Assembly: GCA_048595045.1 (NCBI GenBank) | Contig: JBMDXS010000075.1 | Span: forward strand, 355-64,354 | Reading direction: 5' to 3' | DNA length: 64,000 nucleotides | From: Acidimicrobiia bacterium | GTDB taxonomy: Bacteria; Actinomycetota; Acidimicrobiia; Spongiisociales; ZC4RG35 | Shown: in pieces, positions 1-64,000 of the stretch | Numbering within the stretch: position 1 is the first letter of the stretch | How the letters are laid out: each line of letters opens with the position of its first letter | Notes under the pieces: model-generated | Told to the model about the DNA's origin: nothing | Database searches by the model: none | Seen by the model: only the letters and a program-made list of their open reading frames with translations | Program-made: the position numbers and the translations under genes

Positions 1-122
1 TCGGGGTTGACGGTGGTGGTGAAACCGGCCGTCGTCGTGGGGCCACGGTCGCCGACGACCGCAGGATCGCCGCATGCGGCGACGGCCAAGGCCAACCCGA
101 GCATCGCGAACAGGCGCTTCAT
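1..122 (-). CDS. putative lipoprotein, 5' fragment (ORF leaves the window)
   Basis: Minus-strand ATG at 122 gives MKRLFAMLGLALAVAACGDPAVV..., a signal peptide plus lipobox (LAVAAC). No stop before position 1. Confidence 0.5.
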   Translation of the reverse strand, partial: MKRLFAMLGLALAVAACGDPAVVGDRGPTTTAGFTTTVNP

Positions 123-159
123 GCCGATTCGATGCCGGTAGCCGGCCAATGGTTCCCGT

Positions 160-1758
160 TCAGGCCAACGAGACGAGGTCGAGCAGCTCCTCGTCGAAGA
201 ATCGCATCTCTCCTTCGGGCATCAGCACCGCCCGGTCCGGCATGAGCTCGGCCACGAAGTCTGTGTCGTGGCTGACCAGGACCACGGTCCCCTCATAGAT
301 GGTGAGGGCATCGAGCAAGGCCTCTTTCGCCTGTGGATCGAGATTGTTGGTGGGCTCGTCGAGAAGGAGCACATTGGGCCGGGCCGCCACCAGCATGGCG
401 AGGGCGAGCTTGGTCTTCTCGCCACCGGACAGCGTCGACGCATCCTGATCGACCTTGTCGGCCAGCAGGAAGTGGCCGAGCAGTGACCGGAGAGTCTGAT
501 CGGGCAGCCCGCCACCTTCACGCATGTGATCGAGCACCGAGACCCCGCCCCTGATCTGCTCGTGCTCCTGGGCGTAATAGCCGACACTGGCGTTGTGACC
601 GAGTGAGACCTCACCGAGGTCGGCGGTCTCGACTCCGGCCAGGATGCGAAGCAGGGTGGTCTTCCCGGCCCCGTTCAGCCCGATGAGGAGCATCCGCTCC
701 CCCCGCTCTACCGCCAACTCGACATCCACGAACACCAGGTTGTCACCGAACGACTTGGCCAGCCCGAAGGCGGACAGGGGCACCCGCCCGGACTTCTCGG
801 GCTGCGGGAAGGCCACCTTCACCTTCTTACCGCTCTTCTGCACCTCCACCAACTCACGCTTCATCCTGTCGACACGGGTCTCCCAGGAGCGAGCGATCTT
901 GGCCATCTTCTCGGTGGTCCCCTTGAAACGGCGAATGTTCTCCTCGAGACGGGCGATGGCCTCGTCCTGATGCTTGCGCTCGCGCTCACGCTGATTTCGG
1001 CGTCTCTCCCGCTCCGCCAGGTAGTGCGTGTAGTTGCCCCGGTAGGGCTCGATCTCACCGTGCTCCAATGCGAGGACGGACGTGATCGCCTCGTCGAGCA
1101 GGGGCAGGTCGTGAGACACCACCAGCATCCCGCCCCGATACGTCGTGAGCCACTCGATCAGCCACGCCTTGGCATCGAGGTCGAGGTGGTTGGTCGGTTC
1201 GTCGAGCAGGAGCACGTCCGTCTCGGCGAAGAGGATCCGGGCCAGCTCGACCCGGCGTCGCTGGCCCCCGGACATGGTCGCGACCGGCTGGCCCAACTCG
1301 TCGTTCCCGATGCCCAGGGCTGCGGCCATCCGCTTCGCCTCGGCCTCTGCCACGAAACCTCCCTTGGCCTCGAACTCGTCGTGGAGGCGGGTGAACCGTG
1401 CGATGCCCCGGTCGCGCTCCTCGCCGTGGAGATCGTGCAGCCTTTGGCGCGCCTCCTCGATCCTGCGCTGCAGAGCCCCGATCTCCCTGGCCATCAAGAT
1501 TCGCTCCATGGCGGTGGCGTCGGGGTGCTCCAGCTCCGGGAGCGCAGCTTCCTGGGAGAAGTAGCCGACGCGACCGGACCGCAGCACCGTCCCCTCCGTC
1601 GGGAGGAGCGTGCCGGTCAGGGTCCGCATCAGTGTCGTCTTGCCTGCCCCGTTGCGGCCCACGAGGCCGATCCGATCCCCGGCCTGCACGCTCAGAGAGG
1701 CCCCTCGGAGCAGAGTCCGGGGGCCGACGTCGATGCGGAGGTCGCGTGCGATCAACAT
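160..1758 (-). CDS. ABC-F family ATPase (two fused ABC cassettes, no membrane domain)
   Basis: 532-aa ORF with Walker A GRNGAGKTT and GLNGAGKTT, two signature motifs (MSGGQRRR, LSGGEKTK) and a charged R/E-rich inter-domain linker. Confidence 0.9.
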   Translation of the reverse strand: MLIARDLRIDVGPRTLLRGASLSVQAGDRIGLVGRNGAGKTTLMRTLTGTLLPTEGTVLRSGRVGYFSQEAALPELEHPDATAMERILMAREIGALQRRIEEARQRLHDLHGEERDRGIARFTRLHDEFEAKGGFVAEAEAKRMAAALGIGNDELGQPVATMSGGQRRRVELARILFAETDVLLLDEPTNHLDLDAKAWLIEWLTTYRGGMLVVSHDLPLLDEAITSVLALEHGEIEPYRGNYTHYLAERERRRNQRERERKHQDEAIARLEENIRRFKGTTEKMAKIARSWETRVDRMKRELVEVQKSGKKVKVAFPQPEKSGRVPLSAFGLAKSFGDNLVFVDVELAVERGERMLLIGLNGAGKTTLLRILAGVETADLGEVSLGHNASVGYYAQEHEQIRGGVSVLDHMREGGGLPDQTLRSLLGHFLLADKVDQDASTLSGGEKTKLALAMLVAARPNVLLLDEPTNNLDPQAKEALLDALTIYEGTVVLVSHDTDFVAELMPDRAVLMPEGEMRFFDEELLDLVSLA

Positions 1759-1867
1759 GCGGAGGGCCGTGTGGGGGAGACGTTAGGACAGCGGGTTTGC
1801 TAGAGACGGCGAAATAACAGCGCCTCCGTAACCCCAGCCTAAGACTCCCCTAGTAACTTCGGGACCG

Positions 1868-3001
1868 ATGTTGGGGCGGTTCAAGGTGCTGTTCGACTCG
1901 CCTTTCCTCCGTCGGGTCAGCTGGCACATCAAGAGGGTGGGAGAGAAGGTCGACCGACGTTTCTTCATCTCGCTCTTCGTGGGCCTGGTCGTGATCCTCG
2001 GGCTGGCCTCGGTGGTGGTATGGCTCGTCGAGACCGACCGCACCCTGGATCTTCTCGGGCAGTCCTTCTATTGGGCGGGGTCGACGGTGCTGGGGCTCGG
2101 CGCGGGCGGGTTCGCCACCGGTCCGGTGGGCTGGGTGGTGGGCTGGCTGCTCGGTCTGTTCGGGGTGGCGATCGTGGCGACGATCACCGGGGCCCTGGTC
2201 GGGTTCGTCATAGATTTCCTGTTGAAGGAGGGACAAGGGATGGGAGCGTCGGGTTACACGGATCACATCGTGGTGTGCGGTTGGAACGCAACCGCCAGGG
2301 ACCTGATCGAGGAGCTGAACAGGGACGACTACCAGGCTCGTGTCGTGCTGCTCCACGACAGCGAGCGGAGCCCTGCCCCGGACTGGGTCTATTTCGTGCG
2401 AGGCAGCATCAGCCACGATGCAGACCTTCGTCGCGCCGGTATCGATTCCGCCTCCGCCGCCATAGTCTGCCCCGTCGACGGGTCCGATCAGGCCGATATG
2501 GCCTCGATACTTTCCGTACTGGCGATCGAGTCGATCAACCCTGACGTGCGGACGGTGGTCGAGGTCAACAACCCCGACCACGTGGCCCATTTCCAGCGGG
2601 CCAACGTGAACGAGATCATGGTCACCTCCAAGCTGGCTGCTCACCTGCTCGCCCGCTCCGCCTTGTACCCGGGTCTCTCCCAGCTGGTTTCCGACATCGT
2701 GACCGGTGGGGAGGGATCGGAGCTCTACCGGGTGGCCCTTCCCGAGAACACTGCCGGGATGTCGATCGACGAGCTTGCAATGAAGATGCGGACCGAGCAC
2801 CTGGCCACGTTGCTAGCGGTGGTCCGCGACGGCACCACCCACACCAACCCGGACCTGGACTTCCGGGTCCAGTCCGGCGACGACCTGGTCATCGTGGCCG
2901 AGGGTCTGGGCGATCTCGACCCGGTGAGCGAGCCTTCTCCGCTCCCCGACGGTCGCTTGCCCGAGATCGGCGGCGCCATCTACGGCACCGCAGCCACGTA
3001 G
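1868..3001 (+). CDS. 2-TM ion channel with C-terminal RCK/TrkA-N domain (MthK-like), atypical pore loop
   Basis: 377-aa ORF. Two N-terminal hydrophobic helices flank the pore-like loop FYWAGSTVLGLGAGGF. Rossmann-like IVVCGWNATARDLIEEL and a TrkA-C-like tail follow. Confidence 0.75.
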   Translation: MLGRFKVLFDSPFLRRVSWHIKRVGEKVDRRFFISLFVGLVVILGLASVVVWLVETDRTLDLLGQSFYWAGSTVLGLGAGGFATGPVGWVVGWLLGLFGVAIVATITGALVGFVIDFLLKEGQGMGASGYTDHIVVCGWNATARDLIEELNRDDYQARVVLLHDSERSPAPDWVYFVRGSISHDADLRRAGIDSASAAIVCPVDGSDQADMASILSVLAIESINPDVRTVVEVNNPDHVAHFQRANVNEIMVTSKLAAHLLARSALYPGLSQLVSDIVTGGEGSELYRVALPENTAGMSIDELAMKMRTEHLATLLAVVRDGTTHTNPDLDFRVQSGDDLVIVAEGLGDLDPVSEPSPLPDGRLPEIGGAIYGTAAT

Positions 3002-3129
3002 GGGGCGCCGGCAAGGTTCTACGGGCGGCAACCACCGCGTAACCGTCTGGTAACCCGCGTCGATTAGAAATGTCCTCGCCAGGGCCCTCCCGGTGCCCCG
3101 GCGACAACAGATCCCTCCTCCCAGGATCG

Positions 3130-3155
3130 TCGGGGCGGCCACCACGCCGCCCCGA
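3130..3155 (+). terminator. GC-rich hairpin (10-bp perfect stem, 6-nt loop) between channel gene and pobA
   Basis: TCGGGGCGGC-CACCAC-GCCGCCCCGA read directly. No clear U-tract, so the role (terminator or leader structure) is uncertain. Confidence 0.3.
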
Positions 3156-3196
3156 TCTCGTGAACCGTCGCTCGTCGCCAATAATCTCGGGTCCGC

Positions 3197-4384
3197 ATGA
3201 GCGAGACCCCAAAGCAAACCCCTGTCCTCATCATCGGCGGTGGGCCGGCCGGCTCGTTGCTCGCCCTGCTACTGCATCAGCGAGAGGTCGAGAGCGTGAT
3301 CCTCGAGCTGAGAACCAGGGAGCATGTATTGGAACGGGTTCGAGCCGGGGTCATCGAGCACGGCAGCGCCGAGGTGCTCCGGGCCGCCGGCTTGGCCGGG
3401 CGCATGGACTCCGAGGGATTCGTCCACGAAGGAGTGCAGGTGGCTCACGGCGACGAGATGATCCGGATCGACTTCGAAGGTCTCACCGGCAAGCACGTCA
3501 CCATCTATGGGCAGACCGAGCTGCAGAGAGACCTATATGACGCACTCGACCTCGCCGGCATCCCGCTCCTGGATGAGGCGGACGGGGTGCGAGTCGAGGG
3601 GATCGAGGGTGATTCCCCGATGGTGACCTTCGAGCGCGGTGGCGCCACCCAGCAGATCCGATGTGACTTCGTAGCTGGTTGTGACGGCGCCCATGGCGTC
3701 AGCAACGGCTTCATCCCTCCCAGCCTGCAACACACCTTCGAGAGGACGTATCCGTTCTGTTGGGTAGGCCTCCTCTCGGAGACACCCCCGATCAACGATG
3801 AGCTGATCTATGCCAAGCACGAGCGTGGCTTCGCGCTGTGTTCGATGCGAAACGAGAGTCGCAGCCGGTACTACGTGCAAGGATCGGCCGATACGACCCT
3901 CGCAGAGTGGCCCGACGACCGCTTCTGGTCTGAGCTGGCTGCCCGGCTCCCGAAGACGTCGGTCGCCTCGCTGGTAACGGGGCCTTCGATCGAGAAGATC
4001 GTCACCCCGCTGCGAAGCTGGGTCTCCGAACCACTGCGTCATGGCAGGCTGTTACTCGCCGGGGACACCGCCCACGTCGTTCCCCCCACGGGGGCCAAGG
4101 GGCTGAATCTCGCCATCTCGGACGTCGTCTACCTCAGCGACGCATTGGCCTGGTTCTATCGGGCAGGCTCGACCACCGGTCTCGACGGTTATTCGGACCG
4201 GGCGCTGGCCCGAGTCTGGAAAGCGGTGCGATTCTCCTGGTGGATGACCAACATGCTCCACCTCTTCCCGGGGATGAGTGACGACTTCGAGCGTCGGCTC
4301 CAGACGACCGAGCTCGACTATCTGTTCGGATCCGACAACGCGCAGAGAGCGATGGCCGAGAACTATGTCGGTCTCCCCCTCTGA
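3197..4384 (+). CDS. pobA: 4-hydroxybenzoate 3-monooxygenase
   Basis: 395 aa, near full-length resemblance to Pseudomonas PobA as remembered: IIGGGPAG, YGQTELQRDL, AGCDGAHG, RSRYYVQ, LAGDTAHVVPPTGAKGLNLA, ENYVGLP. Confidence 0.95.
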   Translation: MSETPKQTPVLIIGGGPAGSLLALLLHQREVESVILELRTREHVLERVRAGVIEHGSAEVLRAAGLAGRMDSEGFVHEGVQVAHGDEMIRIDFEGLTGKHVTIYGQTELQRDLYDALDLAGIPLLDEADGVRVEGIEGDSPMVTFERGGATQQIRCDFVAGCDGAHGVSNGFIPPSLQHTFERTYPFCWVGLLSETPPINDELIYAKHERGFALCSMRNESRSRYYVQGSADTTLAEWPDDRFWSELAARLPKTSVASLVTGPSIEKIVTPLRSWVSEPLRHGRLLLAGDTAHVVPPTGAKGLNLAISDVVYLSDALAWFYRAGSTTGLDGYSDRALARVWKAVRFSWWMTNMLHLFPGMSDDFERRLQTTELDYLFGSDNAQRAMAENYVGLPL

Positions 4385-4408
4385 CCAGGCAAATGATGAG
4401 GACGGCAC

Positions 4409-4777
4409 ATGGGCACATATGAAGACGGTATGAACATCCGCCGCCAGGTCCTCGGCGATGAGCACGTCGACCGCGTCACCGCGGCTATGACCGATCTGGA
4501 CGGGGATTTTCAACGATGGATCACCGAGACGGCTTGGGGCGGGGTCTGGGCCCGACCCGGTCTGGACTTGAGGATCAGGAGCCTGATCAGCATCGCCATA
4601 CTCGGCGCCATGAACCATGGCGAGCTCGAGCTTCATCTGCGGGCGGCCCGGAATACCGGGGTCACACCAGAAGATGTGACAGAGGCCTTGCTCCACGTCG
4701 CGGTCTACGCCGGGATCCCGGCCGCCAACCGAGCATTCCGGGTCGCCAAGGAGATCTACGACGAGGAGTCGCCATGA
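4409..4777 (+). CDS. pcaC: 4-carboxymuconolactone decarboxylase
   Basis: 122-aa carboxymuconolactone-decarboxylase-family ORF (WGGVWARPGLD, HVAVYAGIPAA). ATGA overlap with pcaH. Confidence 0.88.
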   Translation: MGTYEDGMNIRRQVLGDEHVDRVTAAMTDLDGDFQRWITETAWGGVWARPGLDLRIRSLISIAILGAMNHGELELHLRAARNTGVTPEDVTEALLHVAVYAGIPAANRAFRVAKEIYDEESP

Positions 4778-5499
4778 GCGAGCCGCTGATAAGGCACTAC
4801 GGCCCCCGGGCCTATGCAGATCATCCCCCTTTCTCCTATCCCGACTATCGCTCGACGGTGAAGCGGAGCCCTACCCATGACCTGATCCAGATCGTGCAGA
4901 CCCTCTCCGAGACGACCGGCCCCGGACCCGCCTGGGCCGAGATCTCCGAAGAGGACAGCGACCTCACCACCAACACCGGCACCGGGAGCCCTGCCATCGG
5001 CGAGCGGATCATCGTCACCGGACGGGTCCTGGATGAGAACGGGCACGCCCTCCCCGAGACCGTCCTCGAGATCTGGCAGGCCAATGCCAGCGGTCGCTAC
5101 GCCCATTGGAGGGAGACAGAGTTCCCCGCACCCCTGGACCCCAACTTCGTCGGGGTCGGCCAGTGCCTGACCGATGCCGAGGGCGGCTACCGGTTCACCA
5201 CCATCAAGCCCGGCCCGTATCCCTGGGGAAACCATCCCAATGCCTGGCGCCCGTCCCATATCCACTTCTCGATCCTGGGGCCGTCGTTGGGGACGCGCCT
5301 CGTCACCCAGATGTACTTCCCGGGTGACCCCCTCATCCCACTGGATCCGATCTTCAACTCGGCGCCACCACACGCGAGGGATCGCATGATCGCCGGCTAC
5401 GACCACACCGTGACCGAGGAGAACTGGGCCCTCGGATACCGATGGGACATCGTGCTCCGCGGCGAGCAGAGAACCCCGATGCATGGAGGCGCCGATTGA
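4774..5499 (+). CDS. pcaH: protocatechuate 3,4-dioxygenase beta subunit
   Basis: Start taken at ATG 4774 (MSEPLIRHYGPRAY...), overlapping the pcaC stop. Intradiol dioxygenase motifs IWQANASGRYAHW and WRPSHIHFSI. Confidence 0.92.
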   Translation: MSEPLIRHYGPRAYADHPPFSYPDYRSTVKRSPTHDLIQIVQTLSETTGPGPAWAEISEEDSDLTTNTGTGSPAIGERIIVTGRVLDENGHALPETVLEIWQANASGRYAHWRETEFPAPLDPNFVGVGQCLTDAEGGYRFTTIKPGPYPWGNHPNAWRPSHIHFSILGPSLGTRLVTQMYFPGDPLIPLDPIFNSAPPHARDRMIAGYDHTVTEENWALGYRWDIVLRGEQRTPMHGGAD

Positions 5500-6080
5500 A
5501 GGCGCCGCTCGGGCAAACCCCGTCCCAGACCGTTGGTCCGTACTTCACCCTCCGGGTGTATCGCAAGGGCGACGAGACCCTGGTGCCCGAGGGCTTCCCC
5601 GGGGGGCGGATCGTCATCGAAGGCAAGGTGCTCGACGGCGATCGGAAACACATCGAAGACGCATTGCTCGAGATCTGGCAGGCCAACCCTGCGGGCCGGT
5701 ATCGACATCCCGACGACACCCGGGACATAGCACTCGACGATGGATTCACCGGCTTCGGCCGAACGGTCTCCGACTTCGCGACGGGCGAGTATCGCTTCGT
5801 GACAGCCAAGCCAGGACCGGTTCCCGATGCCGAAGGCGCCTTCCAGGCGCCCCACATCTCCTTGATGGTGCAGGGACGGGGCATGCTCAACCCGGTGTTC
5901 ACCCGGATCTACTTCTCCGACGAGGAGGAGGCCAACCGGGACGACCTCACCCTGCGCCGGGTGCCGGCCCATCGTCGTGACAGCCTCATCGCCCGACTCG
6001 TCGACGACCAGGATCCCAAGATCTATCGATTCGACATCCTGTTCCAGGGTGAGGACGAGACCGTCTTCTTCGACTTCTGA
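5496..6080 (+). CDS. pcaG: protocatechuate 3,4-dioxygenase alpha subunit
   Basis: QTVGPYF, IWQANPAGRYRHP, APHISLMV. Likely TTG start at 5496 overlapping the pcaH stop (TTGA). The longest ORF begins at 5442. Confidence 0.88.
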   Translation: MKAPLGQTPSQTVGPYFTLRVYRKGDETLVPEGFPGGRIVIEGKVLDGDRKHIEDALLEIWQANPAGRYRHPDDTRDIALDDGFTGFGRTVSDFATGEYRFVTAKPGPVPDAEGAFQAPHISLMVQGRGMLNPVFTRIYFSDEEEANRDDLTLRRVPAHRRDSLIARLVDDQDPKIYRFDILFQGEDETVFFDF

Positions 6081-7189
6081 TGCTCGATCCAGGATTCACC
6101 ACCCCTGAGATGGCCGACGTGTTCACCCCGGCAGCCCGGGTAGGGGCCATGCTGGAGTTCGAGGCCGCTCTCGCCCTGGCCCTGGCCGACACCGGATTCG
6201 TGGACATGGAGACCGCCCGAGCCGTGGTCGTGGCATGTTCGGCGCCGGTAGCCGATCCTGACGCGGTGCTGGCGGCCACCTGGTCCGACGGGACGCCGTT
6301 GCGGCCGCTGCTGGAGGGGATCCGCTCCCGGCTTCCCGACGACCTCAGGGAGTGGGCTCACTACGGGGCCACGACCCAGGACACGATCGACACCGCCACC
6401 ATGCTCCAGGCCCGCAGAGGCCTGGAGGTCCTCGACACGGGGCTGATCGGGGTGGCCGGGCAGATGGCCGAGAAAACGATCCGGCATCGCGATCAGCCGC
6501 AAATGGGAAGGACCTTTCTCCAGCATGCCCGGCCCACCACATTCGGGTTCACCGTGGCCGGATGGCTCGATGCGACGTTGGCCCATATATCCGAGCTGAG
6601 GGAGACCAGAAGGGGCTTGGCGGTGCAGTGCGGCGGCCCGGTCGGGAATCTGTCGGCATTCGGGGACAGAGGCAGCGAGGTGGTTACCGCCCTGGCGACG
6701 CACCTCGGGTTGGTGGCACCCTCACTCCCCTGGCACTCGGACCGGTCCCGGGTATCGGCCCTGGCTGCCGGCTTGGAGCGGGCTACCCGCACCATGGCGC
6801 GAATCGGCATCGACGTCGCCCTCCTCGCATCGAGTGACGTCGGCGAGGTCATCGTCCGTGGCGGCGAATCGTCGAGCATGGCGGGCAAGCAGAACCCGAT
6901 GGACTCGGTGAGAGCTGCCGCCGCCGCCGAGCTGTGCACCGCTGCGGCGGGGGCCATCACGGGTGCACGTCTCAGCGAGCTCGAGCGCGGCATCGGCGGC
7001 TGGCACGTCGAGTGGGCCGCGCTGCCTCTGGTCTTCCAGACGACAGCAGCCGCAGTCGAAGCCATTGCTTCGTGTCTGGCGGGCCTCGAAGTCAAACCCG
7101 ACGTGATGGGCGCCGATGTCGCGCCACCCGACATCGATCCTCGACTCGTCGACGGCGTCATCGACGCCTACCAGGACCTCATCGGATGA
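6080..7189 (+). CDS. pcaB: 3-carboxy-cis,cis-muconate cycloisomerase
   Basis: 369-aa fumarase/aspartase-superfamily ORF (GSSSMAGKQNP-type signature GESSSMAGKQNPMDS). The ATG shares one base with the pcaG stop. Confidence 0.9.
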   Translation: MLDPGFTTPEMADVFTPAARVGAMLEFEAALALALADTGFVDMETARAVVVACSAPVADPDAVLAATWSDGTPLRPLLEGIRSRLPDDLREWAHYGATTQDTIDTATMLQARRGLEVLDTGLIGVAGQMAEKTIRHRDQPQMGRTFLQHARPTTFGFTVAGWLDATLAHISELRETRRGLAVQCGGPVGNLSAFGDRGSEVVTALATHLGLVAPSLPWHSDRSRVSALAAGLERATRTMARIGIDVALLASSDVGEVIVRGGESSSMAGKQNPMDSVRAAAAAELCTAAAGAITGARLSELERGIGGWHVEWAALPLVFQTTAAAVEAIASCLAGLEVKPDVMGADVAPPDIDPRLVDGVIDAYQDLIG

Positions 7190-7983
7190 CAGGTGGCGCC
7201 GGTGCCCTGACCTGGACCGAGGCGGGAGACGCCGCAGCACCGCCACTTCTGATGATCCACGCACTCGGCGCCGACAGACGAATGTGGGAACCTCAGATTC
7301 CCCGGCTGAGCCGGGTCAGACGGGTACTCCTTGTCGACCTCCCCGGGCACGGCACCTCGATCGCATCGGCCGGCCCTCTCACGGTGAGCCGGCTGGGCGA
7401 GGAGCTGCTCGATGTGTTGGATGAGGCAGGGGCAGATTCCTTCGAGCTGTGCGGCATGTCACTGGGCGGACTGATCGCGCTGTGGATAGCCGCTCGGGTG
7501 CCCGACCGAGTCACCGGTCTGGTGGCTTCCAACACCGCGGCCCGGATTGGGAATGAGGAGCTGTGGCAGGCGCGCATCGCTGCCGTGGCAGCGGGCGGTA
7601 TCGAGGCGATCTCCGAGCAGGCCCTGGGTCGCTTCTTCACCCCCGCCTTCGCCTCCCACCATCCCGAGGTGTATCGGAGCACTGCGGAGACCCTGCTCGG
7701 CACCGATCCTGCCGCCTACATCGCATGCTGCGCCGCCTTGCGCGACGCCGACCTTCGCGGGCTGGTCGAAGCCATCCGCTGCCCCACCCTGGTCATAGGG
7801 GGAGGCGGGGACGTCTCGACACCGCCCGAGCAGGCGGAATGGCTGAGCGAGCACATCGCCGGGAGCAGGCTGGTGGTCCTCGAGGAGGCTCCCCACTTCG
7901 CCAACCTGGAGCGGCCCGAGGAGTGGACGTCGGTGGTGGCGGAGTTCCTGGCCGAGCGGTCTAGCCCATCCGAAGGGCGCTGA
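7186..7983 (+). CDS. pcaD: 3-oxoadipate enol-lactonase (alpha/beta hydrolase)
   Basis: ATG 7186 overlaps the pcaB stop (ATGA). HALGADRRMW, nucleophile elbow GMSLGG, and position in the pca operon. Confidence 0.85.
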   Translation: MTGGAGALTWTEAGDAAAPPLLMIHALGADRRMWEPQIPRLSRVRRVLLVDLPGHGTSIASAGPLTVSRLGEELLDVLDEAGADSFELCGMSLGGLIALWIAARVPDRVTGLVASNTAARIGNEELWQARIAAVAAGGIEAISEQALGRFFTPAFASHHPEVYRSTAETLLGTDPAAYIACCAALRDADLRGLVEAIRCPTLVIGGGGDVSTPPEQAEWLSEHIAGSRLVVLEEAPHFANLERPEEWTSVVAEFLAERSSPSEGR

Positions 7984-8740
7984 CCCGGCCGGTCACCTCG
8001 GAGGCGGTGGCCAGGAGATGAGGCAGGAACTCCTCACGCATCCGCGCCACGGTGGCGCGGGTCGCGTGACAGGAGACGTTCATCGCAGCCATGACGTGGC
8101 CGCCGGCATTCAGGATCGGTGCAGCCAGCGACCGTACTCCCACCTCCAGCTCCTGATCGACCAGGGCGTGACCCTGGGCCCGGACCTTCATGAGGATGGC
8201 GCGGAATCGCACCGGGTCGGTCACCGTGTGCTCGGTGAGCTTCGCCAGATCGGTTCGGGCGATGTAATCGTCGATCTCGGCATCGGTGAGCCCGGCCAGG
8301 AGGACCCGACCCATCGAGGTCGGATAGGCGGGAAGACGCGACCCGAGGGCGAGTGAGATGGTCATTATCCGCTTGGTGGGGACGCGGGCAACGTAGACGA
8401 CGTCGGGCCCGTCCAGGATGGACATCGACGACGACTCCTTCACCTGCTCGACCAGCCGCTCCATGGGGGCCTGGGCGAATTCGAGGACGTGGAACGAGGA
8501 GAGGTATGAGTAGCCCAGGTCGAGGACCTTTGGCGTCAGGGAGAAGGTGCGGCCGTGCTGTTCGACATACCCGAGCTCGACCAAGGTGAGCAGGACCCGG
8601 CGTGCCGTCGCCCTGGTCAGCCCGGTCATCTGAGCCACCTCGCTGAGGGTCGGCGCCGGGTGCTCCCTCGAGAAGGCGTTGATCACGGCCAGCCCACGCT
8701 CCAGAGACTGGATGAAATCACCCGACCGCAGGTCAGTCAC
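7961..8740 (-). CDS. IclR-family transcriptional regulator (PcaR/PcaU-like)
   Basis: 259 aa with an N-terminal wHTH (LSEVAQMTGLTRATARRVLLTL) and a C-terminal IclR effector domain. Lies between the pcaD and pcaJ genes. Confidence 0.85.
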   Translation of the reverse strand: MTDLRSGDFIQSLERGLAVINAFSREHPAPTLSEVAQMTGLTRATARRVLLTLVELGYVEQHGRTFSLTPKVLDLGYSYLSSFHVLEFAQAPMERLVEQVKESSSMSILDGPDVVYVARVPTKRIMTISLALGSRLPAYPTSMGRVLLAGLTDAEIDDYIARTDLAKLTEHTVTDPVRFRAILMKVRAQGHALVDQELEVGVRSLAAPILNAGGHVMAAMNVSCHATRATVARMREEFLPHLLATASEVTGRVSALRMG

Positions 8741-8778
8741 ACCTCGATGCTACCCCTCCGTTCGCATAGCGAACAGGG

Positions 8779-9558
8779 CTACCCGCCGTGGGCCACCCTC
8801 GTGCGTGCCTTGAGATCCCGGAGGATCTCAAGTTCCCCATCGGTGGGCGGATCGGTGACTGCCAGGTCCGGGGCGATCGCGAGCTCCCATCCCGTCTGGA
8901 GACGCACGTCTTCGAGGCTCACGCCGGGATGCGTGGCGACCAGGGTCAGCTCGTTGCTCGATTGGTCGGGCCGGAGAACGCCCAGATCGGTGATGACCAC
9001 CGTTGGCCCCCGCCCCGCTCGCTCCGGCCGGCCCTCACCCCCGCGCCCGAAGCCAACCGAAGTGACGAAGTCGACAGATGGGACGAAGGCTCGCTCGCTG
9101 TGCCGGAGCATGATGATGACCTCGCCGGCCGAAGTCGCGATCTCGGGAGCGCCCCCGGCCCCGGGCAGCCTCACCTTGGGCTCCTCGTATCCGCCGACGA
9201 CGGTGCTGTTCAGGTTCCCGTACCGATCGATCTGTGCTGCGGAGAGGAAACCCACGTCGATTCGCCCCGCCTGGAGCCAATAGGCGAAGACCTCGGGCAC
9301 ACTGACGACGAACTCGGCCTTCTCCGCCAGTTCGCCATCACCGATGGAGAGGGGGAGGATGTCCGGCTTGGTCCCGATCGTCCCCGACTCGTATATGAGC
9401 ACGACATTCGGTGCATGGGAGAGACGGGCCAGGTTCGCCGCCTCGCTGGGGAGACCGATCCCGACGAAGCACACCTGGCCGTCGCTGAGGAATCGCGCCG
9501 CGGTCACCGTCATCATCTCGTCCGAGTCGTAGGACGGGGTGGGCTGGAGCTCAGACAT
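8779..9558 (-). CDS. pcaJ: CoA-transferase subunit B, likely 3-oxoadipate:succinyl-CoA transferase
   Basis: Start at ATG 9558 (MSELQPTPSYDSDEMM...) overlaps the subunit-A stop. Family-I CoA-transferase beta-subunit features in a pca context. Confidence 0.8.
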   Translation of the reverse strand: MSELQPTPSYDSDEMMTVTAARFLSDGQVCFVGIGLPSEAANLARLSHAPNVVLIYESGTIGTKPDILPLSIGDGELAEKAEFVVSVPEVFAYWLQAGRIDVGFLSAAQIDRYGNLNSTVVGGYEEPKVRLPGAGGAPEIATSAGEVIIMLRHSERAFVPSVDFVTSVGFGRGGEGRPERAGRGPTVVITDLGVLRPDQSSNELTLVATHPGVSLEDVRLQTGWELAIAPDLAVTDPPTDGELEILRDLKARTRVAHGG

Positions 9559-10516
9559 GACCTGGTCCGAGGTCGATCGACTCCAGGTACGAGGCGTGAT
9601 CTTCGGTGCCGAGTATGTGCTCCTCGACCCAGTCGCGGAACACATCGCGGTCCCTCGAGATCCGATCCCAGGCGGTGTAGAAAGCGTTGTCCCTTCTCGA
9701 ATAGCCCATCGCGTACGAAGGGTGGGCACCTCCGGGGACCGGAGCGATCGCGGCCAGGGTCCATGAAGGGAGGACGACGTGGTTCGGGCCCCGCGGTGAG
9801 AGCTCGTCCACGACCTCCTCGACGGTGACGATGGTCGTCGTGGCGGCCAGGGCTGCCTCCTTCTGCACCCCCGTTATCCCCCACATCCCCACATTGCCAG
9901 AACGGTCCGCCTGCTGAGCATGGATGATGGTGATGTCCGGGCTCAGCGCCGGCACCGCGGCCAGCTCCTCGCCGGTAAACGGGCACATGATGGTGGCCAT
10001 GTCGGCGTGCTTGGCCAGGTCGGTGCCGACGTAGCCACGGAGGATGGCGAAGGGCAGGCCCGAAGCACCGGCCGTGTACCTCGCTGCCATTCCTGCATGG
10101 CTGTGCTCTTCGAGCTGGAGAGGGTGGGGATGTCCGTGCTCCACGGCATCGCGGAATCGATGCAATGAGCCCACGCCGGGGTTCCCTCCCCAGGAAAAGA
10201 CCAGCTTGCGGGCCGAGCCGACCCCGATCATCTGGTCGTATATGACGTCGGGCGTCATCCGGATCAGGGTGAGATCTCTCTTCCCCTGTCTGATGATCTC
10301 GTGGCCCGCGGCGAACGGGATCAAGTGCGTGAACCCCTCCATCGCCACCGTGGCGCCGTCGGGGACCAGGGTGGCGATGGCATCCCGAAGCGTGGTCAGT
10401 TTCGCCTGCTTCGAGCTCTCCAATGCGTGCTGACCTCCAGTTCGCCACAGAGCGCCATCTGTCTCCGGGCGCCGCTCCTTGTTCAGTGAGCGCACAAACG
10501 TGCGGTATCCGAACAT
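9551..10516 (-). CDS. pcaI: CoA-transferase subunit A, likely 3-oxoadipate:succinyl-CoA transferase
   Basis: 321-aa ORF of glutaconate/3-oxoadipate CoA-transferase alpha type. The true start may be TTG 10423, which follows a GGAGG. Confidence 0.8.
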   Translation of the reverse strand: MFGYRTFVRSLNKERRPETDGALWRTGGQHALESSKQAKLTTLRDAIATLVPDGATVAMEGFTHLIPFAAGHEIIRQGKRDLTLIRMTPDVIYDQMIGVGSARKLVFSWGGNPGVGSLHRFRDAVEHGHPHPLQLEEHSHAGMAARYTAGASGLPFAILRGYVGTDLAKHADMATIMCPFTGEELAAVPALSPDITIIHAQQADRSGNVGMWGITGVQKEAALAATTTIVTVEEVVDELSPRGPNHVVLPSWTLAAIAPVPGGAHPSYAMGYSRRDNAFYTAWDRISRDRDVFRDWVEEHILGTEDHASYLESIDLGPGHV

Positions 10517-10601
10517 AGCAGCCGTGCCGCCTGCGCCTACAAACCCAGTGGAGGCGAACGTGCCATCTCTGGCTGAGGTCGGCAGTGGCTAGGTTTGCCG
10601 G

Positions 10602-11033
10602 ATGCCCGGGCAGACCTTCGCTCACAGCGCCAGCACCAGCAAAGACGTCGGCTCGGTGTGGGCCGAGCTCGACAAGCCGGCCACCTGGGAGGGCATCCCC
10701 GGGGTGGACCGGGTGATCGAGGCCACGGTCGACGAGCGAGGTCGGTTGCAGGGTTTCGCGTTCTCGAGCAAGGTCGGCGGGACCGCCTATCGGGCCACTG
10801 CCTCCCCCGCTGGCCGCGAGGAGGGACGCATGATGGCGTGGGCCATCGACTCATCCGAGCTCGAAGGGAAGATCACGGTCCGGCTCGAGCCCAACGGTGA
10901 CGGGACCAAGGTCGATGTGAACCTGGAGGCGGATGGCGCCGGCATCCTCGGGTCCCTGATGTTCCCGCTGATCGCGGCGGCCATCGGCAGCGGATTCCCC
11001 TCCACCGTCGACAGGTTCGTAGCCGACCTCTGA
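10602..11033 (+). CDS. SRPBCC-superfamily protein (CoxG/polyketide-cyclase-like)
   Basis: 143 aa with SVWAELDKPATWEGIPGV. Length and pattern are typical of START/Bet v1-like ligand-binding folds. Confidence 0.6.
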   Translation: MPGQTFAHSASTSKDVGSVWAELDKPATWEGIPGVDRVIEATVDERGRLQGFAFSSKVGGTAYRATASPAGREEGRMMAWAIDSSELEGKITVRLEPNGDGTKVDVNLEADGAGILGSLMFPLIAAAIGSGFPSTVDRFVADL

Positions 11034-11034
11034 C

Positions 11035-11399
11035 TCAGGAGAGCGGCGTCTCCTCGGGCACCTCGATTGGCTCTTCATCTGGCGGTGCCTCGGCCGCCAG
11101 TTGCTCGGCGACCTGTCGACCTTCCTCACGGCCACCGCTGGCGACCTGAGCCCGGTCGGTGATCAAGGTGACCTGGTTTTCGAGCACTTGAAGGAAGCCG
11201 CCATGGACCCCGATGGTGGTCCTCGTGCCATCCTCGGCCTCGACTATGACCGCCCCGGTAACCAGCGAGCCCATGAGCGGCTCGTGGTTGGCCATGATCC
11301 CCAGCTCTCCGTCGGGGGTCTTGGCGAGGACGAAAGTGGCCCTTCCGCTCCACACCGTGGCCTCCGGCGAGACCACATCGACCTGAAACGTATTAGCCA

Positions 11400-11400
<1 letters not shown>
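11035..11400 (-). CDS. atpC: F1 ATP synthase epsilon subunit
   Basis: 121 aa, typical epsilon N-terminus (VDVVSPE...VWSG), last gene of the atp operon. Confidence 0.9.
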
Positions 11401-13779
<2,379 letters not shown>

Positions 13780-13789
13780 GCCCGGTCTC

Positions 13790-15331
13790 CTACTCCTCGG
13801 CCCCGGAGCCCTCGAAGGCCGCCACGAAGTCGGTGATGGCGTCCTCCACCTCGTTCCCTTCAGGCATCTTGCCCGTGTCCTTGATCTGGGTGAGGATCCC
13901 GGGATGCCGGCTGCGGAAGAACTCACGGAGCTCGTCCTCGAAGCGGCGGACGTCGCCAACAGCCACATCGTCCATGTGGCCCTCGGTGACGGCGTAGATC
14001 GAGATGACCTGCTCCTCGACCGGGATCGGGGCGAACTGCGGCTGCTTGAGGACCTCGACCACCCGCCGACCACGCTCCAGCTGGGCTAATGAGGTGGCGT
14101 CCAGCTCGGACCCGAACTCGGCGAAGGCGGCCAGCTCACGGAACTGGGCCAGGTTCAGTCGCAGGGGACCGGCGATCTTCCTCATCGCCGCCACCTGGGC
14201 GGCGCCACCGACCCGAGACACCGAGGTGCCGGCGTTGAGGGCGGGGCGGATGCCCTGATAGAACAGGTCCGTCTCCAGGAAGCACTGGCCGTCGGTGATC
14301 GAGATCACATTGGTCGGGATGTAGGCCGAGATGTCGTTGGCCTTGGTCTCGATCACGGGGAGCCCGGTCAGGGACCCGGCGCCCAGCTCGTCGGACAGCT
14401 TGGCGCACCGCTCCAGGAGCCGGCTGTGGAGATAGAACACGTCACCCGGGTATGCCTCGCGACCAGGTGGCCGACGGAGAAGCAGCGAGATCTCCCGGTA
14501 GGCCACGGCCTGCTTGGAGAGGTCGTCGAACATGACCAGGGCGTGCTGGCCCTCGTACATCCAGTGCTGGCCGATGGCCGAGCCTGCGTAGGGGGCGTAC
14601 ATCTGCAGCGCGGGAGCGGCAGAGGCCGGAGCGTTGACCACGACGGTGTACTCCATGGCTCCGTGCTCCTCGAGGGTGGAGACCACCTCGGCGACTGTCG
14701 AGGCCTTCTGGCCGATGGCGACGTAGATGCATTTGATCTCGTCCTTGGTCCCCTGATTCACCTTTTGGTTGATGATCGTGTCGACCAGGATGGCGGTCTT
14801 GCCGGTCTGACGGTCACCGATGATGAGCTGGCGCTGACCTCGGCCGATGGGAGTCATCGAGTCGATGGCCTTGATGCCGGTCTGGAGCGGCTGGTTCACC
14901 GGCTGACGCTCGACCACCGACGGGGCCTGGGTCTCGAGCAGACGGCGCTCGGTGGCGTCGATCGGCCCTTTGCCATCGACGGGGTTGCCCAGCGGGTCGA
15001 TGACCCGACCGAGCAGGGCGTCGCCGACCGGCACCGAGAGCACGTTCCCGGTCTGCTTCACCGGGTCACCCTCCTGGATGTGACTGGCCTCACCGAGGAG
15101 GACCACCCCGAGGTCTTCCTCGTCGATGTTGAGGGCCACACCTATGAGGCCGCCCGGGAACTCGAGCAGCTCGGAGGCCATGACGCTGGGCAGGCCCTCG
15201 ACCCGAGCCACGCCATCGGCGACAGCGGTTACGTATCCGACGGTCTCCTTGTCCACCTCCGGTGCCCAGCCGGCAAGCTGGTCTCTCAGCGACTTGGTGA
15301 TCTGGTCGGCGGTGATGGTCAGGTCTGACAT
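13790..15331 (-). CDS. atpA: F1 ATP synthase alpha subunit
   Basis: 513 aa with Walker A GDRQTGKT. Confidence 0.97.
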
Positions 15332-15338
15332 GTGACTC

Positions 15339-15872
15339 CTAGCGGCTCAGCACGGCCTGGCGAAGCTCTCCGATGGCGTTGGCGACGGTCCCGTCGATGA
15401 CGAGGTCTCCGACCCGGGCGACTATGCCGCCCATGACCAAATCGTCGACGATCACCTTTACCTCGACCTGCTTCCCGGTGGCCCTGCCGAGAGCGGTGGC
15501 AAGACGATCGATGGTCGCCTGATCGAGAGGTATCGCCGAGCGGACCTCGGCCACTGCGCGGTCCCGTGACTCGACCGCCTTCTCGACGAAGCTCTTGGCG
15601 ATGGAAGACAGCTCGGAGGAACGGCCCTGGCCCACGATGAACTGGACCAGCCCAACGGTGAGGGCGGAGGCGCGGCCACCGATCAGGTCGTCGATGATCG
15701 ATCGCTTCTTCTCCACCGGGAGCTGGGGGTCGGTGAGCGTGGACCTGAGATCGGCGGACGTCTCGACTGCCTGGCCGATGGCGAGGAACTCGCTCTCCAC
15801 GCGCTCCAGCTCGCCCTCGGCACGGGCGAGGTCGAGGATGGCGCTGGCGTAGCCGCTGATCCGGTCGTCCAC
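15339..15872 (-). CDS. atpH: F1 ATP synthase delta (OSCP) subunit
   Basis: 177 aa, positioned between atpF and atpA, OSCP-like helical pattern. Confidence 0.85.
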
Positions 15873-15887
15873 TTAGGTCCGCTCCAT

Positions 15888-16442
15888 CTACAGCTTCTCC
15901 AGGTCCGCCAGATAGCGATCGATCAGGTCCTGTTGCATCTTCCCGTCGAGTGACCCGCCCACGATCTTCTCAGCCAGGCCCACGGAGATCTCCCCTACCT
16001 CCCGTCGGGCCTCGGCCAGGGCACGTCCCTTCTCGGACTGGGCCTCTTCGCGTGCCTTGGCCAGGGTCTGGGAGGCTTCCTCCTCGGCACGGGCCACGAT
16101 GTCGGCCTTGAGCTGCTCCCCGGCGGCACGGGCCTCCTCGATGATCCGGTTGCCCTCGGCCTTGGCATCGGCCAGCTGTGCCTTGTAGTCGGCGAGGAGG
16201 CTTTCCGCCTCCCGCTTGGCCTCCTCGGCCTCGGAGAGCTGACCGGTGATGGCCTGCTGGCGGGCCTCCAGTGTCTTGTTGATGCTGGGCAATGCCTTGC
16301 GCCACACGAAGAAGAAGACGATGAGGAAGGCGAGGATGCCGGCGATCAACTCGTCGGGATGAGGAAGGACCAGGCCGAGCCCGCCCCCCGACTCTGCTCC
16401 CTCCTCGGTGGCCAGTACCACCAGGGCGTTCAAGAACTGCAT
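15888..16442 (-). CDS. atpF: Fo ATP synthase b subunit
   Basis: 184 aa with one N-terminal TM helix followed by a long A/E/K-rich coiled coil. Confidence 0.88.
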   Translation of the reverse strand: MQFLNALVVLATEEGAESGGGLGLVLPHPDELIAGILAFLIVFFFVWRKALPSINKTLEARQQAITGQLSEAEEAKREAESLLADYKAQLADAKAEGNRIIEEARAAGEQLKADIVARAEEEASQTLAKAREEAQSEKGRALAEARREVGEISVGLAEKIVGGSLDGKMQQDLIDRYLADLEKL

Positions 16443-16453
16443 CCTGGTTCCCC

Positions 16454-17503
<1,050 letters not shown>

Positions 17504-17516
<13 letters not shown>

Positions 17517-17917
17517 CTGGGCTCCCTTTCTCTGTCCCTGGTGATCGACACGGCCTCCCAGGTCAGCAGGGCGATGTACGAGACGACCGCCGAGATCCCG
17601 AAGGCGATCCGGTCCACCTCGACCAGGGTGGCGATCAGATAGACCGCGCCGACGAACAGGCCGAGACGGAGGAGAAAGCCGATCAGAGCGGCGGCATGAT
17701 AAGCCTGGAGGCTGATCCTCAGTGAAATCGACAAGATCGCACCGGCGAGGAGGAAATTGGCCACAACCACCACGACACCGAGGGCCGCGCTCCACGCCCC
17801 GTCCCACCCGTTGAGAAGGGCGAACAAGAGGACGAGGACGGGCCCGATGTAGACGGCGCGGGCCACGGTCTCCCGGGCCAGATCGGCCTCGATGGGCGGG
17901 CCGTGCTCAATGGTCAA
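17504..17917 (-). CDS. atpI: ATP synthase protein I-like small membrane protein
   Basis: 137 aa with 4 hydrophobic segments, immediately upstream of atpB and overlapping it. Confidence 0.6.
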
Positions 17918-18143
17918 GATCGGCCTCCTCCATCTCCTTGGACCAGCGCCACATGTTCACGAAGCCGGAGTAGATGCCGAGAAGCGCCCCCACAACCACC
18001 AGCCAGGGCTCGGTGCCCAACCAGCGGTCGGCGAATAGGCCGAGAAGTGTTCCGGAGATGATCGACCCGGCGAATGCTCCCGAGCGACCCCACCCTTCAC
18101 TGACGGCGCGTGCGACGCTGTGGTTGATGGTCTCGTCTCTCAT
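17907..18143 (-). CDS. AtpZ/ATPase_gene1-family small membrane protein
   Basis: 78 aa with two TM helices (GSIISGTLLGLFADRWLG, WLVVVGALLGIYSGF). First ORF of the atp operon. Confidence 0.6.
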   Translation of the reverse strand: MRDETINHSVARAVSEGWGRSGAFAGSIISGTLLGLFADRWLGTEPWLVVVGALLGIYSGFVNMWRWSKEMEEADLDH

Positions 18144-18157
18144 TGCCGGCGGTGGCT

Positions 18158-18173
18158 TGTGAATCTATTCACA
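18158..18173. promoter_or_regulatory. perfect CRP/GlxR-type palindrome TGTGA-N6-TCACA upstream of the atp operon
   Basis: TGTGAATCTATTCACA read directly. The extended palindrome is CTTGTGA..TCACAAG. It ends exactly 14 nt before the atpZ-like start codon at 18143. Confidence 0.55.
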
Positions 18174-18299
18174 AAGTCTAGGGGAATGGCCCGGGCAGGC
18201 GAAATCGGGAACCTAGCGGTTCGCACCCCGTAGGGAGACAACCAACCGAGCCGGGAGGGGAAATGAGCGAGGTGGTCCACAGGGCCGGGGGGCACCCGG

Positions 18300-19571
18300 C
18301 TACGCATGGCCCGAGAACTCGGACGGGTACGGGGGGAACGCTGCGGCGAGCTCGCCCACCCGGGCCGCCACACCCGACAGCTCTCCGTCGTCGTCCCGCT
18401 TGTGCAGGGCCCGGGCGATCAGAGACGCCACCTCGGCCGCCTCCTCCTCCTTCATCCCTTGAGTGGTCATGGCCGGGGTCCCGACCCTCAGACCCGACGC
18501 CCGGTATGGGGGTCGGGGGTCGAATGGGATGGTGTTGAAATTGAGGGTTATCCCAACACCGTCGAGCAGGCGGGCGGCGGCCTTCCCGTCTAGATCATCC
18601 GAGACCGACCTCAGATCGATCAGGAACAGATGGTTGTCGGTGCCACCGGAGACCACACGCACCCCGTCCTCCTGGATGGCAGTCGACATCGCCCTGGCGT
18701 TGGCCACGATCTGATCGGTGTAGGCCCTGTAGCCAGGCTGCATCGCCTCCTGGAAGCAGACCGCCTTGGCCGCGATCTGCGACTCGATCGGCCCTCCCTG
18801 CGCATTCGGGAAAACGGCCCGATCGATCGCTTTGGCGAATCCCTCGGTGCTCAGGATGAGACCGCCCCGCGGCCCCCGCAATGCCTTGTGGGTGGTGGCG
18901 GTGACCACGTCGGCGAAGGGCACGGGCGAGGGATGGGAACCACCGGCCACCAATCCGATGAAATGGGCGGCGTCGACCATGAAGATGGCCCCGATCTCGT
19001 CCGCGACGGCGCGGAAGCCCTCGTAGTCGAGGGTCCGTGAGTACGCCGAGAAGCCGGCGAGGACGATCTTGGGCTTGTGCTCGATAGCCAGGGCCCGCAC
19101 CTGGTCCATGTCGATCAACTCGGTCTCCGGATCCACCCCGTAGGCGACGAAGTCGTAATAGAGGCCGGAGAAGTTGACCGGAGAGCCATGGGTGAGGTGC
19201 CCACCTTGATCGAGACGCATCCCGAGCACCCGGTCTCCGGGCGTGAGCAGGGAGAAGTAGACACCCATGTTGGCCTGGGCCCCGGAGTGGGCCTGCACGT
19301 TGGCGTGCTCGGCCCCGAAGAGCTCCTTGGCTCGATCGATGGCGAGTTGCTCCATCTGGTCGACGACCTGGCAGCCCTCGTAGTAGCGGCGTCCCGGGTA
19401 CCCCTCGGCGTACTTGTTGGTGAAGACCGAGCCCGATGCAGCCATCACCGCAGGAGAGGCGAAGTTCTCCGAGGCGATCAGGTGGATGTGGGTGTTCTGC
19501 CGCTCGAGGTCCTTGCGAATGAGGTCGGCAATGGCGGGATCGACCCGCTCCAGTGGGTCCATCGAGATCAT
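18300..19571 (-). CDS. glyA: serine hydroxymethyltransferase
   Basis: Start at ATG 19571 (MISMDPLERVDP...). PLP site TTHKALRGPRGG. Confidence 0.95.
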   Translation of the reverse strand: MISMDPLERVDPAIADLIRKDLERQNTHIHLIASENFASPAVMAASGSVFTNKYAEGYPGRRYYEGCQVVDQMEQLAIDRAKELFGAEHANVQAHSGAQANMGVYFSLLTPGDRVLGMRLDQGGHLTHGSPVNFSGLYYDFVAYGVDPETELIDMDQVRALAIEHKPKIVLAGFSAYSRTLDYEGFRAVADEIGAIFMVDAAHFIGLVAGGSHPSPVPFADVVTATTHKALRGPRGGLILSTEGFAKAIDRAVFPNAQGGPIESQIAAKAVCFQEAMQPGYRAYTDQIVANARAMSTAIQEDGVRVVSGGTDNHLFLIDLRSVSDDLDGKAAARLLDGVGITLNFNTIPFDPRPPYRASGLRVGTPAMTTQGMKEEEAAEVASLIARALHKRDDDGELSGVAARVGELAAAFPPYPSEFSGHA

Positions 19572-19584
19572 GCTGCGAGGGTAA

Positions 19585-20145
19585 CTAGATGGAGACCGGG
19601 CCTCGACGCAACACGACCGGCTCCGATCCGGTGACGTCCACCACCGTCGAGGCCTGTCCCCCTGGCGAGCGGCCTCCGACGTAGACCTGCACCCGGTCGC
19701 CGAAGATGGCGTGTGCCTCGGCATCGGTCATCGACTCCGGCATCCCGGACAGATTGGCCGAGGTGACCGCCAGGGGGCCGACTAGCTCGAGCAGGTGGAG
19801 GGTCACCGGGTGATCGGGCACCCGGAGGCCTACGGTCCGACGCTGGCCGTCGCCCACCCAGTCAGCGAGGATCACCTTGGGGGTGACCACCAGGGTCAGC
19901 GCCCCTGGCCAGTGAGCGGCAGCGAGCCGGGCGGCCACACCCTCGATCCTCCCGATCGATACCGCCTGTTCGACCGAGGCGACCAACAGGCCGACCGGCT
20001 TGTTCTCCGGCCGGCCTTTCAATTCGTACAGGCGGCCGATGGCTTCCTCGCTCACCGGGTCGGCACCGATTCCGTAGACCGTGTCGGTGGGGAGGCCGAT
20101 CACCTGACGGGCGTGGATCGCCGCGACCGCATCGGCGAGGCTCAA
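19585..20145 (-). CDS. tsaC: L-threonylcarbamoyladenylate synthase (YrdC/YwlC/TsaC family)
   Basis: 186-aa YrdC-domain ORF (IGLPTDTVYGIGADP, SANLSG). Confidence 0.85.
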   Translation of the reverse strand: MSLADAVAAIHARQVIGLPTDTVYGIGADPVSEEAIGRLYELKGRPENKPVGLLVASVEQAVSIGRIEGVAARLAAAHWPGALTLVVTPKVILADWVGDGQRRTVGLRVPDHPVTLHLLELVGPLAVTSANLSGMPESMTDAEAHAIFGDRVQVYVGGRSPGGQASTVVDVTGSEPVVLRRGPVSI

Positions 20146-20879
20146 GGCTTGACGGCGACGATGTAACGGTCGCGCCCGGTCAGGTCCTGACGGACGACGG
20201 CCGGGAGGTCGATGAACGAGCTCACGGCGGACACACCCTGTCTCTCGCCGATCTCACACACGATCACCCCACCAGGACGGAGCCACGATGCCGCCGAGGC
20301 GCCGATCCGCTCGATCACCTCGAGCCCGGTCGGCCCGGCCACCAGGGCCACCCTCGGCTCGCGTTGGACATCGACGGGAAGGGCGGCGAAATCGACCTCT
20401 GCGACATACGGTGGGTTGGCCACGATCAGGTCGACCATCCCCAGGATGGCGGTCGGAAGGGGATCGAACAGGTCGCCTTGGGCGAGATACACCTGCAGAC
20501 TGGTCAGACGGCGATTGTTGGCCGCCACATCGATGGCGTCGGACGAGATGTCGGTGGCGAATACGGCAGCAGTCGGGAACCTGCTCTTCAATGCCAGCGC
20601 CAGCGCCCCGGACCCGGTGCAGAGGTCGACGATGATTTCGGGGCTCCGCACCATCTTCGTGGCCAGCTCGAACATCCCCTCGGTCTCGGGCCGTGGTATC
20701 AGGACCCTTTCGTCGACCATGAGGTCGAGGGGGCCGAAGGCTGCGCTCCCCTCGATGTACTGCAACGGCTCGCCGCCGAGCCTCCGGGCGATGAGCGTCT
20801 CGAGGGGCGCGTCCGGGCCCGCAACGGCCTCGAGCCTCACCCTCTCGTGTTCGGGAATGGTCGCCATGGTGCCCCACAT
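20142..20879 (-). CDS. prmC: peptide chain release factor N5-glutamine methyltransferase
   Basis: 245 aa with SAM motif VDLCTGSGALAL and catalytic NPPY at residues 155-158. Short N-terminal domain. Confidence 0.88.
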   Translation of the reverse strand: MWGTMATIPEHERVRLEAVAGPDAPLETLIARRLGGEPLQYIEGSAAFGPLDLMVDERVLIPRPETEGMFELATKMVRSPEIIVDLCTGSGALALALKSRFPTAAVFATDISSDAIDVAANNRRLTSLQVYLAQGDLFDPLPTAILGMVDLIVANPPYVAEVDFAALPVDVQREPRVALVAGPTGLEVIERIGASAASWLRPGGVIVCEIGERQGVSAVSSFIDLPAVVRQDLTGRDRYIVAVKP

Positions 20880-21021
20880 CTCATGCCACGCCAGACGTCG
20901 AAAGATAGTTCACATAGGTGACCATCTCCCGCCTCTCCTCCCGCCCGTGACCAGGGAATCGGTGTCTGCCCTGCAATCATCGACCAGATGGATTCGTCGC
21001 CCTGGGACACCCGAGGCGGAC

Positions 21022-21390
21022 ATGGGTGATAACAAACGCGTCCTCGTGGCGGATGACTCGGAGACGGTGACCACGCTCCTGGTCACTGCACTCGAGCTCG
21101 AGGGGTACGTGGTGGAGACTGCCGTGAACGGGTTGGAGGCCTATGAGAAGGGCCTCACCGGCGACTACGATCTGGTCATCCTGGATCAGCTCATGCCCGG
21201 CCTGCTCGGGTTGGAAGTCATCGACCGCTGGAGACACGAGGGCCGGCAGATCAGCACGATCATGCTGTCCGGGGTCGACGACGATCGCACCGTGGTCGGG
21301 AGCTTCGAGTCCGGGGCGGTCGACTTCATTCAGAAGCCCTTTCGCCTCCCTGAGCTGTTGGCCAGGGTGCGACAGCATCTGCAGGGCTGA
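21022..21390 (+). CDS. stand-alone CheY-like response-regulator receiver
   Basis: 122 aa with D11/D12, phospho-acceptor D55 (VILDQLMPG), S83 and K105 (QKPF). No output domain. Confidence 0.88.
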   Translation: MGDNKRVLVADDSETVTTLLVTALELEGYVVETAVNGLEAYEKGLTGDYDLVILDQLMPGLLGLEVIDRWRHEGRQISTIMLSGVDDDRTVVGSFESGAVDFIQKPFRLPELLARVRQHLQG

Positions 21391-21444
21391 AGCCTCACCT
21401 GCCTCAATAGGCACTCGCCGGCGCCGATATAAGACCCAGATCTC

Positions 21445-22584
21445 ATGAACGGAACGACCATCGGCCTGATCGCGGTCGCGGTGGTCCTCATTTGCGACGT
21501 CATCCTCCTGCTCGGTCTGGTCGTGATGAAGACACTTCACCGCAAGCGTGCCGCGCTGCACAAGCTGAGGCGCGCCGGTTATGTCGCGACGCTCAGTCGT
21601 CGCCTGGCCTCTCCGGAGGCGACCGACCCCATCGATGCGGGAGCCGTCGACGACGACGCCTTCATCGATGCCGTGATCGACGTTCGGAACGTGGTCACCG
21701 GAGAGAAGGTCGAGACGCTGGCCGGGATCATCGACGGCCTCGGGCTCGCCCGCAGGCAGGAGGCGCGGCTGCGCAGCTCGTTTCCTCTCGGTCGTCGTCT
21801 GCGCGCCGCCGTGTCCCTGGCCGAGATCGGTGACGAGTCCACGGCCCCGGTTCTCGTCGAGCATCTCTCCGACCGTGAGCCTGAGATCAGGATCCAATGC
21901 GCCCGAGGGTTGGGTCGGATCAGGCACACCGCCGCGATCGACGCCATCCTGGAGCGATTCGACCTCGAGGAGCCCTGGGTCAGGGCACGCTTCGCCGACA
22001 CCCTGGTCGGTTTCGGAAGCAAAGCGACCTGGCCCCTTGTCGCGTACATCAGGGTGAACCTTCGGCACCACGACAACGACGGAGTAGTCGAGGCCATCCG
22101 GGTGCTTGGCGTGATCGGCGATCGCGACGTTGGCCCGACCCTGGCCGGGGTGTTGAGAGTGTCGAGCGATCCCGAGGTCCTGATAGCAACCATCGAGGCC
22201 CTTGGCGTCGTCGGAGGGCCGCTCGCCATCAGGCCGCTCAGGGCCGCCTTCCAATCCACCGACTGGCGCCTTCGGGCAAAGGCCGCAACCTCACTTGCCC
22301 AGATCGGAGACCCATCGGTCAACCCGGCGCTCGCCAGGGGATTGACCGACGCCAACTGGTGGGTCCGTCGCAACAGCGCGGCGGGGCTCGCCTCCCTCCA
22401 CGGGGGCACCGATGTGCTCCTGAATGCACTCGGCTCCGATGACGAGTTCGCCCGGGATGCAGCCGCTGAGGCATTGGCCGATTGCGGCGTCCTGGCCGGA
22501 GCCCGGGAACGAGAAGAGTCGGGCAAGGCCACTGCGGAGGACAATCTGCTCCTGAGTCACATGTCAGGGCAGGTGCTGGCTTGA
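21445..22584 (+). CDS. membrane-anchored HEAT-repeat (PBS-lyase HEAT-like) protein
   Basis: 379 aa. One N-terminal TM helix (IGLIAVAVVLICDVILLLGLVVM), then about 8 repeats of about 31 aa of the type xxxVRxxAAxALGxIGDxxAxxxL. Confidence 0.8.
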   Translation: MNGTTIGLIAVAVVLICDVILLLGLVVMKTLHRKRAALHKLRRAGYVATLSRRLASPEATDPIDAGAVDDDAFIDAVIDVRNVVTGEKVETLAGIIDGLGLARRQEARLRSSFPLGRRLRAAVSLAEIGDESTAPVLVEHLSDREPEIRIQCARGLGRIRHTAAIDAILERFDLEEPWVRARFADTLVGFGSKATWPLVAYIRVNLRHHDNDGVVEAIRVLGVIGDRDVGPTLAGVLRVSSDPEVLIATIEALGVVGGPLAIRPLRAAFQSTDWRLRAKAATSLAQIGDPSVNPALARGLTDANWWVRRNSAAGLASLHGGTDVLLNALGSDDEFARDAAAEALADCGVLAGAREREESGKATAEDNLLLSHMSGQVLA

Positions 22585-23990
22585 TCCCGGAGATCCTCCT
22601 CTGGGTTGGATACGCCACCCTGGCCTACTTCATCGTCATGCAGGTCTACATGGTCGGCCTTGGCCTGCGATCAGCAGCGGTGATGCGGCGCTCCCATCAT
22701 CTGGAGCGGTTCGGCCGCGTGTCGGAGATGCTGTCGAGCCGAACGTCGCCACCTGTGACGATTGTCATCCCCGCCTACAACGAGGCGGCCGGGATCGTCG
22801 ATTCGATCAGGTCGATGTCCATCGTTGGCTATCCGCGATTCGAGATCGTGGTCGTGAACGACGGGTCGAGCGACGAGACACTGGAGGCGTTGATCGAGGC
22901 ATTTCGTCTCGAGCGGGTGCGCATCCCCTATCGACCCGATATCCCCACCGCTCCGATCAGGGCCATCTATCGCGGTCATGGCGCCGTCGACATCACCGTG
23001 ATCGACAAAGAGAACGGTGGCCGGGCGGATGCGCTGAACGCGGGAATCAACGCGGCCAGGTATCCCTACGCCCTCTGCACAGACGCCGATGTGATCCTCG
23101 ACGCCAACTGCCTCGTGGGCGCCATGCGCAGAGTGGTGGAGGATCGCGAGCGCACGATCGCGGTGGGCGGCAACATCCGGCCCCTCAACGGCAGCAGGGT
23201 CCACCTGGGCCATCTCGTCGAAGCGGGAGTCCCCCGCAAGCTCATCCCCCGCATGCAGGCCTTGGAGTATCTCCGCACCTTCCTGGCCAGCCGACCGGCA
23301 TGGTCGGAGATGGGTGCGCTGCCATTGGTCTCCGGTGCATTTGGGGTGTGGAAGCGCTCCGCGGTGATCGCGGTGGGCGGATTCACCACGGGGCACATGG
23401 GCGAGGACATGGACATCACGATGCGCATGCACCGCTATCACATCGACAACGACATTCCGTACCGGATCGTCTACGAGCCGTCCGCAGTCATCTGGACCGA
23501 GGTGCCTGAGACTCTGCGAGTGCTGCGACGACAACGGGTGCGATGGCATCGGGGCCTTATCACCGCGGTTCGGGACTTCATGCCGATGACCTTCAACCCC
23601 CGATACGGGAAGGTGGGCACCGTGACCTGGGCTGCGATGTTCCTCTTCGAGTACCTGGCCCCCATCATCGAGTTCGTCGGATGGATCACGATCCCTCTGG
23701 CGCTCCTGCTCGGCACGCTCAACGTGACCTCGCTCCTGACACTTCTCGCCCTCGCCTTCGGCGTCGGGCTCCTCAATTCCCTCGTGGCGTTGTTGTTGGA
23801 CGAGTCCTACGGGTACTTCAACTCGCCGGCCGACACGGCCCGGCTGATCGTCATGGTCCTGATCGAGAACTTCGGCATGCGCCAGCTCACGGTTGCCTGG
23901 CGGGTCCGGGCGATCCTGGGCGGGGAAGCCACCAGGGTATGGGGGAACATGGAACGCAAAGGCGTGGCCAACCTCGGAGTTGGGGGCTGA
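22581..23990 (+). CDS. processive family-2 glycosyltransferase (PgaC/IcaA/BcsA-like synthase)
   Basis: Motifs IVIPAYNEA, NDGSSDET, TDADV, GEDMDITMR and QRVRWHRG (QxxRW), with TM helices at both ends. A TTG start at 22581 overlaps the HEAT-gene stop (TTGA). The longest ORF starts at 22482. Confidence 0.85.
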   Translation: MIPEILLWVGYATLAYFIVMQVYMVGLGLRSAAVMRRSHHLERFGRVSEMLSSRTSPPVTIVIPAYNEAAGIVDSIRSMSIVGYPRFEIVVVNDGSSDETLEALIEAFRLERVRIPYRPDIPTAPIRAIYRGHGAVDITVIDKENGGRADALNAGINAARYPYALCTDADVILDANCLVGAMRRVVEDRERTIAVGGNIRPLNGSRVHLGHLVEAGVPRKLIPRMQALEYLRTFLASRPAWSEMGALPLVSGAFGVWKRSAVIAVGGFTTGHMGEDMDITMRMHRYHIDNDIPYRIVYEPSAVIWTEVPETLRVLRRQRVRWHRGLITAVRDFMPMTFNPRYGKVGTVTWAAMFLFEYLAPIIEFVGWITIPLALLLGTLNVTSLLTLLALAFGVGLLNSLVALLLDESYGYFNSPADTARLIVMVLIENFGMRQLTVAWRVRAILGGEATRVWGNMERKGVANLGVGG

Positions 23991-24002
23991 GGCTCAGCCC
24001 CC
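23982..24002. terminator. perfect 21-bp palindrome embedding the convergent GT2 and prfA stop codons
   Basis: GGGGGCTGAGGCTCAGCCCCC. The arms at 23982-23991 and 23993-24002 are exact reverse complements. A candidate bidirectional terminator. Confidence 0.45.
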
Positions 24003-25055
24003 TTCGGCGAGACGCGCTGCCTGCTCGTCGGCGCTGAGCGCGGTCACGAACTCTTCCAGGTCGCCGTCGAGCACCTGGTCGAGGCGCTTGAGGGTGAGAC
24101 CGATGCGATGATCCGTCACCCGGTTCTCCTTGAAGTTGTAGGTGCGGATCTTCTCTGCGCGCTCACCCGACCCCACCTGGGAGCGCCGGGCGCCGGCCAG
24201 CTCCGATTGCTGGCGCTCCAGTTCCATCTGATAGAGCCGGGCACGAAGAATCCGGAGCGCCTTCTCCTTGTTCTGCAGCTGGCTCTTCTCGTCCTGGACG
24301 GTGACGACGAGGGCGGTCGGGATGTGGGTGAGGCGGACTGCCGAGTCGGTGGTATTGACCGACTGCCCACCCGGTCCGGTCGACCTGTAGACGTCGACCT
24401 TCAAATCGTTGGGGTCGATCGCCACCTCCACCTCCGCTACCTCGGGCAAGATGGCGACGGTGGCGGTCGAGGTGTGGATCCGGCCCTGTGATTCGGTCTT
24501 CGGGATCCGCTGCACACGATGCACGCCGGCCTCGTACTTCATCTTCGAGTAGGCGCCACGGCCCTTGATGGCAACGGTGACCTTGTCGAACCCGCCGGCC
24601 TCGGAAGGGGAGCTGTCCATCGACTCGACGACGAGCCCGGACCGATCTGCGTATCTCTGATACATACGGAGGAGGTCGCCGGCCCAGATCGCGGCCTCGT
24701 CACCCCCGGCTGCGGAGCGGATCTCGACGATCACATCTTTGGCATCGGCGGGGTCGGCAGGGACCAGCGCCAGCCTGACCCGCCCTTCGATCTCCTCGAC
24801 CTCGGCGGCCAGATCACGGGCGAGGCTCGCCATCTCGGGGTCCTGGTCCATCTCTCTCGCCACCTCGAGATCGGCGCGTGCCTGGCGGAGACGACGGACA
24901 TCGGCGACCACATCCCTGAGATCGGCGTGGCGCTTGCCCAATTCGGCGAGGAGCGAAGTGTCGGCCAGCGTCGCCGGGTCGGCCAGGGCGGCCTCGGTCT
25001 CCTCGAAGATCGACTCGATCTCGGCGAGCCGCATGGCGAGAGTGTCGTCCATCAC
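23994..25055 (-). CDS. prfA: peptide chain release factor 1
   Basis: 353 aa with GGQ motif (GPGGQSVN) and an RF1-type PxT tripeptide (PKT). Confidence 0.96.
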   Translation of the reverse strand: MMDDTLAMRLAEIESIFEETEAALADPATLADTSLLAELGKRHADLRDVVADVRRLRQARADLEVAREMDQDPEMASLARDLAAEVEEIEGRVRLALVPADPADAKDVIVEIRSAAGGDEAAIWAGDLLRMYQRYADRSGLVVESMDSSPSEAGGFDKVTVAIKGRGAYSKMKYEAGVHRVQRIPKTESQGRIHTSTATVAILPEVAEVEVAIDPNDLKVDVYRSTGPGGQSVNTTDSAVRLTHIPTALVVTVQDEKSQLQNKEKALRILRARLYQMELERQQSELAGARRSQVGSGERAEKIRTYNFKENRVTDHRIGLTLKRLDQVLDGDLEEFVTALSADEQAARLAEGG

Positions 25056-26071
25056 TCCTCCCCGGGTGGGGGGGTGACCCCAAGCACGACGCTGCGCACC
25101 TCCAGGGCGGACCCCGGTAGCCCGCCCCGTCCGATGACATCGTCGACCATCTCGTCATCGAGGGCCACGACCAGGCTCGATATCGCTACTTCGACCTGGC
25201 TCTCGTCGGGGACACGAGTCGTCAGCTTCTGTAACCAGATGCCGGGTGCGGCCAGCGCCCGTGCCAGCCATCCGCTGCTCCTGGTGCCCGACCAGCGGAG
25301 GATCTCGTAGGCGATACCGGCGATGATCGGTATGCCGAGCACCCGGGAGGCCACCAGGAAGAGCCAACCCGGCCTCCCGAAGAAGGAGAAGAGGATGATC
25401 GAGCCCAGGATCACGATGAGGAGGAAGCTGGTGCCACATCGCGGATGCTCGGGCGGGTAACGGCGGACCGACTCGACGCTCAGAGGCTCGCCTGCCTCGA
25501 AGGCGTGGATCGACATGTGCTCGGCGCCGTGGTACTCGAAGACACGGCCGATCTCGGCCGAGCGGCCGATCGCCCAGATATACCCCACGAAGAGGGCGAG
25601 GCGGATCACGCCCTCGGCGACGTTGAAGAGAAAACCGGACTCGCCCGCCACCGCCCCTGCGGCCAGCGCGGGCAGGACGATGAAGATCCCGGCGAAGAGG
25701 GCGAAGGCCAGTGCCATCGTCCATCCGATCTGGGATTTGCTGAGAGGCTCCTCCTCTTCACCGGCCGCCATCTCGGCCGACCAGGACAGGGCGCGGAAGC
25801 CGAGGCTCAACGATTCCCAGAGGACGACCACGCCGCGCACGAAGGGGATCCTCGCCGCCTGGTTGCGCTCTGCGAGACGACCGAGCACGTGTCGCTGGGC
25901 GACGATGTGGCCCTCGGGCTTACGAACCGCCACCGACCACGCCCCCGGGACGCGCATCATCACCCCTTCGATGACTGCCTGACCCCCGACCGTCTTGGCC
26001 GGGTCGATCGGACTGCTCAGCCGCTCGTGATCGGGACGCTCAGGTATCGAACGCGGGACTGGGGATCCCAA
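25052..26071 (-). CDS. DUF1385-family membrane protein (YqhQ-like)
   Basis: GGQAVIEGVMMR and HGAEHM motifs with several TM helices. Start uncertain: TTG 26071 is proposed because the longer ORF runs through rpmE. Confidence 0.75.
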   Translation of the reverse strand: MGSPVPRSIPERPDHERLSSPIDPAKTVGGQAVIEGVMMRVPGAWSVAVRKPEGHIVAQRHVLGRLAERNQAARIPFVRGVVVLWESLSLGFRALSWSAEMAAGEEEEPLSKSQIGWTMALAFALFAGIFIVLPALAAGAVAGESGFLFNVAEGVIRLALFVGYIWAIGRSAEIGRVFEYHGAEHMSIHAFEAGEPLSVESVRRYPPEHPRCGTSFLLIVILGSIILFSFFGRPGWLFLVASRVLGIPIIAGIAYEILRWSGTRSSGWLARALAAPGIWLQKLTTRVPDESQVEVAISSLVVALDDEMVDDVIGRGGLPGSALEVRSVVLGVTPPPGEE

Positions 26072-26096
26072 TCTCGGGTCGTCGGAAGCGTTCGAA

Positions 26097-26363
26097 TCAC
26101 TCAGCGTCAGCGGTTTCGGTCTCCGCACTCGTGTCGACCGGCTCCCCGGCCTTGGTGAATGCGGTCTTGCCGTAGCGCTTCTGGAAACGCTCCACACGGC
26201 CCCCGCTGTCGACCAGCTTCTGCTTCCCGGTGAAGAACGGATGGCACTCATTGCACAGCTCGATGTGCATGTCGCCGGGCTTGGTGCTCCTGGTCGTGAA
26301 GGTGTTGCCACACGAGCAGGTGACGTGGGTCTCGGCGTACTCGGGATGAATGTCGGTCTTCAC
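26097..26363 (-). CDS. rpmE: 50S ribosomal protein L31 (Zn-ribbon type)
   Basis: MKTDIHPEY..., CSCG...[10 protein letters not shown]. Confidence 0.95.
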
Positions 26364-26376
26364 CGTCGGCTCCTAT

Positions 26377-27858
26377 CTAGCTGCCGCTGCTCTTCGCCAC
26401 CTCGGCGAGGAACTCGGCGTTGGACTTCGTGGTCTTCAATCGGTCGATGAGGAGCTCGAGTGCGGCCCCGGGCTCCAGGGCCAGCAGCACCCGCCGCAGC
26501 TTCCAGACCTGGGTGAGCTCCTTCTGATCGAACAGAAGCTCTTCCTTCCTTGTTCCCGAAGCCTCGATGTCGATGGCGGGGTAGATCCGCTTGTCGGCCA
26601 GCTTGCGATCGAGTCTGAGCTCCATGTTGCCGGTGCCCTTGAACTCCTCGAAGATCACTTCGTCCATCTTGGACCCGGTCTCCACCAGGGCGGTGCCGAG
26701 GATGGTCAGCGAACCGCCCTCCTCGATGTTCCGGGCGGCGCCGAAGAAGCGCTTCGGCGGGTAGAGGGCCTGGCTGTCGACACCACCGGAGAGGATCCGA
26801 CCCGAGGCCGGGGTGGCCAAGTTGTGGGCACGGGCGAGACGGGTGATCGAGTCGAGCAGGATCACGACGTCGGTGCCCATCTCCACCAGACGCTTGGCCC
26901 GCTCCAGGGCGAGCTCGGAGACCTGGGTGTGCTCCTCGGCGGGGCGGTCGAAGGTCGAGTAGATGACCTCGCCCTTGACGGAGCGCTGCATGTCGGTGAC
27001 TTCTTCGGGGCGCTCGTCGACGAGGACGACCATCAGATAGCACTCGGGGTTGTTGGTGGTGATCGCCTGGGCGATCTCCTGCAGAACGGTGGTCTTACCC
27101 GCCTTGGGCGGTGAGACGATCAGACCTCGCTGTCCTTTGCCGATGGGGGCGATCAGATCGACGATCCGGGTCAGGATGCCATTCGCCTTTCCGTCCACCT
27201 CCAGACGGAGCCTTTCGTCCGGGAAGAGTGGGGTCAGGGATTCGAACTTGGGCCGACGCATCGCCTCGTCGGACGACATGCCGTTGACCTTGTCGATACG
27301 GACCACGGCCGGGAACTTCTCCTTGGACCGGGGCGGGCGGATCGGCCCGGAGACGATGTCTCCCTTACGAAGACGGAACTTGCGCACCTGGTTTGCCGAG
27401 ACGTAGACGTCCTTGTCGCCCGACAGGTAGCCGGTGACCCTGAGGAATCCGTAACCCTCGGGCAGGATGTCGAGCAGACCCTCGCGGATCTCCAGGTCTT
27501 CCTCCGGGATGAACTCATCCTCACGTCCGCCACCACGGCGTCGGCGGTTGCGGCTCCGGTTACCACCCTGCCGCTGGTCGTCGTCGACACGGCCGCCCTG
27601 ACGGGAGTCCGGGCGCGGCTCTTCCCCGGGAACGGCCTCGAGCTCGCCATCCCCATCCTGAGGGGCGCGCTCGATGCGAGGCGTGGCCTGGGGCAGATCC
27701 AGCTCCTCGCCGGGCGCGGGCTCAGCCACCTGGCCGGCGTCGACCAAGGCGCTGATCAGCTTCGATTTCTGGAGACCGTCGGTCTCGATTCCTACCGCAT
27801 CGGCGATCTGACGTAGCTCGTCGATGGTCTTGCTCTGGAGTTGAGCTCGTGTGGTCAT
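26377..27858 (-). CDS. rho: transcription termination factor Rho with Arg/Gly-rich N-terminal insertion
   Basis: 493 aa with Walker A PPKAGKTT and a Rho RNA-binding/ATPase pattern. The insertion [17 protein letters not shown] lies between the N-terminal helix bundle and the OB fold. Confidence 0.96.
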
Positions 27859-28038
27859 TGGATCCTTCGCGATTCTTCGCTTTCAGGCTCGAACGGACCG
27901 GGATTTGCGCCATCGCAAATATGGATGGCATGCCTCGGATGAGGACTGTGGGTGGGTGGCCGCAACGTCCCTTCGCGTCGTCGGCTGAACCGTATGGTAG
28001 CTGCTCCCGGCAGTTGCGCAAAGCAGCAACCAACCGAT

Positions 28039-29256
28039 TTATCGGATCAAGGTGTCCAACGCTGAAGGGTCTGCGTCGATGAGGGTCACCCGCTCGGGCC
28101 TGTCCGACAGGTCCTCGAAGCCGGGCGGAGTCTCGGGGGGCCGACCCAGGGCGCGCTGAACGGCATCGGCGAATTTCGCAGGGTGGGCGGTCCCCACCAC
28201 CACCTGGGGCAGATCTCCTAGAAAGGCGCCCCCGACGTGCCAGGCGGCTGCTGTGTGTGGGTCGAGCACATAGCCGTGTTCCCGATCGACTGCTGCGATC
28301 GTCTCCAGGATCTCATCGTCCTCGGCGTATCCCGCCACGAATGCATCCGCCGGGTTCCCGGTGAATCGCTCCAGGTTCGAGGGCACCGTCACGTCCATCG
28401 CCGGTGCCAGCGTGGGGATCACCTCTTCGTCTCCCATCGACCCGACATTGACCAGGTTGGAGAGCCCTCGGTTGGCGTTGTTGGCGATGGTCATCGCCCC
28501 GATCGGCGCCCCCATCTGTTGGGCGACCCAGCAGGACAGGATGTTGCCGAAGTTCCCCGTCGGGACCACGACGTCGAAGGGACCCCCCATCCGTCCGGCG
28601 AGGAACACGTAGTAGCCGGTCTGGGCCGCGACCCTCGCCCAGTTGATCGAGTTGAAGACGAGGAGGCCGTCGTGGCGGCGTAACGCGCCCTTCACCAAGG
28701 CCTGGCAATCGTCGAAGTTGCCTTTGACTGCGGCCACCGTCACGTTCTCGTCGTCGACGGTGGTCATCTGAAGACGCTGGAACTCGGAAACCAGCCCGTC
28801 CGGATACAGGACGACGACGCGAAGCTGGGCGCGCCCCCGGCAGGCCTCGATCGCGGCCGACCCTGTGTCTCCCGAGGTGGCACCGAGGATCGTGGAGGGC
28901 CTCTCCACGTCGCGGTCGAGCAGACCGCCCAGGATCTGGAGGGCGTGATCCTTGAATGAGAGAGTCGGGCCCCAGAACAACTCGAATACGAAGCGACCGC
29001 CCACCGGTACCACCGGGGCAACCTCCTCGGAGGAGAAACGGGCCGCGGCCTGCATCACGATCGGGCCCACCTCCTCGGCACCGAAGGTGCTCAACACCGC
29101 TGTCACCGCCTGGGGATATGACCAGTGTTCCCAGCCGTTGGGAAGGGCCGGGACCGTCTCGGGGACGTATAGCCCCCCATCGGGTGCCAGTCCGGTCAGC
29201 ATCACCCCGCGAAAGTCGAGCGGCGGGGCCTCTCCCCTGGTGGACACGTATTTCAC
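28039..29256 (-). CDS. thrC: threonine synthase
   Basis: 405 aa with the PLP lysine motif GPTLSFKDHALQ. Confidence 0.92.
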   Translation of the reverse strand: MKYVSTRGEAPPLDFRGVMLTGLAPDGGLYVPETVPALPNGWEHWSYPQAVTAVLSTFGAEEVGPIVMQAAARFSSEEVAPVVPVGGRFVFELFWGPTLSFKDHALQILGGLLDRDVERPSTILGATSGDTGSAAIEACRGRAQLRVVVLYPDGLVSEFQRLQMTTVDDENVTVAAVKGNFDDCQALVKGALRRHDGLLVFNSINWARVAAQTGYYVFLAGRMGGPFDVVVPTGNFGNILSCWVAQQMGAPIGAMTIANNANRGLSNLVNVGSMGDEEVIPTLAPAMDVTVPSNLERFTGNPADAFVAGYAEDDEILETIAAVDREHGYVLDPHTAAAWHVGGAFLGDLPQVVVGTAHPAKFADAVQRALGRPPETPPGFEDLSDRPERVTLIDADPSALDTLIR

Positions 29257-29302
29257 CGGGCTGAGGCTAGGAGGTGCGTCGTCGATACAATCGGCGCTCG
29301 AA

Positions 29303-29374
<72 letters not shown>

Positions 29375-29429
29375 CACACCGGCCCTGGTCGCAGTGATCC
29401 TGGATTTGGTGGTTTCTTCAGCGCTGCTG

Positions 29430-29927
29430 CTACTCCCCCGTCCCCTCTTCCCTAGGTCGGCGGAATGCGTAACCCACCCCGACCACGGCCGCCACGGCAA
29501 GGATCACGAAAAGATCGAGGTCGAGCAAGTAGGTGACACCTCCCCAGACTGCTGCAATGAGCATCGCCCGGATCATCCTCGGGATGGGATGAGCGAGACT
29601 GGGAGCCAGCGGCTGATCCGGAACCACCACGTCGGGTGCCTCGCGGGATAGTCCGGGCAATGGCTCATCACCGATGGTGCTGAACAGGCCGAGCATGAGG
29701 GCTGCGCTGAGCAGCCAATACCACTCGAGCGGCTCACCTCCGGGGGACACGGTGAACCATCCAGTGAGGGTGGTCACAGTGAGGAGGAGACACACAAACC
29801 CGGCCAACGCCAAGACGTAGCGGAGCGAAGTCCAGAGGAGGATGAGGACTCGCACCACGCTGCCTGCCTCCGACGTCGGTGCCGATCTCAGCCGGACTCC
29901 ACCCTTTGGGGGATTCACCCTGACCAA
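29430..29927 (-). CDS. hypothetical polytopic membrane protein
   Basis: 165-aa ORF with about 4 hydrophobic segments, 6 nt downstream of the Thr-rich protein gene. No recognisable motif. Confidence 0.5.
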   Translation of the reverse strand: MVRVNPPKGGVRLRSAPTSEAGSVVRVLILLWTSLRYVLALAGFVCLLLTVTTLTGWFTVSPGGEPLEWYWLLSAALMLGLFSTIGDEPLPGLSREAPDVVVPDQPLAPSLAHPIPRMIRAMLIAAVWGGVTYLLDLDLFVILAVAAVVGVGYAFRRPREEGTGE

Positions 29928-29933
29928 TCTCCC

Positions 29934-30935
29934 CTATTCGTCATGCGACAGGTTCCACACCCATCGTGCAATCAGTGGGATCACGAAGAACAAAGCTGCC
30001 ACCCCGGCTGACAGGGCGGCAACCTGACTCCACAAGGGCAGACTCGGCAGGCCCGAGACGGGTTGCGACGCAGGGCTTGCTGCCTCTTCGGATGGCGGCA
30101 TGGCCATCACTTCAGACGATGGTGCGACGGTCGTTGGGATGCTGGGCGCGCTCTCGCTCTGAATGCCACCGAGCCAGAATCGGAGCCGATCGACGAAGCT
30201 CTCGTTCCCGGCTTGCTCCGATGCTGTGACCAGCAGGTCACCTTCTCCAGGAGCGCCCGCAGTTGCCGGGCCCTGATCGCCACCACTGGCGGACGTGGCT
30301 GTTGTCGGCGGAGCATCGTCCCTGTCACCCTCCGGCGGTGTGGGGGGCATGGTTGCCCCTATCGGCCCGACCGCCGGGATCGTCGAGGTGGTTGCGACGG
30401 AGCCCGTGGTAGGGGTGACCGGCGCGGTCGTCGAGGGCGAGACGCCTGCCGTTGTCGAGGTGGTATTCGTGAACAGGGTGGTGGTGGTCACAACCGTGGT
30501 AACGGTCGTCGGCACAGTCGTTGTGGTCGTGACGGTCGTTACGGTCGAGGTTGTTGTGGTTGGGTTCGGGAGCACTGTGAACGCGGCTGTCGCACAGGGC
30601 TGCGACCCCTGTCGGCAGGCCACGATCTGGTGACCACCCGCCAGGGCACCAAGAGGAACAATCACAATCGCCGAGAACGTGTCGTCGGGCCCGGGCAGGA
30701 CAATGCCGAGATCCGAGCAACCCGAGTTGTCCCAACAGAGTGCCACTGGAGACGAGGCCGGGAAGCCTGCGCCGACGACCTGAACAATGGTGCCGGCGAC
30801 TCCGGACGTGGGGCTCACGATGAGGGTGGCGGCGACGGCTGGGGCGGCAGTGACAAGTTGTAAGCCAAACGACAGCAAGAAGACCACAAGCGCACCGCCG
30901 AGCCGACTTCCGGTCGACCATGCCTGCCTCCGCAC
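29934..30935 (-). CDS. secreted, C-terminally anchored Thr/Val/Pro-rich protein with Ig-like (IPT/TIG-type) domain
   Basis: Signal peptide RRQAWSTGSRLGGALVVFLLSFGLQLVTAAPAVAA. Ig-like module TSGVAGTIVQVVGAGF with 4 Cys, a long T/V/P-rich tract, and a terminal TM helix. GTG 30935 is preferred; the longest ORF runs to 31034. Confidence 0.65.
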   Translation of the reverse strand: MRRQAWSTGSRLGGALVVFLLSFGLQLVTAAPAVAATLIVSPTSGVAGTIVQVVGAGFPASSPVALCWDNSGCSDLGIVLPGPDDTFSAIVIVPLGALAGGHQIVACRQGSQPCATAAFTVLPNPTTTTSTVTTVTTTTTVPTTVTTVVTTTTLFTNTTSTTAGVSPSTTAPVTPTTGSVATTSTIPAVGPIGATMPPTPPEGDRDDAPPTTATSASGGDQGPATAGAPGEGDLLVTASEQAGNESFVDRLRFWLGGIQSESAPSIPTTVAPSSEVMAMPPSEEAASPASQPVSGLPSLPLWSQVAALSAGVAALFFVIPLIARWVWNLSHDE

Positions 30936-31075
30936 CTCAAACCCCCCAGTATCAACACGGCCGATCCTACAGGAACGCCGAAACTCTCTCGTCGTCGACC
31001 CAATCGGTACCCGGCCGAGAAGGCTGAGAAACAATCGCCAGTCCAGATCCCGTGGAAAGAGGATGCCTGCTCTGG

Positions 31076-32728
31076 CTACGGGACCATGACGACCCGGTCC
31101 AGAGGCGGAGGAGCCACCGGGGAGTTCGCCCCGAAGTAGGCAACCAGGGCGTCGAGATCGACGTCGCCTCCGAGACGATCCGTGCCCTGGATGAGCACGG
31201 GGTAGTTGTCCCCACCATCGGCCAGGAAGCTGTTGACCGTCACCCGATAGGCGCCGTTCGGGTCGACCGCAACACCGCCTATGGCGAGGTTGGACACCTT
31301 TTCCCCGGCCGGAGCCGTGGCGCTCCAGGTGTAGGTGAACCCTGCGGAGACGTCCAGCTTGCTCACCGCGCCTTGGAACTGTTGTTCCAGCAAGGTGTCG
31401 ATCTGCGTCCCGGTCAGGGTCATCGTGACCAGGCTGTTGCCGAACGGTTGAACCGTGAAAGCCTCTCCGTAGGTCACGTTGCCATCGCCTTCGGTGCCCG
31501 ACTGGGCGAAGGTGACTGCCTCGCGAACCCCGCCTTTGTTCATGAAGGCAACCACCGCGCCCCCAAATGCGGGGTCGCTGGTAGCAGCCAGTTGGGCGTC
31601 GGCGATGACCTCGCCCATCGGTGACTCTCCATCGGCATCGTCCACGCGCGTGATATCGGCGGTCACCGACCCGATGATCGCGTTCGCCAGTGGTGCGGAG
31701 AGGGTCAGGTACTCGTCGATCAGCGTCTGAACCTCGGGGTCGTCCTCCGCGGTCTGGAGGTTGGCGACGTTGACGGCGGAGACCACGGTCATGTCCTTGG
31801 TCCGACGATCGAGCGTCACGTCGATGTCGGTGAAGAGCCGGCCGGCGGTATCCGCCATGGTCACGACCTTCCCGTCGACCTCGCAGACGAATTCGTCATT
31901 GGTGTGGCCGGCGATGACCAGATCGACCGCATCGTCGAGGGCGGGAACGATCTGGGCCAGCGGGCCATTGAGGCCGCTGCCACAGTCGCTCGGGCTCCCA
32001 TCGGAGGATCCCCCCTCGTGGAGCAGGATCACGAAGGCCTCGATGTTCTGCTTCTGCAGACTCTCGACTAGGGCGTTCACGGTCTCCGCCTCATCGCGGA
32101 AGGTGAGACCCGCCACACCGGAGGGAGTGACGATGGTCGGTGTCCCCTCGAGGGTGAGACCGATGTAGGCCACCCTGACCCCCTGGTAGTTCTTGACGGT
32201 GTAAGCCGGGAACAGGGTCTCTCCGGTGTCGTCGACCACCACATTGGCGGCGAGGAACTCGAAGTCGGCCCCGGCAAAGCCGTCACCGTCGAGGTCCCCG
32301 TCGATGGGGTGACTGCCGCCGTTCTGCATACGAAGCAGCTCCGCTGACCCCTCGTCGAACTCGTGGTTGCCCACTCCGTGGATGTCGAGCCCGATCTGGT
32401 TCATCACCTCGATCGTCGGCTCATCGTGGAAGAGCGCGGAGACGAGTGGCGAAGCGCCGATGAGGTCACCGGCCGAGACCACGACCGAGTTGCGGACTCC
32501 TTCCTCGGCGGCCGCGATGTTGGTGGCGAGATTCTGCGCCCCCCCGGTGCCGCCGAAAGACGAGGAGAACGTGTTGATGTTCCCATGGAAGTCGTTCAGC
32601 GCCAGGATCTGGAGCTCGACCGGCTTTGGCCCTCCTTGGGCGCTCACCGGCGCCATGAAGGCCCCGATCAGTGCCATCACCACGGCTGCGATGATCAGAT
32701 GGCCACCTTTGCGGCGTGGACTGGTCAT
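31076..32728 (-). CDS. secreted bifunctional metallophosphatase/5'-nucleotidase (UshA-like)
   Basis: 550 aa with a signal peptide, LNDFHGN and GNHEFD metallophosphoesterase motifs, and a C-terminal 5'-nucleotidase domain. Confidence 0.88.
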   Translation of the reverse strand: MTSPRRKGGHLIIAAVVMALIGAFMAPVSAQGGPKPVELQILALNDFHGNINTFSSSFGGTGGAQNLATNIAAAEEGVRNSVVVSAGDLIGASPLVSALFHDEPTIEVMNQIGLDIHGVGNHEFDEGSAELLRMQNGGSHPIDGDLDGDGFAGADFEFLAANVVVDDTGETLFPAYTVKNYQGVRVAYIGLTLEGTPTIVTPSGVAGLTFRDEAETVNALVESLQKQNIEAFVILLHEGGSSDGSPSDCGSGLNGPLAQIVPALDDAVDLVIAGHTNDEFVCEVDGKVVTMADTAGRLFTDIDVTLDRRTKDMTVVSAVNVANLQTAEDDPEVQTLIDEYLTLSAPLANAIIGSVTADITRVDDADGESPMGEVIADAQLAATSDPAFGGAVVAFMNKGGVREAVTFAQSGTEGDGNVTYGEAFTVQPFGNSLVTMTLTGTQIDTLLEQQFQGAVSKLDVSAGFTYTWSATAPAGEKVSNLAIGGVAVDPNGAYRVTVNSFLADGGDNYPVLIQGTDRLGGDVDLDALVAYFGANSPVAPPPLDRVVMVP

Positions 32729-32840
32729 GATGTCCCCCTCTAGGTTGCTGGCAGGCCCTCGTGGCGTGACCTGCGTGATTCAGCGCTGTGGTTGCAGCAC
32801 AGCGGGCATACCAGGAAAGGGCAGGGCGTAAACTCCGCCT

Positions 32841-33638
32841 ATGCCACGAGCCATCTGGAAGGGCGCCATCAACTTCGGGCTGGTCACCATCCCGGTCGGT
32901 CTGTACACGGCGACCGACAACAAGACACCCAAGTTCAAGCAGCTCCGGAAGACCGACCACTCACCCATCCGCTACAAGCGGGTGGCCGAGGCCGACGGCA
33001 GCGAGGTCCAGTGGGAGGACATCGTCAAGGGGTACGAGTTCGAGAAGGATCGCTACGTGGTGTTCACCGATGAGGAGCTCGATTCGGCCCATCAGGACGG
33101 GAACAAGCTGGTCGACGTGGTCCAGTTCGTGGACGAGACCGAGATCGATCCGATGTATTACAAGTCCGCCTACTACCTCGCGCCGGAGAAGACCGGGATC
33201 AAGGCCTACAAGATCTTGGAGGAGGCCCTGAAGGAAAAGGGCCGGGTGGCCATCGCCAAGGTGTCGATCCGGGAGAAACAACAACTCGCCACTCTCCGTG
33301 CCAAAGACGGCGTGATCGTCATGGAGACAATGTTTTGGCCCGACGAGCTCCGTGAGGCCGAGTTCGAGGAGCTCGAGGCCGAGGTGGAGATCCGGCCTGA
33401 GGAGGTGGCCATGGCCGCCTCCCTGATCGACAACCTGACCCGCCCCTTCGATGCCGAGGAGTACGCCGATCCGACCCGTGAGGCTATCGAGCAACTGGCT
33501 GCGAAGAAGGTCGCGGGCGAGGAGATCATCGCCACGGTCTCGCCAGAGCCAACCAAGGTGGTCGACCTCCTGGAGGCGCTGAAGGCGTCGGTGGAGGCGA
33601 CCAAATCGAAGGAGACGAAGACCGCCAAGGCGGGGTGA
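32841..33638 (+). CDS. ku: Ku DNA end-binding protein (NHEJ)
   Basis: MPRAIWKGAINFGLVTIPV..., GYEFEKDRYVV, and a Lys-rich C-terminal tail. Confidence 0.93.
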   Translation: MPRAIWKGAINFGLVTIPVGLYTATDNKTPKFKQLRKTDHSPIRYKRVAEADGSEVQWEDIVKGYEFEKDRYVVFTDEELDSAHQDGNKLVDVVQFVDETEIDPMYYKSAYYLAPEKTGIKAYKILEEALKEKGRVAIAKVSIREKQQLATLRAKDGVIVMETMFWPDELREAEFEELEAEVEIRPEEVAMAASLIDNLTRPFDAEEYADPTREAIEQLAAKKVAGEEIIATVSPEPTKVVDLLEALKASVEATKSKETKTAKAG

Positions 33639-33649
33639 CGCGCTCCCTC

Positions 33650-34594
33650 CTAGCCCGGGCCCTCCTCCGCCCAGGTGACCGTATCGGCCAGGACCGCCTC
33701 CACCCCCTTGAACACCGGGGCCCTCAGATGATGGTCGTGGGTCCACTCCTTGTACTCCACCCCGATGACGATCGCCGGCTCGACCCACACCGGCCTGCCC
33801 GGCCTGGGCAACAAGACCTGGTTGTGGAACGGGGAAGTGGGCCGTTCGATTTGACGGAGATGGGTGGCGAATATGTCGAGCGTCACGTCGTCGAACCCCG
33901 ATCCGACCGCAGCGATCCAGCGCAGCCCGGCGTCGTCGTGGAGACCGACGAGGACCGAACCGAATGTCGAAGACCTGCCGCCCTCTCCGGGCAGGTAGCC
34001 CCCCACCACCGCCCGCAGCCGACGCCTCACCGACACCTTCTTCCAGTCGGGCGAGCGCTTCCCGGGGTGATAAGGGGACCCGAGCCGCTTGCCGACCACG
34101 CCCTCCAGGCCTCGCTGCCTGGCCACATCGAAGACTGCGGTTCCATGCTCGGGGGTCGGCTCAGGGACCACGATCGGTGACGGAAGCGCGAGATCCATCA
34201 GCATCCCGACCCTTTCCTCGTAGGGCAGGCCGATCAGGCTCCGCCCTCGGAACAGAAGGTCGAAGACCACGAGATTGACGCCTACGTCCGCCTTGGTTCC
34301 ACGTCCTCCAAACCCGGTGCGTTGCTGCAGATAGGAGAAAGAGGGGAGGCCTTCCTCGTCGAAGGCGACCACCTCGCCATCGACGGCGACGCCGTCGGGG
34401 ATCGGCAGCGTGGCCAGCTCGGGGAACGGGCCGGTCAGGTCGAGCCCTCGACGCGACCTGGCCCGGATCTTCCCCGCTTCGGAGGCCAGGACGACCCGGT
34501 AGCCGTCCCACTTCACTTCGAACCACCACCCGGGATCGTCGAACGGATCAACGACCCGCGTCGCCAGCATCGGCTCGAAGTCGGGGATATTCAA
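33650..34594 (-). CDS. ATP-dependent DNA ligase, ligase domain only (LigD-LigDom/LigC-type)
   Basis: 314 aa with adenylation motif I EVKWDGYR and an OB-fold C-terminus. No polymerase or phosphoesterase module. Confidence 0.88.
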   Translation of the reverse strand: MNIPDFEPMLATRVVDPFDDPGWWFEVKWDGYRVVLASEAGKIRARSRRGLDLTGPFPELATLPIPDGVAVDGEVVAFDEEGLPSFSYLQQRTGFGGRGTKADVGVNLVVFDLLFRGRSLIGLPYEERVGMLMDLALPSPIVVPEPTPEHGTAVFDVARQRGLEGVVGKRLGSPYHPGKRSPDWKKVSVRRRLRAVVGGYLPGEGGRSSTFGSVLVGLHDDAGLRWIAAVGSGFDDVTLDIFATHLRQIERPTSPFHNQVLLPRPGRPVWVEPAIVIGVEYKEWTHDHHLRAPVFKGVEAVLADTVTWAEEGPG

Positions 34595-35055
34595 CCGGCT
34601 GCGAGCTCCTCGCGCACCAGACGGCTCACCAGGGCGCCGTCGAGGTCGTTGCCGTGCTGTCTCATCAGGTGGCCGGTGACCCGACCGGCGGCCTTCTCGT
34701 CCGAGGCGGCGCCGAGCTCCTCTATCGCCTCCCGCACCAGATCGCGTGTTTCGTGCTCGTCGAGCTTCTTCGGCAGCCAGCGGGACAGATAATCCACCTC
34801 GAAGGCGAGCTTCGCCGCCATCGGCTGGCCACGCTCTCCGAGTTCCAGGTACTCCTGGCGGCTCTTGTCCATCTTCTTGACATACGACCCGATCACCTGC
34901 CGGTAGAGATCGTCGTCCAGTTCCCCCGTGAACCCGGGTTGGCTCCTCGCTACCGCTATCTCGGTCTCGACCTGCCTGATGACGTCCCTTCTCGAGGCGT
35001 CCTTGGCCTTCATCGCGTCTCTCAGCTCGTCAGCGAGCTCGTCTCTGATCGTCAT
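34591..35055 (-). CDS. GatB/YqeY-domain protein
   Basis: 154 aa with a typical YqeY pattern (LRDAMKAKD, RRDVIR). Has 4-nt overlaps with both neighbours. Confidence 0.8.
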   Translation of the reverse strand: MTIRDELADELRDAMKAKDASRRDVIRQVETEIAVARSQPGFTGELDDDLYRQVIGSYVKKMDKSRQEYLELGERGQPMAAKLAFEVDYLSRWLPKKLDEHETRDLVREAIEELGAASDEKAAGRVTGHLMRQHGNDLDGALVSRLVREELAAG

Positions 35056-35744
35056 AACGGGGTGTCCAGGGCGCTGCGTACCACGGCCGGGTCGTCGGTA
35101 ATGATGCCCGACACCCCGATACCGGCCAACTCGGAGGCGCGATCTGGGTCATTCACCACCCACGGGCATACCTCGAGCCCGGCATCGACTGCCCGGATCA
35201 TCTCCACAACCGGAAAGGACACCGAGGGGAGCAGAGCTCGGTGGCCGTATCGGAGACACTCAGAGATGCCTTCGGTCACGTCACCCGCAACGTCGACGAG
35301 CACGCCCGTGGCGACCTCGGGGAAAACCCGGCGGACGGCGGCCAACGTCTCCCAGTTGAAAGAGGTGATCAGGTCACCCGGCCGGGCCCGTTCGGCGGTC
35401 TCTAGGCCAAGCCGGTGATCCGGTTCGAATCCCGGCTCGTGCGGCATGTTCTTCACCTCGAATTGAAACGACAGGTCGGGAACGACGCCTATCGCCTCGT
35501 CGAGGAGCGCGGGGCGATGGCCGTCGCCAAGATCGGCGTCGCCCAACTCCGCCCATGAGTGATCGGCTACCGAAATTCCCCCGAGCACCGGATCGTGCGA
35601 GAGCACGAGCTTCCCATCGCCGCTCCGGCGAACATCGACTTCGACTGCATCGGCGACGCCGGCCGCGGCGAGGAAGCCGGCCAGCGTGTTGTCGGGGAAC
35701 CGTGTGGGCCATCCTCGATGGCCCACCACGACTGGTCTCATCAA
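35052..35744 (-). CDS. glycerophosphodiester phosphodiesterase family protein
   Basis: VVGHRG, EVDVRRSGDGKLVLSHD. Confidence 0.85.
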   Translation of the reverse strand: MMRPVVVGHRGWPTRFPDNTLAGFLAAAGVADAVEVDVRRSGDGKLVLSHDPVLGGISVADHSWAELGDADLGDGHRPALLDEAIGVVPDLSFQFEVKNMPHEPGFEPDHRLGLETAERARPGDLITSFNWETLAAVRRVFPEVATGVLVDVAGDVTEGISECLRYGHRALLPSVSFPVVEMIRAVDAGLEVCPWVVNDPDRASELAGIGVSGIITDDPAVVRSALDTPL

Positions 35745-35848
35745 CGTCGATCCTCCCGAAGAAAACCGTTTACAGACGACGACACGGACGTTATCGTTCG
35801 GCCCGGAAAAACCACCGTTCCCGGGAATTTTCTTCCTGACGGAGCGCT

Positions 35849-35864
35849 TGTGAAAAAGATCACA
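35849..35864. promoter_or_regulatory. perfect CRP/GlxR-type palindrome TGTGA-N6-TCACA upstream of whiB
   Basis: TGTGAAAAAGATCACA read directly, with the same extended flanks as the atp site. It ends exactly 14 nt before the whiB TTG at 35879. Confidence 0.6.
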
Positions 35865-35878
35865 AAGTTAGGAACATC

Positions 35879-36157
35879 TTGCTCACCACGACCACCATCA
35901 CCACAGATTGGCGGGATCTGGCAGCTTGCCGGGACTCCGAGCCGACCCTGTTCTTCCCGGTCGGGACCACCGGCCCGGCGATAGACCAGATCGACGCTGC
36001 CGTTGCCATCTGCATGATCTGCCCCGTCCAAGAGAGTTGTCTCCAGTACGCCCTCGAGACCAATCAGGAATCCGGGGTATGGGGCGGGTACGCCGAGGAC
36101 GACCGTCGCCGTCTGCGTAAGCGCTGGCTCGCCGAGCGGCGTCGTCGCGCCGTCTAG
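35879..36157 (+). CDS. whiB: WhiB-family [4Fe-4S] transcription factor, WhiB1-like
   Basis: 92 aa with Cys pattern C-x28-C-x2-C-x5-C, LFFPVGTTGPA, SGVWGG and a basic tail RRRLRKRW. Confidence 0.92.
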   Translation: MLTTTTITTDWRDLAACRDSEPTLFFPVGTTGPAIDQIDAAVAICMICPVQESCLQYALETNQESGVWGGYAEDDRRRLRKRWLAERRRRAV

Positions 36158-36381
36158 ACCGCCGGGGCGAAACCCACAGAAGGGCCGCCGTCGGCGGCTT
36201 CGATCTCCACAAAGGCCAGTGACGCGGTCGGCACGCCCACCGTCCGGCTCTTGGTGTCGGTGAACCAGGCCATGCCCCCGTCGGCCAGAGCCCGCTCCAG
36301 CTCGCCACGGAAGGCATCGACGTCATCGATCTCGATCTCGACGACCTTGCTGGTGTCGGCGATCCCAATGCGGGCTTTCAT
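36154..36381 (-). CDS. DUF3107-family protein
   Basis: Start at ATG 36381 (MKARIGIADTSKVVEIEIDD...AFVEIE). 75 aa, an actinobacterial conserved small protein. Confidence 0.7.
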   Translation of the reverse strand: MKARIGIADTSKVVEIEIDDVDAFRGELERALADGGMAWFTDTKSRTVGVPTASLAFVEIEAADGGPSVGFAPAV

Positions 36382-36435
36382 GCTCGCACTGTAACCCCCT
36401 TCCCCTCGGGCTGAATTTGCCGTAGTCCAACTCTC

Positions 36436-36759
36436 ATGGGGTGGGGAAGACGCCTCGTGATTCTGACGACGATGTTGTCGATCGGTTCGGTGGCTCTGGC
36501 CCAACCGACAGCCAGCCCCTCTTTCGTCCCGGTCTCCGTGTCCGAGCCGATCCCCCCTTCGGTGGTGGTCGAGCCCGGCGATCATCTCTGGAAGATCAGC
36601 CAAGACCATCTGGCCGACGTCCTCGGCAGACCGGCCGAGGACGGAGAGGTCGATCCCTATTGGCGGTCTGTCATCGAGGCCAACCGGGACCGACTGCTCT
36701 CAGGCGATCCCGATCTGATCTACCCGGGTGAGACGGTGGCGCTGCCCCCGACCGGATGA
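36436..36759 (+). CDS. secreted LysM-domain protein
   Basis: Signal peptide followed by a LysM-like module (VVEPGDHLWKISQDHL...DLIYPGETVALP). Confidence 0.7.
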   Translation: MGWGRRLVILTTMLSIGSVALAQPTASPSFVPVSVSEPIPPSVVVEPGDHLWKISQDHLADVLGRPAEDGEVDPYWRSVIEANRDRLLSGDPDLIYPGETVALPPTG

Positions 36760-36763
36760 CGAG

Positions 36764-38098
36764 CTAACGATCGGCGACCAGACGGGCGACGATCCCCTCG
36801 TGCGTGCCGAGGTAGAGCTCTCCGGCTGAGTCGATCCCAAAGGTGTTGACCTGGCCGAGCGCGCCCAACTGTTCCGACCAGTCCTGCTCCTCGGTGACCG
36901 CACCCGCCACGAACTTGAAGGACCGGATCCACTGGGAGCACCAATCGCTGTAGAAATAGGTGCCACTCAGCTCGGGGATGGCCGTCCCCCGATAGACGTA
37001 CCCACCGGTCACCGAGCAGCCCTCCTCGTGGGTGTAGGTGATGGCCGGTGCCGTGTAATTGGCCAGGTCACAGTCCTGGACGTGAAAGCAACGTGTTCCC
37101 TCCACGTCGGACCATCCCAGGTTGAACCCACCCTCTGCGATGGGCAGCACGTTGATCTCTTCCTGGTCGGCATGCCCGACGTCGGCTATGTAGATGAGCT
37201 CATCCACCGGATCGATGGAGAAACGCCACGGGTTGCGAAGCCCGTAGGCCCATACCTCGCCGGCGCCACCTCCGTCGACGAACGGGTTCTCCGGAGGGAT
37301 CCCGTATGGATCGCCCCCATCGACATCGATGCGAGAGATCGCCCCGAACATCGTGTTTGGGTCCTGTCCCTGATCGCGGGAGTCGGCGCCGTCGCCCATC
37401 GCGATCCACAAGTTGCCATCGGGCCCGAAGGCGAGTTGTCCGGCGTAGTGACGAATGTCGGTGGCGTCCGGCGGTTGCTCCAACTCGATGAGGACTCTCT
37501 CGGTGTCAGGCGAGGCGATGTTCGGGTCGGACACCGACACCTGGAATTCGGAGACCTGTCTGCGGCCACCCTGGTCGGTGTAATAGACGTAGAAACGCCC
37601 GTTGTTGGCGTAATCGGGATGGAAGGCCAGGCCGAGCAAGCCCTGTTCGATGCCACCCGCCAGGACCCGATCGGTCAGGTCGAGGAACGGGGTCTCCTGG
37701 AGCCCGCGGTTGGCGTCCATCGTCAAGATGACCCCGAAACGCTCCACGACGAACAGCCGGTCGTCTCCGACCGGGGCGGTGATGGCCGTCGGCTGCCGCA
37801 CGTCCCCGGTCAGGGACTCCAGTCTGAGCTGCTGCAACTCGGGGAGGTTGGCGCCGGTGGTCGAGGAGCCCGGCACCGTGGTCCCCCCCGTTCCGGGGAC
37901 GGTCGACCCGGTCGCTCCGGGAGCGACCGTGCTGGTCGTGCCCCCCGCAACCGGTGGCTCGGTCCCCTCAGGACCACTCCCCTCTCCGGAGCCCCGAATG
38001 AAGAAGAATGTGATCAGGAATATCGCAACCAATGCGATGATCAGGGCGCGCAGCCTCGACTGTGCATTGGGGGCAGGCTGGCGGTGACGTGCGCTCAC
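36764..38098 (-). CDS. membrane-anchored PQQ-dependent sugar dehydrogenase (soluble glucose/sorbosone dehydrogenase family)
   Basis: 444 aa with an N-terminal TM helix and beta-propeller motifs GLLGLAFHPDY, GRFYVYYTD, GLRNPWRFS. Confidence 0.82.
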   Translation of the reverse strand: MSARHRQPAPNAQSRLRALIIALVAIFLITFFFIRGSGEGSGPEGTEPPVAGGTTSTVAPGATGSTVPGTGGTTVPGSSTTGANLPELQQLRLESLTGDVRQPTAITAPVGDDRLFVVERFGVILTMDANRGLQETPFLDLTDRVLAGGIEQGLLGLAFHPDYANNGRFYVYYTDQGGRRQVSEFQVSVSDPNIASPDTERVLIELEQPPDATDIRHYAGQLAFGPDGNLWIAMGDGADSRDQGQDPNTMFGAISRIDVDGGDPYGIPPENPFVDGGGAGEVWAYGLRNPWRFSIDPVDELIYIADVGHADQEEINVLPIAEGGFNLGWSDVEGTRCFHVQDCDLANYTAPAITYTHEEGCSVTGGYVYRGTAIPELSGTYFYSDWCSQWIRSFKFVAGAVTEEQDWSEQLGALGQVNTFGIDSAGELYLGTHEGIVARLVADR

Positions 38099-38140
38099 GG
38101 CTGGGCGAGTTTAAGGATCGGGGAGGGCCGGCAAGCCGCT

Positions 38141-39112
38141 CTAAGCGTTCTCTCCGAGGAAGATCTCCGACACCGACGAGTCCATGAAGATCGCCTGCAA
38201 GGTCTCGGCGAGGATCGGCGCGATAGAAAGCACCTGGACCTTGTCCAGCTCCAAGACCTCCTGCGAGACCGGCAAGGTGTTGGTGACGATCACCTCCTCG
38301 ACAGGTGCGTTCTTGAGCAGGTCCAAAGCCGGGTCGGAGAACACGCCATGGGTGGCAGCGATGCGAACACTGACCGCTCCCTGCTCGCGCACCAGCTCGG
38401 CGGCGTTGGTGACCGTCCCCGCAGTGTCGATGATGTCATCGACGATGACGGCGTGCCGTCCAGCGACGGTTCCAGCCATCTCGAGGGCTTCGGACACATT
38501 GTGCTGCACCGGGTCGCGCCGTTTGTAGACGACGGCGACGTCGCCGTCGAGGAAGCGGGCATAACGCTCCGCCCGCTTCACACCACCCGCGTCCGGGGAG
38601 ACGACGGTGGTGGGCCCGTCGATTCGTTCCGACAGGTAGTCGGTGATGATGGGCAGAGCTGTGAGCGAGTCGAAGGGCTTGTGGATGAAGCCCTGCAGCT
38701 GTCCCGTGTGCAAGTCGACCGAGACCAGGCGATCTGCCCCGGCGGTCATGAACAGATCACCGACCAGACGGGCGGTGATCGGCTCTCTCGGCCTGACCTT
38801 CTTGTCTTGCCTGCCGTAGCCGAAGAACGGCATGACCGCGGTGATACGGCGGGCCGAGGCCCGATTGAGGGCATCGATGGTGATCAACTGCTCCATGATG
38901 TTGTCGTTGATCGGGTCGCAATGGCTCTGCATCACGTAGCAGTCGGCGCCACGCACACTCTCGGCGGGCCGCACATAGATCTCACCATTGGCGAAACGGG
39001 AACGCTCCAGGTCACCGAGAGCGACCCCTAATGCCTCCGCCACCTCTTCAGCCAAAGAGGCATTGGCCCCGCCGGTGAAGAGCATCATTCGGTTGCGGGA
39101 GACAATGTCCAA
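38141..39112 (-). CDS. prs: ribose-phosphate pyrophosphokinase
   Basis: 323 aa with the PRPP-binding loop VIVDDIIDTAGT. Confidence 0.95.
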   Translation of the reverse strand: MDIVSRNRMMLFTGGANASLAEEVAEALGVALGDLERSRFANGEIYVRPAESVRGADCYVMQSHCDPINDNIMEQLITIDALNRASARRITAVMPFFGYGRQDKKVRPREPITARLVGDLFMTAGADRLVSVDLHTGQLQGFIHKPFDSLTALPIITDYLSERIDGPTTVVSPDAGGVKRAERYARFLDGDVAVVYKRRDPVQHNVSEALEMAGTVAGRHAVIVDDIIDTAGTVTNAAELVREQGAVSVRIAATHGVFSDPALDLLKNAPVEEVIVTNTLPVSQEVLELDKVQVLSIAPILAETLQAIFMDSSVSEIFLGENA

Positions 39113-39113
39113 C

Positions 39114-40502
39114 TCAGTCCTCGGCCTTCTTGGCGGCCTGCCTCGCTGCGCGGCGCTGAGAGTAGCCGCGTATCTCTCGCTGCTCGGTCCGCTCGATGGC
39201 TAGCGCTCCCTCCTCGACATCGTCGGTTATCACCGAGCCGGCGCCGGTGACCGCACCATCACCGATGGTCACCGGAGCGACCAGCATCGTGTCGGACCCG
39301 ATGAAGACATCCTCTCCGATCACGGTCTCGTGCTTCTCATATCCGTCGTAGTTGCACGTGACGGTCCCGGCACCGATATTCGTTCTGGCGCCAACCTTCG
39401 CATCCCCCAGGTAGGTGAGGTGTGGTGCCTTCGCGCCCGGGCCAAGAGTGATGTTCTTCGTTTCGACGAACGTGCCCACCTTGGATCCCTGCTCGAGGAC
39501 GGAGCCGGGGCGGAGTGAGGCAAAGGGGCCAACCTCGCAGTTGTCGCCGACGATGGCCCCTCGCAAGACGGCGTACCAGACAGTCGAGCCGGCGCCGATG
39601 GTGGAATCGAGGGCGAAGACATCGGGCCCGACCTTGGCACCGGCACCTACCTTCGTCTCCCCTTCGAGATGGACGCCCGGGTAGATCCGGGCCCCGGGCT
39701 CGACGATCACCGAGTCGTCGACATAGATGCGGTCCGGGTCGAGCATCCAGACACCCGACTCCATTAGTCGCTGGTTGGTGCGGGCCTGAAGGAGCGCCTG
39801 CGCCTGGGCGAGTTGGTCTTGAGAGTTGATTCCGATCACCTCCTGCGGTGTGGCCTCGACCGGCTGCAGGCGCTGGCCGCGGCCAACAAGGATCCCGACG
39901 ACGTCGGTGAGGTAGTACTCACTCTGTGCATTGTCGTTCGAGACACCCGCCAACGCATCGATCAGGTCCTTGGCCCTGAAGGCGTACACCCCCGCATTGA
40001 CCTCGCCGATGGCCCGCTCGGCTTCGTCACAATCACGCTCTTCCACCACCTCGACCACGTTGTCGGAGTCGTCACGAACGATCCGCCCGTAACCGGTTGG
40101 GTCGTCGAGCACCGCGGTCACCATCCGCGCGGCGACGTCCTCGGGTCGCTCGACCAGGCGAGTCAAGAGCTCGGGAGTGAGCAAGGGCATGTCGCCGTAG
40201 AGGACCAGGATGGTGTCATCCGGCGCCACACCGCCCAACGCATCGAGACCGACCTTCGTGGCATGCCCTGTGCCCAGTTGCCTCTCCTGGATAGCCGTCG
40301 TCACCCCCGGGGGGAGATGATCGAGCACCTCATCGGCGCCGTGCCCGAGCACCACTACGGTGTTGGCCGGCTCGAGAGGGTGGACGGCCTCGAGCACCCA
40401 GCCGATCAATGTGCGACCAGCCGCCATGTGAGCAACTTTGGGCAGGTCGGACATCATCCGCTTGCCCTGCCCGGCGGCGAGGACGATCACGTGCGTCGGC
40501 AA
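39114..40502 (-). CDS. glmU: bifunctional UDP-GlcNAc pyrophosphorylase / GlcN-1-P acetyltransferase
   Basis: 462 aa with LAAGQGKRM and C-terminal left-handed beta-helix hexapeptide repeats. Confidence 0.95.
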   Translation of the reverse strand: MPTHVIVLAAGQGKRMMSDLPKVAHMAAGRTLIGWVLEAVHPLEPANTVVVLGHGADEVLDHLPPGVTTAIQERQLGTGHATKVGLDALGGVAPDDTILVLYGDMPLLTPELLTRLVERPEDVAARMVTAVLDDPTGYGRIVRDDSDNVVEVVEERDCDEAERAIGEVNAGVYAFRAKDLIDALAGVSNDNAQSEYYLTDVVGILVGRGQRLQPVEATPQEVIGINSQDQLAQAQALLQARTNQRLMESGVWMLDPDRIYVDDSVIVEPGARIYPGVHLEGETKVGAGAKVGPDVFALDSTIGAGSTVWYAVLRGAIVGDNCEVGPFASLRPGSVLEQGSKVGTFVETKNITLGPGAKAPHLTYLGDAKVGARTNIGAGTVTCNYDGYEKHETVIGEDVFIGSDTMLVAPVTIGDGAVTGAGSVITDDVEEGALAIERTEQREIRGYSQRRAARQAAKKAED

Positions 40503-40525
40503 GGAGCTACCTCTCTAATCTCGGG

Positions 40526-40597
40526 CTGGGGGGGCAGGACTCGAACCCGCTCTTACAGGACCAAAACCTGCCGTGCTACCGGTTACACCACCCCCCA
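40526..40597 (-). tRNA. tRNA-Gln (anticodon TTG)
   Basis: Hand-folded on the minus strand: acceptor TGGGGGG/CCCCCCA, anticodon arm GCAGG-TTTTGGT-CCTGT, T arm GCGGG-TTCGAGT-CCTGC. Confidence 0.9.
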
Positions 40598-40720
40598 AGG
40601 GCGACTCGGACAGGTTAACGGTTGACCGATTCGAACCCGCTCCGGCAGGATTTCATTCTGTGCGGGCTCGCCCGCCACAAGCGCGGTAGATCCGCACAGA
40701 ACACTGGAGGAGCCGTCTTG

Positions 40721-40749
40721 TTGACCCCTTGATCCATAGTAAGTATTTT
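40721..40749 (+). promoter_or_regulatory. candidate sigma-70-type promoter of the ABC operon
   Basis: TTGACC, a 17-nt spacer, then TATTTT, in a locally AT-rich stretch about 70 nt upstream of the SBP start. Confidence 0.3.
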
Positions 40750-40819
40750 GCATTGTGCAGGACAGACAGCTGATCTGTTGCTTGGTGCGGGACCAGGCTC
40801 ATCAACGGAGGAGAGAAAC

Positions 40820-42136
40820 ATGACCGTCAAATCGAGTCGACGATCGCTCGCGATCGTCCTCGTGCTGGGCATGGTGATGGCAGCATGTGCCAGCGAAGAA
40901 GGTGACACCAGCACCACGGCCGCTGGCGATGGCGGGACGACCGCCGCCGGTGGCGAGGGCGGCGACGCCCTCCAAGTGTGGGTCACCCGGGAGTACTACA
41001 TCCCGCCGGACAATTTCGAGAGCTTCACCGCCGAGACCGGGGTGGAGGTCGAGTCGAATCTCCAGGCCAACGACGACATCTTCCAGCAATTCCAGAGGAT
41101 GGCGGACGCAGGTCAGCCTCTGCCCGACATCCTGGGCGCCGAGGACGCCTTCATGATCGAGCAATACGTCGCCGCCGGCTTCATCGAATCACATGACGAG
41201 ATCGCGGCGGCCTGGGAGGCCGAGGACCCCGATCAGTACGCAACGCTGCTTCCGTTGGTCTGGGACGAGACCGCGATCGACGGTATGAAGACCGCCATGT
41301 CGGTCACCGCCAACTTCGACATCCTCTACTACAACACCCCATGGTTCGAGGAGGCAGGGGTGACCGTCCCGTTCGATTCGCTCGATGCCGTCCTCGAAGG
41401 GATGCGGGCGATGAAGGCGGCCCGACCCGACGGCATCCCGTTGACGGTGCAGGCCCGGGCGGGTGATGGTGTCACGACACTCAAGACGGTCCTCGCCGCG
41501 GCCGGGACTCCGTTCGACGGCCCGATCCCCGACCTGGAGTCTCCCGGTGGCATCTACACCATCAACTGGTTCCTCCAGGCCGCAGCCGAAGAGCTGCTGC
41601 CACCCGAAGCGATCTCCTGGGGTGAGGACGAGGCCCGAGGGGCCTTCATCTCCGGTGACGCCGGCCTCATCCTCGACGGCTTCACTACCGCGGGTGACTT
41701 CAACGAGGTAGGCGATTTCACCTATCCCGATGTGTGGAACCTGACACCGGTCCCGCTGTCGGAGGGTGGGGTCGCATTGAACGCAGCCCGAAGCTGGGCG
41801 GTCCTCGCGGGAAGCGACCAGCCGGAGGAGGCGGCGCTGATCCTCCGCTACATCGCCGAGACCGACAACCTGGTGGAGGCGGCCGGCAATGGGTCGGTTC
41901 CGATGCGTCAGACCGAGGCGATCAACGACCCGCGGCTGCAGGAGATCTGGCCTTTTTTCACCGAGGAGGTGAAGGAGGCATATCAGAACAGCTCTCCAAC
42001 GCCTGTCGGCGAGAACGCCGGCGACGTGGAGGCGATCCTCGAGCAGATGTTCGGCGAGATCGTCGTGGGGACCGACAAGTCTGCCGAGGACCTGGCGACC
42101 GAGTACCAGCCACAGTTGGACGAGACGGCGCCCTGA
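40820..42136 (+). CDS. ABC transporter sugar-binding lipoprotein (solute-binding family 1)
   Basis: Start at ATG 40820 (MTVKSSRRSLAIVLVLGMVMAACAS), a lipobox signal peptide. The longest ORF starts at 40748. Confidence 0.85.
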   Translation: MTVKSSRRSLAIVLVLGMVMAACASEEGDTSTTAAGDGGTTAAGGEGGDALQVWVTREYYIPPDNFESFTAETGVEVESNLQANDDIFQQFQRMADAGQPLPDILGAEDAFMIEQYVAAGFIESHDEIAAAWEAEDPDQYATLLPLVWDETAIDGMKTAMSVTANFDILYYNTPWFEEAGVTVPFDSLDAVLEGMRAMKAARPDGIPLTVQARAGDGVTTLKTVLAAAGTPFDGPIPDLESPGGIYTINWFLQAAAEELLPPEAISWGEDEARGAFISGDAGLILDGFTTAGDFNEVGDFTYPDVWNLTPVPLSEGGVALNAARSWAVLAGSDQPEEAALILRYIAETDNLVEAAGNGSVPMRQTEAINDPRLQEIWPFFTEEVKEAYQNSSPTPVGENAGDVEAILEQMFGEIVVGTDKSAEDLATEYQPQLDETAP

Positions 42137-42154
42137 CAACCAGTCGTGGGATCA

Positions 42155-42189
42155 CACACCCGCGCTCACCGATGGTGGGTGCGGGTGTG
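42155..42189 (+). promoter_or_regulatory. intercistronic 16-bp stem-loop after the SBP gene
   Basis: CACACCCGCGCTCACC-GAT-GGTGGGTGCGGGTGTG gives 14 Watson-Crick pairs plus 2 G-U pairs with a 3-nt loop. Confidence 0.5.
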
Positions 42190-42222
42190 CCACGCTTCAG
42201 CTCGCGACATGAGGGCGTGTAG

Positions 42223-43182
42223 GTGACGGCTAACACCATCACCAGGCCGAGACGATGGCTCCGCCGACCGGACAACGGAGGTAAGGGCGGTGGGCGTGAC
42301 AACAACGCCCTGATCGGGCAGAGCAAGGCGACGCCCTACCTGTTCAGCCTGCCGGCCATCCTTCTCGTCGCCGCCATCCTCGGCTTTCCCGTCCTGTACG
42401 GGACCTGGCAGAGCTTGTATCGGGCTCCGAGCCTCGCCGAAGACGAGGTGTTCGTCGGTTTCGAGAACTACGTCGACATGTTCTCGGGCCCGGACTTCTG
42501 GCACGCCCTCAACCGCACTGCGATCTTCGTGTTCGGCTCCCTCATCCTCGGGACCGTGCTCGGTCTCTTCTTCGCCTTCGCCCTGTTCCGGGTCGTCGGT
42601 CGGCTCCGCTTCCTACGCGCAGTGACGGTCGCCCCCTACATCATCTCCAACGTCGCGGCGGCGGTGATGTTCCGTCTTCTCTTCAACAGCCAGTTCGGGA
42701 TGGTCAACCAGGTGATCGAGTTCCTCGGCTTCGAGGATCTCGGCTGGCTGAGTGATCCCGGTCTCGCCATGTTCGTGGTGATCGTGGCCCAGGTCTGGAC
42801 CGATCTCCCACTCACCATCCTCGTGCTGCTCGGCGGTCTGATGACGGTCGACAAGTCGTACATGGATGCAGCCCTGGTCGACGGCGCCACCGGCTGGACA
42901 CGGGCCCGGTCGATCGTCATCCCGCTTCTCACCCCACAGCTCGTGATCAGCACGGTCTGGCTCAGCTACTCCACCCTGACCGGTCTCGGAGTCGTCCTGG
43001 CGATGACCGGTGGTGGGCCGCTGAAGGCGACTCAGACCCTGCCGATGGAGATGTACACCGTCGCCTTTCGCGAGCTCGAGTTCAACCGGGCTCTCGCCAT
43101 CGCCACCTTCATCTTGATCTTGAACGCCGTGCTCACCCTGGTGTACGTGGGGGTGGCCCGACGCTACGAGTACGAGCAATGA
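42223..43182 (+). CDS. ABC sugar transporter permease (MalF/BPD_transp_1 type)
   Basis: 319 aa with 6 TM segments and an EAA-like loop (DAALVDGATGWTRARSIVIPL). Confidence 0.88.
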   Translation: MTANTITRPRRWLRRPDNGGKGGGRDNNALIGQSKATPYLFSLPAILLVAAILGFPVLYGTWQSLYRAPSLAEDEVFVGFENYVDMFSGPDFWHALNRTAIFVFGSLILGTVLGLFFAFALFRVVGRLRFLRAVTVAPYIISNVAAAVMFRLLFNSQFGMVNQVIEFLGFEDLGWLSDPGLAMFVVIVAQVWTDLPLTILVLLGGLMTVDKSYMDAALVDGATGWTRARSIVIPLLTPQLVISTVWLSYSTLTGLGVVLAMTGGGPLKATQTLPMEMYTVAFRELEFNRALAIATFILILNAVLTLVYVGVARRYEYEQ

Positions 43183-44114
43183 CAGTGCCCCGGCGACCGA
43201 ACGAGCCCCCACTCGCCACCGAGACCGCGGCGGCGGCGGGAGCGGTTACGGGGTCCACCCCGGAGAAGCGGGAGCCCGCCGGCAACCGACTGGGTCGGGC
43301 ACTGCGACCGATCCTCCTGGCGACTCCCCTGGTCCTGCTGGTGGCGTGGACCGTCGTGCCCTTCCTCGTCACGACGTCGGTCAGCTTCAAGGAGAAGGGC
43401 GAGGTCTTCTCAGCACCGAGCCTGATCCCGCAGACCCCCACGCTGGCGGCCTACCAGGAGGTCCTCTCCAGCGAGAGCTTCACCTCCTCGTTCGTAAACA
43501 GCGTCGTCGTCGGCGTCGGCACCACGGTCCTGACCCTCCTCATCGGGGTCCCGGCCGCCTATGCGTTCGCCCGATTCCGGTTCCGAGGCCGTCATCTGCT
43601 CTTGCTGTTCACCTTGCTCCCCCGTCTTGTGCCCAGTCTCGGCATCATGGTCCCGATCTACCGCCTGGCGGTGGCTGCCGGCGCCCTGGACAAGCGCACC
43701 ACCCTCATCATCGTGTACACCGGGATGCTGCTTCCCCTGGCCGTCTGGCTCATGGTCGGCTTCTTCCAGCAGATCCCACGCGACATCGAGGAAGCAGCCA
43801 ACGTCGACGGTGCGACGTTGTGGACGAGGCTCCGCTACATCGTGGCACCGCTGGCCGCGCCGGCCATGATCACGATCGGGGTGCTCGCCTTCCGGGAGGC
43901 CTGGAACGAGTTCACCCTCGTCCTCGTGCTCACCAGCACCCCCGGCAAGAGAACCCTGCCCTACGAGTTGTATCTGATGCAAGGGATCGAGGGTCTGGCC
44001 AACTTCCCTGCCGAGGCGGCGTTCACCATCCTCACCGTGCTTCCCTTCATCCTCGTCTACACCCGGGTCGAGCGATATGTGGTGGCCGGCCTGGTGTCCG
44101 GCTCGGGCAAGTAG
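43179..44114 (+). CDS. ABC sugar transporter permease (MalG type)
   Basis: 311 aa with EAA loop EEAANVDGATLWTRLRYIVAPL. ATGA overlap with the upstream permease. Confidence 0.88.
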   Translation: MTVPRRPNEPPLATETAAAAGAVTGSTPEKREPAGNRLGRALRPILLATPLVLLVAWTVVPFLVTTSVSFKEKGEVFSAPSLIPQTPTLAAYQEVLSSESFTSSFVNSVVVGVGTTVLTLLIGVPAAYAFARFRFRGRHLLLLFTLLPRLVPSLGIMVPIYRLAVAAGALDKRTTLIIVYTGMLLPLAVWLMVGFFQQIPRDIEEAANVDGATLWTRLRYIVAPLAAPAMITIGVLAFREAWNEFTLVLVLTSTPGKRTLPYELYLMQGIEGLANFPAEAAFTILTVLPFILVYTRVERYVVAGLVSGSGK

Positions 44115-44133
44115 GGAGGGAGGTCAGCGGGCA

Positions 44134-45069
44134 GTGAGCAGGGTCCTCGTCTCGGAGTACCTGCCCGAGGAGCATCTCGACCGGCTCCGAGCACGACATG
44201 AGGTCGTGTACGACCCGGATCTGTGCACCGACCGGCCCCGACTCCTGACGGAGGTAGCCGACGTCGATGCCATCTTCACCCGCAATCGCACCCGCGTCGA
44301 CGAAGAGCTCATCGGCGCGGCCGTCCGTCTACGTGTGGTGGGACGGCTCGGCGTGGGCCTGGACAACATCGACATGGCCGGCTGTGAGACGGCGGGAATA
44401 CGGGTGATCCCGGCTCACGGTGCCAACGCAGTTTCGGTCGCGGAGTATGTGATCGGGGCGATGTTCGTGCTCGTGCGCGGGGTCTACGGGATGACTCCCT
44501 CGATGCTCGCCGGGGAATGGCCGCGCCAGGGCCACGCCTTCGGCCGCGAGCTGAGCGGCCAGACGCTGGGTCTGATCGGGTTCGGGTCGATCGCCAGACA
44601 CGTGGCGACCCGGGCCGCGGGCCTGGGGATGGTGATCGTCGCCCACGACCCGTTGCTCCCCGAAGCCGACCCGGCGTGGGCATCGGTGCGACGTGTCGAC
44701 TTCGACGAGGTCCTGGCCGCCTCCGACGTGGTGAGCCTCCATGTCCCCCTCGATGCGGGGACCAGAGATCTCATCGACGCAGAGGCGCTGGCCCGGATGA
44801 AGCCGACCGCCATCCTCATCAACACCTCGCGTGGTGGGACGGTCGACGAGGCCGCACTGGCCGCAGCGCTTCGCAGTGGGGCCCTGGGCGGGGCGGCCCT
44901 CGACGTGTACGCCACCGAGCCCCTCGGGCCGGAGGCGGCGTCGGTCTTCGCCGGGACACCCAACCTGCTACTCACCCCTCACGTGGCCGGGAACGCCCGG
45001 GAGGCAGTGGACAGGGTGGCGACGATGATCGTCGAGGCGGTCCTGGCCGAGCTCGAGAGGACGCCCTGA
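44134..45069 (+). CDS. D-isomer-specific 2-hydroxyacid dehydrogenase (PGDH-like)
   Basis: GTG 44134 follows GGGAGGGAGG. NAD fold GLIGFGSIARHVA and SLHVPL...TSRGG. Confidence 0.85.
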   Translation: MSRVLVSEYLPEEHLDRLRARHEVVYDPDLCTDRPRLLTEVADVDAIFTRNRTRVDEELIGAAVRLRVVGRLGVGLDNIDMAGCETAGIRVIPAHGANAVSVAEYVIGAMFVLVRGVYGMTPSMLAGEWPRQGHAFGRELSGQTLGLIGFGSIARHVATRAAGLGMVIVAHDPLLPEADPAWASVRRVDFDEVLAASDVVSLHVPLDAGTRDLIDAEALARMKPTAILINTSRGGTVDEAALAAALRSGALGGAALDVYATEPLGPEAASVFAGTPNLLLTPHVAGNAREAVDRVATMIVEAVLAELERTP

Positions 45070-45074
45070 GGGGA

Positions 45075-46295
45075 TCAGACCAGTAGCCGCTCCTCGTATT
45101 CGACCCTGGACAGCAGATGGGGGTCTCCTTCGGTGATGAGCACCATGTCCTCGAGCCTGACTCCGCCCCCGCCCCGCACATTTGGCACCCAGACCAGGGG
45201 CTCCACCGCGAACACCATGTTGGGCTGGAACTCATAGGTGGTAGCCCCGGGCAGGGTCTCCCCTATGTACGGCGGCTCGTTGGCCCCCATCCCGATCCCG
45301 TGCCCGATGAAGAGGCTGAATAGATGGTCGTCGAGCCCGTGCTCGGCGATCTTGGCGATGATGGCGTCGGCACAGTCCTGGTTGGTGTTTCCGGGCCTCA
45401 TCTTGGCCAGGCCCGCCATCAGCCCTTCATAGACCGCGGTGTAGATCTCCTGCTGCTCCTTCGAGGGCTTGCCCACGATGGTGGTTCGTCCGATGTCGGC
45501 GAAATAGCCGTTCCACATCGCGCCGATGTCGATGAAGCAGAGGTCCTGGTTGCGGATGATCTTGTCCGTGGCCAGCCGGTGCGGCGGCGACATGTGCTCA
45601 CCGGTCGCCACGAATGGGGTGATGACATGAGCCATCTCTCCCCCGAGCTGGAACAGGGTCTGCATCGCGTCGGCAGCGACGTCGAGCTCACGACGCCCGG
45701 CCCTGGTCTCGTCGAGGGCGCGCTGGGTGACCGAGTCCCCAATGGCGCATGCCTCCTCGATCACGGCGATCTCGAGGTCTGTTTTGATCCAGCGAGCCTG
45801 CTGCATGACGGTGTCCCCGTCGACGAGCTCGAGATCGGGCAGATGGGAGCGCATCGAGTCGATGAATGAGATGTTGGCCTGGTCCACCGCCAGCCTCCCA
45901 CTTCCGAGCCCTCTCGTCTGAAGCAGCGGTATCAGGATGTCCTTGACGAACCCGTCGACCAGCTCACGCTGCTCCATGATCGGGACAGCGTGGGCCTCGC
46001 CGATCCAACTCATGCCGAAACGGGCCTTGTCGATCTCCCCACCCGACCCCAGTAACACCGGGCCGTCGTCGGCAGTGAGAAGTGCCCCGTTCAGCGATGT
46101 GGTCTTTCCGGCTATGAGCTGCGCCCGCAGCGAGGTCAGATAACGGACGTTTTCGTCCTTCCAGACCAGCACGGCATCGGCATCGGATCCGGCCAGGGCC
46201 TCATGGGCCTTTCCCACCCTTTGCCGGCGGAGTTCGGCGAAGTCGTAACGATCCTCCCAATCGACGGCGAATGGCCCTTTGGCATATCCGGAGAT
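45075..46295 (-). CDS. M24-family metallohydrolase (creatinase/Xaa-Pro peptidase fold)
   Basis: All five canonical metal ligands are present (FIDIG, ADIGRT, GHGIG, AVEP, RLED). The 5' end is uncertain: ATC 46295 sits behind a perfect AGGAGG, versus GTG 46367. See findings. Confidence 0.8.
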   Translation of the reverse strand: MSGYAKGPFAVDWEDRYDFAELRRQRVGKAHEALAGSDADAVLVWKDENVRYLTSLRAQLIAGKTTSLNGALLTADDGPVLLGSGGEIDKARFGMSWIGEAHAVPIMEQRELVDGFVKDILIPLLQTRGLGSGRLAVDQANISFIDSMRSHLPDLELVDGDTVMQQARWIKTDLEIAVIEEACAIGDSVTQRALDETRAGRRELDVAADAMQTLFQLGGEMAHVITPFVATGEHMSPPHRLATDKIIRNQDLCFIDIGAMWNGYFADIGRTTIVGKPSKEQQEIYTAVYEGLMAGLAKMRPGNTNQDCADAIIAKIAEHGLDDHLFSLFIGHGIGMGANEPPYIGETLPGATTYEFQPNMVFAVEPLVWVPNVRGGGGVRLEDMVLITEGDPHLLSRVEYEERLLV

Positions 46296-46340
46296 CGCTC
46301 TACCTCCTGTTCTCGGGATGGAATCCGGCCCCAGCGGATC

Positions 46341-46374
46341 CCACGTTCTATATTCGGTATAGTACACGACGTGG
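46341..46374. promoter_or_regulatory. nested inverted repeats in the M24/GntR divergent region (candidate operator)
   Basis: CCACGT...ACGTGG encloses the AT-rich TCTATA-TTCGG-TATAGT. Confidence 0.35.
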
Positions 46375-46412
46375 AGGACCGGCTCCGCCTCGATGTATCG
46401 CGCTCTCGCCGG

Positions 46413-47045
46413 GTGACGGCGGTCGATCTGGTCCGTGACGCCCTGAGATCGGCCATCCTGCGAGGTGACCTGCCCGGCGGATCGCGTCTGGTCCAGACCG
46501 AGATCGCCAGCCAGTTGGATGTGAGCACCACCCCGGTGCGTGAGGCGATGCGCGACCTGGCCAGTGAGGGGCTGATCACACTCGACAGTCATCGCATCGG
46601 GACAGTGCGCAAGCCCGATTGGGACGAGATGGTTGAGATCGTGGAGATGCGCCGGGCCCTCGAGGGTCTGGCCATCCAGAGGGCGATGGCCGGCATAACA
46701 GCCGACGAAATCGCCGAGGCCAAGGAGATAGCCACGGACCTCTCCCAGGAAGAGGACCTCGGATCATGGGTCCAGGCCAATATCCGGTTCCACTCCATCT
46801 TCCATCGCGCCACCCGGGCACGGCGTCTGGCGGGTGTGCTCCTCGCCCTCGAAGAGGCGGGCGGGGTGTTCGTGGCGCAGGCTCAGCAGCTTCACCCCGA
46901 GATCCGGCGGCGGGCGGTCGCCGATCATTTCGCCCTCCTCGACGCCTTCACCGCCGGCGACGCCGATCGGGCGCTCCAGATCCAGAGCGGGCATGTCAAC
47001 CTTCCGCTGGAGGCGTTCGAGGCCGATACCGACCGACCGGGCTGA
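46413..47045 (+). CDS. GntR-family (FadR/FCD subfamily) transcriptional regulator
   Basis: Start at GTG 46413. wHTH LVQTEIASQLDVSTTPVREAMRDLASEGLI plus a helical FCD-like C-terminus. Confidence 0.85.
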   Translation: MTAVDLVRDALRSAILRGDLPGGSRLVQTEIASQLDVSTTPVREAMRDLASEGLITLDSHRIGTVRKPDWDEMVEIVEMRRALEGLAIQRAMAGITADEIAEAKEIATDLSQEEDLGSWVQANIRFHSIFHRATRARRLAGVLLALEEAGGVFVAQAQQLHPEIRRRAVADHFALLDAFTAGDADRALQIQSGHVNLPLEAFEADTDRPG

Positions 47046-47048
47046 GCA

Positions 47049-47822
47049 TCACCAAAGGAGCGAGTACACCTCCTTGGTGGCGGCGAGTCCTTCGGTCACC
47101 AGCTTCACGTCGTTCACCGGCGAGATGAGAGTGCAGCCCTTGTCGACCAGCATTGCTGCGTAAGCGGGATTGGGAGTGACCGCCCCCCACTGTTTGCCAT
47201 GGGCCGCGCAGGCGGCCGCGACCCGGTCTACCGCTTCGAGCGAGGCGGCGCCCATGAAGTCACCGATGGTGCCAACCGCCTGGCTCAGATCCGATGGGCC
47301 AACGAAGAGAAGGTCGACACCGTCCACCGAGGCTATTTCGTCGACCTCCTCTACGGCCCGGGCGGTCTCGATCTGAATGGCGACAAAGGTCTCACGATTG
47401 GCCCGCTCGGCGAACTCGGGCAAGGGCACCGTTCCGTAGGCCCCATCGAAGCCAAGTGGGTTGAGGCCCCGTCTTCCCCTCGGGGCGAACTTGGCCCATT
47501 GCACGAACTCCTCCGCCTCGGCGGCCGATCTGATCTGAGCCGCCATCACCCCTATGGTGCCACTCTCGAAGCATCGGGTCACCGTTGCATAATCGGTGGG
47601 AGGCACCCGCACGAAACACTCGAGCTCGTGGGCCTGGCCGACGCCTGCAGCGATCTCGATGTCCGCAGTGGTGAGGCCACCATGCTCCACGTCGATCCAG
47701 AACCCGTCGAAGAGCCCGGTCATCCCCAGATAGCGGACGATGTTGTGGTGGAACATCCGCCCTACGGCGAAGACCACGAGTCTCTCCCCGTTCCGAAGAC
47801 GCTGTTTCATGGTTTCGGGCAT
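47049..47822 (-). CDS. HpcH/HpaI-family 2-keto-3-deoxy-acid aldolase
   Basis: Start at ATG 47822 (MPETMKQRL...). Family pattern WIDVEHG...RVP...QIE...FVGPSDLS. Confidence 0.82.
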   Translation of the reverse strand: MPETMKQRLRNGERLVVFAVGRMFHHNIVRYLGMTGLFDGFWIDVEHGGLTTADIEIAAGVGQAHELECFVRVPPTDYATVTRCFESGTIGVMAAQIRSAAEAEEFVQWAKFAPRGRRGLNPLGFDGAYGTVPLPEFAERANRETFVAIQIETARAVEEVDEIASVDGVDLLFVGPSDLSQAVGTIGDFMGAASLEAVDRVAAACAAHGKQWGAVTPNPAYAAMLVDKGCTLISPVNDVKLVTEGLAATKEVYSLLW

Positions 47823-47842
47823 CGCGCTCCTCGCCGGTTGGG

Positions 47843-47862
47843 TAGAATGCATAATGTAATAT
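47843..47862. promoter_or_regulatory. AT-rich block with several -10-like hexamers in a 49-bp divergent intergenic region
   Basis: TAGAATGCATAATGTAATAT contains TAGAAT, CATAAT and TAATAT. The last hexamer ends 9 nt before ATG 47872. Confidence 0.3.
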
Positions 47863-47871
47863 TCATGGGCG

Positions 47872-48867
47872 ATGGCGGTCATCGACATGCACGCCCATGT
47901 CACCCCCGAGCGCTACAAGAAGGCGATAAGGGAGCGGGGGGAATGGCACGGGCTCGACCATGTGGCCGGCGAGCTCGGTCTGGGCGGCTTCGACAAGGGT
48001 GTCGAGGCCCGTCTCGCCGAGATGGACACCCTTGGCGTCGACATGCAGCTCGTCACGCCAACCGTCGGCTTCTACCAGTACGGCAACGAGGTCGGGGTGA
48101 CCCGACGCATCGCCAAGGAGTGCAACGACGAGATCAGGGAGATGATGGATGCCCATCCGGACCGGTTCGCCGGGCTGGCCACCCTTCCCATGCAGGACCC
48201 GGCCAGCGCGGTCGCCGAGATGGAGCGGGCCATGGGGGACCTCGGGTTCCGCGGGGTCATCGTCAGCGACCACGTCGCCGGGCGCACCTACGACGAGCCC
48301 GAGTTCCTTCCCTTCTTCGCCGCGGCTGAGGAGCTTGGCGCCCTCGTCTTCTTCCATCAGGGCGGCGACACCGTGGTCAACCATCGGATCCGGCGCTACA
48401 AGCTGGGAAATGCGGTGGGCAACCTCACCGAGCGCACCCTCGTCTACGCCACCCTGGTCTTCGGTGGGATCCTCGACCGCTTCCCCGGTCTTCAGCCCTA
48501 CCTGGCCCACGGCGGGGGGTACACCGCCTTCGGCATTGCCCGCATGGACAAGGTGGCGGGAGCGCTCGAGGGCGTGTCGGGCAGCGGTCTCATCCCGCCC
48601 TTCGGTCAGGATGATGGATTCGCACAGGCTCTGCCCCCGAGCGACTACCTGGGACGATTCATCTACGACTGCTGCACCTACAGCGGGCCGGCGCTCCGAT
48701 ACCTGATCGACACCGTTGGCATCGAGCGGGTCGTCCTCGGCACCGACTACCCGGCTCCGATGCAGCTCCAGGATGCCGTCAATTGGGTGAAGGCCCTCCC
48801 CGAGCTCTGTGAGAGCGAGAAGACGGCAATCCTCAGCGCCAACCCGGGAAGGATCCTTGGAAGGTGA
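47872..48867 (+). CDS. amidohydrolase_2-family enzyme (lactonase/decarboxylase/hydratase type)
   Basis: 331 aa with N-terminal metal motif IDMHAHV and a C-terminal LGTDYP-type motif. Confidence 0.8.
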   Translation: MAVIDMHAHVTPERYKKAIRERGEWHGLDHVAGELGLGGFDKGVEARLAEMDTLGVDMQLVTPTVGFYQYGNEVGVTRRIAKECNDEIREMMDAHPDRFAGLATLPMQDPASAVAEMERAMGDLGFRGVIVSDHVAGRTYDEPEFLPFFAAAEELGALVFFHQGGDTVVNHRIRRYKLGNAVGNLTERTLVYATLVFGGILDRFPGLQPYLAHGGGYTAFGIARMDKVAGALEGVSGSGLIPPFGQDDGFAQALPPSDYLGRFIYDCCTYSGPALRYLIDTVGIERVVLGTDYPAPMQLQDAVNWVKALPELCESEKTAILSANPGRILGR

Positions 48868-49865
48868 CAGACACACTGGGCTGGGGGGTGATCGGGATCG
48901 GCGACATCGTCACGACAACGATGGCGCCGGCCATGACATCCGAGCCCCAGTGTGATCTGGTGGCCGGGGTCAGTCGCGATCAGGGCCGAGCAGACGCTTT
49001 CGCCCACCAGTTCGGAGCCCGGTTCGCCTACACCAGCTACAACGACATGCTGGCCAACCCAGAGGTCGAGGCGGTGTTCATCGCCACGCCGAACGTGTTC
49101 CACGCCGAGCAGGTGGAGATGGCGGCCCGGGCCGGCAAACACGTCCTTTGCGACAAGCCGCTCGCCATCGATGTGACGGGGGCGAGGCGGGCAGTCGAAG
49201 CCTGCGCCGCGGCGGGGGTGACGTTGGGGGTCAACTTCCACAACCGCCAGCTTCCCTGGGTGCGGGATGTGAGCCGGCTGATCGCCGATGGCGCGATCGG
49301 GGAGGTGAAGGTGGTCCAACTCCAGGTGGCGTCGGGGCCCCGTCACTATGACAACTGGCGGGCCGACCCGAAGATGGCCGGGCTGGGGACCGTTCACAAC
49401 GTTGGCGTGCATGGCCTCGACTTCCTGCGGGTGCTTCTCCACTCGGACCCCACCGAGGTGATGGCCATGTTCGACCGGGCACCAGGGCGCGACGGAGTCG
49501 AGATGCTGGCCTTGATCCAGCTGCGATTCCGGAATGGCGCTCTCGTCCAGTACAACGCCAATGAGGTCCTGCGTGACCCGCTCAACGACATCGTGATCTA
49601 CGGCACGGAGGGCCGGGTGGTGGGGAGAGGCTTCACCCGTTCCCGGAGCGATGGCCAGCTCGCCGTCCTTACCCAGGCAGGTGAGACCATCACCCGATAT
49701 CCCGCACCGGAGGCACATCGTCTCTCCCTGGCCGCGTTCACCCGGGCGGTCCTCGCCGGGGAAGAGCCCGATGCCACCGGCATGGATGGGCTCCGCAGTG
49801 CCCAGATCTGTGAGGCGATCGGGAAGTCTGCCGCGGAGGGCCGGCTGGTCCGGGTGGCGTACTGA
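48864..49865 (+). CDS. Gfo/Idh/MocA-family NAD(P)-dependent oxidoreductase
   Basis: 333 aa with WGVIGIGDIV and CDKPLA. GTGA overlap with the upstream gene. Confidence 0.85.
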   Translation: MTDTLGWGVIGIGDIVTTTMAPAMTSEPQCDLVAGVSRDQGRADAFAHQFGARFAYTSYNDMLANPEVEAVFIATPNVFHAEQVEMAARAGKHVLCDKPLAIDVTGARRAVEACAAAGVTLGVNFHNRQLPWVRDVSRLIADGAIGEVKVVQLQVASGPRHYDNWRADPKMAGLGTVHNVGVHGLDFLRVLLHSDPTEVMAMFDRAPGRDGVEMLALIQLRFRNGALVQYNANEVLRDPLNDIVIYGTEGRVVGRGFTRSRSDGQLAVLTQAGETITRYPAPEAHRLSLAAFTRAVLAGEEPDATGMDGLRSAQICEAIGKSAAEGRLVRVAY

Positions 49866-49872
49866 TGAGACC

Positions 49873-50943
49873 TTGACCAATCGACCCGACCTCGATGACA
49901 TCAAGACGATCGATCAAGTCATCGGCCGTGCCCGGGAGGTGATCGATCCGTCGCTCCACGAGTGGGCGGCGGCCGGGGCCGGCCAGGGTGTCACGACGTC
50001 GCGGAATTCCCTGGCCCTCAACCGTCTTGCCCTGGTGCCCCACATGCTGAACGATGTGAGCCGGGTGGATGCCACCACCTCCTTCATGGGCGTGCCTCTG
50101 GCCCTCCCGGTCGTGTTGGCCCCGGTGGCCGCCCTCGGGCTCTATGACCCGGGCGATGCAACGGCTGCTGCCAAGGCCGCGACGACTGCAGGCACGTCGA
50201 CGTTCTGCGCGATGCTGACCGGTTCCGACTGGGAGGAGGTCGCCGCCACCGCACCCGGCAGGCACTTCTTCCAGATCTACCCGATGGGAGACCGTGAGTG
50301 GCTGGCAGACATCGCCGACCGGGTCGAATCCGCCGGGTTCGCCGGCATCTGCGTCACGGTCGACTCACCGATGATCGGCCGTCGTGATCGGAGCCTTCAG
50401 AGCGGATTCGCCTGGTCGATCACAGCCGAGGGGACCTCCGGCATCGCCAGGCACGGATACGACTACTCCTACCGGAGGACGTTCACGTGGACCGACCTGG
50501 CCTGGTTGTGTGCCCACACCCCGTTGCCGGTCACGGTGAAAGGGGTCATGACGGCGAAGGACGCAGCCGAGGCCGTCGAATGTGGGGTGGCGGGGGTCTA
50601 CGTGTCCAACCACGGCGGGAGGATGGTCGATCACGCCTCATCCACCATCGAGGTGCTGGGCGAGGTCGTGGAGGCGGTCGACGGGCGAGCCGACGTGGCG
50701 ATCGACAGCGGGTTCACCAGGGGCGCCGAGATCTGCGCGGCCCTGGGCCTGGGGGCACGCGTCGTCGGAATCGGGCGTGTCCAGTGCTGGGGCCTGGCCA
50801 TAGGCGGCGTGGCCGGCCTCTCCCGGGTCCTGGAGATCCTTCAGGACGAGATCACCATCACCATGGCCAACATCGGCGCTCCCAGCGTCACCGCCATCAC
50901 CCCCGCCCACGTGCGCTGGTCTATGGCCGCCCCTCCGGTCTGA
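49873..50943 (+). CDS. FMN-dependent alpha-hydroxy-acid dehydrogenase/oxidase (LldD/glycolate oxidase family)
   Basis: VKGV...DA, SNHGGR, DSGFTRG. Start proposed at TTG 49873. The longest ORF (49651) overlaps the upstream gene. Confidence 0.82.
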   Translation: MTNRPDLDDIKTIDQVIGRAREVIDPSLHEWAAAGAGQGVTTSRNSLALNRLALVPHMLNDVSRVDATTSFMGVPLALPVVLAPVAALGLYDPGDATAAAKAATTAGTSTFCAMLTGSDWEEVAATAPGRHFFQIYPMGDREWLADIADRVESAGFAGICVTVDSPMIGRRDRSLQSGFAWSITAEGTSGIARHGYDYSYRRTFTWTDLAWLCAHTPLPVTVKGVMTAKDAAEAVECGVAGVYVSNHGGRMVDHASSTIEVLGEVVEAVDGRADVAIDSGFTRGAEICAALGLGARVVGIGRVQCWGLAIGGVAGLSRVLEILQDEITITMANIGAPSVTAITPAHVRWSMAAPPV

Positions 50944-50947
50944 GCCG

Positions 50948-51982
50948 TCAGTCGAGGCCGTCTTCGACGCCGAGTCGTGCGCCCAGCTCCCGGAGTTGGC
51001 CGAGGAGGACGTCTCCCAACGGGATCCCGTCCCGAAGCCGGGCCGACGTCTCCGCGGCCGCCCTGTCGCCCGGAAGGTGGACCTGGCCATCTCCCCCCGA
51101 CGCCCGCAGTGTGGCGAGATGCCTTCCCATCTCAGACTTGAACTCGCCGAGGTCACGGAACAGGTCGGGCCGCATCACGAAGATGGCCTGGCCGGTATTG
51201 GCCGGCTGACCGGGCACGTGGCGATGGTCGATCACATCTTCACCGAATGCGGCTCCGTTGAGGACCCCGGCGAGGAGACCCAGGCCGAGATTGAGGCCCG
51301 ATCCCTTGTAGCCCCCGATGGGCATGAGGAACCCCTCGTCGGCCCGGGCCGGTTCGAGGATGGGTCGGCCGTCCCCGTCCACCACCCAGCCCTCTGGCAT
51401 CTGCTCCCCCGCCTGGGCCAGCACCTTGATCGTCCCGTGGGAGGTGACGGTGGTGGCGATGTCGAGCAGGAAGGGGTGGGCCTCGGTGGGTATGGCGATG
51501 GAGATCGGGTTGGTCCCGAGGAGCCGCTCGCGCCCACCCCAGGGAGGCATGACATTGGCACTGGCCACGGCGGTGTACATGGCGATCAGCCCTCGGTCGG
51601 CTGCCATCGCGGCATAGACCCCGGCCGCACCGGCATGGTTGGAGTGGACGGTGCCCACCCACGCCATCCCGGATTCGATGGCCTTGCTCACTGCTGTCTC
51701 GGTGGCGATCGTCATCACCACCTGCCCCAGGCCGTTGTCGCCGTCGACGAGAGCACTGACCGGCGTCTCCCGACGCAGCTCGATCTCCGGCCGGAGCTCG
51801 ATACCACCGGCGTCGATCCTCCCCGCATACTGGGGCAGTCGGATGATGCCGTGCCCGGTGCGGGCTCGGAGGTCTGCCTCGAGGAGGCGCCTCGCAGTGA
51901 CTTCTGCGTGCTCGGGGAGGGCGCCGAGCGAGACCAAGACCTCGCGGCAGAATGCGAGGAGACGGTCGAAGCCGAATCTCAC
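50948..51982 (-). CDS. Ldh_2-family (malate/L-lactate/sulfolactate/diketogulonate-type) dehydrogenase
   Basis: GTG 51982 overlaps the cupin stop (GTGA). Family motif TGHGIIRLPQY. Confidence 0.78.
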   Translation of the reverse strand: MRFGFDRLLAFCREVLVSLGALPEHAEVTARRLLEADLRARTGHGIIRLPQYAGRIDAGGIELRPEIELRRETPVSALVDGDNGLGQVVMTIATETAVSKAIESGMAWVGTVHSNHAGAAGVYAAMAADRGLIAMYTAVASANVMPPWGGRERLLGTNPISIAIPTEAHPFLLDIATTVTSHGTIKVLAQAGEQMPEGWVVDGDGRPILEPARADEGFLMPIGGYKGSGLNLGLGLLAGVLNGAAFGEDVIDHRHVPGQPANTGQAIFVMRPDLFRDLGEFKSEMGRHLATLRASGGDGQVHLPGDRAAAETSARLRDGIPLGDVLLGQLRELGARLGVEDGLD

Positions 51983-52362
51983 CGCGCGAACTGGTCCACC
52001 GTCTCGCCGGTGTCGGCGAAAGTCCGTGTCACCTCGGTGCTCCCGTACACCCAGAGGATCCGCATCCGCCCGGTGCCGGTGTTGATGAAGCGATGCCACT
52101 CCCCGGGCGCGATCTGCGTCGTGTCGTAGGGCCGGGCCGGCACCTGCTCCCCATTGAGCTCGGCCATCCCCTCGCCTTCGACGACGGTCACCTGCTCGAT
52201 GGTGTTGTGACTGTGGAGACGGATGCTGGTCCCGGGCGGAAAGGTGGTGATCCCCATGGTGAAGCCCTGTCCGTCGAGAGGGTTGGGGGTGAGGCGAACA
52301 CTCTCGATCCCGTCCCCTCGCGACACCGGGTCGGCCGCGTCGAACCTGATCAGCCCCGCCAT
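51979..52362 (-). CDS. small cupin-domain protein
   Basis: 127 aa with cupin motif 1 (HSHNTIE...G) and motif 2 (PGEWHRFIN). Confidence 0.8.
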   Translation of the reverse strand: MAGLIRFDAADPVSRGDGIESVRLTPNPLDGQGFTMGITTFPPGTSIRLHSHNTIEQVTVVEGEGMAELNGEQVPARPYDTTQIAPGEWHRFINTGTGRMRILWVYGSTEVTRTFADTGETVDQFAR

Positions 52363-52390
52363 CGGCCTCGCCCCGAATCAGACCCATCGC

Positions 52391-53134
52391 TCATGCCATG
52401 AACCTACCGCCATTGACCGAAACCGTTTCCCCGGTCATGAACCCTGCCTCTGCGGAGGCAAGGAACAGGATCCACTCCGCCACCTCCTCCGGTGTCTGAT
52501 AGCGCCCGAGCGGTATGCCGGCGGCCGTGGCGGCCAACTGGTCCTGGTCACGCAGCCGCCGAATCCGCTCGGTGAGAACGGCCGATGGGGCCAGGGCATT
52601 GACGGTGATCCCCTCTCCAGCCAGCTCCGCGGCCAGGGCGCGGGTGAGCCCGTGCACCCCCGCCTTGGCAGCCACGTAGGGCGGAGCGGTCTGCCAGCCT
52701 GCGGTGAGGCCGGCCAGGGAGCCGAGGTTGACGATGCGGGCGGCGTCCGAGCGGCGGAGGAGGGGCAAACCGGCTCGGGTCATCAGGAACACCGTTGTCA
52801 GGTTGCTGTCCACGATGTCACGCCATTGATCCAGCGAGGTCTGTTCCAGCCCCAAGGCCTGAGGAAACCCGCCTGCGTTGTTGACCAGGACATCGATGCG
52901 TCCCCAGGCCCGCTCGACCACGTCGACCGCGGCCGCGACCTCTTTCTCGGAGGTGAGGTCGCAGTGGATGAACGTGGCAGATTCGATCTCGGCAGCGGCG
53001 GCCGGACCCGCTTCGTCGTCGATGTCCACGAGATACACGATGGCGCCTTCTCGGGCGAAGGCCCGGGCCGCGGCCTTCCCGATCCCGACCGCGGCGCCGG
53101 TCACCACCACGACTCGATCGGCGAAGCGGGTCAT
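52391..53134 (-). CDS. short-chain dehydrogenase/reductase
   Basis: TGAAVGIGKA, NNAG and the catalytic YVAAK. Confidence 0.9.
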   Translation of the reverse strand: MTRFADRVVVVTGAAVGIGKAAARAFAREGAIVYLVDIDDEAGPAAAAEIESATFIHCDLTSEKEVAAAVDVVERAWGRIDVLVNNAGGFPQALGLEQTSLDQWRDIVDSNLTTVFLMTRAGLPLLRRSDAARIVNLGSLAGLTAGWQTAPPYVAAKAGVHGLTRALAAELAGEGITVNALAPSAVLTERIRRLRDQDQLAATAAGIPLGRYQTPEEVAEWILFLASAEAGFMTGETVSVNGGRFMA

Positions 53135-54051
53135 GTCAGCGCCAGGCCAAGCAGTCCATCGGGGAGTTTGCGGTGGGCCAGCTCGATTGCCGGGCCGGAG
53201 ACAGCCACGAACTCGTCACGTTCCTCCTCGGTGAGGTCGACGAACATCGCACCGGCCCCCTCGAGCCGCACTCGCAGCGACCCCTCGAGATCTGCCGCGG
53301 CAACTCGCTGGGCATCCACGGCCCGGGTGGCGGCCTGAGTGACGAGGTCATGCAGATCGGGGTCGAAGCCCTCCAGGGTGGGCCGGTGACAGAACAGCCC
53401 CCTGGCCCCATAGAGATGACCGGTCATCGTGAAATGGCGGTGCACCTGGTCCACCCCGTAGGCAACCGTGTTGGCCAGCGGGTTCTCCTGGGCATCGACA
53501 TCGAGACGGGTGATCAGCTGGATCCCGGCACTCAGCTCCACCGCCACGGGGATGGCGCCCCAGGACCGGATCAGCTCTTCATGGATCTCGTTTGGCTGGA
53601 GACGCACCGTCATGCCTTCGCAGTCTGCGGGACGATGGATGGGGCGGAGCCGATTGGTCATGTGGCGGAACCCGTTGTCCCAGAAACCGAGCACGTCGAA
53701 GCCGGTCCGGCCTCTCACCGCCCCGGCCAGCGCCTCGCCGAGGGCGCCGTCTAGGGCATGGTGGGCGGTGGGCAGGTCGGGGAATAGAAACGGGGTCTCC
53801 AAGACGTCGAGCTCGGGGACACGGTGGCCGAGATAGCTCGACGAGAAATAGCAGAGGAACATGTGCCCGGCCTCGACAAGCTCGAAGAGATCGGTGTTGG
53901 GGCGCCCCTCCTCCATGATGTTCCAGGTGACGTCGACTGCCACGTCCCCGTCGGTCCCCTCTTCGACCAGCCGTTTGAAGGTCTTGAGACCCTCGCCATG
54001 GGCGCTCTGTTCTGGCCCATAACCGCCGATCCATAGCTTGCGGGGGCTCAT
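53131..54051 (-). CDS. DctP-family (TRAP-type solute-binding) protein lacking a signal peptide
   Basis: 306 aa with DctP-like WDNGFRHMTN, MTVRLQP and DAQENP. The ORF starts at the mature-domain equivalent (MSPRKLWIGGYGPEQSAHGEG). ATGA overlap with the SDR gene. Confidence 0.75.
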   Translation of the reverse strand: MSPRKLWIGGYGPEQSAHGEGLKTFKRLVEEGTDGDVAVDVTWNIMEEGRPNTDLFELVEAGHMFLCYFSSSYLGHRVPELDVLETPFLFPDLPTAHHALDGALGEALAGAVRGRTGFDVLGFWDNGFRHMTNRLRPIHRPADCEGMTVRLQPNEIHEELIRSWGAIPVAVELSAGIQLITRLDVDAQENPLANTVAYGVDQVHRHFTMTGHLYGARGLFCHRPTLEGFDPDLHDLVTQAATRAVDAQRVAAADLEGSLRVRLEGAGAMFVDLTEEERDEFVAVSGPAIELAHRKLPDGLLGLALT

Positions 54052-54140
54052 GCCTTCCTGCCCTCCGGTCGGCTGGAAGTCTCCATAGTCGATCGTATAT
54101 GATGCAGGATCGTCCTGTCGAACGGGGTTAGGAGAGCAAA

Positions 54141-55373
54141 ATGGCCGAGGAGCCTTGGAAGACCGACCAGTGGTTCTCCAGCCCGTGGAACTATCTGCCC
54201 GAGGTGACCGGGGACTTTCGATTCCCCGAATCGGTCCAGGTCCACGATGTCACTCTCCGTGACGGGGAGCAACAGGCGGGCGTCGAGTTCACCTCCGACG
54301 ACAAGCTGAGGATCGCTACCGCCCTGGCCGAGGCCGGCATCCATCGCATCGAGGCCGGCCTGCCCGCGGTGTCACCGTCCGACGCAGACGCCATCAAGAG
54401 GATGGTGGCCGAAGGGCTCCCCACCGAGATCTACGCCTTCAGCCGGTGCATGGTTCCCGACGTGGAGCTCGCCCTCGATTGCGGGGTCAAGGGTGTGGTC
54501 ATGGAGGTGCCTGCCAGCCACCACCTGATCGAGAAGGCGTATCGATGGCCGATCGAGAAGGCGATCGAGGCATCGGTCGAAGCGACCAAATACGCCCATG
54601 ACAACGGCCTGGAGGTGACCTTCTTCCCGATCGACGCCACCCGGGCCACCATGACCGAGCTGCTCGACGACCTCGAGCAAGTGGCCACAGAGGGCCATGT
54701 CGACAAGATCGCTCTCGTCGACACCTTCGGAGTCACCTCGCCTCACGCCATCCGGTACTACACGCAGCGGGTGCGGGAGCGCATGGCCGTGCCTCTGGAG
54801 ACCCATTTCCACATGGACTTCGGGATGGGGGTGGCCAACACCGCCCTGGCCGTGGCCGAGGGCGCCTCGGTGATACACACCACGGTGAGCGGCATCGGCG
54901 AGCGGGCCGGCAACGCACCCACCGAGGAGACGGTCCTCGCCCTCCTCACCATGTATGGGATCGACACAGGCATCGACACCACCAAGTTCACCGAGATCGC
55001 CCGTCTGGTGGCAGAACTCTCCGGTGTCACCCAGCCGGCCAACCGCCCCGTGACCGGCGAGATGCTCTACAACGTCGAGTCCGGGATCATCGCCACTTGG
55101 GTCAAGAACGTCGGCGACGAGTTGCTCGAGCCCTTCCCCTACCGTCCCGAGCTAGTGGGCCAGGCTTCTCCCGAGATCGTCCTCGGGAAGGGCTCGGGGC
55201 TGGACTCGGTGGCGATCTGGCTGGGTCGCCATGGGATCCACGACGCCGAGACCAAGGAGATCGAGGCGATCCTCGCCGAGGTCAAGGGCCGCTCCCTGGC
55301 CACGAAGGGCCTGCTCGACGACGAGGAGTTCCTCGAGATGGTCCGGGAGGTGATCCCGGATAAGGTCGGCTAG
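54141..55373 (+). CDS. HMGL-like / pyruvate carboxyltransferase-domain enzyme (homocitrate/citramalate/isopropylmalate synthase family)
   Basis: 410 aa with HDVTLRDGEQ, HFHMDFGMGVAN and GIGERAGNA. Confidence 0.82.
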   Translation: MAEEPWKTDQWFSSPWNYLPEVTGDFRFPESVQVHDVTLRDGEQQAGVEFTSDDKLRIATALAEAGIHRIEAGLPAVSPSDADAIKRMVAEGLPTEIYAFSRCMVPDVELALDCGVKGVVMEVPASHHLIEKAYRWPIEKAIEASVEATKYAHDNGLEVTFFPIDATRATMTELLDDLEQVATEGHVDKIALVDTFGVTSPHAIRYYTQRVRERMAVPLETHFHMDFGMGVANTALAVAEGASVIHTTVSGIGERAGNAPTEETVLALLTMYGIDTGIDTTKFTEIARLVAELSGVTQPANRPVTGEMLYNVESGIIATWVKNVGDELLEPFPYRPELVGQASPEIVLGKGSGLDSVAIWLGRHGIHDAETKEIEAILAEVKGRSLATKGLLDDEEFLEMVREVIPDKVG

Positions 55374-55406
55374 CAACGAGAAGACCCCAGGGAGGTAGAA
55401 GCAGGG

Positions 55407-56645
55407 ATGAGAGAAGCATTCTTCGGGCTGAGCACCGACTGGAAAGAGGGGATCAACTGGGCCAACGTCAGGGATTGGCGTCTGAAGCGGGCCCATGCCG
55501 CCATGGAGCGACATGGTCTCGGGGCCCTGCTCCTCTTCTACGACGAGAACATGCGCTATGTGTCTTCGACGCTCACCCCGGGGTGGAACCGTCTCAAGCC
55601 AGGTCTTCGTTACGTGGTCCTCACGGCCGGCAAGCCCCCAATCGTCTACGAACAGGGCGACATCGGCTTCCACCTCGAGGTGCACAACCCCTGGATCCCC
55701 AAGGAGAACATCCGCTACTCGTACGCCTGGATCAAGGGTGCGGTGGGCCCTGCGGCGGAGCAACAGGTCACCAAGTTCGTCGATTCCCTGATGAACGACC
55801 TGGAGCAGGCCGGCGTGAAGGACCAACCCCTGGGAGTCGATTTCATCGACATCAACCTCATCAAGCAGTTCGAGCAGCGTGGCCTGACATGGACCGACGG
55901 CATGACCCCGATGATGGAGGCCCGCGCCATCAAGAGCCCCGACGAGATCAAGGCGTTCTCCATCGTCGGTGCCATCTGTGACTACGTCCATTACGAGATC
56001 ACGAACTTCATCAAGCCGGGCCTCACCGAGAACGAGGTGGCCGCATTCGGGTTCGAAAAGCTCTACTCCCTGCCCGGCATGGAGGACGTCGAGGACGTGA
56101 TCGTGTCCTCGGGGCCCAACGCCTGGCCCAACTGGCGAAACTTCTCCGACCGCATGATCCGGCCCGGTGAGCTGGTGATCGTCGATCTGGCCGCCCTCAC
56201 CTGGAACGGGTTCAAGTCCTGCGTCTATCGCACCTATTGCGTAGGTGGGAAGCCCACCGACGAGCATCAGAAGACGTACGACCTGGCCCACAAGTGGCTC
56301 TGGGACTCGATCGAGGCGACCGGGCCCGGGGTGACGACGGCGGACGTGGCCTCGAAATGGCCGTCGGCCAAGGAGGTGTGGGGCTATGAGGAGGAGGATC
56401 AAGCCGCAGCCAACTTCTGGGGCCACGGGCTCGGTCTCGCCCAGTACGACCCGCCTGTGATCTCGCGGATCTGGTCTCTCGACCACCCGGTCGAGATCCA
56501 ACCGGGGATGACCTTCGCCTTGGAGACCCAGCACGGCAAGCTCCACGACCACGGAGTACGTCTCGAGGAGATGCTCTACGTGACCGAGACCGGCATCGAG
56601 ATGGTCTCCAGCTACGCCTCCCACGAGATCATCTCGGTCACCTGA
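55407..56645 (+). CDS. M24-family hydrolase paralogue with a non-canonical metal site
   Basis: 412 aa, alignable over its full length with the 45075 gene. Motifs VDLAA, SCVYRT (Cys where Asp is expected), GHGLG, ALET and RLEE. Confidence 0.8.
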   Translation: MREAFFGLSTDWKEGINWANVRDWRLKRAHAAMERHGLGALLLFYDENMRYVSSTLTPGWNRLKPGLRYVVLTAGKPPIVYEQGDIGFHLEVHNPWIPKENIRYSYAWIKGAVGPAAEQQVTKFVDSLMNDLEQAGVKDQPLGVDFIDINLIKQFEQRGLTWTDGMTPMMEARAIKSPDEIKAFSIVGAICDYVHYEITNFIKPGLTENEVAAFGFEKLYSLPGMEDVEDVIVSSGPNAWPNWRNFSDRMIRPGELVIVDLAALTWNGFKSCVYRTYCVGGKPTDEHQKTYDLAHKWLWDSIEATGPGVTTADVASKWPSAKEVWGYEEEDQAAANFWGHGLGLAQYDPPVISRIWSLDHPVEIQPGMTFALETQHGKLHDHGVRLEEMLYVTETGIEMVSSYASHEIISVT

Positions 56646-56652
56646 CCGGGTC

Positions 56653-58032
56653 TTGCTCCACGACCTCGACAGCGAAGCTGCCCTCGACCCGGCTCGGGTC
56701 GGGGCCAAGGCAGCCTGGCTGGGTCGAGCCCGACGCGCCGGGCTCCCGGTCCTGCCCGGGCTGGTGGTCGACTCGGCGGCGTCGCTCGAACACATGTCCC
56801 TCGGGGCGAAGATGCTGGCCGATCGTGGCTCCGGTGGGGCACGTCTCGCCATGACAGCCGCTCCACCACCGCTGGCCGACGAGTTGGTGGCCCGTGCCGG
56901 GCGGCTGGGTGCAGTGCTCGTCGCCCGGTCATCGACCAGGCTCGAGGCATCGGGCGAGTGGTCTGGCGCCTTCACCTCCTATCTCGAAGTCTCACCGGCC
57001 GAGCTCCCCAGGGCGGTGACCGGGTGCTGGGCTTCGGCGTTCTCGGTGGCGGCCCTGGAACGACAGTCGGCCACCGGGGTCGCCCCTGGGTCCGTCGCGA
57101 TGGCGGTGCTGGTGCAGCCGGCCATCGAACCGGAAGCCGGAGGCACGGCGCGTTTCGAGACCGACGGCACCATGGTGGTGACCGGGGTGAAGGGGTCTCC
57201 CGCACCCTTGCTCCAGGGGTGGGCCAGTGGCCACACCGGGCCGGAGCTGGTCGAGGTGATCGGTGTAGAGGCAATCGAGCGGGTGGAGTCGATCCTCCGC
57301 GAGGCACACGAGGCCACGGGTGCCAATCGTTGTGAATGGGCCCTGCTCGACGGCGTGGTCTGGGTCCTCCAGCTCGGCCAGGCGGTACCAGAGGATCGAT
57401 CCCGGAGAATCGACCCCGGCCCGATGGATCCTCGACTCACCCGGATCGCCCGGATCGTGGTCGGATACGGGGAAGAGGCCTGGGAGCGATACCTCGTCGA
57501 GAGGGGGATGGGCCACTCGATCGACCAGGTCCTTCTGGGACCGGACCCTGGCCCGGCACTGGACGCGATCGACCGGGCGCCACCGATCCGGCGCCACGCC
57601 GGCGAGCTGCACGAGCCGGCCGGGCAACCGGACATCGAGCACCAGGGCCGGCGCCGCGGGGTTGGGCGTTGGGAGCCCTTCGTCGCATCCATCGTCCTCG
57701 GCAACGGCCACCGGGTCCAGGGAACACCCGCTTCGGCAGGCATAGCAGCCGGGGTGCTGACCCGTCCCGAGGACTTCCGGGTCCCCTTGCCGTCGCGTCG
57801 CGTCCTGGCCGCCGGGCAGCCGGTTCCCAACCTGGCCCCCCTCCTCTGGGATGCCGCGGCCATCGTCACCGAGACGGGGAGCCCCGCCGCCCACCTGTTC
57901 GAGTCCGCCCGGGCTCTGCGGGTCCCGGCGGTCTGTGGGGTCGCCATCCCGCCGGGTGATTTGATCGTGGCCGTTGACGGGCAAGATGGGGTGGTGGCGA
58001 CCATCTCTCTATACGGGGAAGACCATGTCTGA
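56653..58032 (+). CDS. PEP-utilising-enzyme-like protein: PPDK_N ATP-grasp plus swivel His domain, no TIM-barrel domain
   Basis: 459 aa with GAKAAWLGRARRAGLPV, VARSSTRLEASGEWSGAFTS, and C-terminal GTPASAGIAAG...TETGSPAAHLFESARALRVPAV. TTG start. Confidence 0.75.
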   Translation: MLHDLDSEAALDPARVGAKAAWLGRARRAGLPVLPGLVVDSAASLEHMSLGAKMLADRGSGGARLAMTAAPPPLADELVARAGRLGAVLVARSSTRLEASGEWSGAFTSYLEVSPAELPRAVTGCWASAFSVAALERQSATGVAPGSVAMAVLVQPAIEPEAGGTARFETDGTMVVTGVKGSPAPLLQGWASGHTGPELVEVIGVEAIERVESILREAHEATGANRCEWALLDGVVWVLQLGQAVPEDRSRRIDPGPMDPRLTRIARIVVGYGEEAWERYLVERGMGHSIDQVLLGPDPGPALDAIDRAPPIRRHAGELHEPAGQPDIEHQGRRRGVGRWEPFVASIVLGNGHRVQGTPASAGIAAGVLTRPEDFRVPLPSRRVLAAGQPVPNLAPLLWDAAAIVTETGSPAAHLFESARALRVPAVCGVAIPPGDLIVAVDGQDGVVATISLYGEDHV

Positions 58033-58900
58033 GATGATCGGGGTGATCGGCCTCGGGGTCATGGGCTCGGCGATGGCACGCAACCTGCTCGCCGCCGGGC
58101 ATGAAGTGGTCGGCTACGACGTCGAGCCATCCCGCCTCTCCACGTTTGCCGATTTCGGGGGAGAACCGGCCCACTCGGCCGCCGAGGTCTCTGGCCTCGC
58201 CGGGGTCGTCGTCTTCTCGCTGCCGACCACGGGCGCGCTGGGGGCTGTGGCCGGCGAAGTGGCGGAGGTGGGACCAGAAGGGCTGTTGTGCCTGGAGACG
58301 GGGACGTTCCCACTCGCCGACAAGCTCGCGGCGCGTGATGTCCTCGCCGGGTCCGGGATCGAGCTGATGGACACCCCGCTCTCCGGGACCGGCCTCCAGG
58401 CGGCAGACGCCACCCTCGTCGTCTTCGCCTCGGGAAGCGAGGACGGGTTCGACAGGGCTCGGCCCGTCTTCGATGCGATCGGGCGATCGACTCACTACCT
58501 GGGCGAGTTCGGCAACGGCTCGAAGATGAAGTATGTGGCCAACCTCCTGGTCGCCGTTCATGGTCTCGCCGCCGCCGAGGCCCATGCCCTGGGAATCGCC
58601 GCCGGGCTCGACCCCCAACGCGTCCAGGAGGTGATGGAGGACGGGGTCGGCTCCTCCAAGATCTTCGAGATACGCGGACCGATGATGGTGGCCGACGACT
58701 ACCCGGCTGCGGCGCGTCTCGACATCCTGCTCAAGGACTCGCGAATCATCCGAGAGTTTGCACGGTCGGTGGGCGCACCCACTCCCCTACTCGATGCAAC
58801 CGTTCCCAGCTACGAGGCGGCCAGCGAGGCGGGGCTGGGCGACCTCGACGCCGCTGCCCTCTGCAGGTACCTGGAGGAGCTGGGCGGGCTGGAACGGTGA
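58025..58900 (+). CDS. 3-hydroxyisobutyrate/6-phosphogluconate-dehydrogenase-like NAD(P) oxidoreductase
   Basis: ATG 58025 (MSEMIGVIGLGVMGSAMARNL) overlaps the upstream gene by 8 nt. Confidence 0.85.
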   Translation: MSEMIGVIGLGVMGSAMARNLLAAGHEVVGYDVEPSRLSTFADFGGEPAHSAAEVSGLAGVVVFSLPTTGALGAVAGEVAEVGPEGLLCLETGTFPLADKLAARDVLAGSGIELMDTPLSGTGLQAADATLVVFASGSEDGFDRARPVFDAIGRSTHYLGEFGNGSKMKYVANLLVAVHGLAAAEAHALGIAAGLDPQRVQEVMEDGVGSSKIFEIRGPMMVADDYPAAARLDILLKDSRIIREFARSVGAPTPLLDATVPSYEAASEAGLGDLDAAALCRYLEELGGLER

Positions 58901-61197
58901 TCGGACAGCCTCTCCGCCGGGTGGAGGACCCGAGGCTCGTCACCGGACAGGGTCGGTACGTCGATGACATCGCGCCCCCCGGGGTGCTCCACGCCGTCTT
59001 CGTGAGAAGTGTCGAGGCCCACGCCACGATCGGCTCGATCACCCTGGACGAGACTGGGATCGGGGAGCTCTTTACCGCTGCCGACCTCGGCCTGGAGCGC
59101 CCGATGCCCAACCAATACCCATCACCTCTGATCACCCAGTCGATCCAGTCCCCACCCCTCGCCATCGACGAGGTCTGTTATGTGGGGCAGCCCGTGGCAG
59201 TCGTCGTGGCAGAGACGGCGGCGGGAGCCGTGGACTGCGCCGACCTGGTGGGCGTGGACTACGAGACATTGCCGGTGATCATCGACCATCGTCGAGCCCT
59301 GGACCCAGAAGCTGCCCCGGCCCACCTCGACTCTGAGACGAACCTGGTCGGAACCCTCACCGCATCCTTTGGGGATGTCGACGCTGTCTTCACCGCTGCC
59401 CCACACCGGATCACCGTCGAGGTCGACCAGCACCGCGGCGCCCTGGCCTCCATGGAGGGCAGGGCGGTCCTGGCCCGCTGGGACGATGCCGAGCGCCGGC
59501 TCACGCTGTGGAGCTCCAGCCAGGCGCCACATGCCATCCGGGCTCAGCTGGCCGGCTATCTCGGTCTCTCCCCCGATGAGCTGCGAGTGATCGCGCCCGA
59601 CGTCGGCGGTGGCTTCGGGCCGAAAGCGGCCATCTACGCCGAGGAGTACGTCGTAGCCGCGCTGGCCCTGAAGTTGAGACGCCCGGTGAAGTGGACCGAG
59701 CGTCGCCGGGAGCATTTCGTAGCAACCAACCAGCAGCGTGGCCAGAGCGGAAACGTCGAGGCGGCCGTCGACCGGGAGGGGCTGATCCTCGGGCTTCGGG
59801 TCAGGCTGGTGCACGACTGCGGGGCCTATGTCCCCTACGGGATCGTGGTCCCGATGACCACGCTGCGTCTCCTCTCCGGGCCCTACGCCATCCCCGCTCT
59901 CGACGCCGCCATCGACGTGGTCTTCACCAACGCAACACCCACCGGGGCGATCAGGGGTGCCGGCCGCCCCAATGCCACCTTCGCCATCGAGCGAGTGGTC
60001 GACGCCATCGCCCGCGAGCTGGGGCTGGACCGGGCCGAGGTGAGGAGACGCAACTTCGTCCGACCCGATCAGCTGCCCTATGTCGTGGACATCGCCGCCT
60101 CCGACGGCCGCAGGGTGACCTACGACAGTGGCGATTACGGGGCTGCGCTCGATCGGGCGTTGCAGGTGGCCGACCTCGACGGGTTCGAGGAACGAAGGTC
60201 ACGCTCGGCCGACTCGGGCCGTCTTCGCGGCTTCGGCATCGCCTCCTATGTCGAGGACACCGGGCTCGGGCCGTACGAAGGCGTGCGTATCGAGGTGCTC
60301 ACCAATGGCGAGGTCCTGATCGAGACCGGGGCGAGCTCGCAAGGACAGGGTCACGCCACGGTGCTCGCCCAGATCTGCGCTTCCCATCTCGGCGTCAGCC
60401 CGGATCGGGTCAGGGTTCGGTCCGGCGACACGGCCGCCTACGGGCACGGCATCGCGACGGTGGCCAGCCGTAGCGGCCAGACCACCGCATCGGCCGCCCA
60501 TGTAGCCGCGGGCGATCTCGCCGAAACCGTCAAGCGCCTCGCCGCCGACCGTCTCGAGGCTTCGAGCCAGGACATCGTCCTGGCCGACGGAGTGGCCATG
60601 GTCGTGGGCCAACCCGGGACCGAGATCCCTCTCGGCGACCTGGCCGCGGGTCTTCAGCCCAAGCTGGGCGCCGTCCTGCCGGAGGGCCAGCAACGACCAG
60701 GGCTCTCGGTGGAGCGCGTCCTCCCCTTCGACGGCCTGGCATATACCTTCGGTACCCATGTGGCCGAGGTGGAGGTCGACCCGGAGACCGGCCATGTGGT
60801 CGTCGTCGGCTACGTCGTCGTCCACGACTGCGGGACGCTGCTCAACCCGATGATCGTCGATGGCCAGATCGATGGCGGCGTCGCCCACGGGTTGGGCAAT
60901 GCCCTATCGGAAGAGGTTCGGTTCAGCGAAGACGGCCAGCCGCTCACCACATCGTTCATGGACTACCGACTGATCACGGCCGCCGACATGCCTCCGCTGA
61001 CCAAGATCCACACCGAGACTCCGTCGCCGACCAACCCGCTGGGCGCAAAGGGCGCCGGCGAGGGTGGCACGATCCCCACCGCCGCTGCAGTCGCCTCCGC
61101 AGTGGAGCATGCGCTGGTGGGGATGGGGATCACCGTCGACCACTATCCGATCGGCTCGGAGTGGGTGCGCCGGGCGATCTCCCAAGCCTCCAAGTGA
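58897..61197 (+). CDS. xanthine dehydrogenase/CoxL-family molybdopterin-binding large subunit
   Basis: 766 aa with an a/b-hammerhead N-terminus (GQPLRRVEDPRLVTGQGRYVDD), GGGFGPK and AIRGAGRP. GTGA overlap with the upstream gene. Confidence 0.88.
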   Translation: MIGQPLRRVEDPRLVTGQGRYVDDIAPPGVLHAVFVRSVEAHATIGSITLDETGIGELFTAADLGLERPMPNQYPSPLITQSIQSPPLAIDEVCYVGQPVAVVVAETAAGAVDCADLVGVDYETLPVIIDHRRALDPEAAPAHLDSETNLVGTLTASFGDVDAVFTAAPHRITVEVDQHRGALASMEGRAVLARWDDAERRLTLWSSSQAPHAIRAQLAGYLGLSPDELRVIAPDVGGGFGPKAAIYAEEYVVAALALKLRRPVKWTERRREHFVATNQQRGQSGNVEAAVDREGLILGLRVRLVHDCGAYVPYGIVVPMTTLRLLSGPYAIPALDAAIDVVFTNATPTGAIRGAGRPNATFAIERVVDAIARELGLDRAEVRRRNFVRPDQLPYVVDIAASDGRRVTYDSGDYGAALDRALQVADLDGFEERRSRSADSGRLRGFGIASYVEDTGLGPYEGVRIEVLTNGEVLIETGASSQGQGHATVLAQICASHLGVSPDRVRVRSGDTAAYGHGIATVASRSGQTTASAAHVAAGDLAETVKRLAADRLEASSQDIVLADGVAMVVGQPGTEIPLGDLAAGLQPKLGAVLPEGQQRPGLSVERVLPFDGLAYTFGTHVAEVEVDPETGHVVVVGYVVVHDCGTLLNPMIVDGQIDGGVAHGLGNALSEEVRFSEDGQPLTTSFMDYRLITAADMPPLTKIHTETPSPTNPLGAKGAGEGGTIPTAAAVASAVEHALVGMGITVDHYPIGSEWVRRAISQASK

Positions 61198-62396
61198 GCC
61201 GGCACCCCAAGTCGACCGAGCCATTTCGGATCGGCTCACTGACCGGCTCCGTCTACGTGCCGAACCTCCTGTTCTCCATCGGGCAGGGGGCGGCCATACC
61301 GGTCATCGCCCTGGTCGCCCTCGATCTGGGTGCCTCCCCCGCAGCGGCCGGGTTCATCGTTGCCCTCCGCGGTATCGGGACCCTCGTGTTCGACATCCCG
61401 GCGGGTTTGATGGTGGCACGCATCGGGGAGCGCTGGTCTATGTTGTTGGCCACGGGCACCCTCGCCCTGGTCGCGGTCGGGATCGCCTCCCAGCCCAGCA
61501 TCGCCGTGTATTCGGTCCTGGTCTTTCTGCTCGGCTGCGCCTGGTCGGTTTGGGCGCTGGCTCGTCTCACCTACGCCACCGAGGCCACCCCGCTCCGCCA
61601 GCGGGGGCGGGTGATGTCGATCATGGGCGGCACCATGAGGGCCGGGCAATTCATCGGCCCGTTGATCGGCGGCCTCGTCATCATCCCACTCGGCCTGGCC
61701 GGGCCATTCTTCGCTCAAGCCCTGTTCGCCGTCGCCGCCGCGGTGACCCTCTTCTTCACGGTCGAGCCCACCGTCTCCGACTCCGGCGTAGAAACCGAGC
61801 CGACGCCCTCGCTGCGGACACTGCTCAGTGACAGTGGCCAGGTCCTCCGGACCGCCGGTTTCGTCGCGGTGGCCATCCAGGTGCTGCGGACCGCCCGTCA
61901 GGCCATCGTCCCGCTGTGGGGTGATCATCTCGGCCTCGGCGCCAGCCAAATCTCCCTGATCTTCGGAGCCTCGGCGGGGATCGAGATGGCCATCTTCTAC
62001 CCGATTGGGATGTTGATGGACCGGAAGGGACGCAAATGGGCTGCGGTTCCCTGTCTCATCTTGCTGTCGGTGGGGATGGCGCTGATTCCCCTCACGTCCA
62101 CCTTCGCCGGGCTGCTCGTCGTCGGGCTCTTCCTCGGTCTGGCCAACGGCCTCGGCGCCGGGATCAACATGGTCCTCGGATCCGACTTCTCCCCACGGCT
62201 CGGGCGGAGCCAGTTCTTTGGGATCTGGCGTCTCATCAGCGACCTCGGAACCGCAGGGGGGCCGCTGCTGGTGGCCGCCGTCACCTCGATCGCCTCACTA
62301 GGGGCGGCGGCGCTGGCCGTTGCGGGCTTCGGCCTGGTCGGCGCCACCGTCATGTGGCGGGCGGTGCCCGAGACCCTTCAAGCCGACCTCGAATGA
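61194..62396 (+). CDS. MFS transporter
   Basis: GTG 61194 overlaps the upstream stop (GTGA). About 12 TM segments and an MFS loop motif GMLMDRKGRK. Confidence 0.82.
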   Translation: MSRHPKSTEPFRIGSLTGSVYVPNLLFSIGQGAAIPVIALVALDLGASPAAAGFIVALRGIGTLVFDIPAGLMVARIGERWSMLLATGTLALVAVGIASQPSIAVYSVLVFLLGCAWSVWALARLTYATEATPLRQRGRVMSIMGGTMRAGQFIGPLIGGLVIIPLGLAGPFFAQALFAVAAAVTLFFTVEPTVSDSGVETEPTPSLRTLLSDSGQVLRTAGFVAVAIQVLRTARQAIVPLWGDHLGLGASQISLIFGASAGIEMAIFYPIGMLMDRKGRKWAAVPCLILLSVGMALIPLTSTFAGLLVVGLFLGLANGLGAGINMVLGSDFSPRLGRSQFFGIWRLISDLGTAGGPLLVAAVTSIASLGAAALAVAGFGLVGATVMWRAVPETLQADLE

Positions 62397-62484
62397 CCTC
62401 TTAGAATGACCGCAACCATTCTGGCGCTCCGACGTCGGTCTACAGACAACGTCTCCGCGCCAAATCAACAGGTCAGCTTCCCGA

Positions 62485-63786
62485 GTGTTCACCACTGTCA
62501 CACGGGCGAGGCCAGGGGAGGATGATCGGTTGACGGATCGGCTTCGACATTGGGGACGTCTGGCGGTGGTCGACGTCACCCCATTGCGCCGCGTCCCTGG
62601 CTATCGGTGGCTCTTCTCGGGGATGTTCTTCGCCCAGGCCGGCAGGCAGATGACGGTCGTGGCCGTGCCAGTGCAGGTGTACCAATTGACCGGGTCGACC
62701 CTGGCCGTGGGCCTGCTCGGCCTGGTCCAGTTGGTCCCACTCCTCCTGGTATCCGTGGTGGGGGGTGCTCTCGCCGACGCGGTCAATCGACGGAAGCTGA
62801 TAATCACCTCACAGCTGACCCTGGCCGCTACTGCGGCGGGGCTGTTGTGGAACTCCTTGGCAGAACAACCTCTCGTGTGGCCGCTATTCGCCCTTGTCGC
62901 CATCAATGCCGGTGTCTCTGCGATCGATAACCCGGCCCGTCATGCCATCGTCCCCGGTCTGGTCGGTCGGGATCTGCTTCCCGCCTCGCTCGCCCTCAAT
63001 CAGACGATGACCAATGTCGCCCACGCCGCCTTCCCGGCCATAGCCGGTCTTCTCATCGCGACGGTGAGCCTGCCGGTGACATACGGCACCGAAATGGTCA
63101 TGTTCCTCATCAGCGCCGTCCTGATGCGCCGCGTCCCCGACGTCGCCACAATCGGTGGGGGCCGAGATTTTGGCTTCTCGTCGATCGCCGAGGGATTCCG
63201 ATACCTGAAGGACCAGCGGGTGATCCAGGCCACCCTCCTCATCGATCTCAACGCAATGGTCTTCGGGATGCCCACCGCGCTGTTCCCGGCCATCGGGACC
63301 GAGGTGTTCGGTGGCAATGCGTTCACCGTAGGCCTCCTCTACGCAGCGCCGGGGGTGGGCGCCCTCCTGGCAGCACTCACGTCGGGCTGGGTGTCGACGG
63401 TGGTCCGTCAGGGGCGGGCCACCGTCTTCGCAGTGATGGGGTGGGGTCTCGCCATCGCCATCTTCGGCCTCACCGACTCCCTGCCGTTGGCCCTGGTCAT
63501 GCTGGGCTTGGCCGGCGCGGCCGACGTCGTATCCGCCATCTTCCGGGGGAGCATCGTGCAGTTGACTGCTCCCGACGAGCTACGGGGTCGCATGGGCGGG
63601 ATGCACACGGCAGTCGTGGCCAGTGGGCCCCGTCTCGGGGATCTCGAAGCCGGTGTGGTCGCCGAGTTGACCTCGATCAGGTTCAGCGTCGTATCGGGTG
63701 GCCTCGCCTGCATCGTCGGGGCCTGGCTGGTCGCCCGCTGGGCGCCCGAGTTCCTCCACTACCGGTTCGAGCCCGGCAAGCGATGA
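62485..63786 (+). CDS. MFS transporter (EntS/MFS_3-like)
   Basis: 433 aa, polytopic, with loop motif GGALADAVNRRKL. Exact start uncertain. Confidence 0.8.
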   Translation: MFTTVTRARPGEDDRLTDRLRHWGRLAVVDVTPLRRVPGYRWLFSGMFFAQAGRQMTVVAVPVQVYQLTGSTLAVGLLGLVQLVPLLLVSVVGGALADAVNRRKLIITSQLTLAATAAGLLWNSLAEQPLVWPLFALVAINAGVSAIDNPARHAIVPGLVGRDLLPASLALNQTMTNVAHAAFPAIAGLLIATVSLPVTYGTEMVMFLISAVLMRRVPDVATIGGGRDFGFSSIAEGFRYLKDQRVIQATLLIDLNAMVFGMPTALFPAIGTEVFGGNAFTVGLLYAAPGVGALLAALTSGWVSTVVRQGRATVFAVMGWGLAIAIFGLTDSLPLALVMLGLAGAADVVSAIFRGSIVQLTAPDELRGRMGGMHTAVVASGPRLGDLEAGVVAELTSIRFSVVSGGLACIVGAWLVARWAPEFLHYRFEPGKR

Positions 63787-63794
63787 GCCGACGG

Positions 63795-64000
63795 TCAGCC
63801 CAGCCCGAACACCCTGGCCGCGTTGCCACCCGAGATCGCGGCCCGATCGGCGTCGCTCAGACCCTCGGTGGCATCGATGAGTTGCACCGGGTCGGTCTCC
63901 CCCATGTCGAAGGGGTAGTCGGTGCCCAGCATGACCCGATCGACGCCGACGATGTCGACCAGATGACGCAGATAGAGCGGCTGGAAGACCATCGTGTCGT
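63795..64000 (-). CDS. amidohydrolase_2-family enzyme, 3' fragment (gene continues beyond window end)
   Basis: The C-terminus ...VDRVMLGTDYPFDMGE...AISGGNAARVFGLG is typical of the ACMSD-type amidohydrolase family. Confidence 0.6.
   Translation of the reverse strand, partial: DTMVFQPLYLRHLVDIVGVDRVMLGTDYPFDMGETDPVQLIDATEGLSDADRAAISGGNAARVFGLG

Follow-up and report, generated by a model that had tools for sequence, protein, structure and literature searches.

A receiver, a HEAT-repeat protein, and a putative GT2 synthase encoded between prfA and prmC of an Acidimicrobiia bacterium form a module that recurs across bacterial phyla and in haloarchaea

A module of three genes, encoding a stand-alone response-regulator receiver (REC), a HEAT-repeat protein, and a family 2 glycosyltransferase (GT2), recurs in numerous phyla of bacteria as well as in haloarchaea, sometimes as a single fused protein. 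We analyzed the copy present in a stretch of 64,000 nucleotides from an Acidimicrobiia bacterium, referred to here as the window. These three genes probably constitute one operon for a polysaccharide machine of the synthase-dependent type, the accessory proteins of which form a set not described before, namely, a phosphorylation-controlled synthase holoenzyme, the subunit contacts of which we infer. A preliminary description of this DNA had been unable to match the cassette to a characterized system, and this still holds: (i) no NCBIfam model reached its cut-off, (ii) PGAP gives only generic names to genes of this type, and (iii) targeted full-text searches of open-access text retrieved no description of a receiver/HEAT/GT2 system.

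The features of the locus are listed in Table 1. Translation and profile analysis of the window confirmed the open reading frames (ORFs) and coordinates given in the preliminary description for all three cassette genes, as well as its other observations on the locus: the HEAT stop and the GT2 start overlap in the sequence TTGA, the palindrome GGGGGCTGAG-g-CTCAGCCCCC includes the GT2 TGA and the prfA TCA, and the cassette is flanked to the left by prmC, tsaC, glyA, and atp and to the right by prfA, DUF1385, rpmE, and rho. The absences that it had reported were equally borne out, with neither PilZ nor GGDEF domains detected by Pfam in the three proteins and no histidine kinase in the conserved flanks or in 20 additional large ORFs; no Hpt was found in this set, and the window, which is monoderm, revealed no export or modification genes. 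The operon comprises only the three genes, the receiver stop lying 54 nt before the HEAT gene start and the GT2 gene being followed by the convergent prfA. The GC content of the cassette equals that of its flanks. Because the 142 nt that separate prmC from the receiver gene contain no match to the sigma-70 consensus, the promoter assigned to it is a presumed one. RNA of the palindrome folds at -26.6/-23.3 kcal/mol (z = -3.2/-2.6), there is no U tract as in a canonical intrinsic terminator, and its position is not conserved among relatives; it is possibly a bidirectional hairpin terminator lacking a U tract.

Table 1. Features of the cassette and its immediate flanks (positions within the window)
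Feature	Position	Strand	Remarks
prmC, release-factor glutamine methyltransferase	20142..20879	-	Left flank, divergent from cassette; Pfam MTS and PrmC_N
prmC/receiver intergenic region, 142 nt, divergent	20880..21021		Presumed cassette promoter region; read from sequence
Stand-alone response-regulator receiver, 122 aa	21022..21390	+	Response_reg, 87 bits; no output domain
HEAT-repeat protein, 379 aa, predicted to be membrane anchored	21445..22584	+	HEAT_2, HEAT, HEAT_PBS
GT2 synthase, 469 aa, predicted to be membrane integrated and of processive type	22581..23990	+	TTG start; Pfam GT2 families
Palindrome, GC-rich, 10+1+10	23982..24002		Holds convergent GT2 and prfA stops
prfA, peptide chain release factor 1	23994..25055	-	Right flank, convergent with GT2; Pfam PCRF and RF-1

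The window GT2 belongs to a subfamily marked by an insert of about 25 aa after the NDGS strand and by a C-terminal WGxMxRxG tail; it gave a full-length single-domain match to the subfamily HMM (E = 4e-190), and outgroup GT2s split at the insert. A gene-neighborhood survey was conducted on a sample spanning 12-plus phyla, and all frequencies were derived from the loci listed and are estimates. Among these loci, a TM-HEAT gene was directly upstream of, or fused to, the GT2 gene in 40 of 43 cases in the subfamily versus 0 of 35 in the outgroup (p = 5e-19). The three genes occur together far more often than chance would allow; the window carries all elements of the module, i.e., a GT2 of the subfamily, an upstream and overlapping gene for an N-anchored HEAT protein, and a receiver gene upstream of the latter. 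The HEAT/GT2 junction of homologous loci reads ATGA, GTGA, or TGATG; stop and start codons overlap in an actinobacterium and a rhizobium as well as in a haloarchaeon, so that this feature is conserved between bacteria and archaea. All three genes are also present on a haloarchaeal plasmid, where they overlap by 4 nt, the REC/HEAT junction included, and annotated trios or extended clusters were found in Mesorhizobium, Emticicia, Salinirubellus, and Planococcus. Furthermore, about 35 to 45 of the best 150 representatives of 50%-identity clusters are TM-HEAT-GT2 proteins of 940 to 1,010 aa that are collinear with the two genes of the window, the HEAT protein aligning with their N-terminal half. 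The reverse order, GT2-HEAT, occurs in P0288, and P0322 is a HEAT-GT2-REC fusion (REC, 37 bits), which P0335 resembles with a REC match of 24.7 bits that is below the Pfam cut-off. The model of a natural fusion was only of moderate quality (pLDDT 70), and its GT2 half was poorly predicted. The earlier proposal that the HEAT protein is a dedicated partner of the synthase is strongly supported by the conserved overlaps, the co-occurrence counts, and the fusions in both orders, from which we infer a contact between the two.

Pfam HEAT_2 scored 111 bits on the HEAT protein, which also matched HEAT and HEAT_PBS, and a number of about 8 repeats is plausible. A single N-terminal hydrophobic helix (residues 9 to 27) is followed by the positive cluster KTLHRKRAALHKLRR, and the protein is predicted to consist of an N-out TM helix and a cytoplasmic alpha-solenoid. 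A cytoplasmic location of the solenoid is indicated by (i) the positive-inside rule, (ii) the additional TM helix between HEAT and GT2 in the fusions, and (iii) the occurrence of REC and HEAT domains fused to the GT2 C terminus. An identity as phycobilin lyase or NblB was rejected, since the scores were 45.5 bits for NblB against a cut-off of 300 and 39 to 40 bits for CpcE/F against cut-offs of 220 to 330; the likeness to these lyases is at the repeat level only, and they have no counterpart of the TM anchor.

At least seven Acidimicrobiia loci share the placement between prfA and prmC (the window, L001, L002, L003, L007, L095, and L101), and prmC orthologues hold the same position in L001 to L003 and L007. 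Identity to the Acidimicrobiia relatives carrying the cassette is 63 to 70% for the receiver, 57 to 71% for the HEAT protein, and 73 to 83% for the GT2, the latter range comparing with 70 to 84% for prfA. Among the loci listed, prfA and prmC are contiguous in one nested clade of close relatives, as judged on a single-gene NJ tree of prfA without support values. The idea of an insertion, put forward in the preliminary description, is sustained by this clade; the event was, however, ancient and followed by vertical inheritance rather than recent, and more distant relatives carry other genes at the prfA-prmC junction. An old insertion is supported: the module, ancient and self-contained, would have entered the site in inverted orientation in the ancestor of this Acidimicrobiia group and would since have been inherited vertically at housekeeping-like rates. 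A GT2 as conserved as prfA and prmC, residing among translation and ATP-synthase genes, may also be seen as part of a spatial, cell-cycle, or envelope-housekeeping device instead of a regulated exopolysaccharide switch. In such a device, the HEAT protein, alone or together with REC, would direct the synthase to the septum or pole for a wall-associated glycan needed for normal Acidimicrobiia growth. Such a device would be consistent with a GT2-SepF fusion in one relative (P0250), with a weak N-terminal SPOR match in one Bacteroides HEAT partner (L025), and with the lack of export or modification genes in the window. We nevertheless consider it unlikely, since SepF and SPOR were each encountered only once, the SPOR match being below the Pfam cut-off, and the links to GGDEF, Hpt, and REC relays described below resemble environmental signaling. 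In addition, a cassette that an entire nested clade of close relatives lacks at this site is hardly strictly essential, unless it has been relocated there.

In the phosphorylation-controlled synthase that we favor, the receiver would be the point of signal input. The domain match covers Response_reg profile positions 1 to 111, and the acidic pocket, phospho-Asp, S/T, and K positions are intact, in agreement with the residues D11, D12, D55, S83, and K105 noted earlier. Among the loci listed, a REC adjoins the HEAT gene in an estimated 21 of 38 subfamily loci versus 0 of 35 outgroup GT2 loci, and homologous RECs occupy this position in many phyla. The upstream proteins include REC-REC, Hpt-REC-REC, GGDEF-REC, and similar arrangements, in which the REC beside HEAT is without exception the C-terminal domain. 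Of the RECs in a multi-REC locus, this one is the most like the window receiver (6 of 6 loci). Genes for a kinase or Hpt are found with the module in Mesorhizobium, Emticicia, and other carriers. The link of the receiver to the synthase, suggested in the preliminary description, is supported by the adjacency of REC to the HEAT gene and by the fusions, but it is not universal: REC is missing beside 17 of the 38 modules listed, several from Actinomycetota included, and is hence accessory and not obligate. These 17 modules would be compatible with a HEAT protein that is the true synthase partner and a receiver that is simply cotranscribed and acts elsewhere, as a phosphate sink or relay branch, without contacting the synthase; the same applies to some Bacillaceae, in which nearby RECs are found only downstream, in 275-aa ORFs, and to the absence of a kinase near the receiver in the window. 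The constant C-terminal position of the HEAT-adjacent REC in otherwise diverse upstream proteins, its closeness to the window receiver, the 4-nt REC/HEAT overlap in the haloarchaeal operon, and the REC at the C terminus of P0322 render an uninvolved receiver quite improbable.

The GT2 matched the Pfam families Glyco_tranf_2_3, Glycos_transf_2, and Glyco_trans_2_3. The motifs NDGSSD, TDAD, GEDMD, and QRVRW are readable in the translation and include the D, DxD, (G/T)ED, and QxxRW signature of processive GT2s, and hydrophobic helices lie at both ends; of these features, DxD, GEDMD, QRVRW, and the helices had been noted in the preliminary description. Within the subfamily, D94, D168, D170, E275, D276, Q318, R319, R321, and W322 do not vary. 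In an AF2 model (pLDDT 84.6, pTM 0.86), a GT-A domain is predicted to sit on a TM/interface-helix bundle that would form the translocation channel. The best Foldseek match was CvHAS (TM-score [TMq] of 0.69 and rmsd of 4.7 Å over 459 columns), and further matches were XlHAS1, Chs1/2, and BcsA, all with E <= 1e-11 over about 460 to 500 columns; PcManGT, a small archaeal membrane GT2, was also among the top matches. The hyaluronan, chitin, and cellulose synthases among these structural neighbors make three different polymers. The best-scoring curated family was PgaC_IcaA (TIGR03937; 145.6 bits, E = 2e-42), and an identity as the poly-N-acetylglucosamine (PNAG) synthase PgaC/IcaA was rejected since the equivalog cut-off of 422.3 is missed by a wide margin. 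Cellulose synthase BcsA was likewise rejected (CelA TIGR03030, 40.7 bits against a cut-off of 699). Pfam detected neither PilZ nor BcsB at the cassette, and no PgaD/IcaD was found beside the GT2 gene, the overlapping neighbor of which encodes the TM-HEAT protein. No PgaB/IcaB deacetylase was present in the operon or in 20 other large ORFs of the window, nor does one recur in the 47 subfamily neighborhoods, where only three families recur. By fold and motifs, the GT2 is predicted to be a membrane-embedded processive synthase of a putative polymer. Diderm versions of the module carry YaiO outer-membrane barrels, TPR/FecR extensions, and LtaS/BcsG-like sulfatase-domain fusions; outer-membrane barrel, TPR, and LtaS-like companions are typical of polymer export and may point to a secreted polymer. 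A GT2 that transfers one sugar at a time to an acceptor, either a lipid or a protein, with the HEAT protein as substrate adaptor, is barely credible, because PcManGT is outweighed by QRVRW, GED, and DxD motifs typical of processive synthases, by a full-length fold match to HAS, Chs, and BcsA that includes the TM region, by PgaC/IcaA as closest curated family, and by the export-type companions, including a BcsG/LtaS-like modifier, of the diderm versions.

Comparison with known systems reveals partial similarities. (i) PgaCD/IcaAD shares with the window a compact membrane GT2 that has TM helices at both termini and a cotranscribed membrane partner encoded by the adjacent gene, which PgaC/IcaA needs. 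However, that partner is the small PgaD or IcaD instead of a 379-aa TM-HEAT solenoid, the window lacks PgaB/IcaB and PgaA, and its subfamily has its own insertions and conserved tail; moreover, the PgaC-PgaD interface takes c-di-GMP, whereas control in the window appears to operate via a receiver domain. (ii) Class I HAS (Chlorella virus, vertebrate HAS1), the best structural match, has the single-polypeptide synthase-translocase architecture predicted for the window GT2, but identity is only 13 to 17%, profile scores are weak (46 bits), and HAS acts alone, while the window synthase has HEAT and receiver neighbors. (iii) BcsA-BcsB has a processive GT2 with (T/G)ED and QxxRW, is regulated at the enzyme level via a cytoplasmic signaling domain, as proposed here, and resembles the diderm relatives in its TPR/outer-membrane component and BcsG-like pEtN/LtaS-type domain. 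In contrast, PilZ and BcsB are absent from the window, the enzyme of which is much smaller, and the signaling input of the module is REC, preceded by GGDEF in some lineages. (iv) In Pel, PelE, a membrane-anchored TPR-like alpha-solenoid, and the signal receptor PelD assemble with the glycosyltransferase at the cytoplasmic face. Pel differs in that this glycosyltransferase is a soluble GT4, export occurs by PelG, the receptor takes c-di-GMP through a degenerate GGDEF, and its proteins have no known sequence relationship to those of the window. (v) Halobacterium salinarum OE2401F, a PBS-lyase-type HEAT protein, offers a precedent in that it interacts with both CheY and a membrane machine, and signal output depends on it (PMC2666748). 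It is likened to the window protein by repeat type and by pairing with a stand-alone phospho-receiver, an interaction shown for OE2401F and a gene pairing here, but it serves the archaellum switch instead of a glycosyltransferase and has no TM anchor.

The machine that we propose would operate as follows. The GT2, a membrane-embedded polymerase of the HAS/PgaC/chitin synthase type, would make and probably translocate a glycan that possibly contains GlcNAc. The HEAT protein, held by its single N-out TM helix with the solenoid on the cytoplasmic face, would be an obligate partner or cosubunit, kept at a fixed ratio to the GT2 by translational coupling at the stop/start overlap. The receiver would accept a phosphoryl group at D55 from a kinase or Hpt relay encoded elsewhere and dock on the cytoplasmic HEAT/GT2 assembly, switching or tuning polymerization. 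This input would take the place of the PilZ/c-di-GMP or PgaD-type control that known synthases use. More tentatively, and with somewhat less than even confidence, we suggest that the module represents a very old and hitherto unrecognized class of synthase-dependent polysaccharide machines in more than 12 bacterial phyla and haloarchaea, in which the HEAT protein is the obligate cosubunit of a HAS/PgaC-like polymerase, the phosphorylated receiver on the solenoid is the primary on/off switch in place of c-di-GMP/PilZ/PgaD, and, in this Acidimicrobiia lineage, the machine has turned into an envelope function that is inherited vertically and evolves at housekeeping rates within the prfA-prmC translation cluster.

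Biofilm biology centers to a large extent on synthase-dependent exopolysaccharides, such as those of the cellulose, PNAG, alginate, and Pel systems, and, to our knowledge, their posttranslational control is exerted almost entirely by c-di-GMP receptors (PilZ, PgaD, PelD, and Alg44). If our reading is correct, the module adds a different control logic, two-component phosphorylation read by a HEAT adaptor, and a new type of synthase cosubunit. It would provide a functional hypothesis for hundreds of genes named "HEAT repeat domain-containing protein," "response regulator," and "glycosyltransferase family 2 protein." Natural one-chain fusions are ready targets for cryo-EM, and the carriers include tractable bacteria, such as Mesorhizobium, Sporosarcina, Priestia, Pedobacter, and Flavobacterium, as well as Acidimicrobiia, Gemmatimonadota, Planctomycetota, and haloarchaea.

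The three plus-strand genes lying between prmC and prfA encode a receiver (RR), a membrane HEAT-repeat protein and a membrane GT2; the list of open reading frames (ORFs), Pfam scans and direct reading of the sequence agree on these assignments, which had been made in the preliminary description. The coordinates of these and other features are compiled in the table. The HEAT protein has a single hydrophobic helix at its N terminus, after which come a Lys/Arg cluster and then the repeats. Two further elements of that description were read directly in the sequence, namely, (i) the overlap of the TGA stop codon of the HEAT gene with the TTG start codon of the GT2 gene and (ii) a palindrome, GGGGGCTGAG-g-CTCAGCCCCC, that spans the stop codons of the GT2 gene and the convergent prfA. 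The latter folds into a 9-bp GC hairpin (-26.6 kcal/mol, z = -3.2) that lacks a U tract. As had been noted, PilZ and GGDEF domains were absent from Pfam scans of the three cassette proteins, as were histidine kinases from those of 20 additional large window ORFs. Long antisense ORFs over the cassette are artifacts of the high GC content and not genes; the same shadow ORFs recurred opposite the GT2 gene in 34 loci.

Features of the cassette, its surroundings and homologous loci (locations without an L-handle refer to the window)
Feature	Location	Strand	Remarks
Left flank, atp-glyA-tsaC-prmC	beside cassette	-	ORF list, Pfam
prmC	20142-20879	-	245 aa; relatives called 207-270 aa
Receiver, 122 aa	21022-21390	+	Response_reg 87 bits; D11, D12, D55, S83, K105 present
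HEAT protein, 379 aa	21445-22584	+	HEAT_2/HEAT/HEAT_PBS repeats (Pfam)
GT2, 469 aa	22581-23990	+	NDGSSD, TDAD, GEDMD, QRVRW; hydrophobic helices at both ends
Antisense ORFs opposite cassette	20977-22254, 21579-22544, 22671-23549	-	
Right flank, prfA-DUF1385-rpmE-rho-thrC	beside cassette	-	ORF list, Pfam
DUF1385 gene	25052-26311	-	between rpmE and prfA
glmU-like gene and prs	38144-40514	-	NTP_transferase + Hexapep (glmU-like); ~14 kb from cassette
YaiO-family barrel genes	L089:3192-4934, L090:6858-7619, L092:1570-2343		beside module
Sulfatase-fold domains	L017:4115-6208, L090:7673-9640		LtaS/BcsG-like; Bacteroidota
HemK/PrmC-family paralogue	L089:8309-9034		Mesorhizobium ciceri pMESCI01
HEAT partner with SPOR match	L025:4941-6929		Bacteroides
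Fragmented GT2 gene	L051:5983-7290		Actinomycetes MAG

To retrieve relatives of the GT2, we searched 50%-identity cluster representatives exhaustively; 1,127 of them matched at E <= 1e-30, many with 36 to 46% identity over the full length. For the neighborhood survey, one genome per GTDB species was searched with a diverse GT2 alignment, and the loci were annotated with HMMs of the HEAT family, the Acidimicrobiia RR and the GT2 subfamily; all counts refer to the matches listed. The loci split cleanly into a subfamily (full-length profile match, 33 to 42% identity to the window GT2) and an outgroup (25 to 32% identity). Among the matches listed, the subfamily was present in Gemmatimonadota, Marinimicrobia, Myxococcota, Fibrobacterota, Planctomycetota, Acidobacteriota, Bacteroidota and Verrucomicrobiota, as well as in Bifidobacteriaceae, Burkholderiales, Beijerinckiaceae, Gaiellaceae, Solirubrobacterales, and Bacillaceae and their relatives (Bacillus caseinilyticus, Sporosarcina luteola, Priestia, Neobacillus mesonae and Jeotgalibacillus). 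A subfamily GT2 gene of an Actinomycetes metagenome-assembled genome lies in at least five frame fragments, reflecting a pseudogene or an assembly error.

Of the 43 listed subfamily loci with upstream sequence, 40 have a HEAT gene that immediately precedes the GT2 gene on its strand or is fused to it, whereas none of the 35 listed outgroup loci, including those of Streptomyces and Micromonospora, had one (Fisher p = 4.7e-19). The other three loci have upstream an N-terminally anchored ORF of 280 to 370 aa without detectable repeats. These data bear out, at the level of genes, the proposal that the HEAT protein is the companion of the synthase. Of 38 listed subfamily loci, 21 encode a receiver domain on the strand of the HEAT gene and no more than 1.5 kb upstream of it, versus 0 of 35 outgroup loci (p = 2.9e-8), and wherever a locus contained several RECs, the HEAT-adjacent one was the most similar to the window RR (6/6). 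The receiver, initially taken as part of the cassette, is a frequent but nonobligate component. Clustering of all neighboring ORFs in the listed loci returned REC, HEAT and GT2 as the only recurrent families. Plasmid records provided further arrangements: kinase-RR-RR-YaiO barrel-HEAT-GT2 plus an Hpt gene (Mesorhizobium ciceri WSM1271 pMESCI01), RR-hypothetical-GT2-hypothetical-YaiO-LTA synthase (Emticicia), hypothetical-HEAT-GT2 (Planococcus), and RR-HEAT-GT2, in which neighboring genes overlap by 4 nt at each junction (the haloarchaeon Salinirubellus). The HEAT/GT2 stop/start overlap (TTGA, GTGA, ATGA or TGATG) is shared by Acidimicrobiia, Mesorhizobium and the haloarchaeon. As a negative control, a search of plasmids with the HEAT protein retrieved nothing but generic HEAT proteins whose contexts were unrelated, as in Aquabacterium. 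The cassette is a module of many bacterial phyla and haloarchaea that is not peculiar to this genome.

Approximately 35 to 45 of the best 150 GT2 representatives are 940 to 1,010 aa long and carry the GT2 in their C-terminal half, and Pfam and the HEAT-family HMM show their N-terminal halves to be collinear with the window HEAT protein. The representatives P0263 (E = 5e-23, profile positions 23 to 318) and P0312 (E = 2e-10, positions 13 to 320) match this HMM, as do about a dozen other fusions; a homologue search with P0312 returned only 4 proteins. The order is reversed in P0288, in which the GT2 precedes four HEAT_2 stretches, and P0322 combines HEAT, GT2 and REC, in that order, in a single chain, with a REC score of 37 bits that exceeds the cut-off; P0335 resembles P0322, but its REC score of 24.7 bits falls below it. 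In a spirochete locus (L005), a HEAT-GT2 fusion gene is preceded by a gene that overlaps its start and ends in GGDEF-REC. Other upstream proteins have the architectures REC-REC, REC-GGDEF-REC, Hpt-REC-REC, Hpt-GGDEF-REC and X-REC, and the HEAT-adjacent REC is always the C-terminal domain. Separately, one GT2 relative (P0250) is fused to a C-terminal SepF (cell division) domain, and in one HEAT partner from Bacteroides a weak SPOR match (18.8 bits, below the cut-off) precedes the TM helix at the N terminus; these two cases hint at a link to the septum.

Three independent lines predict that the HEAT solenoid is cytoplasmic, on the same side as the GT-A domain and the receiver: (i) Lys/Arg clusters follow the TM helix of HEAT as well as the first helix of the GT2, (ii) every fusion examined has, at ~440 to 465, an extra TM helix separating HEAT from the first helix of the GT2, and (iii) REC or HEAT can be fused to the GT2 C terminus. 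A structure model of the natural fusion P0312 was of moderate quality overall (pLDDT 70), with ~90 for the HEAT part and poor values for the GT2 part.

Named homologs came from Acidimicrobiia. Four loci (L001, L002, L003 and L007) have the identical layout, with RR-HEAT-GT2 between atp...prmC and prfA...thrC. Compared with these, the window GT2 is 73 to 83% identical, comparable to prfA (70 to 84%) and prmC (69 to 86%), and HEAT (57 to 71%) and RR (63 to 70%) are comparable to tsaC (59 to 76%). The shared layout and these similar identities argue that the cassette has been passed down vertically under strong constraint. As to the flanking genes, DUF1385 keeps its position in all relatives that have the cassette; its longest ORF in the window has an extension of ~90 aa without counterpart in the relatives (called 321 to 336 aa). 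The match of the short window prmC to the PrmC_N profile is confined to the final 19 positions of that profile. The glmU-like gene and prs are a generic UDP-GlcNAc supply without link to the cassette operon.

The proposed insertion was assessed by a prfA-seeded metagenome scan, custom-HMM annotation and a neighbor-joining (NJ) tree of prfA. The matches listed included two further cassette loci, L095 (prfA 83% identical) and L101 (67%). In five others (L096 to L100; prfA 69 to 74% identical), prmC comes directly after prfA, at a distance of 0 to 460 nt and with no cassette, and their prmC matches the window-lineage prmC profile (E ~1e-127 to 1e-132) as in L001 to L003. In the prfA tree, a single-gene tree without support values, these five group in a single clade within the cassette bearers, and L101 branches deeper, paired with L103, whose prfA-prmC gap of 851 nt contains neither cassette nor remnant. 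The simplest reading is that the cassette entered the prfA-prmC junction long ago, on the opposite strand, and was later lost or relocated in one subclade. The idea of cassette remnants was rejected, as none were found in the prfA-prmC gaps of cassette-free relatives. A recent horizontal insertion was rejected because the cassette does not differ in GC content from its flanks, a comparison suggested earlier, and because it diverges at housekeeping rates. The insertion itself thus stands, prfA and prmC being contiguous in L096 to L100, but it would be ancient, lineage specific and lost in one subclade rather than recent. Two of the gaps (L096 and L098, ~440 to 460 nt) contain a minus-strand ORF of 134 to 151 aa without REC, HEAT or GT2 similarity, a candidate gene, and other genes occupy the junction in more distant relatives (L103 and L106). 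Among ~50 loci outside Acidimicrobiia, neither prfA nor prmC neighbored the module, except for a HemK/PrmC-family methyltransferase paralogue 0.9 kb downstream of the Mesorhizobium HEAT-GT2 pair; being a single case, it is probably a coincidence, and a functional prmC-module link was discarded.

The best curated family for the GT2 is PgaC/IcaA, at 145.6 bits versus a cut-off of 422 bits, with NodC, CelA and others far lower. None of the solved structures was close by the subfamily profile (BcsA, 58 bits; CvHAS, 46 bits). The AlphaFold2 (AF2) model of the window GT2, of good quality (pLDDT 84.6, pTM 0.86), best matched Chlorella virus HAS in Foldseek (TM-score 0.69, rmsd 4.7 Å, 459 columns), followed by Xenopus HAS1, yeast and Candida chitin synthases, and BcsA; the best matches of this predicted structure are all membrane-integrated processive synthases. 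Compared with the outgroup, the subfamily has inserts after the NDGS strand (~105 to 135, window numbering) and at ~200 to 220 as well as a conserved C-terminal tail, WGxMxRxG, which reads WGNMERKG in the window protein and was modeled with low confidence. Inserts and tail are candidate partner-binding elements. With PgaC, HAS and Chs as nearest neighbors, a GlcNAc-containing polymer is a weak guess.

Diderm versions add YaiO-family outer membrane barrels, TPR/FecR extensions and sulfatase-fold (LtaS/BcsG-like) domains, fused or adjacent, which would fit an exported, possibly modified polymer. In Bacteroidota, subfamily GT2s are fused to or followed by the sulfatase-fold domain (also in the representatives P0302 and P0317), which suggests decoration with phosphoglycerol or phosphoethanolamine. 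In Escherichia coli K-12, yaiO neighbors the uncharacterized GT2 gene yaiP, the putative deacetylase gene yaiS and the IS2-disrupted acyltransferase gene yaiX; YaiP, 24% identical to the window GT2 and without the subfamily insert, was ruled out as a subfamily member. The literature search for YaiO returned only PCR marker papers.

The data above show the anatomy, the association, the fusions and the fold class, whereas contacts, phospho-control and product are inferred. The trio operon would encode a synthase holoenzyme, with the GT2 as polymerase-translocase and the HEAT protein as stoichiometric membrane-tethered co-subunit; the phospho-receiver would dock on the cytoplasmic assembly and gate synthase activity, and c-di-GMP may be a second input in GGDEF-REC lineages. 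As a precedent, the PBS-type HEAT protein OE2401F of Halobacterium links CheY to a membrane machine (PMC2666748). The module would work like the synthase-dependent systems PgaCD, BcsAB, Alg8/44 and Pel, but it falls outside PgaCD and Bcs, since its scores are below both cut-offs and it lacks PgaD and PgaB as well as PilZ and BcsB. Bilin lyase and NblB were rejected as identities of the HEAT protein (far below cut-offs). No characterized system had been matched to the trio, which still holds: NCBIfam release 20 has no model capturing the HEAT or GT2 family, PGAP names for the module genes are generic only, and targeted searches of open-access full text (on themes including HEAT/GT/RR/EPS, Acidimicrobiia and PBS lyase) found no description of the module. 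The preliminary description captured a real feature and was largely right in its interpretation, but needed correction on distribution, age of the insertion and necessity of the receiver. We class the module as a putative synthase-dependent polysaccharide system whose co-subunit and regulatory input are both new, and the copy in the window belongs to a family that is widespread and undescribed.

Follow-up and report, generated by a model that had tools for sequence, protein, structure and literature searches.

A predicted cytoplasmic DctP-family protein encoded without TRAP membrane partners in a dehydrogenase operon of an Acidimicrobiia bacterium

The operon and its surroundings

The window (that is, the whole stretch of DNA analyzed, 64,000 nucleotides long) comes from an Acidimicrobiia bacterium and carries a four-gene operon on its minus strand. 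The first gene (53131..54051, minus strand) starts with ATG and encodes a leaderless DctP-family protein of 306 aa, denoted as DctPL, an assignment based on the match to PF03480, the predicted fold, the lack of an upstream start and dN/dS. It is followed by genes for an SDR of 247 aa (52391..53134, minus strand; PF13561, 8e-62, and PF00106, 5e-52), a single-domain cupin of 127 aa with a His-His-Glu-His metal motif (51979..52362, minus strand; PF07883, E 2.4e-16) and an Ldh_2-family NAD(P)-dependent dehydrogenase of 344 aa (50948..51982, minus strand; PF02615, E 1e-101). The stop codon of DctPL overlaps the start of the SDR gene as ATGA, and the GTG start of the Ldh_2 gene at 51982 overlaps the cupin stop as GTGA. 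The former overlap, with the cupin and the Ldh_2 dehydrogenase behind it, had been described in an earlier sequence-only reading of the window, and both the sequence and the Pfam matches bear it out.

The SDR-cupin-Ldh_2 operon with DctPL is real and conserved. Of 29 loci with identities of 60% or more, 21 share the full order of the four genes, and DctPL, the cupin and Ldh_2 still adjoin one another at 47-52% identity. Among 80 related loci, the SDR gene adjoins DctPL in 26, and the cupin gene comes directly after DctPL in L038, L040 and L046. For the locus L057, DctPL and the cupin are read as one ORF of 439 aa; this single instance comes from a metagenome-assembled genome and could be due to a lost stop codon or a sequencing error. 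No fusion of DctP to an SDR, a cupin or an Ldh_2 protein was found among the four matches longer than 536 aa, which are one DctP-only protein of 803 aa, one TctC+DctP protein and two MCP+DctP proteins.

Upstream of DctPL, a divergent intergenic region of 89 bp (54052..54140) contains the ribosome-binding site GGAGG and presumably both promoters; it is bounded by the start of a divergently oriented HMGL-like gene at 54141. No RNA dataset was listed as containing the sequence, and four soil runs with 12-15% of the sampled words are probably DNA. The GGAGG noted earlier is present, although the sequence places it 10 nt from the ATG rather than nine. The frame 5' of the ATG stays open for 66 further codons, which are hydrophilic, run into the divergent gene from 54141 and include no ATG, GTG or TTG. 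Sequence inspection and hydropathy revealed no signal peptide, lipobox or Tat motif in DctPL, and neither a hydrophobic N-terminus nor an upstream hydrophobic stretch was seen. Thus, the claims that the upstream in-frame sequence is hydrophilic and that no signal peptide or lipobox has been missed both hold.

H50, H52, E56 and H90 of the cupin do not vary among 23 orthologues, and the nearest match of the cupin to solved chains reaches only E ~1e-6. The best NCBIfam match of the Ldh_2 protein is L-sulfolactate dehydrogenase, at 239.7 bits under the cut-off of 500, the model of 3-dehydro-L-gulonate dehydrogenase gives 118.5 bits (cut-off 316), and the best PDB matches are 1v9n and 2x06. No NCBIfam model reaches its cut-off for the SDR, the cupin, the Ldh_2 protein, the M24 protein or the HMGL-like protein. 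The names matched below cut-off in the island are a DddP-like M24 protein, a DddK-like cupin and a sulfolactate-dehydrogenase-like Ldh_2 protein. The same island also codes for a sugar-type ABC system, a GFO/IDH/MocA dehydrogenase, an Amidohydro_2 protein and an HpcH aldolase.

Family, fold and ligand clamp of DctPL

DctPL is a true member of the DctP family by sequence and predicted fold. The three motifs WDNGFRHMTN, MTVRLQP and DAQENP, which had been taken as hallmarks of the family, are all found in the translation, and PF03480 is matched well above its cut-off (E 2.2e-49; 168.8 bits against 23.4). Residues 11-289 of DctPL align to profile positions 4-279 of 286, which puts the start of the protein about seven residues before the mature domain, consistent with the earlier statement that the ORF begins at the equivalent of this domain. 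The score is also above the cut-off for NCBIfam NF037995 (121.2 bits; cut-off 50), and under it for TIGR00787 (134.5 bits; cut-off 175).

The AF2 model of DctPL (pLDDT 95.9, pTM 0.91) displays a complete two-domain binding-protein fold, including spanning strands and the long helix at the C-terminus. In this model residue 4 already begins the first beta-strand, and therefore the predicted structure leaves no spare N-terminal peptide. Foldseek aligned the model with solved TRAP binding proteins over about 303 of the 306 residues, with TM-scores of 0.89-0.93 and 4pdh at E 6e-27. The closest solved classical proteins are 4pdh, 4pdd, 4pak/4p9k, 4nq8, 7bbr (DctPAm, sugar acids), 8t9t/8te9 (IseP) and SiaP.

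The carboxylate-binding Arg is kept. All of 35 members of the leaderless clade described below carry R129, R150 and N190, and R150 is invariant across 94 aligned rows, 20 exported proteins among them. The spacings of 21 and 40 residues between the three positions equal those of Arg156, Arg177 and Asn217 in IseP, which clamp the bound ligand (PMC11668362). Solved TRAP binding proteins with bound pantoate or erythronate are mentioned in the same paper (PMC11668362). The closest solved relatives of DctPL are small hydroxy-acid and sugar-acid binders, for example 7bbr, a "sugar acid binding protein", and the identity of DctPL to solved chains is 19-27%.

Absence of the membrane partners

TRAP binding proteins are extracytoplasmic receptors. 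To our knowledge, they have no accepted role other than delivering substrates to DctQM and determining in which direction transport runs. DctPL shares with the classical DctP-type binding proteins the Pfam family, the two-lobe fold and the spacing of the Arg-Arg-Asn clamp. It differs from them in that neither an export signal nor cognate DctQ and DctM were found, in that its gene lies inside an enzyme operon, and in that it belongs to a separate clade with the signature G10, Y11, Y68, N194 and G215.

The absence of DctQ and DctM genes from the window, which had been noted from the sequence, is supported by a tblastn search with five DctM proteins, which came back empty, and it extends to the whole genome of 3.08 Mb, where neither DctM (PF06808) nor DctQ (PF04290) is matched; this assembly of 277 contigs is 96.67% complete, that is, 3.3% short of complete. 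DctPL is the sole DctP-family gene in the genome. Among 41 genomes from the genus and its order, 20 have an orthologue of DctPL. Fourteen of these 20 genomes are without a DctM match, and in the other six DctM is on another contig; this independence of DctPL from DctM at the genus level is reported here for the first time. Neither DctM nor DctQ was found in the 4.9 Mb of the relative G045. The distribution of DctM in the genus is patchy, with matches in 8 of 24 other genomes.

In Alphaproteobacteria, however, 13 of the 80 related loci have dctQ-dctM next to a leaderless relative and no other P gene, and therefore the clade as a whole cannot be called transporter-independent. The earlier reading offered a ligand-binding or substrate-channeling subunit, a sensor or an enzyme scaffold as candidate roles; its addition "rather than for uptake" needs tempering at the level of the clade.

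The leaderless clade

The 80 related loci were found with an alignment of 10 rows. In the tree, a branch with 100% SH-aLRT support has the leaderless proteins on one side (40 of 83 rows), and the clade is found in several phyla. Nearly all of the 120 clusters of homologues that were listed have a protein length of 303-306 aa. An in-frame stop occurs within 15 codons upstream of the position of residue 1 in 28 of 78 related loci; where the upstream frame stays open for longer, only 2 of 47 hold a 12-residue stretch with a Kyte-Doolittle mean of at least 2.0. Within their first 40-45 residues, leaderless members reach a peak hydropathy over 12 residues that lies under the 2.0-3.7 of exported relatives. 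Forms with a Tat or Sec signal do occur in one small subclade, and forms with a Tat signal (P0202, P0206) in a sister subclade. The leaderless proteins contain 2.5-3.4 cysteines each, compared with 1.25 in exported relatives.

Besides G10, the pocket signature of the clade consists of Y11, Y68, N194 and G215. At least 94% of 34 leaderless representatives carry each of these four residues, as against 25% or fewer of 20 exported proteins. By a constant offset fixed on the clamp, these four residues map onto the pocket and hinge positions Pro38, Ser95, Leu221 and Ser242 of IseP. The dN/dS of DctPL is 0.12-0.23 against 14 orthologues of at least 64% identity, and judged by these values the gene is under purifying selection.

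The genes around the leaderless members were assigned by a Pfam scan of 136 of the 321 called ORFs and, among the loci L046-L077, by scans of the ORFs of L046, L057, L064 and L066. Enzymes are the neighbors in every subclade examined. The neighbors vary between subclades, and therefore the clade has no common partner enzyme.

Comparison with known systems

One parallel is the E. coli yiaK-yiaL-yiaMNO operon, which joins the Ldh_2 protein YiaK (acting on a keto sugar acid), the small beta-barrel protein YiaL and the DctP-family protein YiaO. YiaO is exported and works with YiaMN, and YiaL is not a Cupin_2 protein. The operon in the window likewise joins an Ldh_2 dehydrogenase, a small beta-barrel protein and a DctP-family protein; in contrast to the E. 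coli operon, DctPL has neither export signal nor membrane partners, and the small protein is a cupin of PF07883. The Venus-flytrap fold is also used away from transport, in the effector domains of LysR, in MqnA/MqnD and in cyclohexadienyl dehydratase, none of which belongs to the DctP family, whereas DctPL keeps the transport-type family and clamp.

Orphan binding proteins without cognate membrane genes nearby are described for the TTT family, such as Bordetella Bug and R. palustris AdpC, in a TTT review (PMC5812351). DctPL resembles them in this respect; unlike DctPL, these proteins belong to the TctC family and are described there as periplasmic and exported. Neither "leaderless" nor "cytoplasmic SBP" occurs in the text of the review (PMC5812351). 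A full-text search of a collection that covers few subscription journals found no papers on cytoplasmic or leaderless DctP/TRAP binding proteins.

Possible roles of DctPL

Then, what could a TRAP-type binding protein do inside the cell? The cytoplasmic location of DctPL is a straightforward reading of its sequence, and since the protein is not exported and the genome is without DctQM, any encounter with its ligand would take place within the cell. We favor the explanation that DctPL is a cytoplasmic, transporter-independent acid-binding protein serving the neighboring enzymes, for which we consider the chances to be about even. DctPL would fold as a normal two-lobed TRAP binding protein. The most likely ligand to be enclosed by its Arg-Arg-Asn clamp would be a small carboxylate of the hydroxy or keto type, which might be a sugar acid; a sulfonate is also conceivable. 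This putative ligand class is drawn from distant relatives (24-27% identity), some of whose bound ligands had been co-purified, and the sugar-type ABC system, the GFO/IDH/MocA dehydrogenase, the Amidohydro_2 protein and the HpcH aldolase of the island would fit it, whereas the names matched below cut-off point elsewhere. An acid taken up or made in the cytoplasm by the gene island might be captured by DctPL and either retained or passed on to the SDR, cupin and Ldh_2 proteins that are co-translated with it. Both the ligand class and this capture and hand-off role are inferred from the sequence. Co-folding of DctPL with the cupin, carried out without control runs, gave a score of 0.00, which speaks neither for nor against binding.

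It is unlikely, in our view, that the DctP fold has turned catalyst, with DctPL as the fourth enzyme of the operon (e.g., an isomerase, a dehydratase or a lactonase with the acid as its substrate). The precedent is provided by MqnA/MqnD and cyclohexadienyl dehydratase, cytoplasmic or periplasmic enzymes with binding-protein folds, and the clade-specific residues in the mapped pocket and hinge positions, together with the enzymes around the DctP relative in every subclade, would suit such a role. However, the binding clamp is complete, the two-lobe architecture is unchanged and no catalytic motif was identified in DctPL. A shared ligand type would equally yield a pocket signature, and the mapping assumes a constant offset, using sequence numbering rather than coordinates.

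That DctPL works at the cytoplasmic face of a transporter (MFS, EamA or the alphaproteobacterial DctQM), accepting or delivering the acid, seems quite unlikely. Homologues of the MFS gene at 61161-62396 of the window lie directly upstream of DctPL in L018 and L026, an EamA gene directly follows the relative in L024 and overlaps it by 4 nt in L034, and the 13 loci mentioned above have dctQ-dctM in the same gene string as the sole P gene. Nevertheless, catabolic clusters commonly contain transporter genes, the closest ones in the window are at least 7 kb from DctPL, and we know of no transporter that docks a binding protein on its inner face.

DctPL could also be a cytoplasmic sensor that reports the acid level to a regulator or signaling protein, which we regard as very unlikely. 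Soluble DctP-MCP fusions without a predicted membrane segment exist (P0211, P0244, P0273 and P0274), and therefore DctP domains can act as intracellular sensor modules; GntR/FCD regulators are, moreover, often neighbors. However, these chemoreceptor-type fusions come from another lineage and are without the GGY motif of the clade, whereas DctPL is a stand-alone protein of 306 aa without an MCP or other signaling domain. GntR/FCD regulators have a ligand-binding domain of their own, and the one in the window is 6 kb away on the opposite strand, while DctPL is translationally coupled to an enzyme.

We regard export of DctPL along some unconventional pathway, or together with a partner that bears a signal, to serve a non-TRAP importer as highly improbable. 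The Tat-signal forms of the sister subclade and the ABC and MFS importers coded in the window would be compatible with it, but the first beta-strand from residue 4 leaves no peptide to spare, in-frame stops lie just upstream in many relatives, and the SDR, cupin and Ldh_2 proteins belong to cytoplasmic enzyme families; the higher cysteine content points the same way as a weak indicator. Finally, a functionless, decaying relic of a lost TRAP system, which the patchy DctM of the genus and the gene split in two pieces in the relative G013 might suggest, is hardly credible and was rejected on the dN/dS and residue conservation, against which the constant length, the invariant pocket residues, the conserved translational coupling and the spread of the clade over several phyla also speak.

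Implications

Beyond the acid-binding protein serving its neighboring enzymes, a broader view of the clade, which we consider rather unlikely, can be held tentatively. That is, leaderless DctP proteins may be widespread intracellular "metabolite receptors", soluble proteins of the Venus-flytrap type that capture an acid and pass it to enzymes, the dctQM-linked forms of Alphaproteobacteria may serve a TRAP carrier from within the cell, and DctPL may be the form dedicated to the SDR-cupin-Ldh_2 pathway. If true, this would amount to binding-protein-dependent metabolism (or acceptance or export on the trans side) and not uptake.

The Acidimicrobiia operon, the one natural DctP-cupin single ORF and the caveat of the alphaproteobacterial dctQM loci are new here. 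Members of the clade in genomes without any DctQM still keep the ligand clamp. If the clade is indeed large, selected and cytoplasmic, the DctP fold would have a second, intracellular job, and many annotations as "TRAP transporter substrate-binding protein" would be wrong as predictions of transport. The clade would then represent a new type of accessory protein for catabolic pathways, and the family could offer ready-made cytoplasmic ligand binders for biosensors. The Acidimicrobiia operon is a compact four-gene system in which such an intracellular role could be tested.

Family, fold and N-terminus of DctPL

The leaderless DctP-family protein, here DctPL (window 53131..54051, minus strand, 306 aa, ATG start), belongs to the Pfam family DctP (PF03480), as the sequence-only reading had proposed. 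The profile matches with an E-value of 2.2e-49, and residues 11-289 of DctPL correspond to profile positions 4-279 of 286, so that its N-terminus coincides with the start of mature TRAP binding proteins. NCBIfam places it at the family level only, with 121 bits for NF037995 against a cut-off of 50, and 134.5 bits for TIGR00787, which is under the cut-off of 175. The AlphaFold2 model (94-row alignment, mean pLDDT 95.9, pTM 0.91) has the TRAP binding-protein fold, and in Foldseek nearly the entire chain aligns with solved TRAP binding proteins; the values for 4pdh are E 6e-27 and TM 0.89, with 4pdd, 7bbr, 4pf8 and 4pak similar, and the TM with the apo form of the solved binding protein IseP (8t9t) is 0.93. 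By sequence, the closest solved chains are 4p9k/4pak (5e-32), followed by 4pdd and 4pdh.

The statement that no signal peptide had been missed also stands. Upstream of the ATG the frame is open for 66 hydrophilic codons, which include no ATG, GTG or TTG, and enters the divergent gene at 54141; beta-strand 1 of the model begins at residue 4, and therefore the N-terminus has no spare peptide. One detail is corrected, that is, the GGAGG lies 10 nt from the ATG, not 9 nt.

Transporter genes in the genome and its relatives

DctM (PF06808) and DctQ (PF04290), the TRAP membrane subunits (QM), were said to be missing from the window, and neither has a match in the whole source genome (3.08 Mb, 277 contigs, 96.67% complete, 0.65% contaminated), in which DctPL is the only DctP gene. 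The same searches for DctM, DctQ and DctP were positive in 8, 5 and 6 of 14 control genomes, respectively. The genus and order supplied 41 genomes (G000 included), of which 20 carry a DctPL orthologue (E <=1e-40) and 15 carry DctM. A DctM match is absent in 14 of the 20 orthologue carriers (eight of these 14 have a completeness of 90% or more and a contamination of 5% or less), and DctM is on a different contig in the other six; excluding the unpublished genome G019, 13 of 19 carriers are without DctM. The orthologue in G013, from the same genus, is found in two overlapping pieces (G013:C23:308434-309346, residues 1-124 and 117-304), owing to a frameshift or to faulty assembly. Leaderless relatives also occur in a 4.9-Mb genome (G045) with no DctM matches, and in four genomes with 16-26 of them.

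A clade of leaderless proteins

When 1.84 billion representatives were searched exhaustively without a profile, 7710 matched at E <=1e-3. Among the best 150, 88 were full length, and their N-termini were classified as hydrophobic (42), not hydrophobic (40) or ambiguous (6). A branch with an SH-aLRT of 100% in a quick maximum-likelihood tree (LG+G4, 83 rows) sets the leaderless proteins, DctPL among them, apart; their side holds 39 leaderless rows and one signal-bearing row, and the opposite side 41 signal-bearing rows and two scored leaderless, which are probably mis-called starts. P0202 (a row scored leaderless) and P0206 have Tat-like motifs, and these two and P0162 define a small subclade with exported forms, nearest to the alphaproteobacterial leaderless forms. 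Since these three proteins bear Tat-like or Sec-like signals inside the clade, export was gained or lost within it.

When one genome of each GTDB species was scanned with a pattern, 580 relatives emerged; the 80 best belong to Acidimicrobiia, Nitrospinota, Tectomicrobia, Methylomirabilota, Alpha- and Betaproteobacteria and others. Upstream stops were sought in 78 of these 80 loci, two being omitted because of a late match start. In 28 loci the frame is closed by a stop no more than 15 codons before the Met1 equivalent (30 loci with a limit of 20 codons), and one locus reaches a contig edge. The 47 others have longer open frames, and only L068 and L076 contain a hydrophobic stretch, defined as 12 residues with a Kyte-Doolittle mean of at least 2.0 in the last 60 codons of the upstream frame; exported relatives reach 2.0-3.7 on this measure. 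Judged from the tree and the stop-codon test, a leaderless clade exists and DctPL is no one-off. Among the 80 loci, a second DctP-clade gene was seen only in the betaproteobacterial L077 (L077:17-379 and L077:3907-4821).

DctM was detected by tblastn with five DctM queries within 13 of the 80 loci (L062, L064, L065, L066, L068, L071-L076, L079 and L080), all from records titled Alphaproteobacteria or proteobacterium. The DctP proteins of these loci indeed start without a leader, several having an in-frame stop 1-5 codons before the start, and none of the 13 has another DctP gene within 10 kb. For example, L064:5434-10921 and L066:4680-10921 read dctQ-dctM-SDR-acyl-CoA dehydrogenase-(toxin-antitoxin pair)-leaderless dctP, with a divergent nitrile hydratase. 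These QM-linked loci speak against a simple transporter-less story for the clade; the caveat does not apply to the genome studied here, because QM are absent from it.

In the literature searched, which includes few subscription journals, we found nothing on cytoplasmic DctP proteins. The text of PMC5812351 contains neither 'leaderless' nor 'cytoplasmic SBP'; the 'orphan' TTT proteins described there are periplasmic, whereas DctPL is without an export signal.

The operon and its surroundings

The stop of DctPL overlaps the start of the SDR gene (52391..53134) in ATGA; after 28 nt follows the 127-aa cupin (51979-52362), whose stop overlaps the GTG start of Ldh_2 (50948-51982) in GTGA, all on the minus strand. 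The operon holds up beyond the window: where DctPL is at least 60% identical, 21 of 29 loci keep the order DctPL-SDR-cupin-Ldh_2; among the eight exceptions, five reach a contig edge, L019 and L030 retain the SDR alone, and L024 has EamA instead. An EamA gene is directly 3' of the leaderless DctP gene at L024:9825-11857 and at L034:4460-6345 (4-nt overlap). At 47-52% identity, DctPL, cupin and Ldh_2 are still neighbours in L038, L040, L046 (with a 4-nt overlap) and L057. In L057:10001-11320, from one metagenome-assembled genome only, the intervening stop is missing and DctPL and cupin form one 439-aa ORF, in which the cupin retains its own RBS and ATG; this may be a lost stop. Around distant members (Pfam on 136 ORFs, 18 loci) the neighbours vary, including FAA hydrolase, aldehyde dehydrogenase, Amidohydro_1/2/3, MR_MLE and RraA-like proteins, CoA transferases, DUF3500, MFS and EamA, and no partner enzyme is universal across these loci.

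None of the operon enzymes reaches an NCBIfam naming cut-off. The cupin, with an invariant His-His-Glu-His motif, has weak best named matches to DMSP lyase DddK and ectoine synthase (E about 1e-5), and that of Ldh_2 is L-sulfolactate dehydrogenase (weak, under cut-off). Around the operon are a sugar-type ABC system, 2-hydroxyacid, GFO/IDH/MocA and FMN dehydrogenases, an Amidohydro_2 protein, an HpcH aldolase and a GntR/FCD regulator. On the plus strand, the six genes of the divergent operon (window 54141-62396) code for HMGL-like, M24, half-size PEP-utilising dikinase, HIBADH, molybdenum hydroxylase large subunit and MFS proteins, and the best model for its M24 is DMSP lyase DddP, far under cut-off.

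Binding site and putative ligand

The carboxylate-binding arginine is retained: R150 is invariant in 94 rows, including 20 exported proteins, and G10, Y11, P87, G127, R129, R150, G165, N190 and Q248 are invariant in 35 clade members. The spacing of R129, R150 and N190 (21 and 40 residues) is exactly that of Arg156, Arg177 and Asn217, which clamp the acid group of the ligand in IseP according to PMC11668362. The clade has signature residues of its own (G10, Y11, Y68, N194, G215 and A252), found in 94% or more of 34 leaderless representatives and in no more than 25% of 20 exported proteins. By the clamp-derived offset of 27, which assumes no indels and concerns sequence positions only, Y11, Y68, N194 and G215 correspond to Pro38, Ser95, Leu221 and Ser242, pocket and hinge residues of IseP in the same source. 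Consequently, the clade keeps an acid clamp predicted to work, together with its own pocket signature.

The gene mix of the island and the ligands of the nearest solved relatives, such as pantoate, erythronate and KDG (PMC11668362) and 7bbr, titled sugar acid binding protein, suggest that DctPL would bind a sugar acid or a small hydroxy or keto acid. An organosulfur substrate is a possible alternative, hinted at by the DddP-like M24, the DddK-like cupin and the sulfolactate-dehydrogenase-like Ldh_2.

Possible roles of DctPL

Several other roles were weighed. It is unlikely that DctPL is a binding protein turned enzyme, and somewhat less likely that it acts at the inner face of a carrier. A sensor role we regard as rather improbable. 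Four MCP-DctP fusions, P0244 (888 aa), P0211 (594 aa), P0273 (881 aa) and P0274 (885 aa), have the appearance of soluble chemoreceptors in which DctP is the sensor domain, P0211 and P0244 having no predicted membrane segments. A DctP domain can thus act as a ligand sensor in the cytoplasm, but these fusions represent another lineage. Export by an unconventional route is more doubtful still. Finally, a relic is very improbable, and on sequence grounds the gene is functional, with dN/dS (Nei-Gojobori) of 0.12-0.23 against 14 orthologues (64-89% identity) and 0.26-0.50 against four more distant ones (45-50% identity), for which dS approaches saturation, and with the best 120 homologue clusters (68-100% identity) nearly all 303-306 aa long and labelled Acidimicrobiia wherever named.

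Our preferred reading, given about an even chance, is that DctPL is an intracellular acid-binding protein, which would capture an acid of the pathway and either hold it or pass it on to the co-translated enzymes.

Follow-up and report, generated by a model that had tools for sequence, protein, structure and literature searches.

HpeHI, PpsAB, and CreHI are two-component small-molecule dikinases that are encoded in catabolic clusters and form AMP by way of a phosphohistidine (PMC12167813). In HpeHI, the ATP-grasp domain is carried by HpeI and the swivel and acceptor domains by HpeH. Rifampin phosphotransferase (RPH; 5hv1, 5hv3, and 5fbs), PigC, and RedH have an N-terminal ATP-grasp and a C-terminal swivel domain, and RPH, with ~865 residues, contains a rifampin-binding acceptor domain of ~430 residues between the two. 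VadK (Rv1127c) is a truncated, acceptor-less PPDK of mycobacteria that autophosphorylates on His422, binds partner enzymes, pulling down the nearby-encoded methylcitrate synthase and dehydratase, and has been proposed to be a regulator (PMC13400623). The DMSP lyase DddP (4rzy, 4s00, and 4b28) is a non-peptidase M24 protein whose metal center has a small carboxylate as its substrate.

The locus analyzed here has as its core a previously undescribed pair of genes, encoding an M24 metalloprotein and a compact dikinase, that occurs in several bacterial phyla. The dikinase encoded in the window (the whole 64-kb stretch of DNA analyzed) shares the domain order of RPH, PigC, and RedH, but it has only 459 residues and is missing the rifampin-binding domain. 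We know of no RPH, PigC, or RedH that is encoded after an M24 gene, whereas the window dikinase always is. Its likeness to HpeHI, PpsAB, and CreHI lies in the division of the dikinase over two proteins that we propose, and HpeI (9goj) is among its fold matches. However, the ATP-grasp and swivel domains are fused here, and the presumed acceptor is an unrelated M24 pita-bread fold instead of the RIF-binding-like domain of the HpeHI-type partner; with both domains on one chain and an M24 partner, the pair does not belong to the two-component phenolic dikinases. VadK is similar in size, in its ATP-grasp and His domains, in its occurrence in Actinomycetota, and in an adjoining gene for a Claisen-type synthase. 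It differs in its PPDK descent and prpDC neighbors, whereas the window dikinase lies nearer the RPH/PRK06241 branch and has an M24 neighbor; no prpC or prpD is present in the locus. Assignment as a VadK-type truncated PPDK was rejected, as PRK05878, the short-PPDK model, gave 19 bits and matched the His domain only, and the fold search placed RPH ahead of PPDK.

Our main reading, to which we give a probability of about 0.5 as a whole, is that the six genes form one operon, that the 459-residue protein is a swivelling-histidine dikinase of the RPH type, and that the core is a two-protein AMP-forming dikinase within a conserved, uncharacterized catabolic gene set for the use of a small hydroxy- or oxo-carboxylic acid. 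The M24 protein and the dikinase probably spend ATP jointly to activate a small organic acid.

Gene layout and the divergent spacer

The features discussed below are as follows.

50948..54051, minus strand: divergent four-gene set (Pfam and NCBIfam matches)
54091..54111, no strand assigned: conserved 21-nt motif GATCGTATATGATGCAGGATC in the divergent spacer
54141..55373, plus strand: HMGL-like Claisen-type synthase, 410 residues (Pfam HMGL-like, 218 bits)
55407..56645, plus strand: DddP-like M24 metalloprotein, 412 residues (Pfam Peptidase_M24, 118 bits)
56653..58032, plus strand: compact dikinase, 459 residues (Pfam PPDK_N, 39.8 bits, cut-off 27; PEP-utilizers, 31.8 bits, cut-off 23.1)
58025..58900, plus strand: HIBADH-family beta-hydroxyacid dehydrogenase, 291 residues (Pfam NAD_binding_2 and NAD_binding_11)
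58897..61197, plus strand: CoxL-type molybdopterin large subunit, 766 residues (Pfam Ald_Xan_dh_C, MoCoBD_1, and MoCoBD_2)
61194..62396, plus strand: MFS transporter, 400 residues from the GTG at 61194 (Pfam MFS_1, 126 bits)
62485..63786, plus strand: second MFS transporter, EntS/MFS_3-like, after a gap of 88 nt (MFS_3, 134 bits)
63795..64000, minus strand: C-terminal end of an ACMSD-like Amidohydro_2 gene, cut by the window end (homology to L001:12209-13207)

The open reading frames were re-read in the window, and the order of the six plus-strand genes is HMGL-like, M24, dikinase, HIBADH-like, CoxL-like, and MFS, all with Pfam matches above gathering scores. The five junctions read from the sequence are 33, 7, -8, -4, and -4 nt. 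The HMGL stop (55373) is separated by 33 nt from the M24 ATG (55407), which has GGGAGG upstream, and the M24 stop (56645) by 7 nt from the dikinase TTG (56653). The dikinase stop (58032) and the HIBADH ATG (58025) overlap by 8 nt (ATGTCTGA), and GTGA overlaps join HIBADH to CoxL (58897-58900) and CoxL to MFS (61194-61197). On the other side, the DctP-like gene starts divergently at 54051, leaving 89 bp to the HMGL ATG at 54141. The six reading frames, the junction lengths, and the 89-bp divergent spacer given in the earlier note are all confirmed to the base.

A scan for intrinsic terminators inside the putative operon gave no convincing site. In a soil metatranscriptome, contigs were found for all six genes and across four of the junctions. 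The same contigs also run across the divergent spacer, so that DNA carry-over is possible, and this weakens the transcript support. Within the spacer, GATCGTATATGATGCAGGATC is an imperfect GATC-N13-GATC palindrome and includes a TATGAT hexamer resembling a -10 element, ~37 nt before the HMGL ATG. The motif is nearly unchanged in an alignment of 31 related loci and occurs once in the window, where 0 matches are expected by chance; judged on these features, it is likely a promoter/operator. The divergent genes encode a signal-less DctP-like binding protein, an SDR, a 127-residue cupin, and an Ldh_2 dehydrogenase. This set is attached in 30-32 of 43-48 loci and is thus a frequent but not a constant companion.

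The M24 protein and the compact dikinase

A ligand alignment places the metal ligands of the M24 protein at Asp260, Cys272, His340, Glu373, and Glu387. The altered metal site noticed previously is real: the canonical bridging second Asp is replaced by Cys272 (KSCVYRT), a residue that 98% or more of 56 orthologues share and that is also kept in the wider subfamily. The protein therefore lacks the five-ligand set (Asp, Asp, His, Glu, and Glu) of a canonical M24 metallopeptidase. Its AF2 model (pLDDT 89.6) has the pita-bread fold, with 237 PDB fold matches at E ≤ 0.001, and the best 50 of these 237 are all M24 proteins. DddP (4rzy/4s01) is the best Foldseek match and aligns at full length over both domains (TM 0.83, r.m.s.d. 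2.6-3.1 Å). The sequences, however, are only 24% identical, and the second metal-binding Asp of DddP is Cys in the window protein. Identification as a DddP DMSP lyase was rejected, with 101.6 bits against the NCBIfam DddP cut-off of 600 and with Asp377 of DddP aligned to Gln346.

The M24 protein is under extreme constraint. Across 56 sequences, 276 of 412 residues are invariant, and identity within the class is 86-99%. Compared with the window proteins, M24 has a median identity of 93%, the dikinase one of 52%, and the remaining enzymes 72-77%. At fourfold-degenerate third positions, identity is just ~45-50% in all genes. Because synonymous sites are saturated, the conservation of M24 reflects selection and not recent transfer. 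The dikinase-linked M24 proteins belong to a single orthogroup, with 61-94% identity across phyla and 47 clade-specific invariant positions.

The dikinase consists of an N-terminal ATP-grasp domain and a C-terminal phosphohistidine swivel domain bearing His414. Residues Lys19, Arg92-Ser93-Ser94, Glu98, Glu228, Gln240, and His414 are invariant in an alignment of 18 sequences, the Glu and Gln of the ATP-grasp domain being taken as Mg ligands. His414 is at the canonical position, in the motif TGSPAAHLFESARALxVPAV, and TGSPAAHLFESARAL aligns position by position with the family motif G-G-x-T-S-H-A-A-x-x-A-R. The AF2 model (pLDDT 77) matches RPH best in Foldseek (5hv3/5hv1, 2e-14), followed by PPDK and HpeI, and the ATP-grasp domain matches that of RPH (5hv6) with an E of 1e-11. 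The fold thus fits the suggestion, made from the sequence earlier, of a phenylphosphate synthase or rifampin phosphotransferase logic. NCBIfam scores are 28-50 bits against cut-offs of 999-1350, with RedH and PigC the best matches for the N-terminal part.

Pfam found no acceptor domain in the dikinase, neither a PEP/pyruvate TIM barrel nor a rifampin-binding domain, and the chain ends ~45 residues past the His. The ATP-grasp and swivel domains are joined by a helical segment that is variable and, depending on the clade, 60-130 residues long. This segment could itself bind a small acceptor (residues ~250-350), which counts against a joint enzyme and is the starting point for an alternative that we consider rather unlikely: two separate, consecutive enzymes that share no active site. 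The middle region would bind and phosphorylate a free small molecule, and M24 would act on the product, for example by elimination or hydrolysis of a phosphate ester, or on the preceding step. Translational coupling is common between consecutive enzymes, and in anaerobes M24 paralogues adjoin the same kind of dehydrogenase with no kinase, both of which agree with such a division. However, no other part of the dikinase is so poorly conserved or modelled with so little confidence (low pLDDT) as this segment, most of which is deleted in the clade of the window, and such a division would not account for how extremely M24 is constrained. As the characterized relatives are presented in two reports, every one of them uses a large dedicated acceptor domain (PMC12167813; PMC4844700).

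Gene order, neighbors, and pairing across phyla

Dozens of independent contigs have the same gene order, so the arrangement is more than chance, and it is kept in uncultured Acidimicrobiia in which dikinase identity falls to ~40%. The order is thus found outside this genome, as the earlier note had asked to see checked. Neighbors were counted as loci with the gene over loci with enough room around the dikinase. In Acidimicrobiia, M24 is the gene immediately before the dikinase in all loci examined (55/55); the spacing between the two is in most loci either 2-13 nt or a 4-nt overlap, and the dikinase start codon is TTG or GTG. The most constant neighbor after M24 is the ACMSD-like amidohydrolase gene (39/41), which lies just outside the range that the earlier note had covered and is steadier than four of the six operon genes: the HMGL-like synthase is near the dikinase in 41/49 loci, HIBADH in 36/52, CoxL in 27/48, and the MFS transporter at 61194..62396 in 24/46. 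The second MFS transporter is present in 27/43. The CoxL and MFS genes are dispensable, accessory members. The idea that tight coupling reflects one pathway or complex therefore stands for M24, the dikinase, the HMGL-like synthase, and the hydroxy-acid dehydrogenase, which travel together in Acidimicrobiia and in distant bacteria, but not for the six genes as one fixed unit.

None of the six proteins reaches an NCBIfam equivalog cut-off, and a literature search found no published work on the M24-dikinase pair; the earlier statement that no described pathway combines such enzymes agrees with both results. The HMGL-like protein is full-length and resembles NifV, homocitrate, citramalate, and isopropylmalate synthases, although it lacks the LeuA regulatory domain; in the PDB, homocitrate synthase matches it best (6ktq, 1e-51). 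Like NifV, CimA, and LeuA, it keeps the DRE-TIM barrel, subdomain II, RDGEQ, HxH, and GERAGNA, and the motifs HDVTLRDGEQ, HFHMDFGMGVAN, and GIGERAGNAP are retained in 43 orthologues. Each of the named functions was rejected on its cut-off (isopropylmalate synthase 308 bits, cut-off 517; NifV 290, cut-off 463; citramalate synthase 144, cut-off 450). Unlike the genes for those enzymes, this one is not followed by a gene of the aconitase-type isomerase or isopropylmalate-dehydrogenase type; in two distant lineages it accompanies the M24-dikinase pair instead. For the HIBADH-family protein, the nearest functions are L-threonate dehydrogenase (ThreonDh, 187 bits, cut-off 350) and tartronate-semialdehyde reductase (tartro_sem_red, 159 bits, cut-off 341), both below cut-off. 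The second MFS transporter scores 241 bits with EntS (cut-off 324). The ACMSD-like fragment at the window end shares 94% identity with the C-terminal 67 residues of L001:12209-13207, a protein that matches ACMSD in the PDB with 7.5e-60.

The CoxL-type subunit matches 7dqx (6e-130) and scores 713 bits with group-5 CODH (cut-off 950) and 564 bits with glyceraldehyde dehydrogenase alpha (cut-off 790), and the Moco/catalytic Glu motifs GGGFG, AIRGAGR, and KGAGEGG are kept in 27 orthologues. It has the large-subunit motifs of the molybdenum hydroxylases (XDH, CODH, and aldehyde oxidoreductase), but the accompanying 2Fe-2S and FAD genes were not found in the window. A tblastn search with a CoxS query and a motif scan gave no CoxS-like 2Fe-2S gene in the 64 kb, and FeS/FAD subunit genes are likewise absent from the related loci, with the exception of the end of locus L029. 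A molybdenum enzyme near an Amidohydro_2 gene recalls picolinate catabolism, which uses a molybdenum hydroxylase and an Amidohydro_2 decarboxylase. Following the earlier note, which had put forward an N-heterocyclic or a guanidino/amidino substrate, the operon might break down a carboxylate of N-heteroaromatic or phenolic type: the dikinase would phosphorylate a ring hydroxyl, as phenylphosphate synthase and HpeHI do, CoxL would hydroxylate the ring, the ACMSD-like enzyme would (de)carboxylate next to the hydroxyl, and M24 would open an amide or amidine. The near-constant presence of the ACMSD-like gene and a UbiD-family gene near the pair in locus L070 are in keeping with this, as is the 3-hydroxypyridine cluster, in which a molybdenum hydroxylase with FeS and FAD subunits is paired with two PEP-utilizing proteins needed for activity, a kinase of the two-component type (bioRxiv 10.1101/2020.01.08.898148). 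Still, we regard this route as quite improbable. CoxL is absent from almost half of the loci and lacks its FeS/FAD partner genes, neither a ring-cleavage dioxygenase nor a ring-hydroxylating oxygenase is conserved in the set, and the rifampin-binding-type phenol site of HpeH/PpsA is missing. The constant neighbors are instead aliphatic hydroxy-acid dehydrogenases and a synthase acting on a 2-oxo acid and acetyl-CoA.

A second family of compact dikinases, in Proteobacteria and Acidobacteriota, is only 28-31% identical to the first. Its His motif is the canonical GGSTSH, whereas that of the window's family is degenerate. An orthologous M24 (61-64% identical) is encoded directly upstream in 47/54 loci and one gene away in 7/54. 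Downstream, a 2-Hacid_dh gene is found in 41/51 loci; an HMGL orthologue (57% identical) is a frequent member of the loci, present in 12/36. The distant locus L154 has nearly the whole set in a different order (M24, dikinase, 2-Hacid_dh, HMGL, Amidohydro_2, molybdenum enzyme, Zn-ADH, HIBADH, and MFS), with identities to the window of 64% for M24, 57% for HMGL, and 44% for HIBADH. No dikinase of either family was seen without M24 in the loci surveyed. Cys-type M24 paralogues, on the other hand, exist without any dikinase. No natural M24-dikinase fusion was seen, although the length filters would have hidden most fusions.

That M24 paralogues function without a dikinase would allow the kinase to be an add-on, and it could then be a regulator of the VadK kind, autophosphorylating on His414 and controlling M24 or the HMGL-like synthase by binding or protein phosphorylation, with no small molecule phosphorylated. 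VadK shares the two-domain layout and pulls down a nearby-encoded synthase, and here too a Claisen-type synthase gene adjoins the kinase. We consider this unlikely. The window dikinase falls outside the PPDK/VadK lineage: in sequence and fold, it is matched best by RedH/PigC, PEP synthases of the PRK06241 type, and RPH. Many loci keep the pair without HMGL. More than 100 loci keep strictly to a termination-reinitiation distance between M24 and the dikinase, which suggests a fixed stoichiometry, more in the manner of an enzyme subunit than of a regulator.

A proposed joint reaction

The anatomy of the genes, the folds, the conservation of catalytic residues, and the strict pairing across phyla are observed; a physical complex of M24 and dikinase, a phosphoryl acceptor, an order of steps, and a class of substrate are inferred. 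In the two-protein dikinase that we favor, for which HpeHI, PpsAB, CreHI, and VadK are precedents, the ATP-grasp domain would pyrophosphorylate His414 from ATP, and loss of the γ-phosphate as Pi would leave His414~P, with AMP as the other product. M24 would provide the acceptor site, the dikinase having no acceptor-binding domain: its Asp/Cys/His/Glu/Glu metal center would hold the substrate carboxylate and a neighboring oxygen while the swivel domain hands the phosphate to a substrate hydroxyl or enolate oxygen. The DddP-like center may next eliminate the phosphate. The adjacent dehydrogenase, HIBADH here and a D-2-hydroxyacid dehydrogenase elsewhere, would interchange hydroxy and oxo forms of the acid, the HMGL-like synthase would join the resulting 2-oxo acid to acetyl-CoA, and the ACMSD-like enzyme would take off or add a carboxyl group. 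Lineage-specific additions would be the MFS carriers and CoxL, the latter oxidizing an aldehyde or a heterocycle.

Parts of this scheme meet objections. An AMP-forming kinase is a costly means of activating a common acid. The alignment of the DddP base Asp377 with Gln346 means that a DddP-type elimination is not simply inherited, and since Cys-type M24 relatives work without a dikinase, the M24 fold does not need phosphate delivery. A more specific version is put forward only tentatively: the dikinase may be of a new kind, with M24 as its acceptor module. The phosphohistidine would feed the Cys-containing pita-bread center to give an enol phosphate or a phosphorylated hydroxyl on a small oxo- or hydroxy-acid, and the intermediate would then be (de)carboxylated by the ACMSD-type enzyme or eliminated. 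If true, ATP-driven C-C or C-O chemistry of the phenylphosphate/PEP-carboxylase kind would be acting on an aliphatic substrate, and the M24-dikinase enzyme would be widespread, the proteobacterial type by itself having over 6000 homologues.

Organization and conservation of the operon

Six open reading frames follow one another on the plus strand, and the ORF positions together with a reading of the sequence bore out the gene series, the junctions and the 89-bp divergent spacer described in the earlier note.

Genes of the operon (coordinates, strand, family; best NCBIfam equivalog scores with cut-offs in parentheses)
54141-55373, plus, HMGL-like synthase; isopropylmalate synthase 308 bits (517), NifV 290 bits (463)
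55407-56645, plus, M24 metalloprotein; DddP 102 bits (600)
56653-58032, plus, TTG start, compact dikinase; RedH 50 bits (1350), rifampin phosphotransferase (RPH) 28 bits (999)
58025-58900, plus, HIBADH-like reductase; L-threonate dehydrogenase 187 bits (350)
58897-61197, plus, CoxL-like subunit; group-5 CODH 713 bits (950), glyceraldehyde dehydrogenase 564 bits (790)
61194-62396, plus, MFS transporter

The HMGL and M24 genes are separated by 33 nt with the ribosome site GGGAGG, and the M24 gene is followed after 7 nt by the TTG start of the dikinase. The dikinase and HIBADH genes overlap by 8 nt (ATGTCTGA), and the HIBADH/CoxL and CoxL/MFS junctions are each a GTGA overlap. An 89-bp spacer separates the first ATG of the operon from the start, at 54051, of the divergent DctP-like gene. 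Domain calls for all operon genes exceeded the Pfam gathering scores. The NCBIfam equivalog scores all fell far below their cut-offs, so that no named enzyme is closely orthologous to any operon protein, and the concern that each gene might simply have an established, unrelated function was not realized. A homocitrate/isopropylmalate synthase pathway proper was ruled out by the absence of the isomerase and dehydrogenase partners. Scans with promoter and terminator consensus sequences yielded nothing usable.

Contigs of soil metatranscriptomes, derived from related strains at 90-97% identity, together span the six genes and bridge the HMGL/M24, M24/dikinase, HIBADH/CoxL and CoxL/MFS junctions, lending weak support to a single mRNA. 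Other soil contigs labelled as metatranscriptomic run straight across the divergent promoter region (53834-54430), so DNA carry-over is possible and the contigs are not clean evidence for one transcript; the libraries probably contain DNA, or else capture antisense read-through.

Almost all homologues of the dikinase belong to uncultured Acidimicrobiia found in soil, straw, roots and sponges. We counted neighbouring genes by comparing the window proteins with 62 genome loci by tblastn, using as denominator the loci with room for the gene in question.

Genes found beside the dikinase in Acidimicrobiia loci
M24, 55/55
ACMSD-like Amidohydro_2 (opposite strand, downstream), 39/41
HMGL, 41/49
EamA, 32/40
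GntR/FCD regulator, 31/40
Zn-ADH, 28/37
HIBADH, 36/52
DctP-like, 32/48
CoxL, 27/48
MFS, 24/46

The conserved order recurs among these loci, but the six genes are not a fixed block, CoxL (27/48) and MFS (24/46) being often missing; CoxL is an optional branch of the gene set. The ACMSD-like gene, whose last 67 codons lie at 63795-63998, just beyond the operon range of that note, encodes a protein that matches ACMSD in the PDB (7.5e-60). Minimal loci keep nothing of the set except M24, dikinase, amidohydrolase and sometimes HIBADH. Beside two minimal M24-dikinase-HIBADH loci (L004, 3111-5470, and L026), one of them from a sponge symbiont, the other strand holds glycine-reductase-like genes (GRDB, Gly_reductase), a RidA-like gene and an Opp-type peptide ABC importer.

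A dikinase without an acceptor domain and its M24 partner

Swivelling-histidine dikinases are a small and well-studied group that includes PEP synthase, PPDK, glucan dikinases, rifampin phosphotransferase and phenolic dikinases. To our knowledge, the acceptor site is a dedicated homologous domain in every characterized small-molecule member. For the window's dikinase, Pfam gave PPDK_N and PEP-utilizers and no other domain, in agreement with the earlier description of a protein with ATP-grasp and swivel-His domains only. An alignment of 18 family members showed the ATP-grasp residues Lys-19, Arg-92-Ser-93-Ser-94, Glu-98, Glu-228 and Gln-240 to be invariant, as is His-414, which occupies precisely the phosphocarrier site of the canonical motif. 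In the AlphaFold model (pLDDT 77), a poorly predicted helical segment links two well-defined domains. Foldseek ranked RPH first (E 2e-14), followed by PPDK and HpeI. The alignment with RPH runs from its N-terminal ATP-grasp domain to its C-terminal swivel domain, and the layout is therefore that of RPH/PigC minus the ~430-residue acceptor domain that lies between ATP-grasp and swivel in those enzymes. Judged by sequence and model, the dikinase has all the parts predicted for forming a phosphohistidine from ATP, without a place for the substrate. The missing acceptor domain and the catabolic context ruled out an antibiotic kinase. Most Acidimicrobiia orthologues (P0020 and others) are 515-545 aa long and keep the helical middle segment, of which the window's clade (408-460 aa) has lost ~55-80 residues; the M24 protein adjoining this shortened clade stays 97-99% identical.

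The M24 protein has the altered metal site that had been noticed earlier, with a cysteine (KSCVYRT) replacing the second Asp, the bridging one, in the Asp/Asp/His/Glu/Glu set. The protein was modelled with confidence (pLDDT 89.6), and the nearest structures over both domains are DddP DMSP lyases (TM 0.83), followed by prolidases, ectoine hydrolase and creatinase. Identity to DddP is 24%, and the catalytic Asp-377 of DddP aligns with Gln-346 of the M24 protein; a DMSP lyase proper was ruled out, since the score is far below the cut-off and the catalytic Asp is not kept. Of its 412 residues, 276 do not vary across 56 sequences. Compared with the window, M24 has a median identity of 93%, HMGL 88%, the other enzymes 72-77% and the dikinase 52%, and no other gene compared in these loci is as strongly constrained as M24. 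In M24 and the other compared genes alike, identity at fourfold-degenerate third positions is no more than ~45-50%. With synonymous sites saturated, the conservation of M24 reflects purifying selection, and recent horizontal transfer as its source was ruled out. A second M24 gene lies 9 kb upstream (45075-46592, minus strand), adjoining a GntR/FCD regulator and a sugar ABC importer; it encodes canonical Asp/Asp/His/Glu/Glu ligands (YFADIGRT), is only 29% identical to the operon M24 and recurs in several related loci at 73-88% identity.

The pair outside Acidimicrobiia

In a search of 1.8 billion representatives, Cys-type M24 proteins emerged as a broad subfamily without a name, at 30-41% identity. 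Among the members whose context was looked up, four lack a dikinase (they come from anaerobic Firmicutes, an archaeon and others), and two are followed by a compact dikinase of 424-429 aa with a canonical GGSTSH motif. A metagenome scan with this second family of dikinases returned 80 loci. Of the 54 with room for M24, 47 have it immediately upstream of the dikinase, and in the remaining 7 a Zn-ADH gene separates the two; a D-2-hydroxyacid dehydrogenase follows downstream in 41/51, and 12/36 carry an HMGL-like gene with 56-59% identity to that of the window. At least 6055 sequences, from Gamma-, Alpha- and Betaproteobacteria and Bryobacteraceae, belong to the second family, and those that carry a name are all MAGs; we found no cultured carrier in either dikinase family. 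The pair is common rather than a curiosity, with examples from Actinomycetota, Proteobacteria and Acidobacteriota in metagenomes of soil, roots, straw, sponges and marine samples.

One 1.2-Mb contig (L154) has nearly the gene content of the window in a different order. On one strand it carries M24, dikinase, 2-Hacid_dh, HMGL, cytochrome c and Amidohydro_2 genes, and alongside are genes for HIBADH, a Zn-ADH, an MFS protein and a molybdenum enzyme to which a 2Fe-2S domain is fused. Relative to the window, identity is 64% for M24, 57% for HMGL, 44% each for HIBADH and Zn-ADH, 31% for the dikinase and 29% for the molybdenum subunit. Gene content, and not the pair alone, is conserved across phyla.

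The dikinase-linked M24 proteins form a single orthogroup, 61-94% identical across phyla, to which unlinked Cys-type M24 proteins are only 35-47% identical. The link is asymmetric, in that the dikinase was never seen without the linked M24, whereas M24 paralogues occur without a dikinase. That the two are consecutive but independent enzymes we consider unlikely.

Our searches turned up no natural M24-dikinase fusion. One protein match (P0123, M24 with ADH_N) appears to be a merged gene call. Another, a single sequence from the representative library (P0246), is a fragmentary Cys-type M24 paralogue (36% identical) that runs into a Biotin_lipoyl domain. It is either a true fusion, which would hint at a carboxylase context, or the product of merging two gene calls. 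In an Ihubacter-like anaerobe (L068, 7001-11551), a paralogous Cys-type M24 gene precedes three genes under a sigma-54 activator, with no dikinase: a tartronate-semialdehyde-reductase-like HIBADH, a 238-aa cupin and a sodium:solute symporter. The three enzyme families of this set all occur in the window too. Family models gave no name to the cupin, the paralogous M24 contexts, the six operon proteins or the ACMSD-like gene.

Proposed function and accessory genes

We put at about even odds (roughly 0.5) that the ATP-grasp/swivel protein and the M24 protein together form a two-protein dikinase. M24 would be its acceptor module, the simplest reading because a dikinase without a substrate place depends, across phyla and with translational-coupling spacing, on a hyper-conserved M24 protein. 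The nearest structural relative of M24 binds a small carboxylate at its metal centre. A different role is suggested by VadK, a truncated PPDK that autophosphorylates and binds methylcitrate-cycle enzymes (PMC13400623). The window's dikinase shares its layout, but lineage and neighbour genes differ and the coupling to M24 is subunit-like, making a regulatory kinase of this kind rather improbable.

The substrate of the putative two-protein dikinase may be a small aliphatic hydroxy- or oxo-acid, given the constant neighbours: a beta-hydroxyacid or D-2-hydroxyacid dehydrogenase, a 2-oxo-acid/acetyl-CoA synthase, an ACMSD-type (de)carboxylase, carboxylate transport proteins and GntR/FCD regulators. 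Which atom is phosphorylated, whether elimination or carboxylation comes next, and which acid is involved are matters of inference only. The earlier note had raised a heteroaromatic or phenolic substrate, for which there is precedent in a 3-hydroxypyridine cluster (bioRxiv 10.1101/2020.01.08.898148) and in the phenolic dikinases (PMC12167813). With CoxL optional and partner-less, no ring-cleavage enzyme conserved in the set and the phenol-binding domain absent, we regard such a substrate as very unlikely.

Our incomplete coverage of the literature yielded no description of the M24-dikinase pair. If the proposal is correct, an unrelated metalloenzyme fold has been borrowed as acceptor site, which would be a new assembly of the dikinase machine and a new job for the M24 fold. 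The identity of the substrate would annotate thousands of genes now called 'Xaa-Pro peptidase' and 'PEP-utilising enzyme', and would probably also expose a missing route in common organic acid turnover.

CoxL retains the Moco motifs and the catalytic Glu, and is therefore probably active with partners encoded elsewhere. Neither a motif scan nor tblastn with a CoxS query found a 2Fe-2S (CoxS) partner in the 64-kb window, and a canonical three-subunit molybdenum hydroxylase operon was rejected. The L154 molybdenum enzyme (905 aa; locus 13548-18172) has a fused 2Fe-2S domain (Fer2_2) and lies beside a dihaem-like cytochrome c gene, both of which the window's CoxL lacks.

Within the divergent spacer, a 21-nt motif (GATCGTATATGATGCAGGATC, 54091-54111) is near-invariant in 31 loci while the flanking spacer varies freely. 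It is unique within the window and absent from the other divergent promoters of the island, and therefore no regulon could be drawn; the motif probably combines a promoter with an overlapping operator of the GntR type. The DctP-family solute-binding protein on the other side of this spacer (53131-54051, minus strand) begins at the mature domain (MSPRKLWIGGYGPEQ...), with no signal peptide or lipobox, and DctQ and DctM genes are absent nearby. Candidate ligands of the nearest DctP structures (4p9k, 4pak, 4pdd and 4pdh) are D-erythronate and pantoate. The same 306-aa form recurs in 32 of 48 related loci; a cytoplasmic location would be out of the ordinary for a binding protein of this family.
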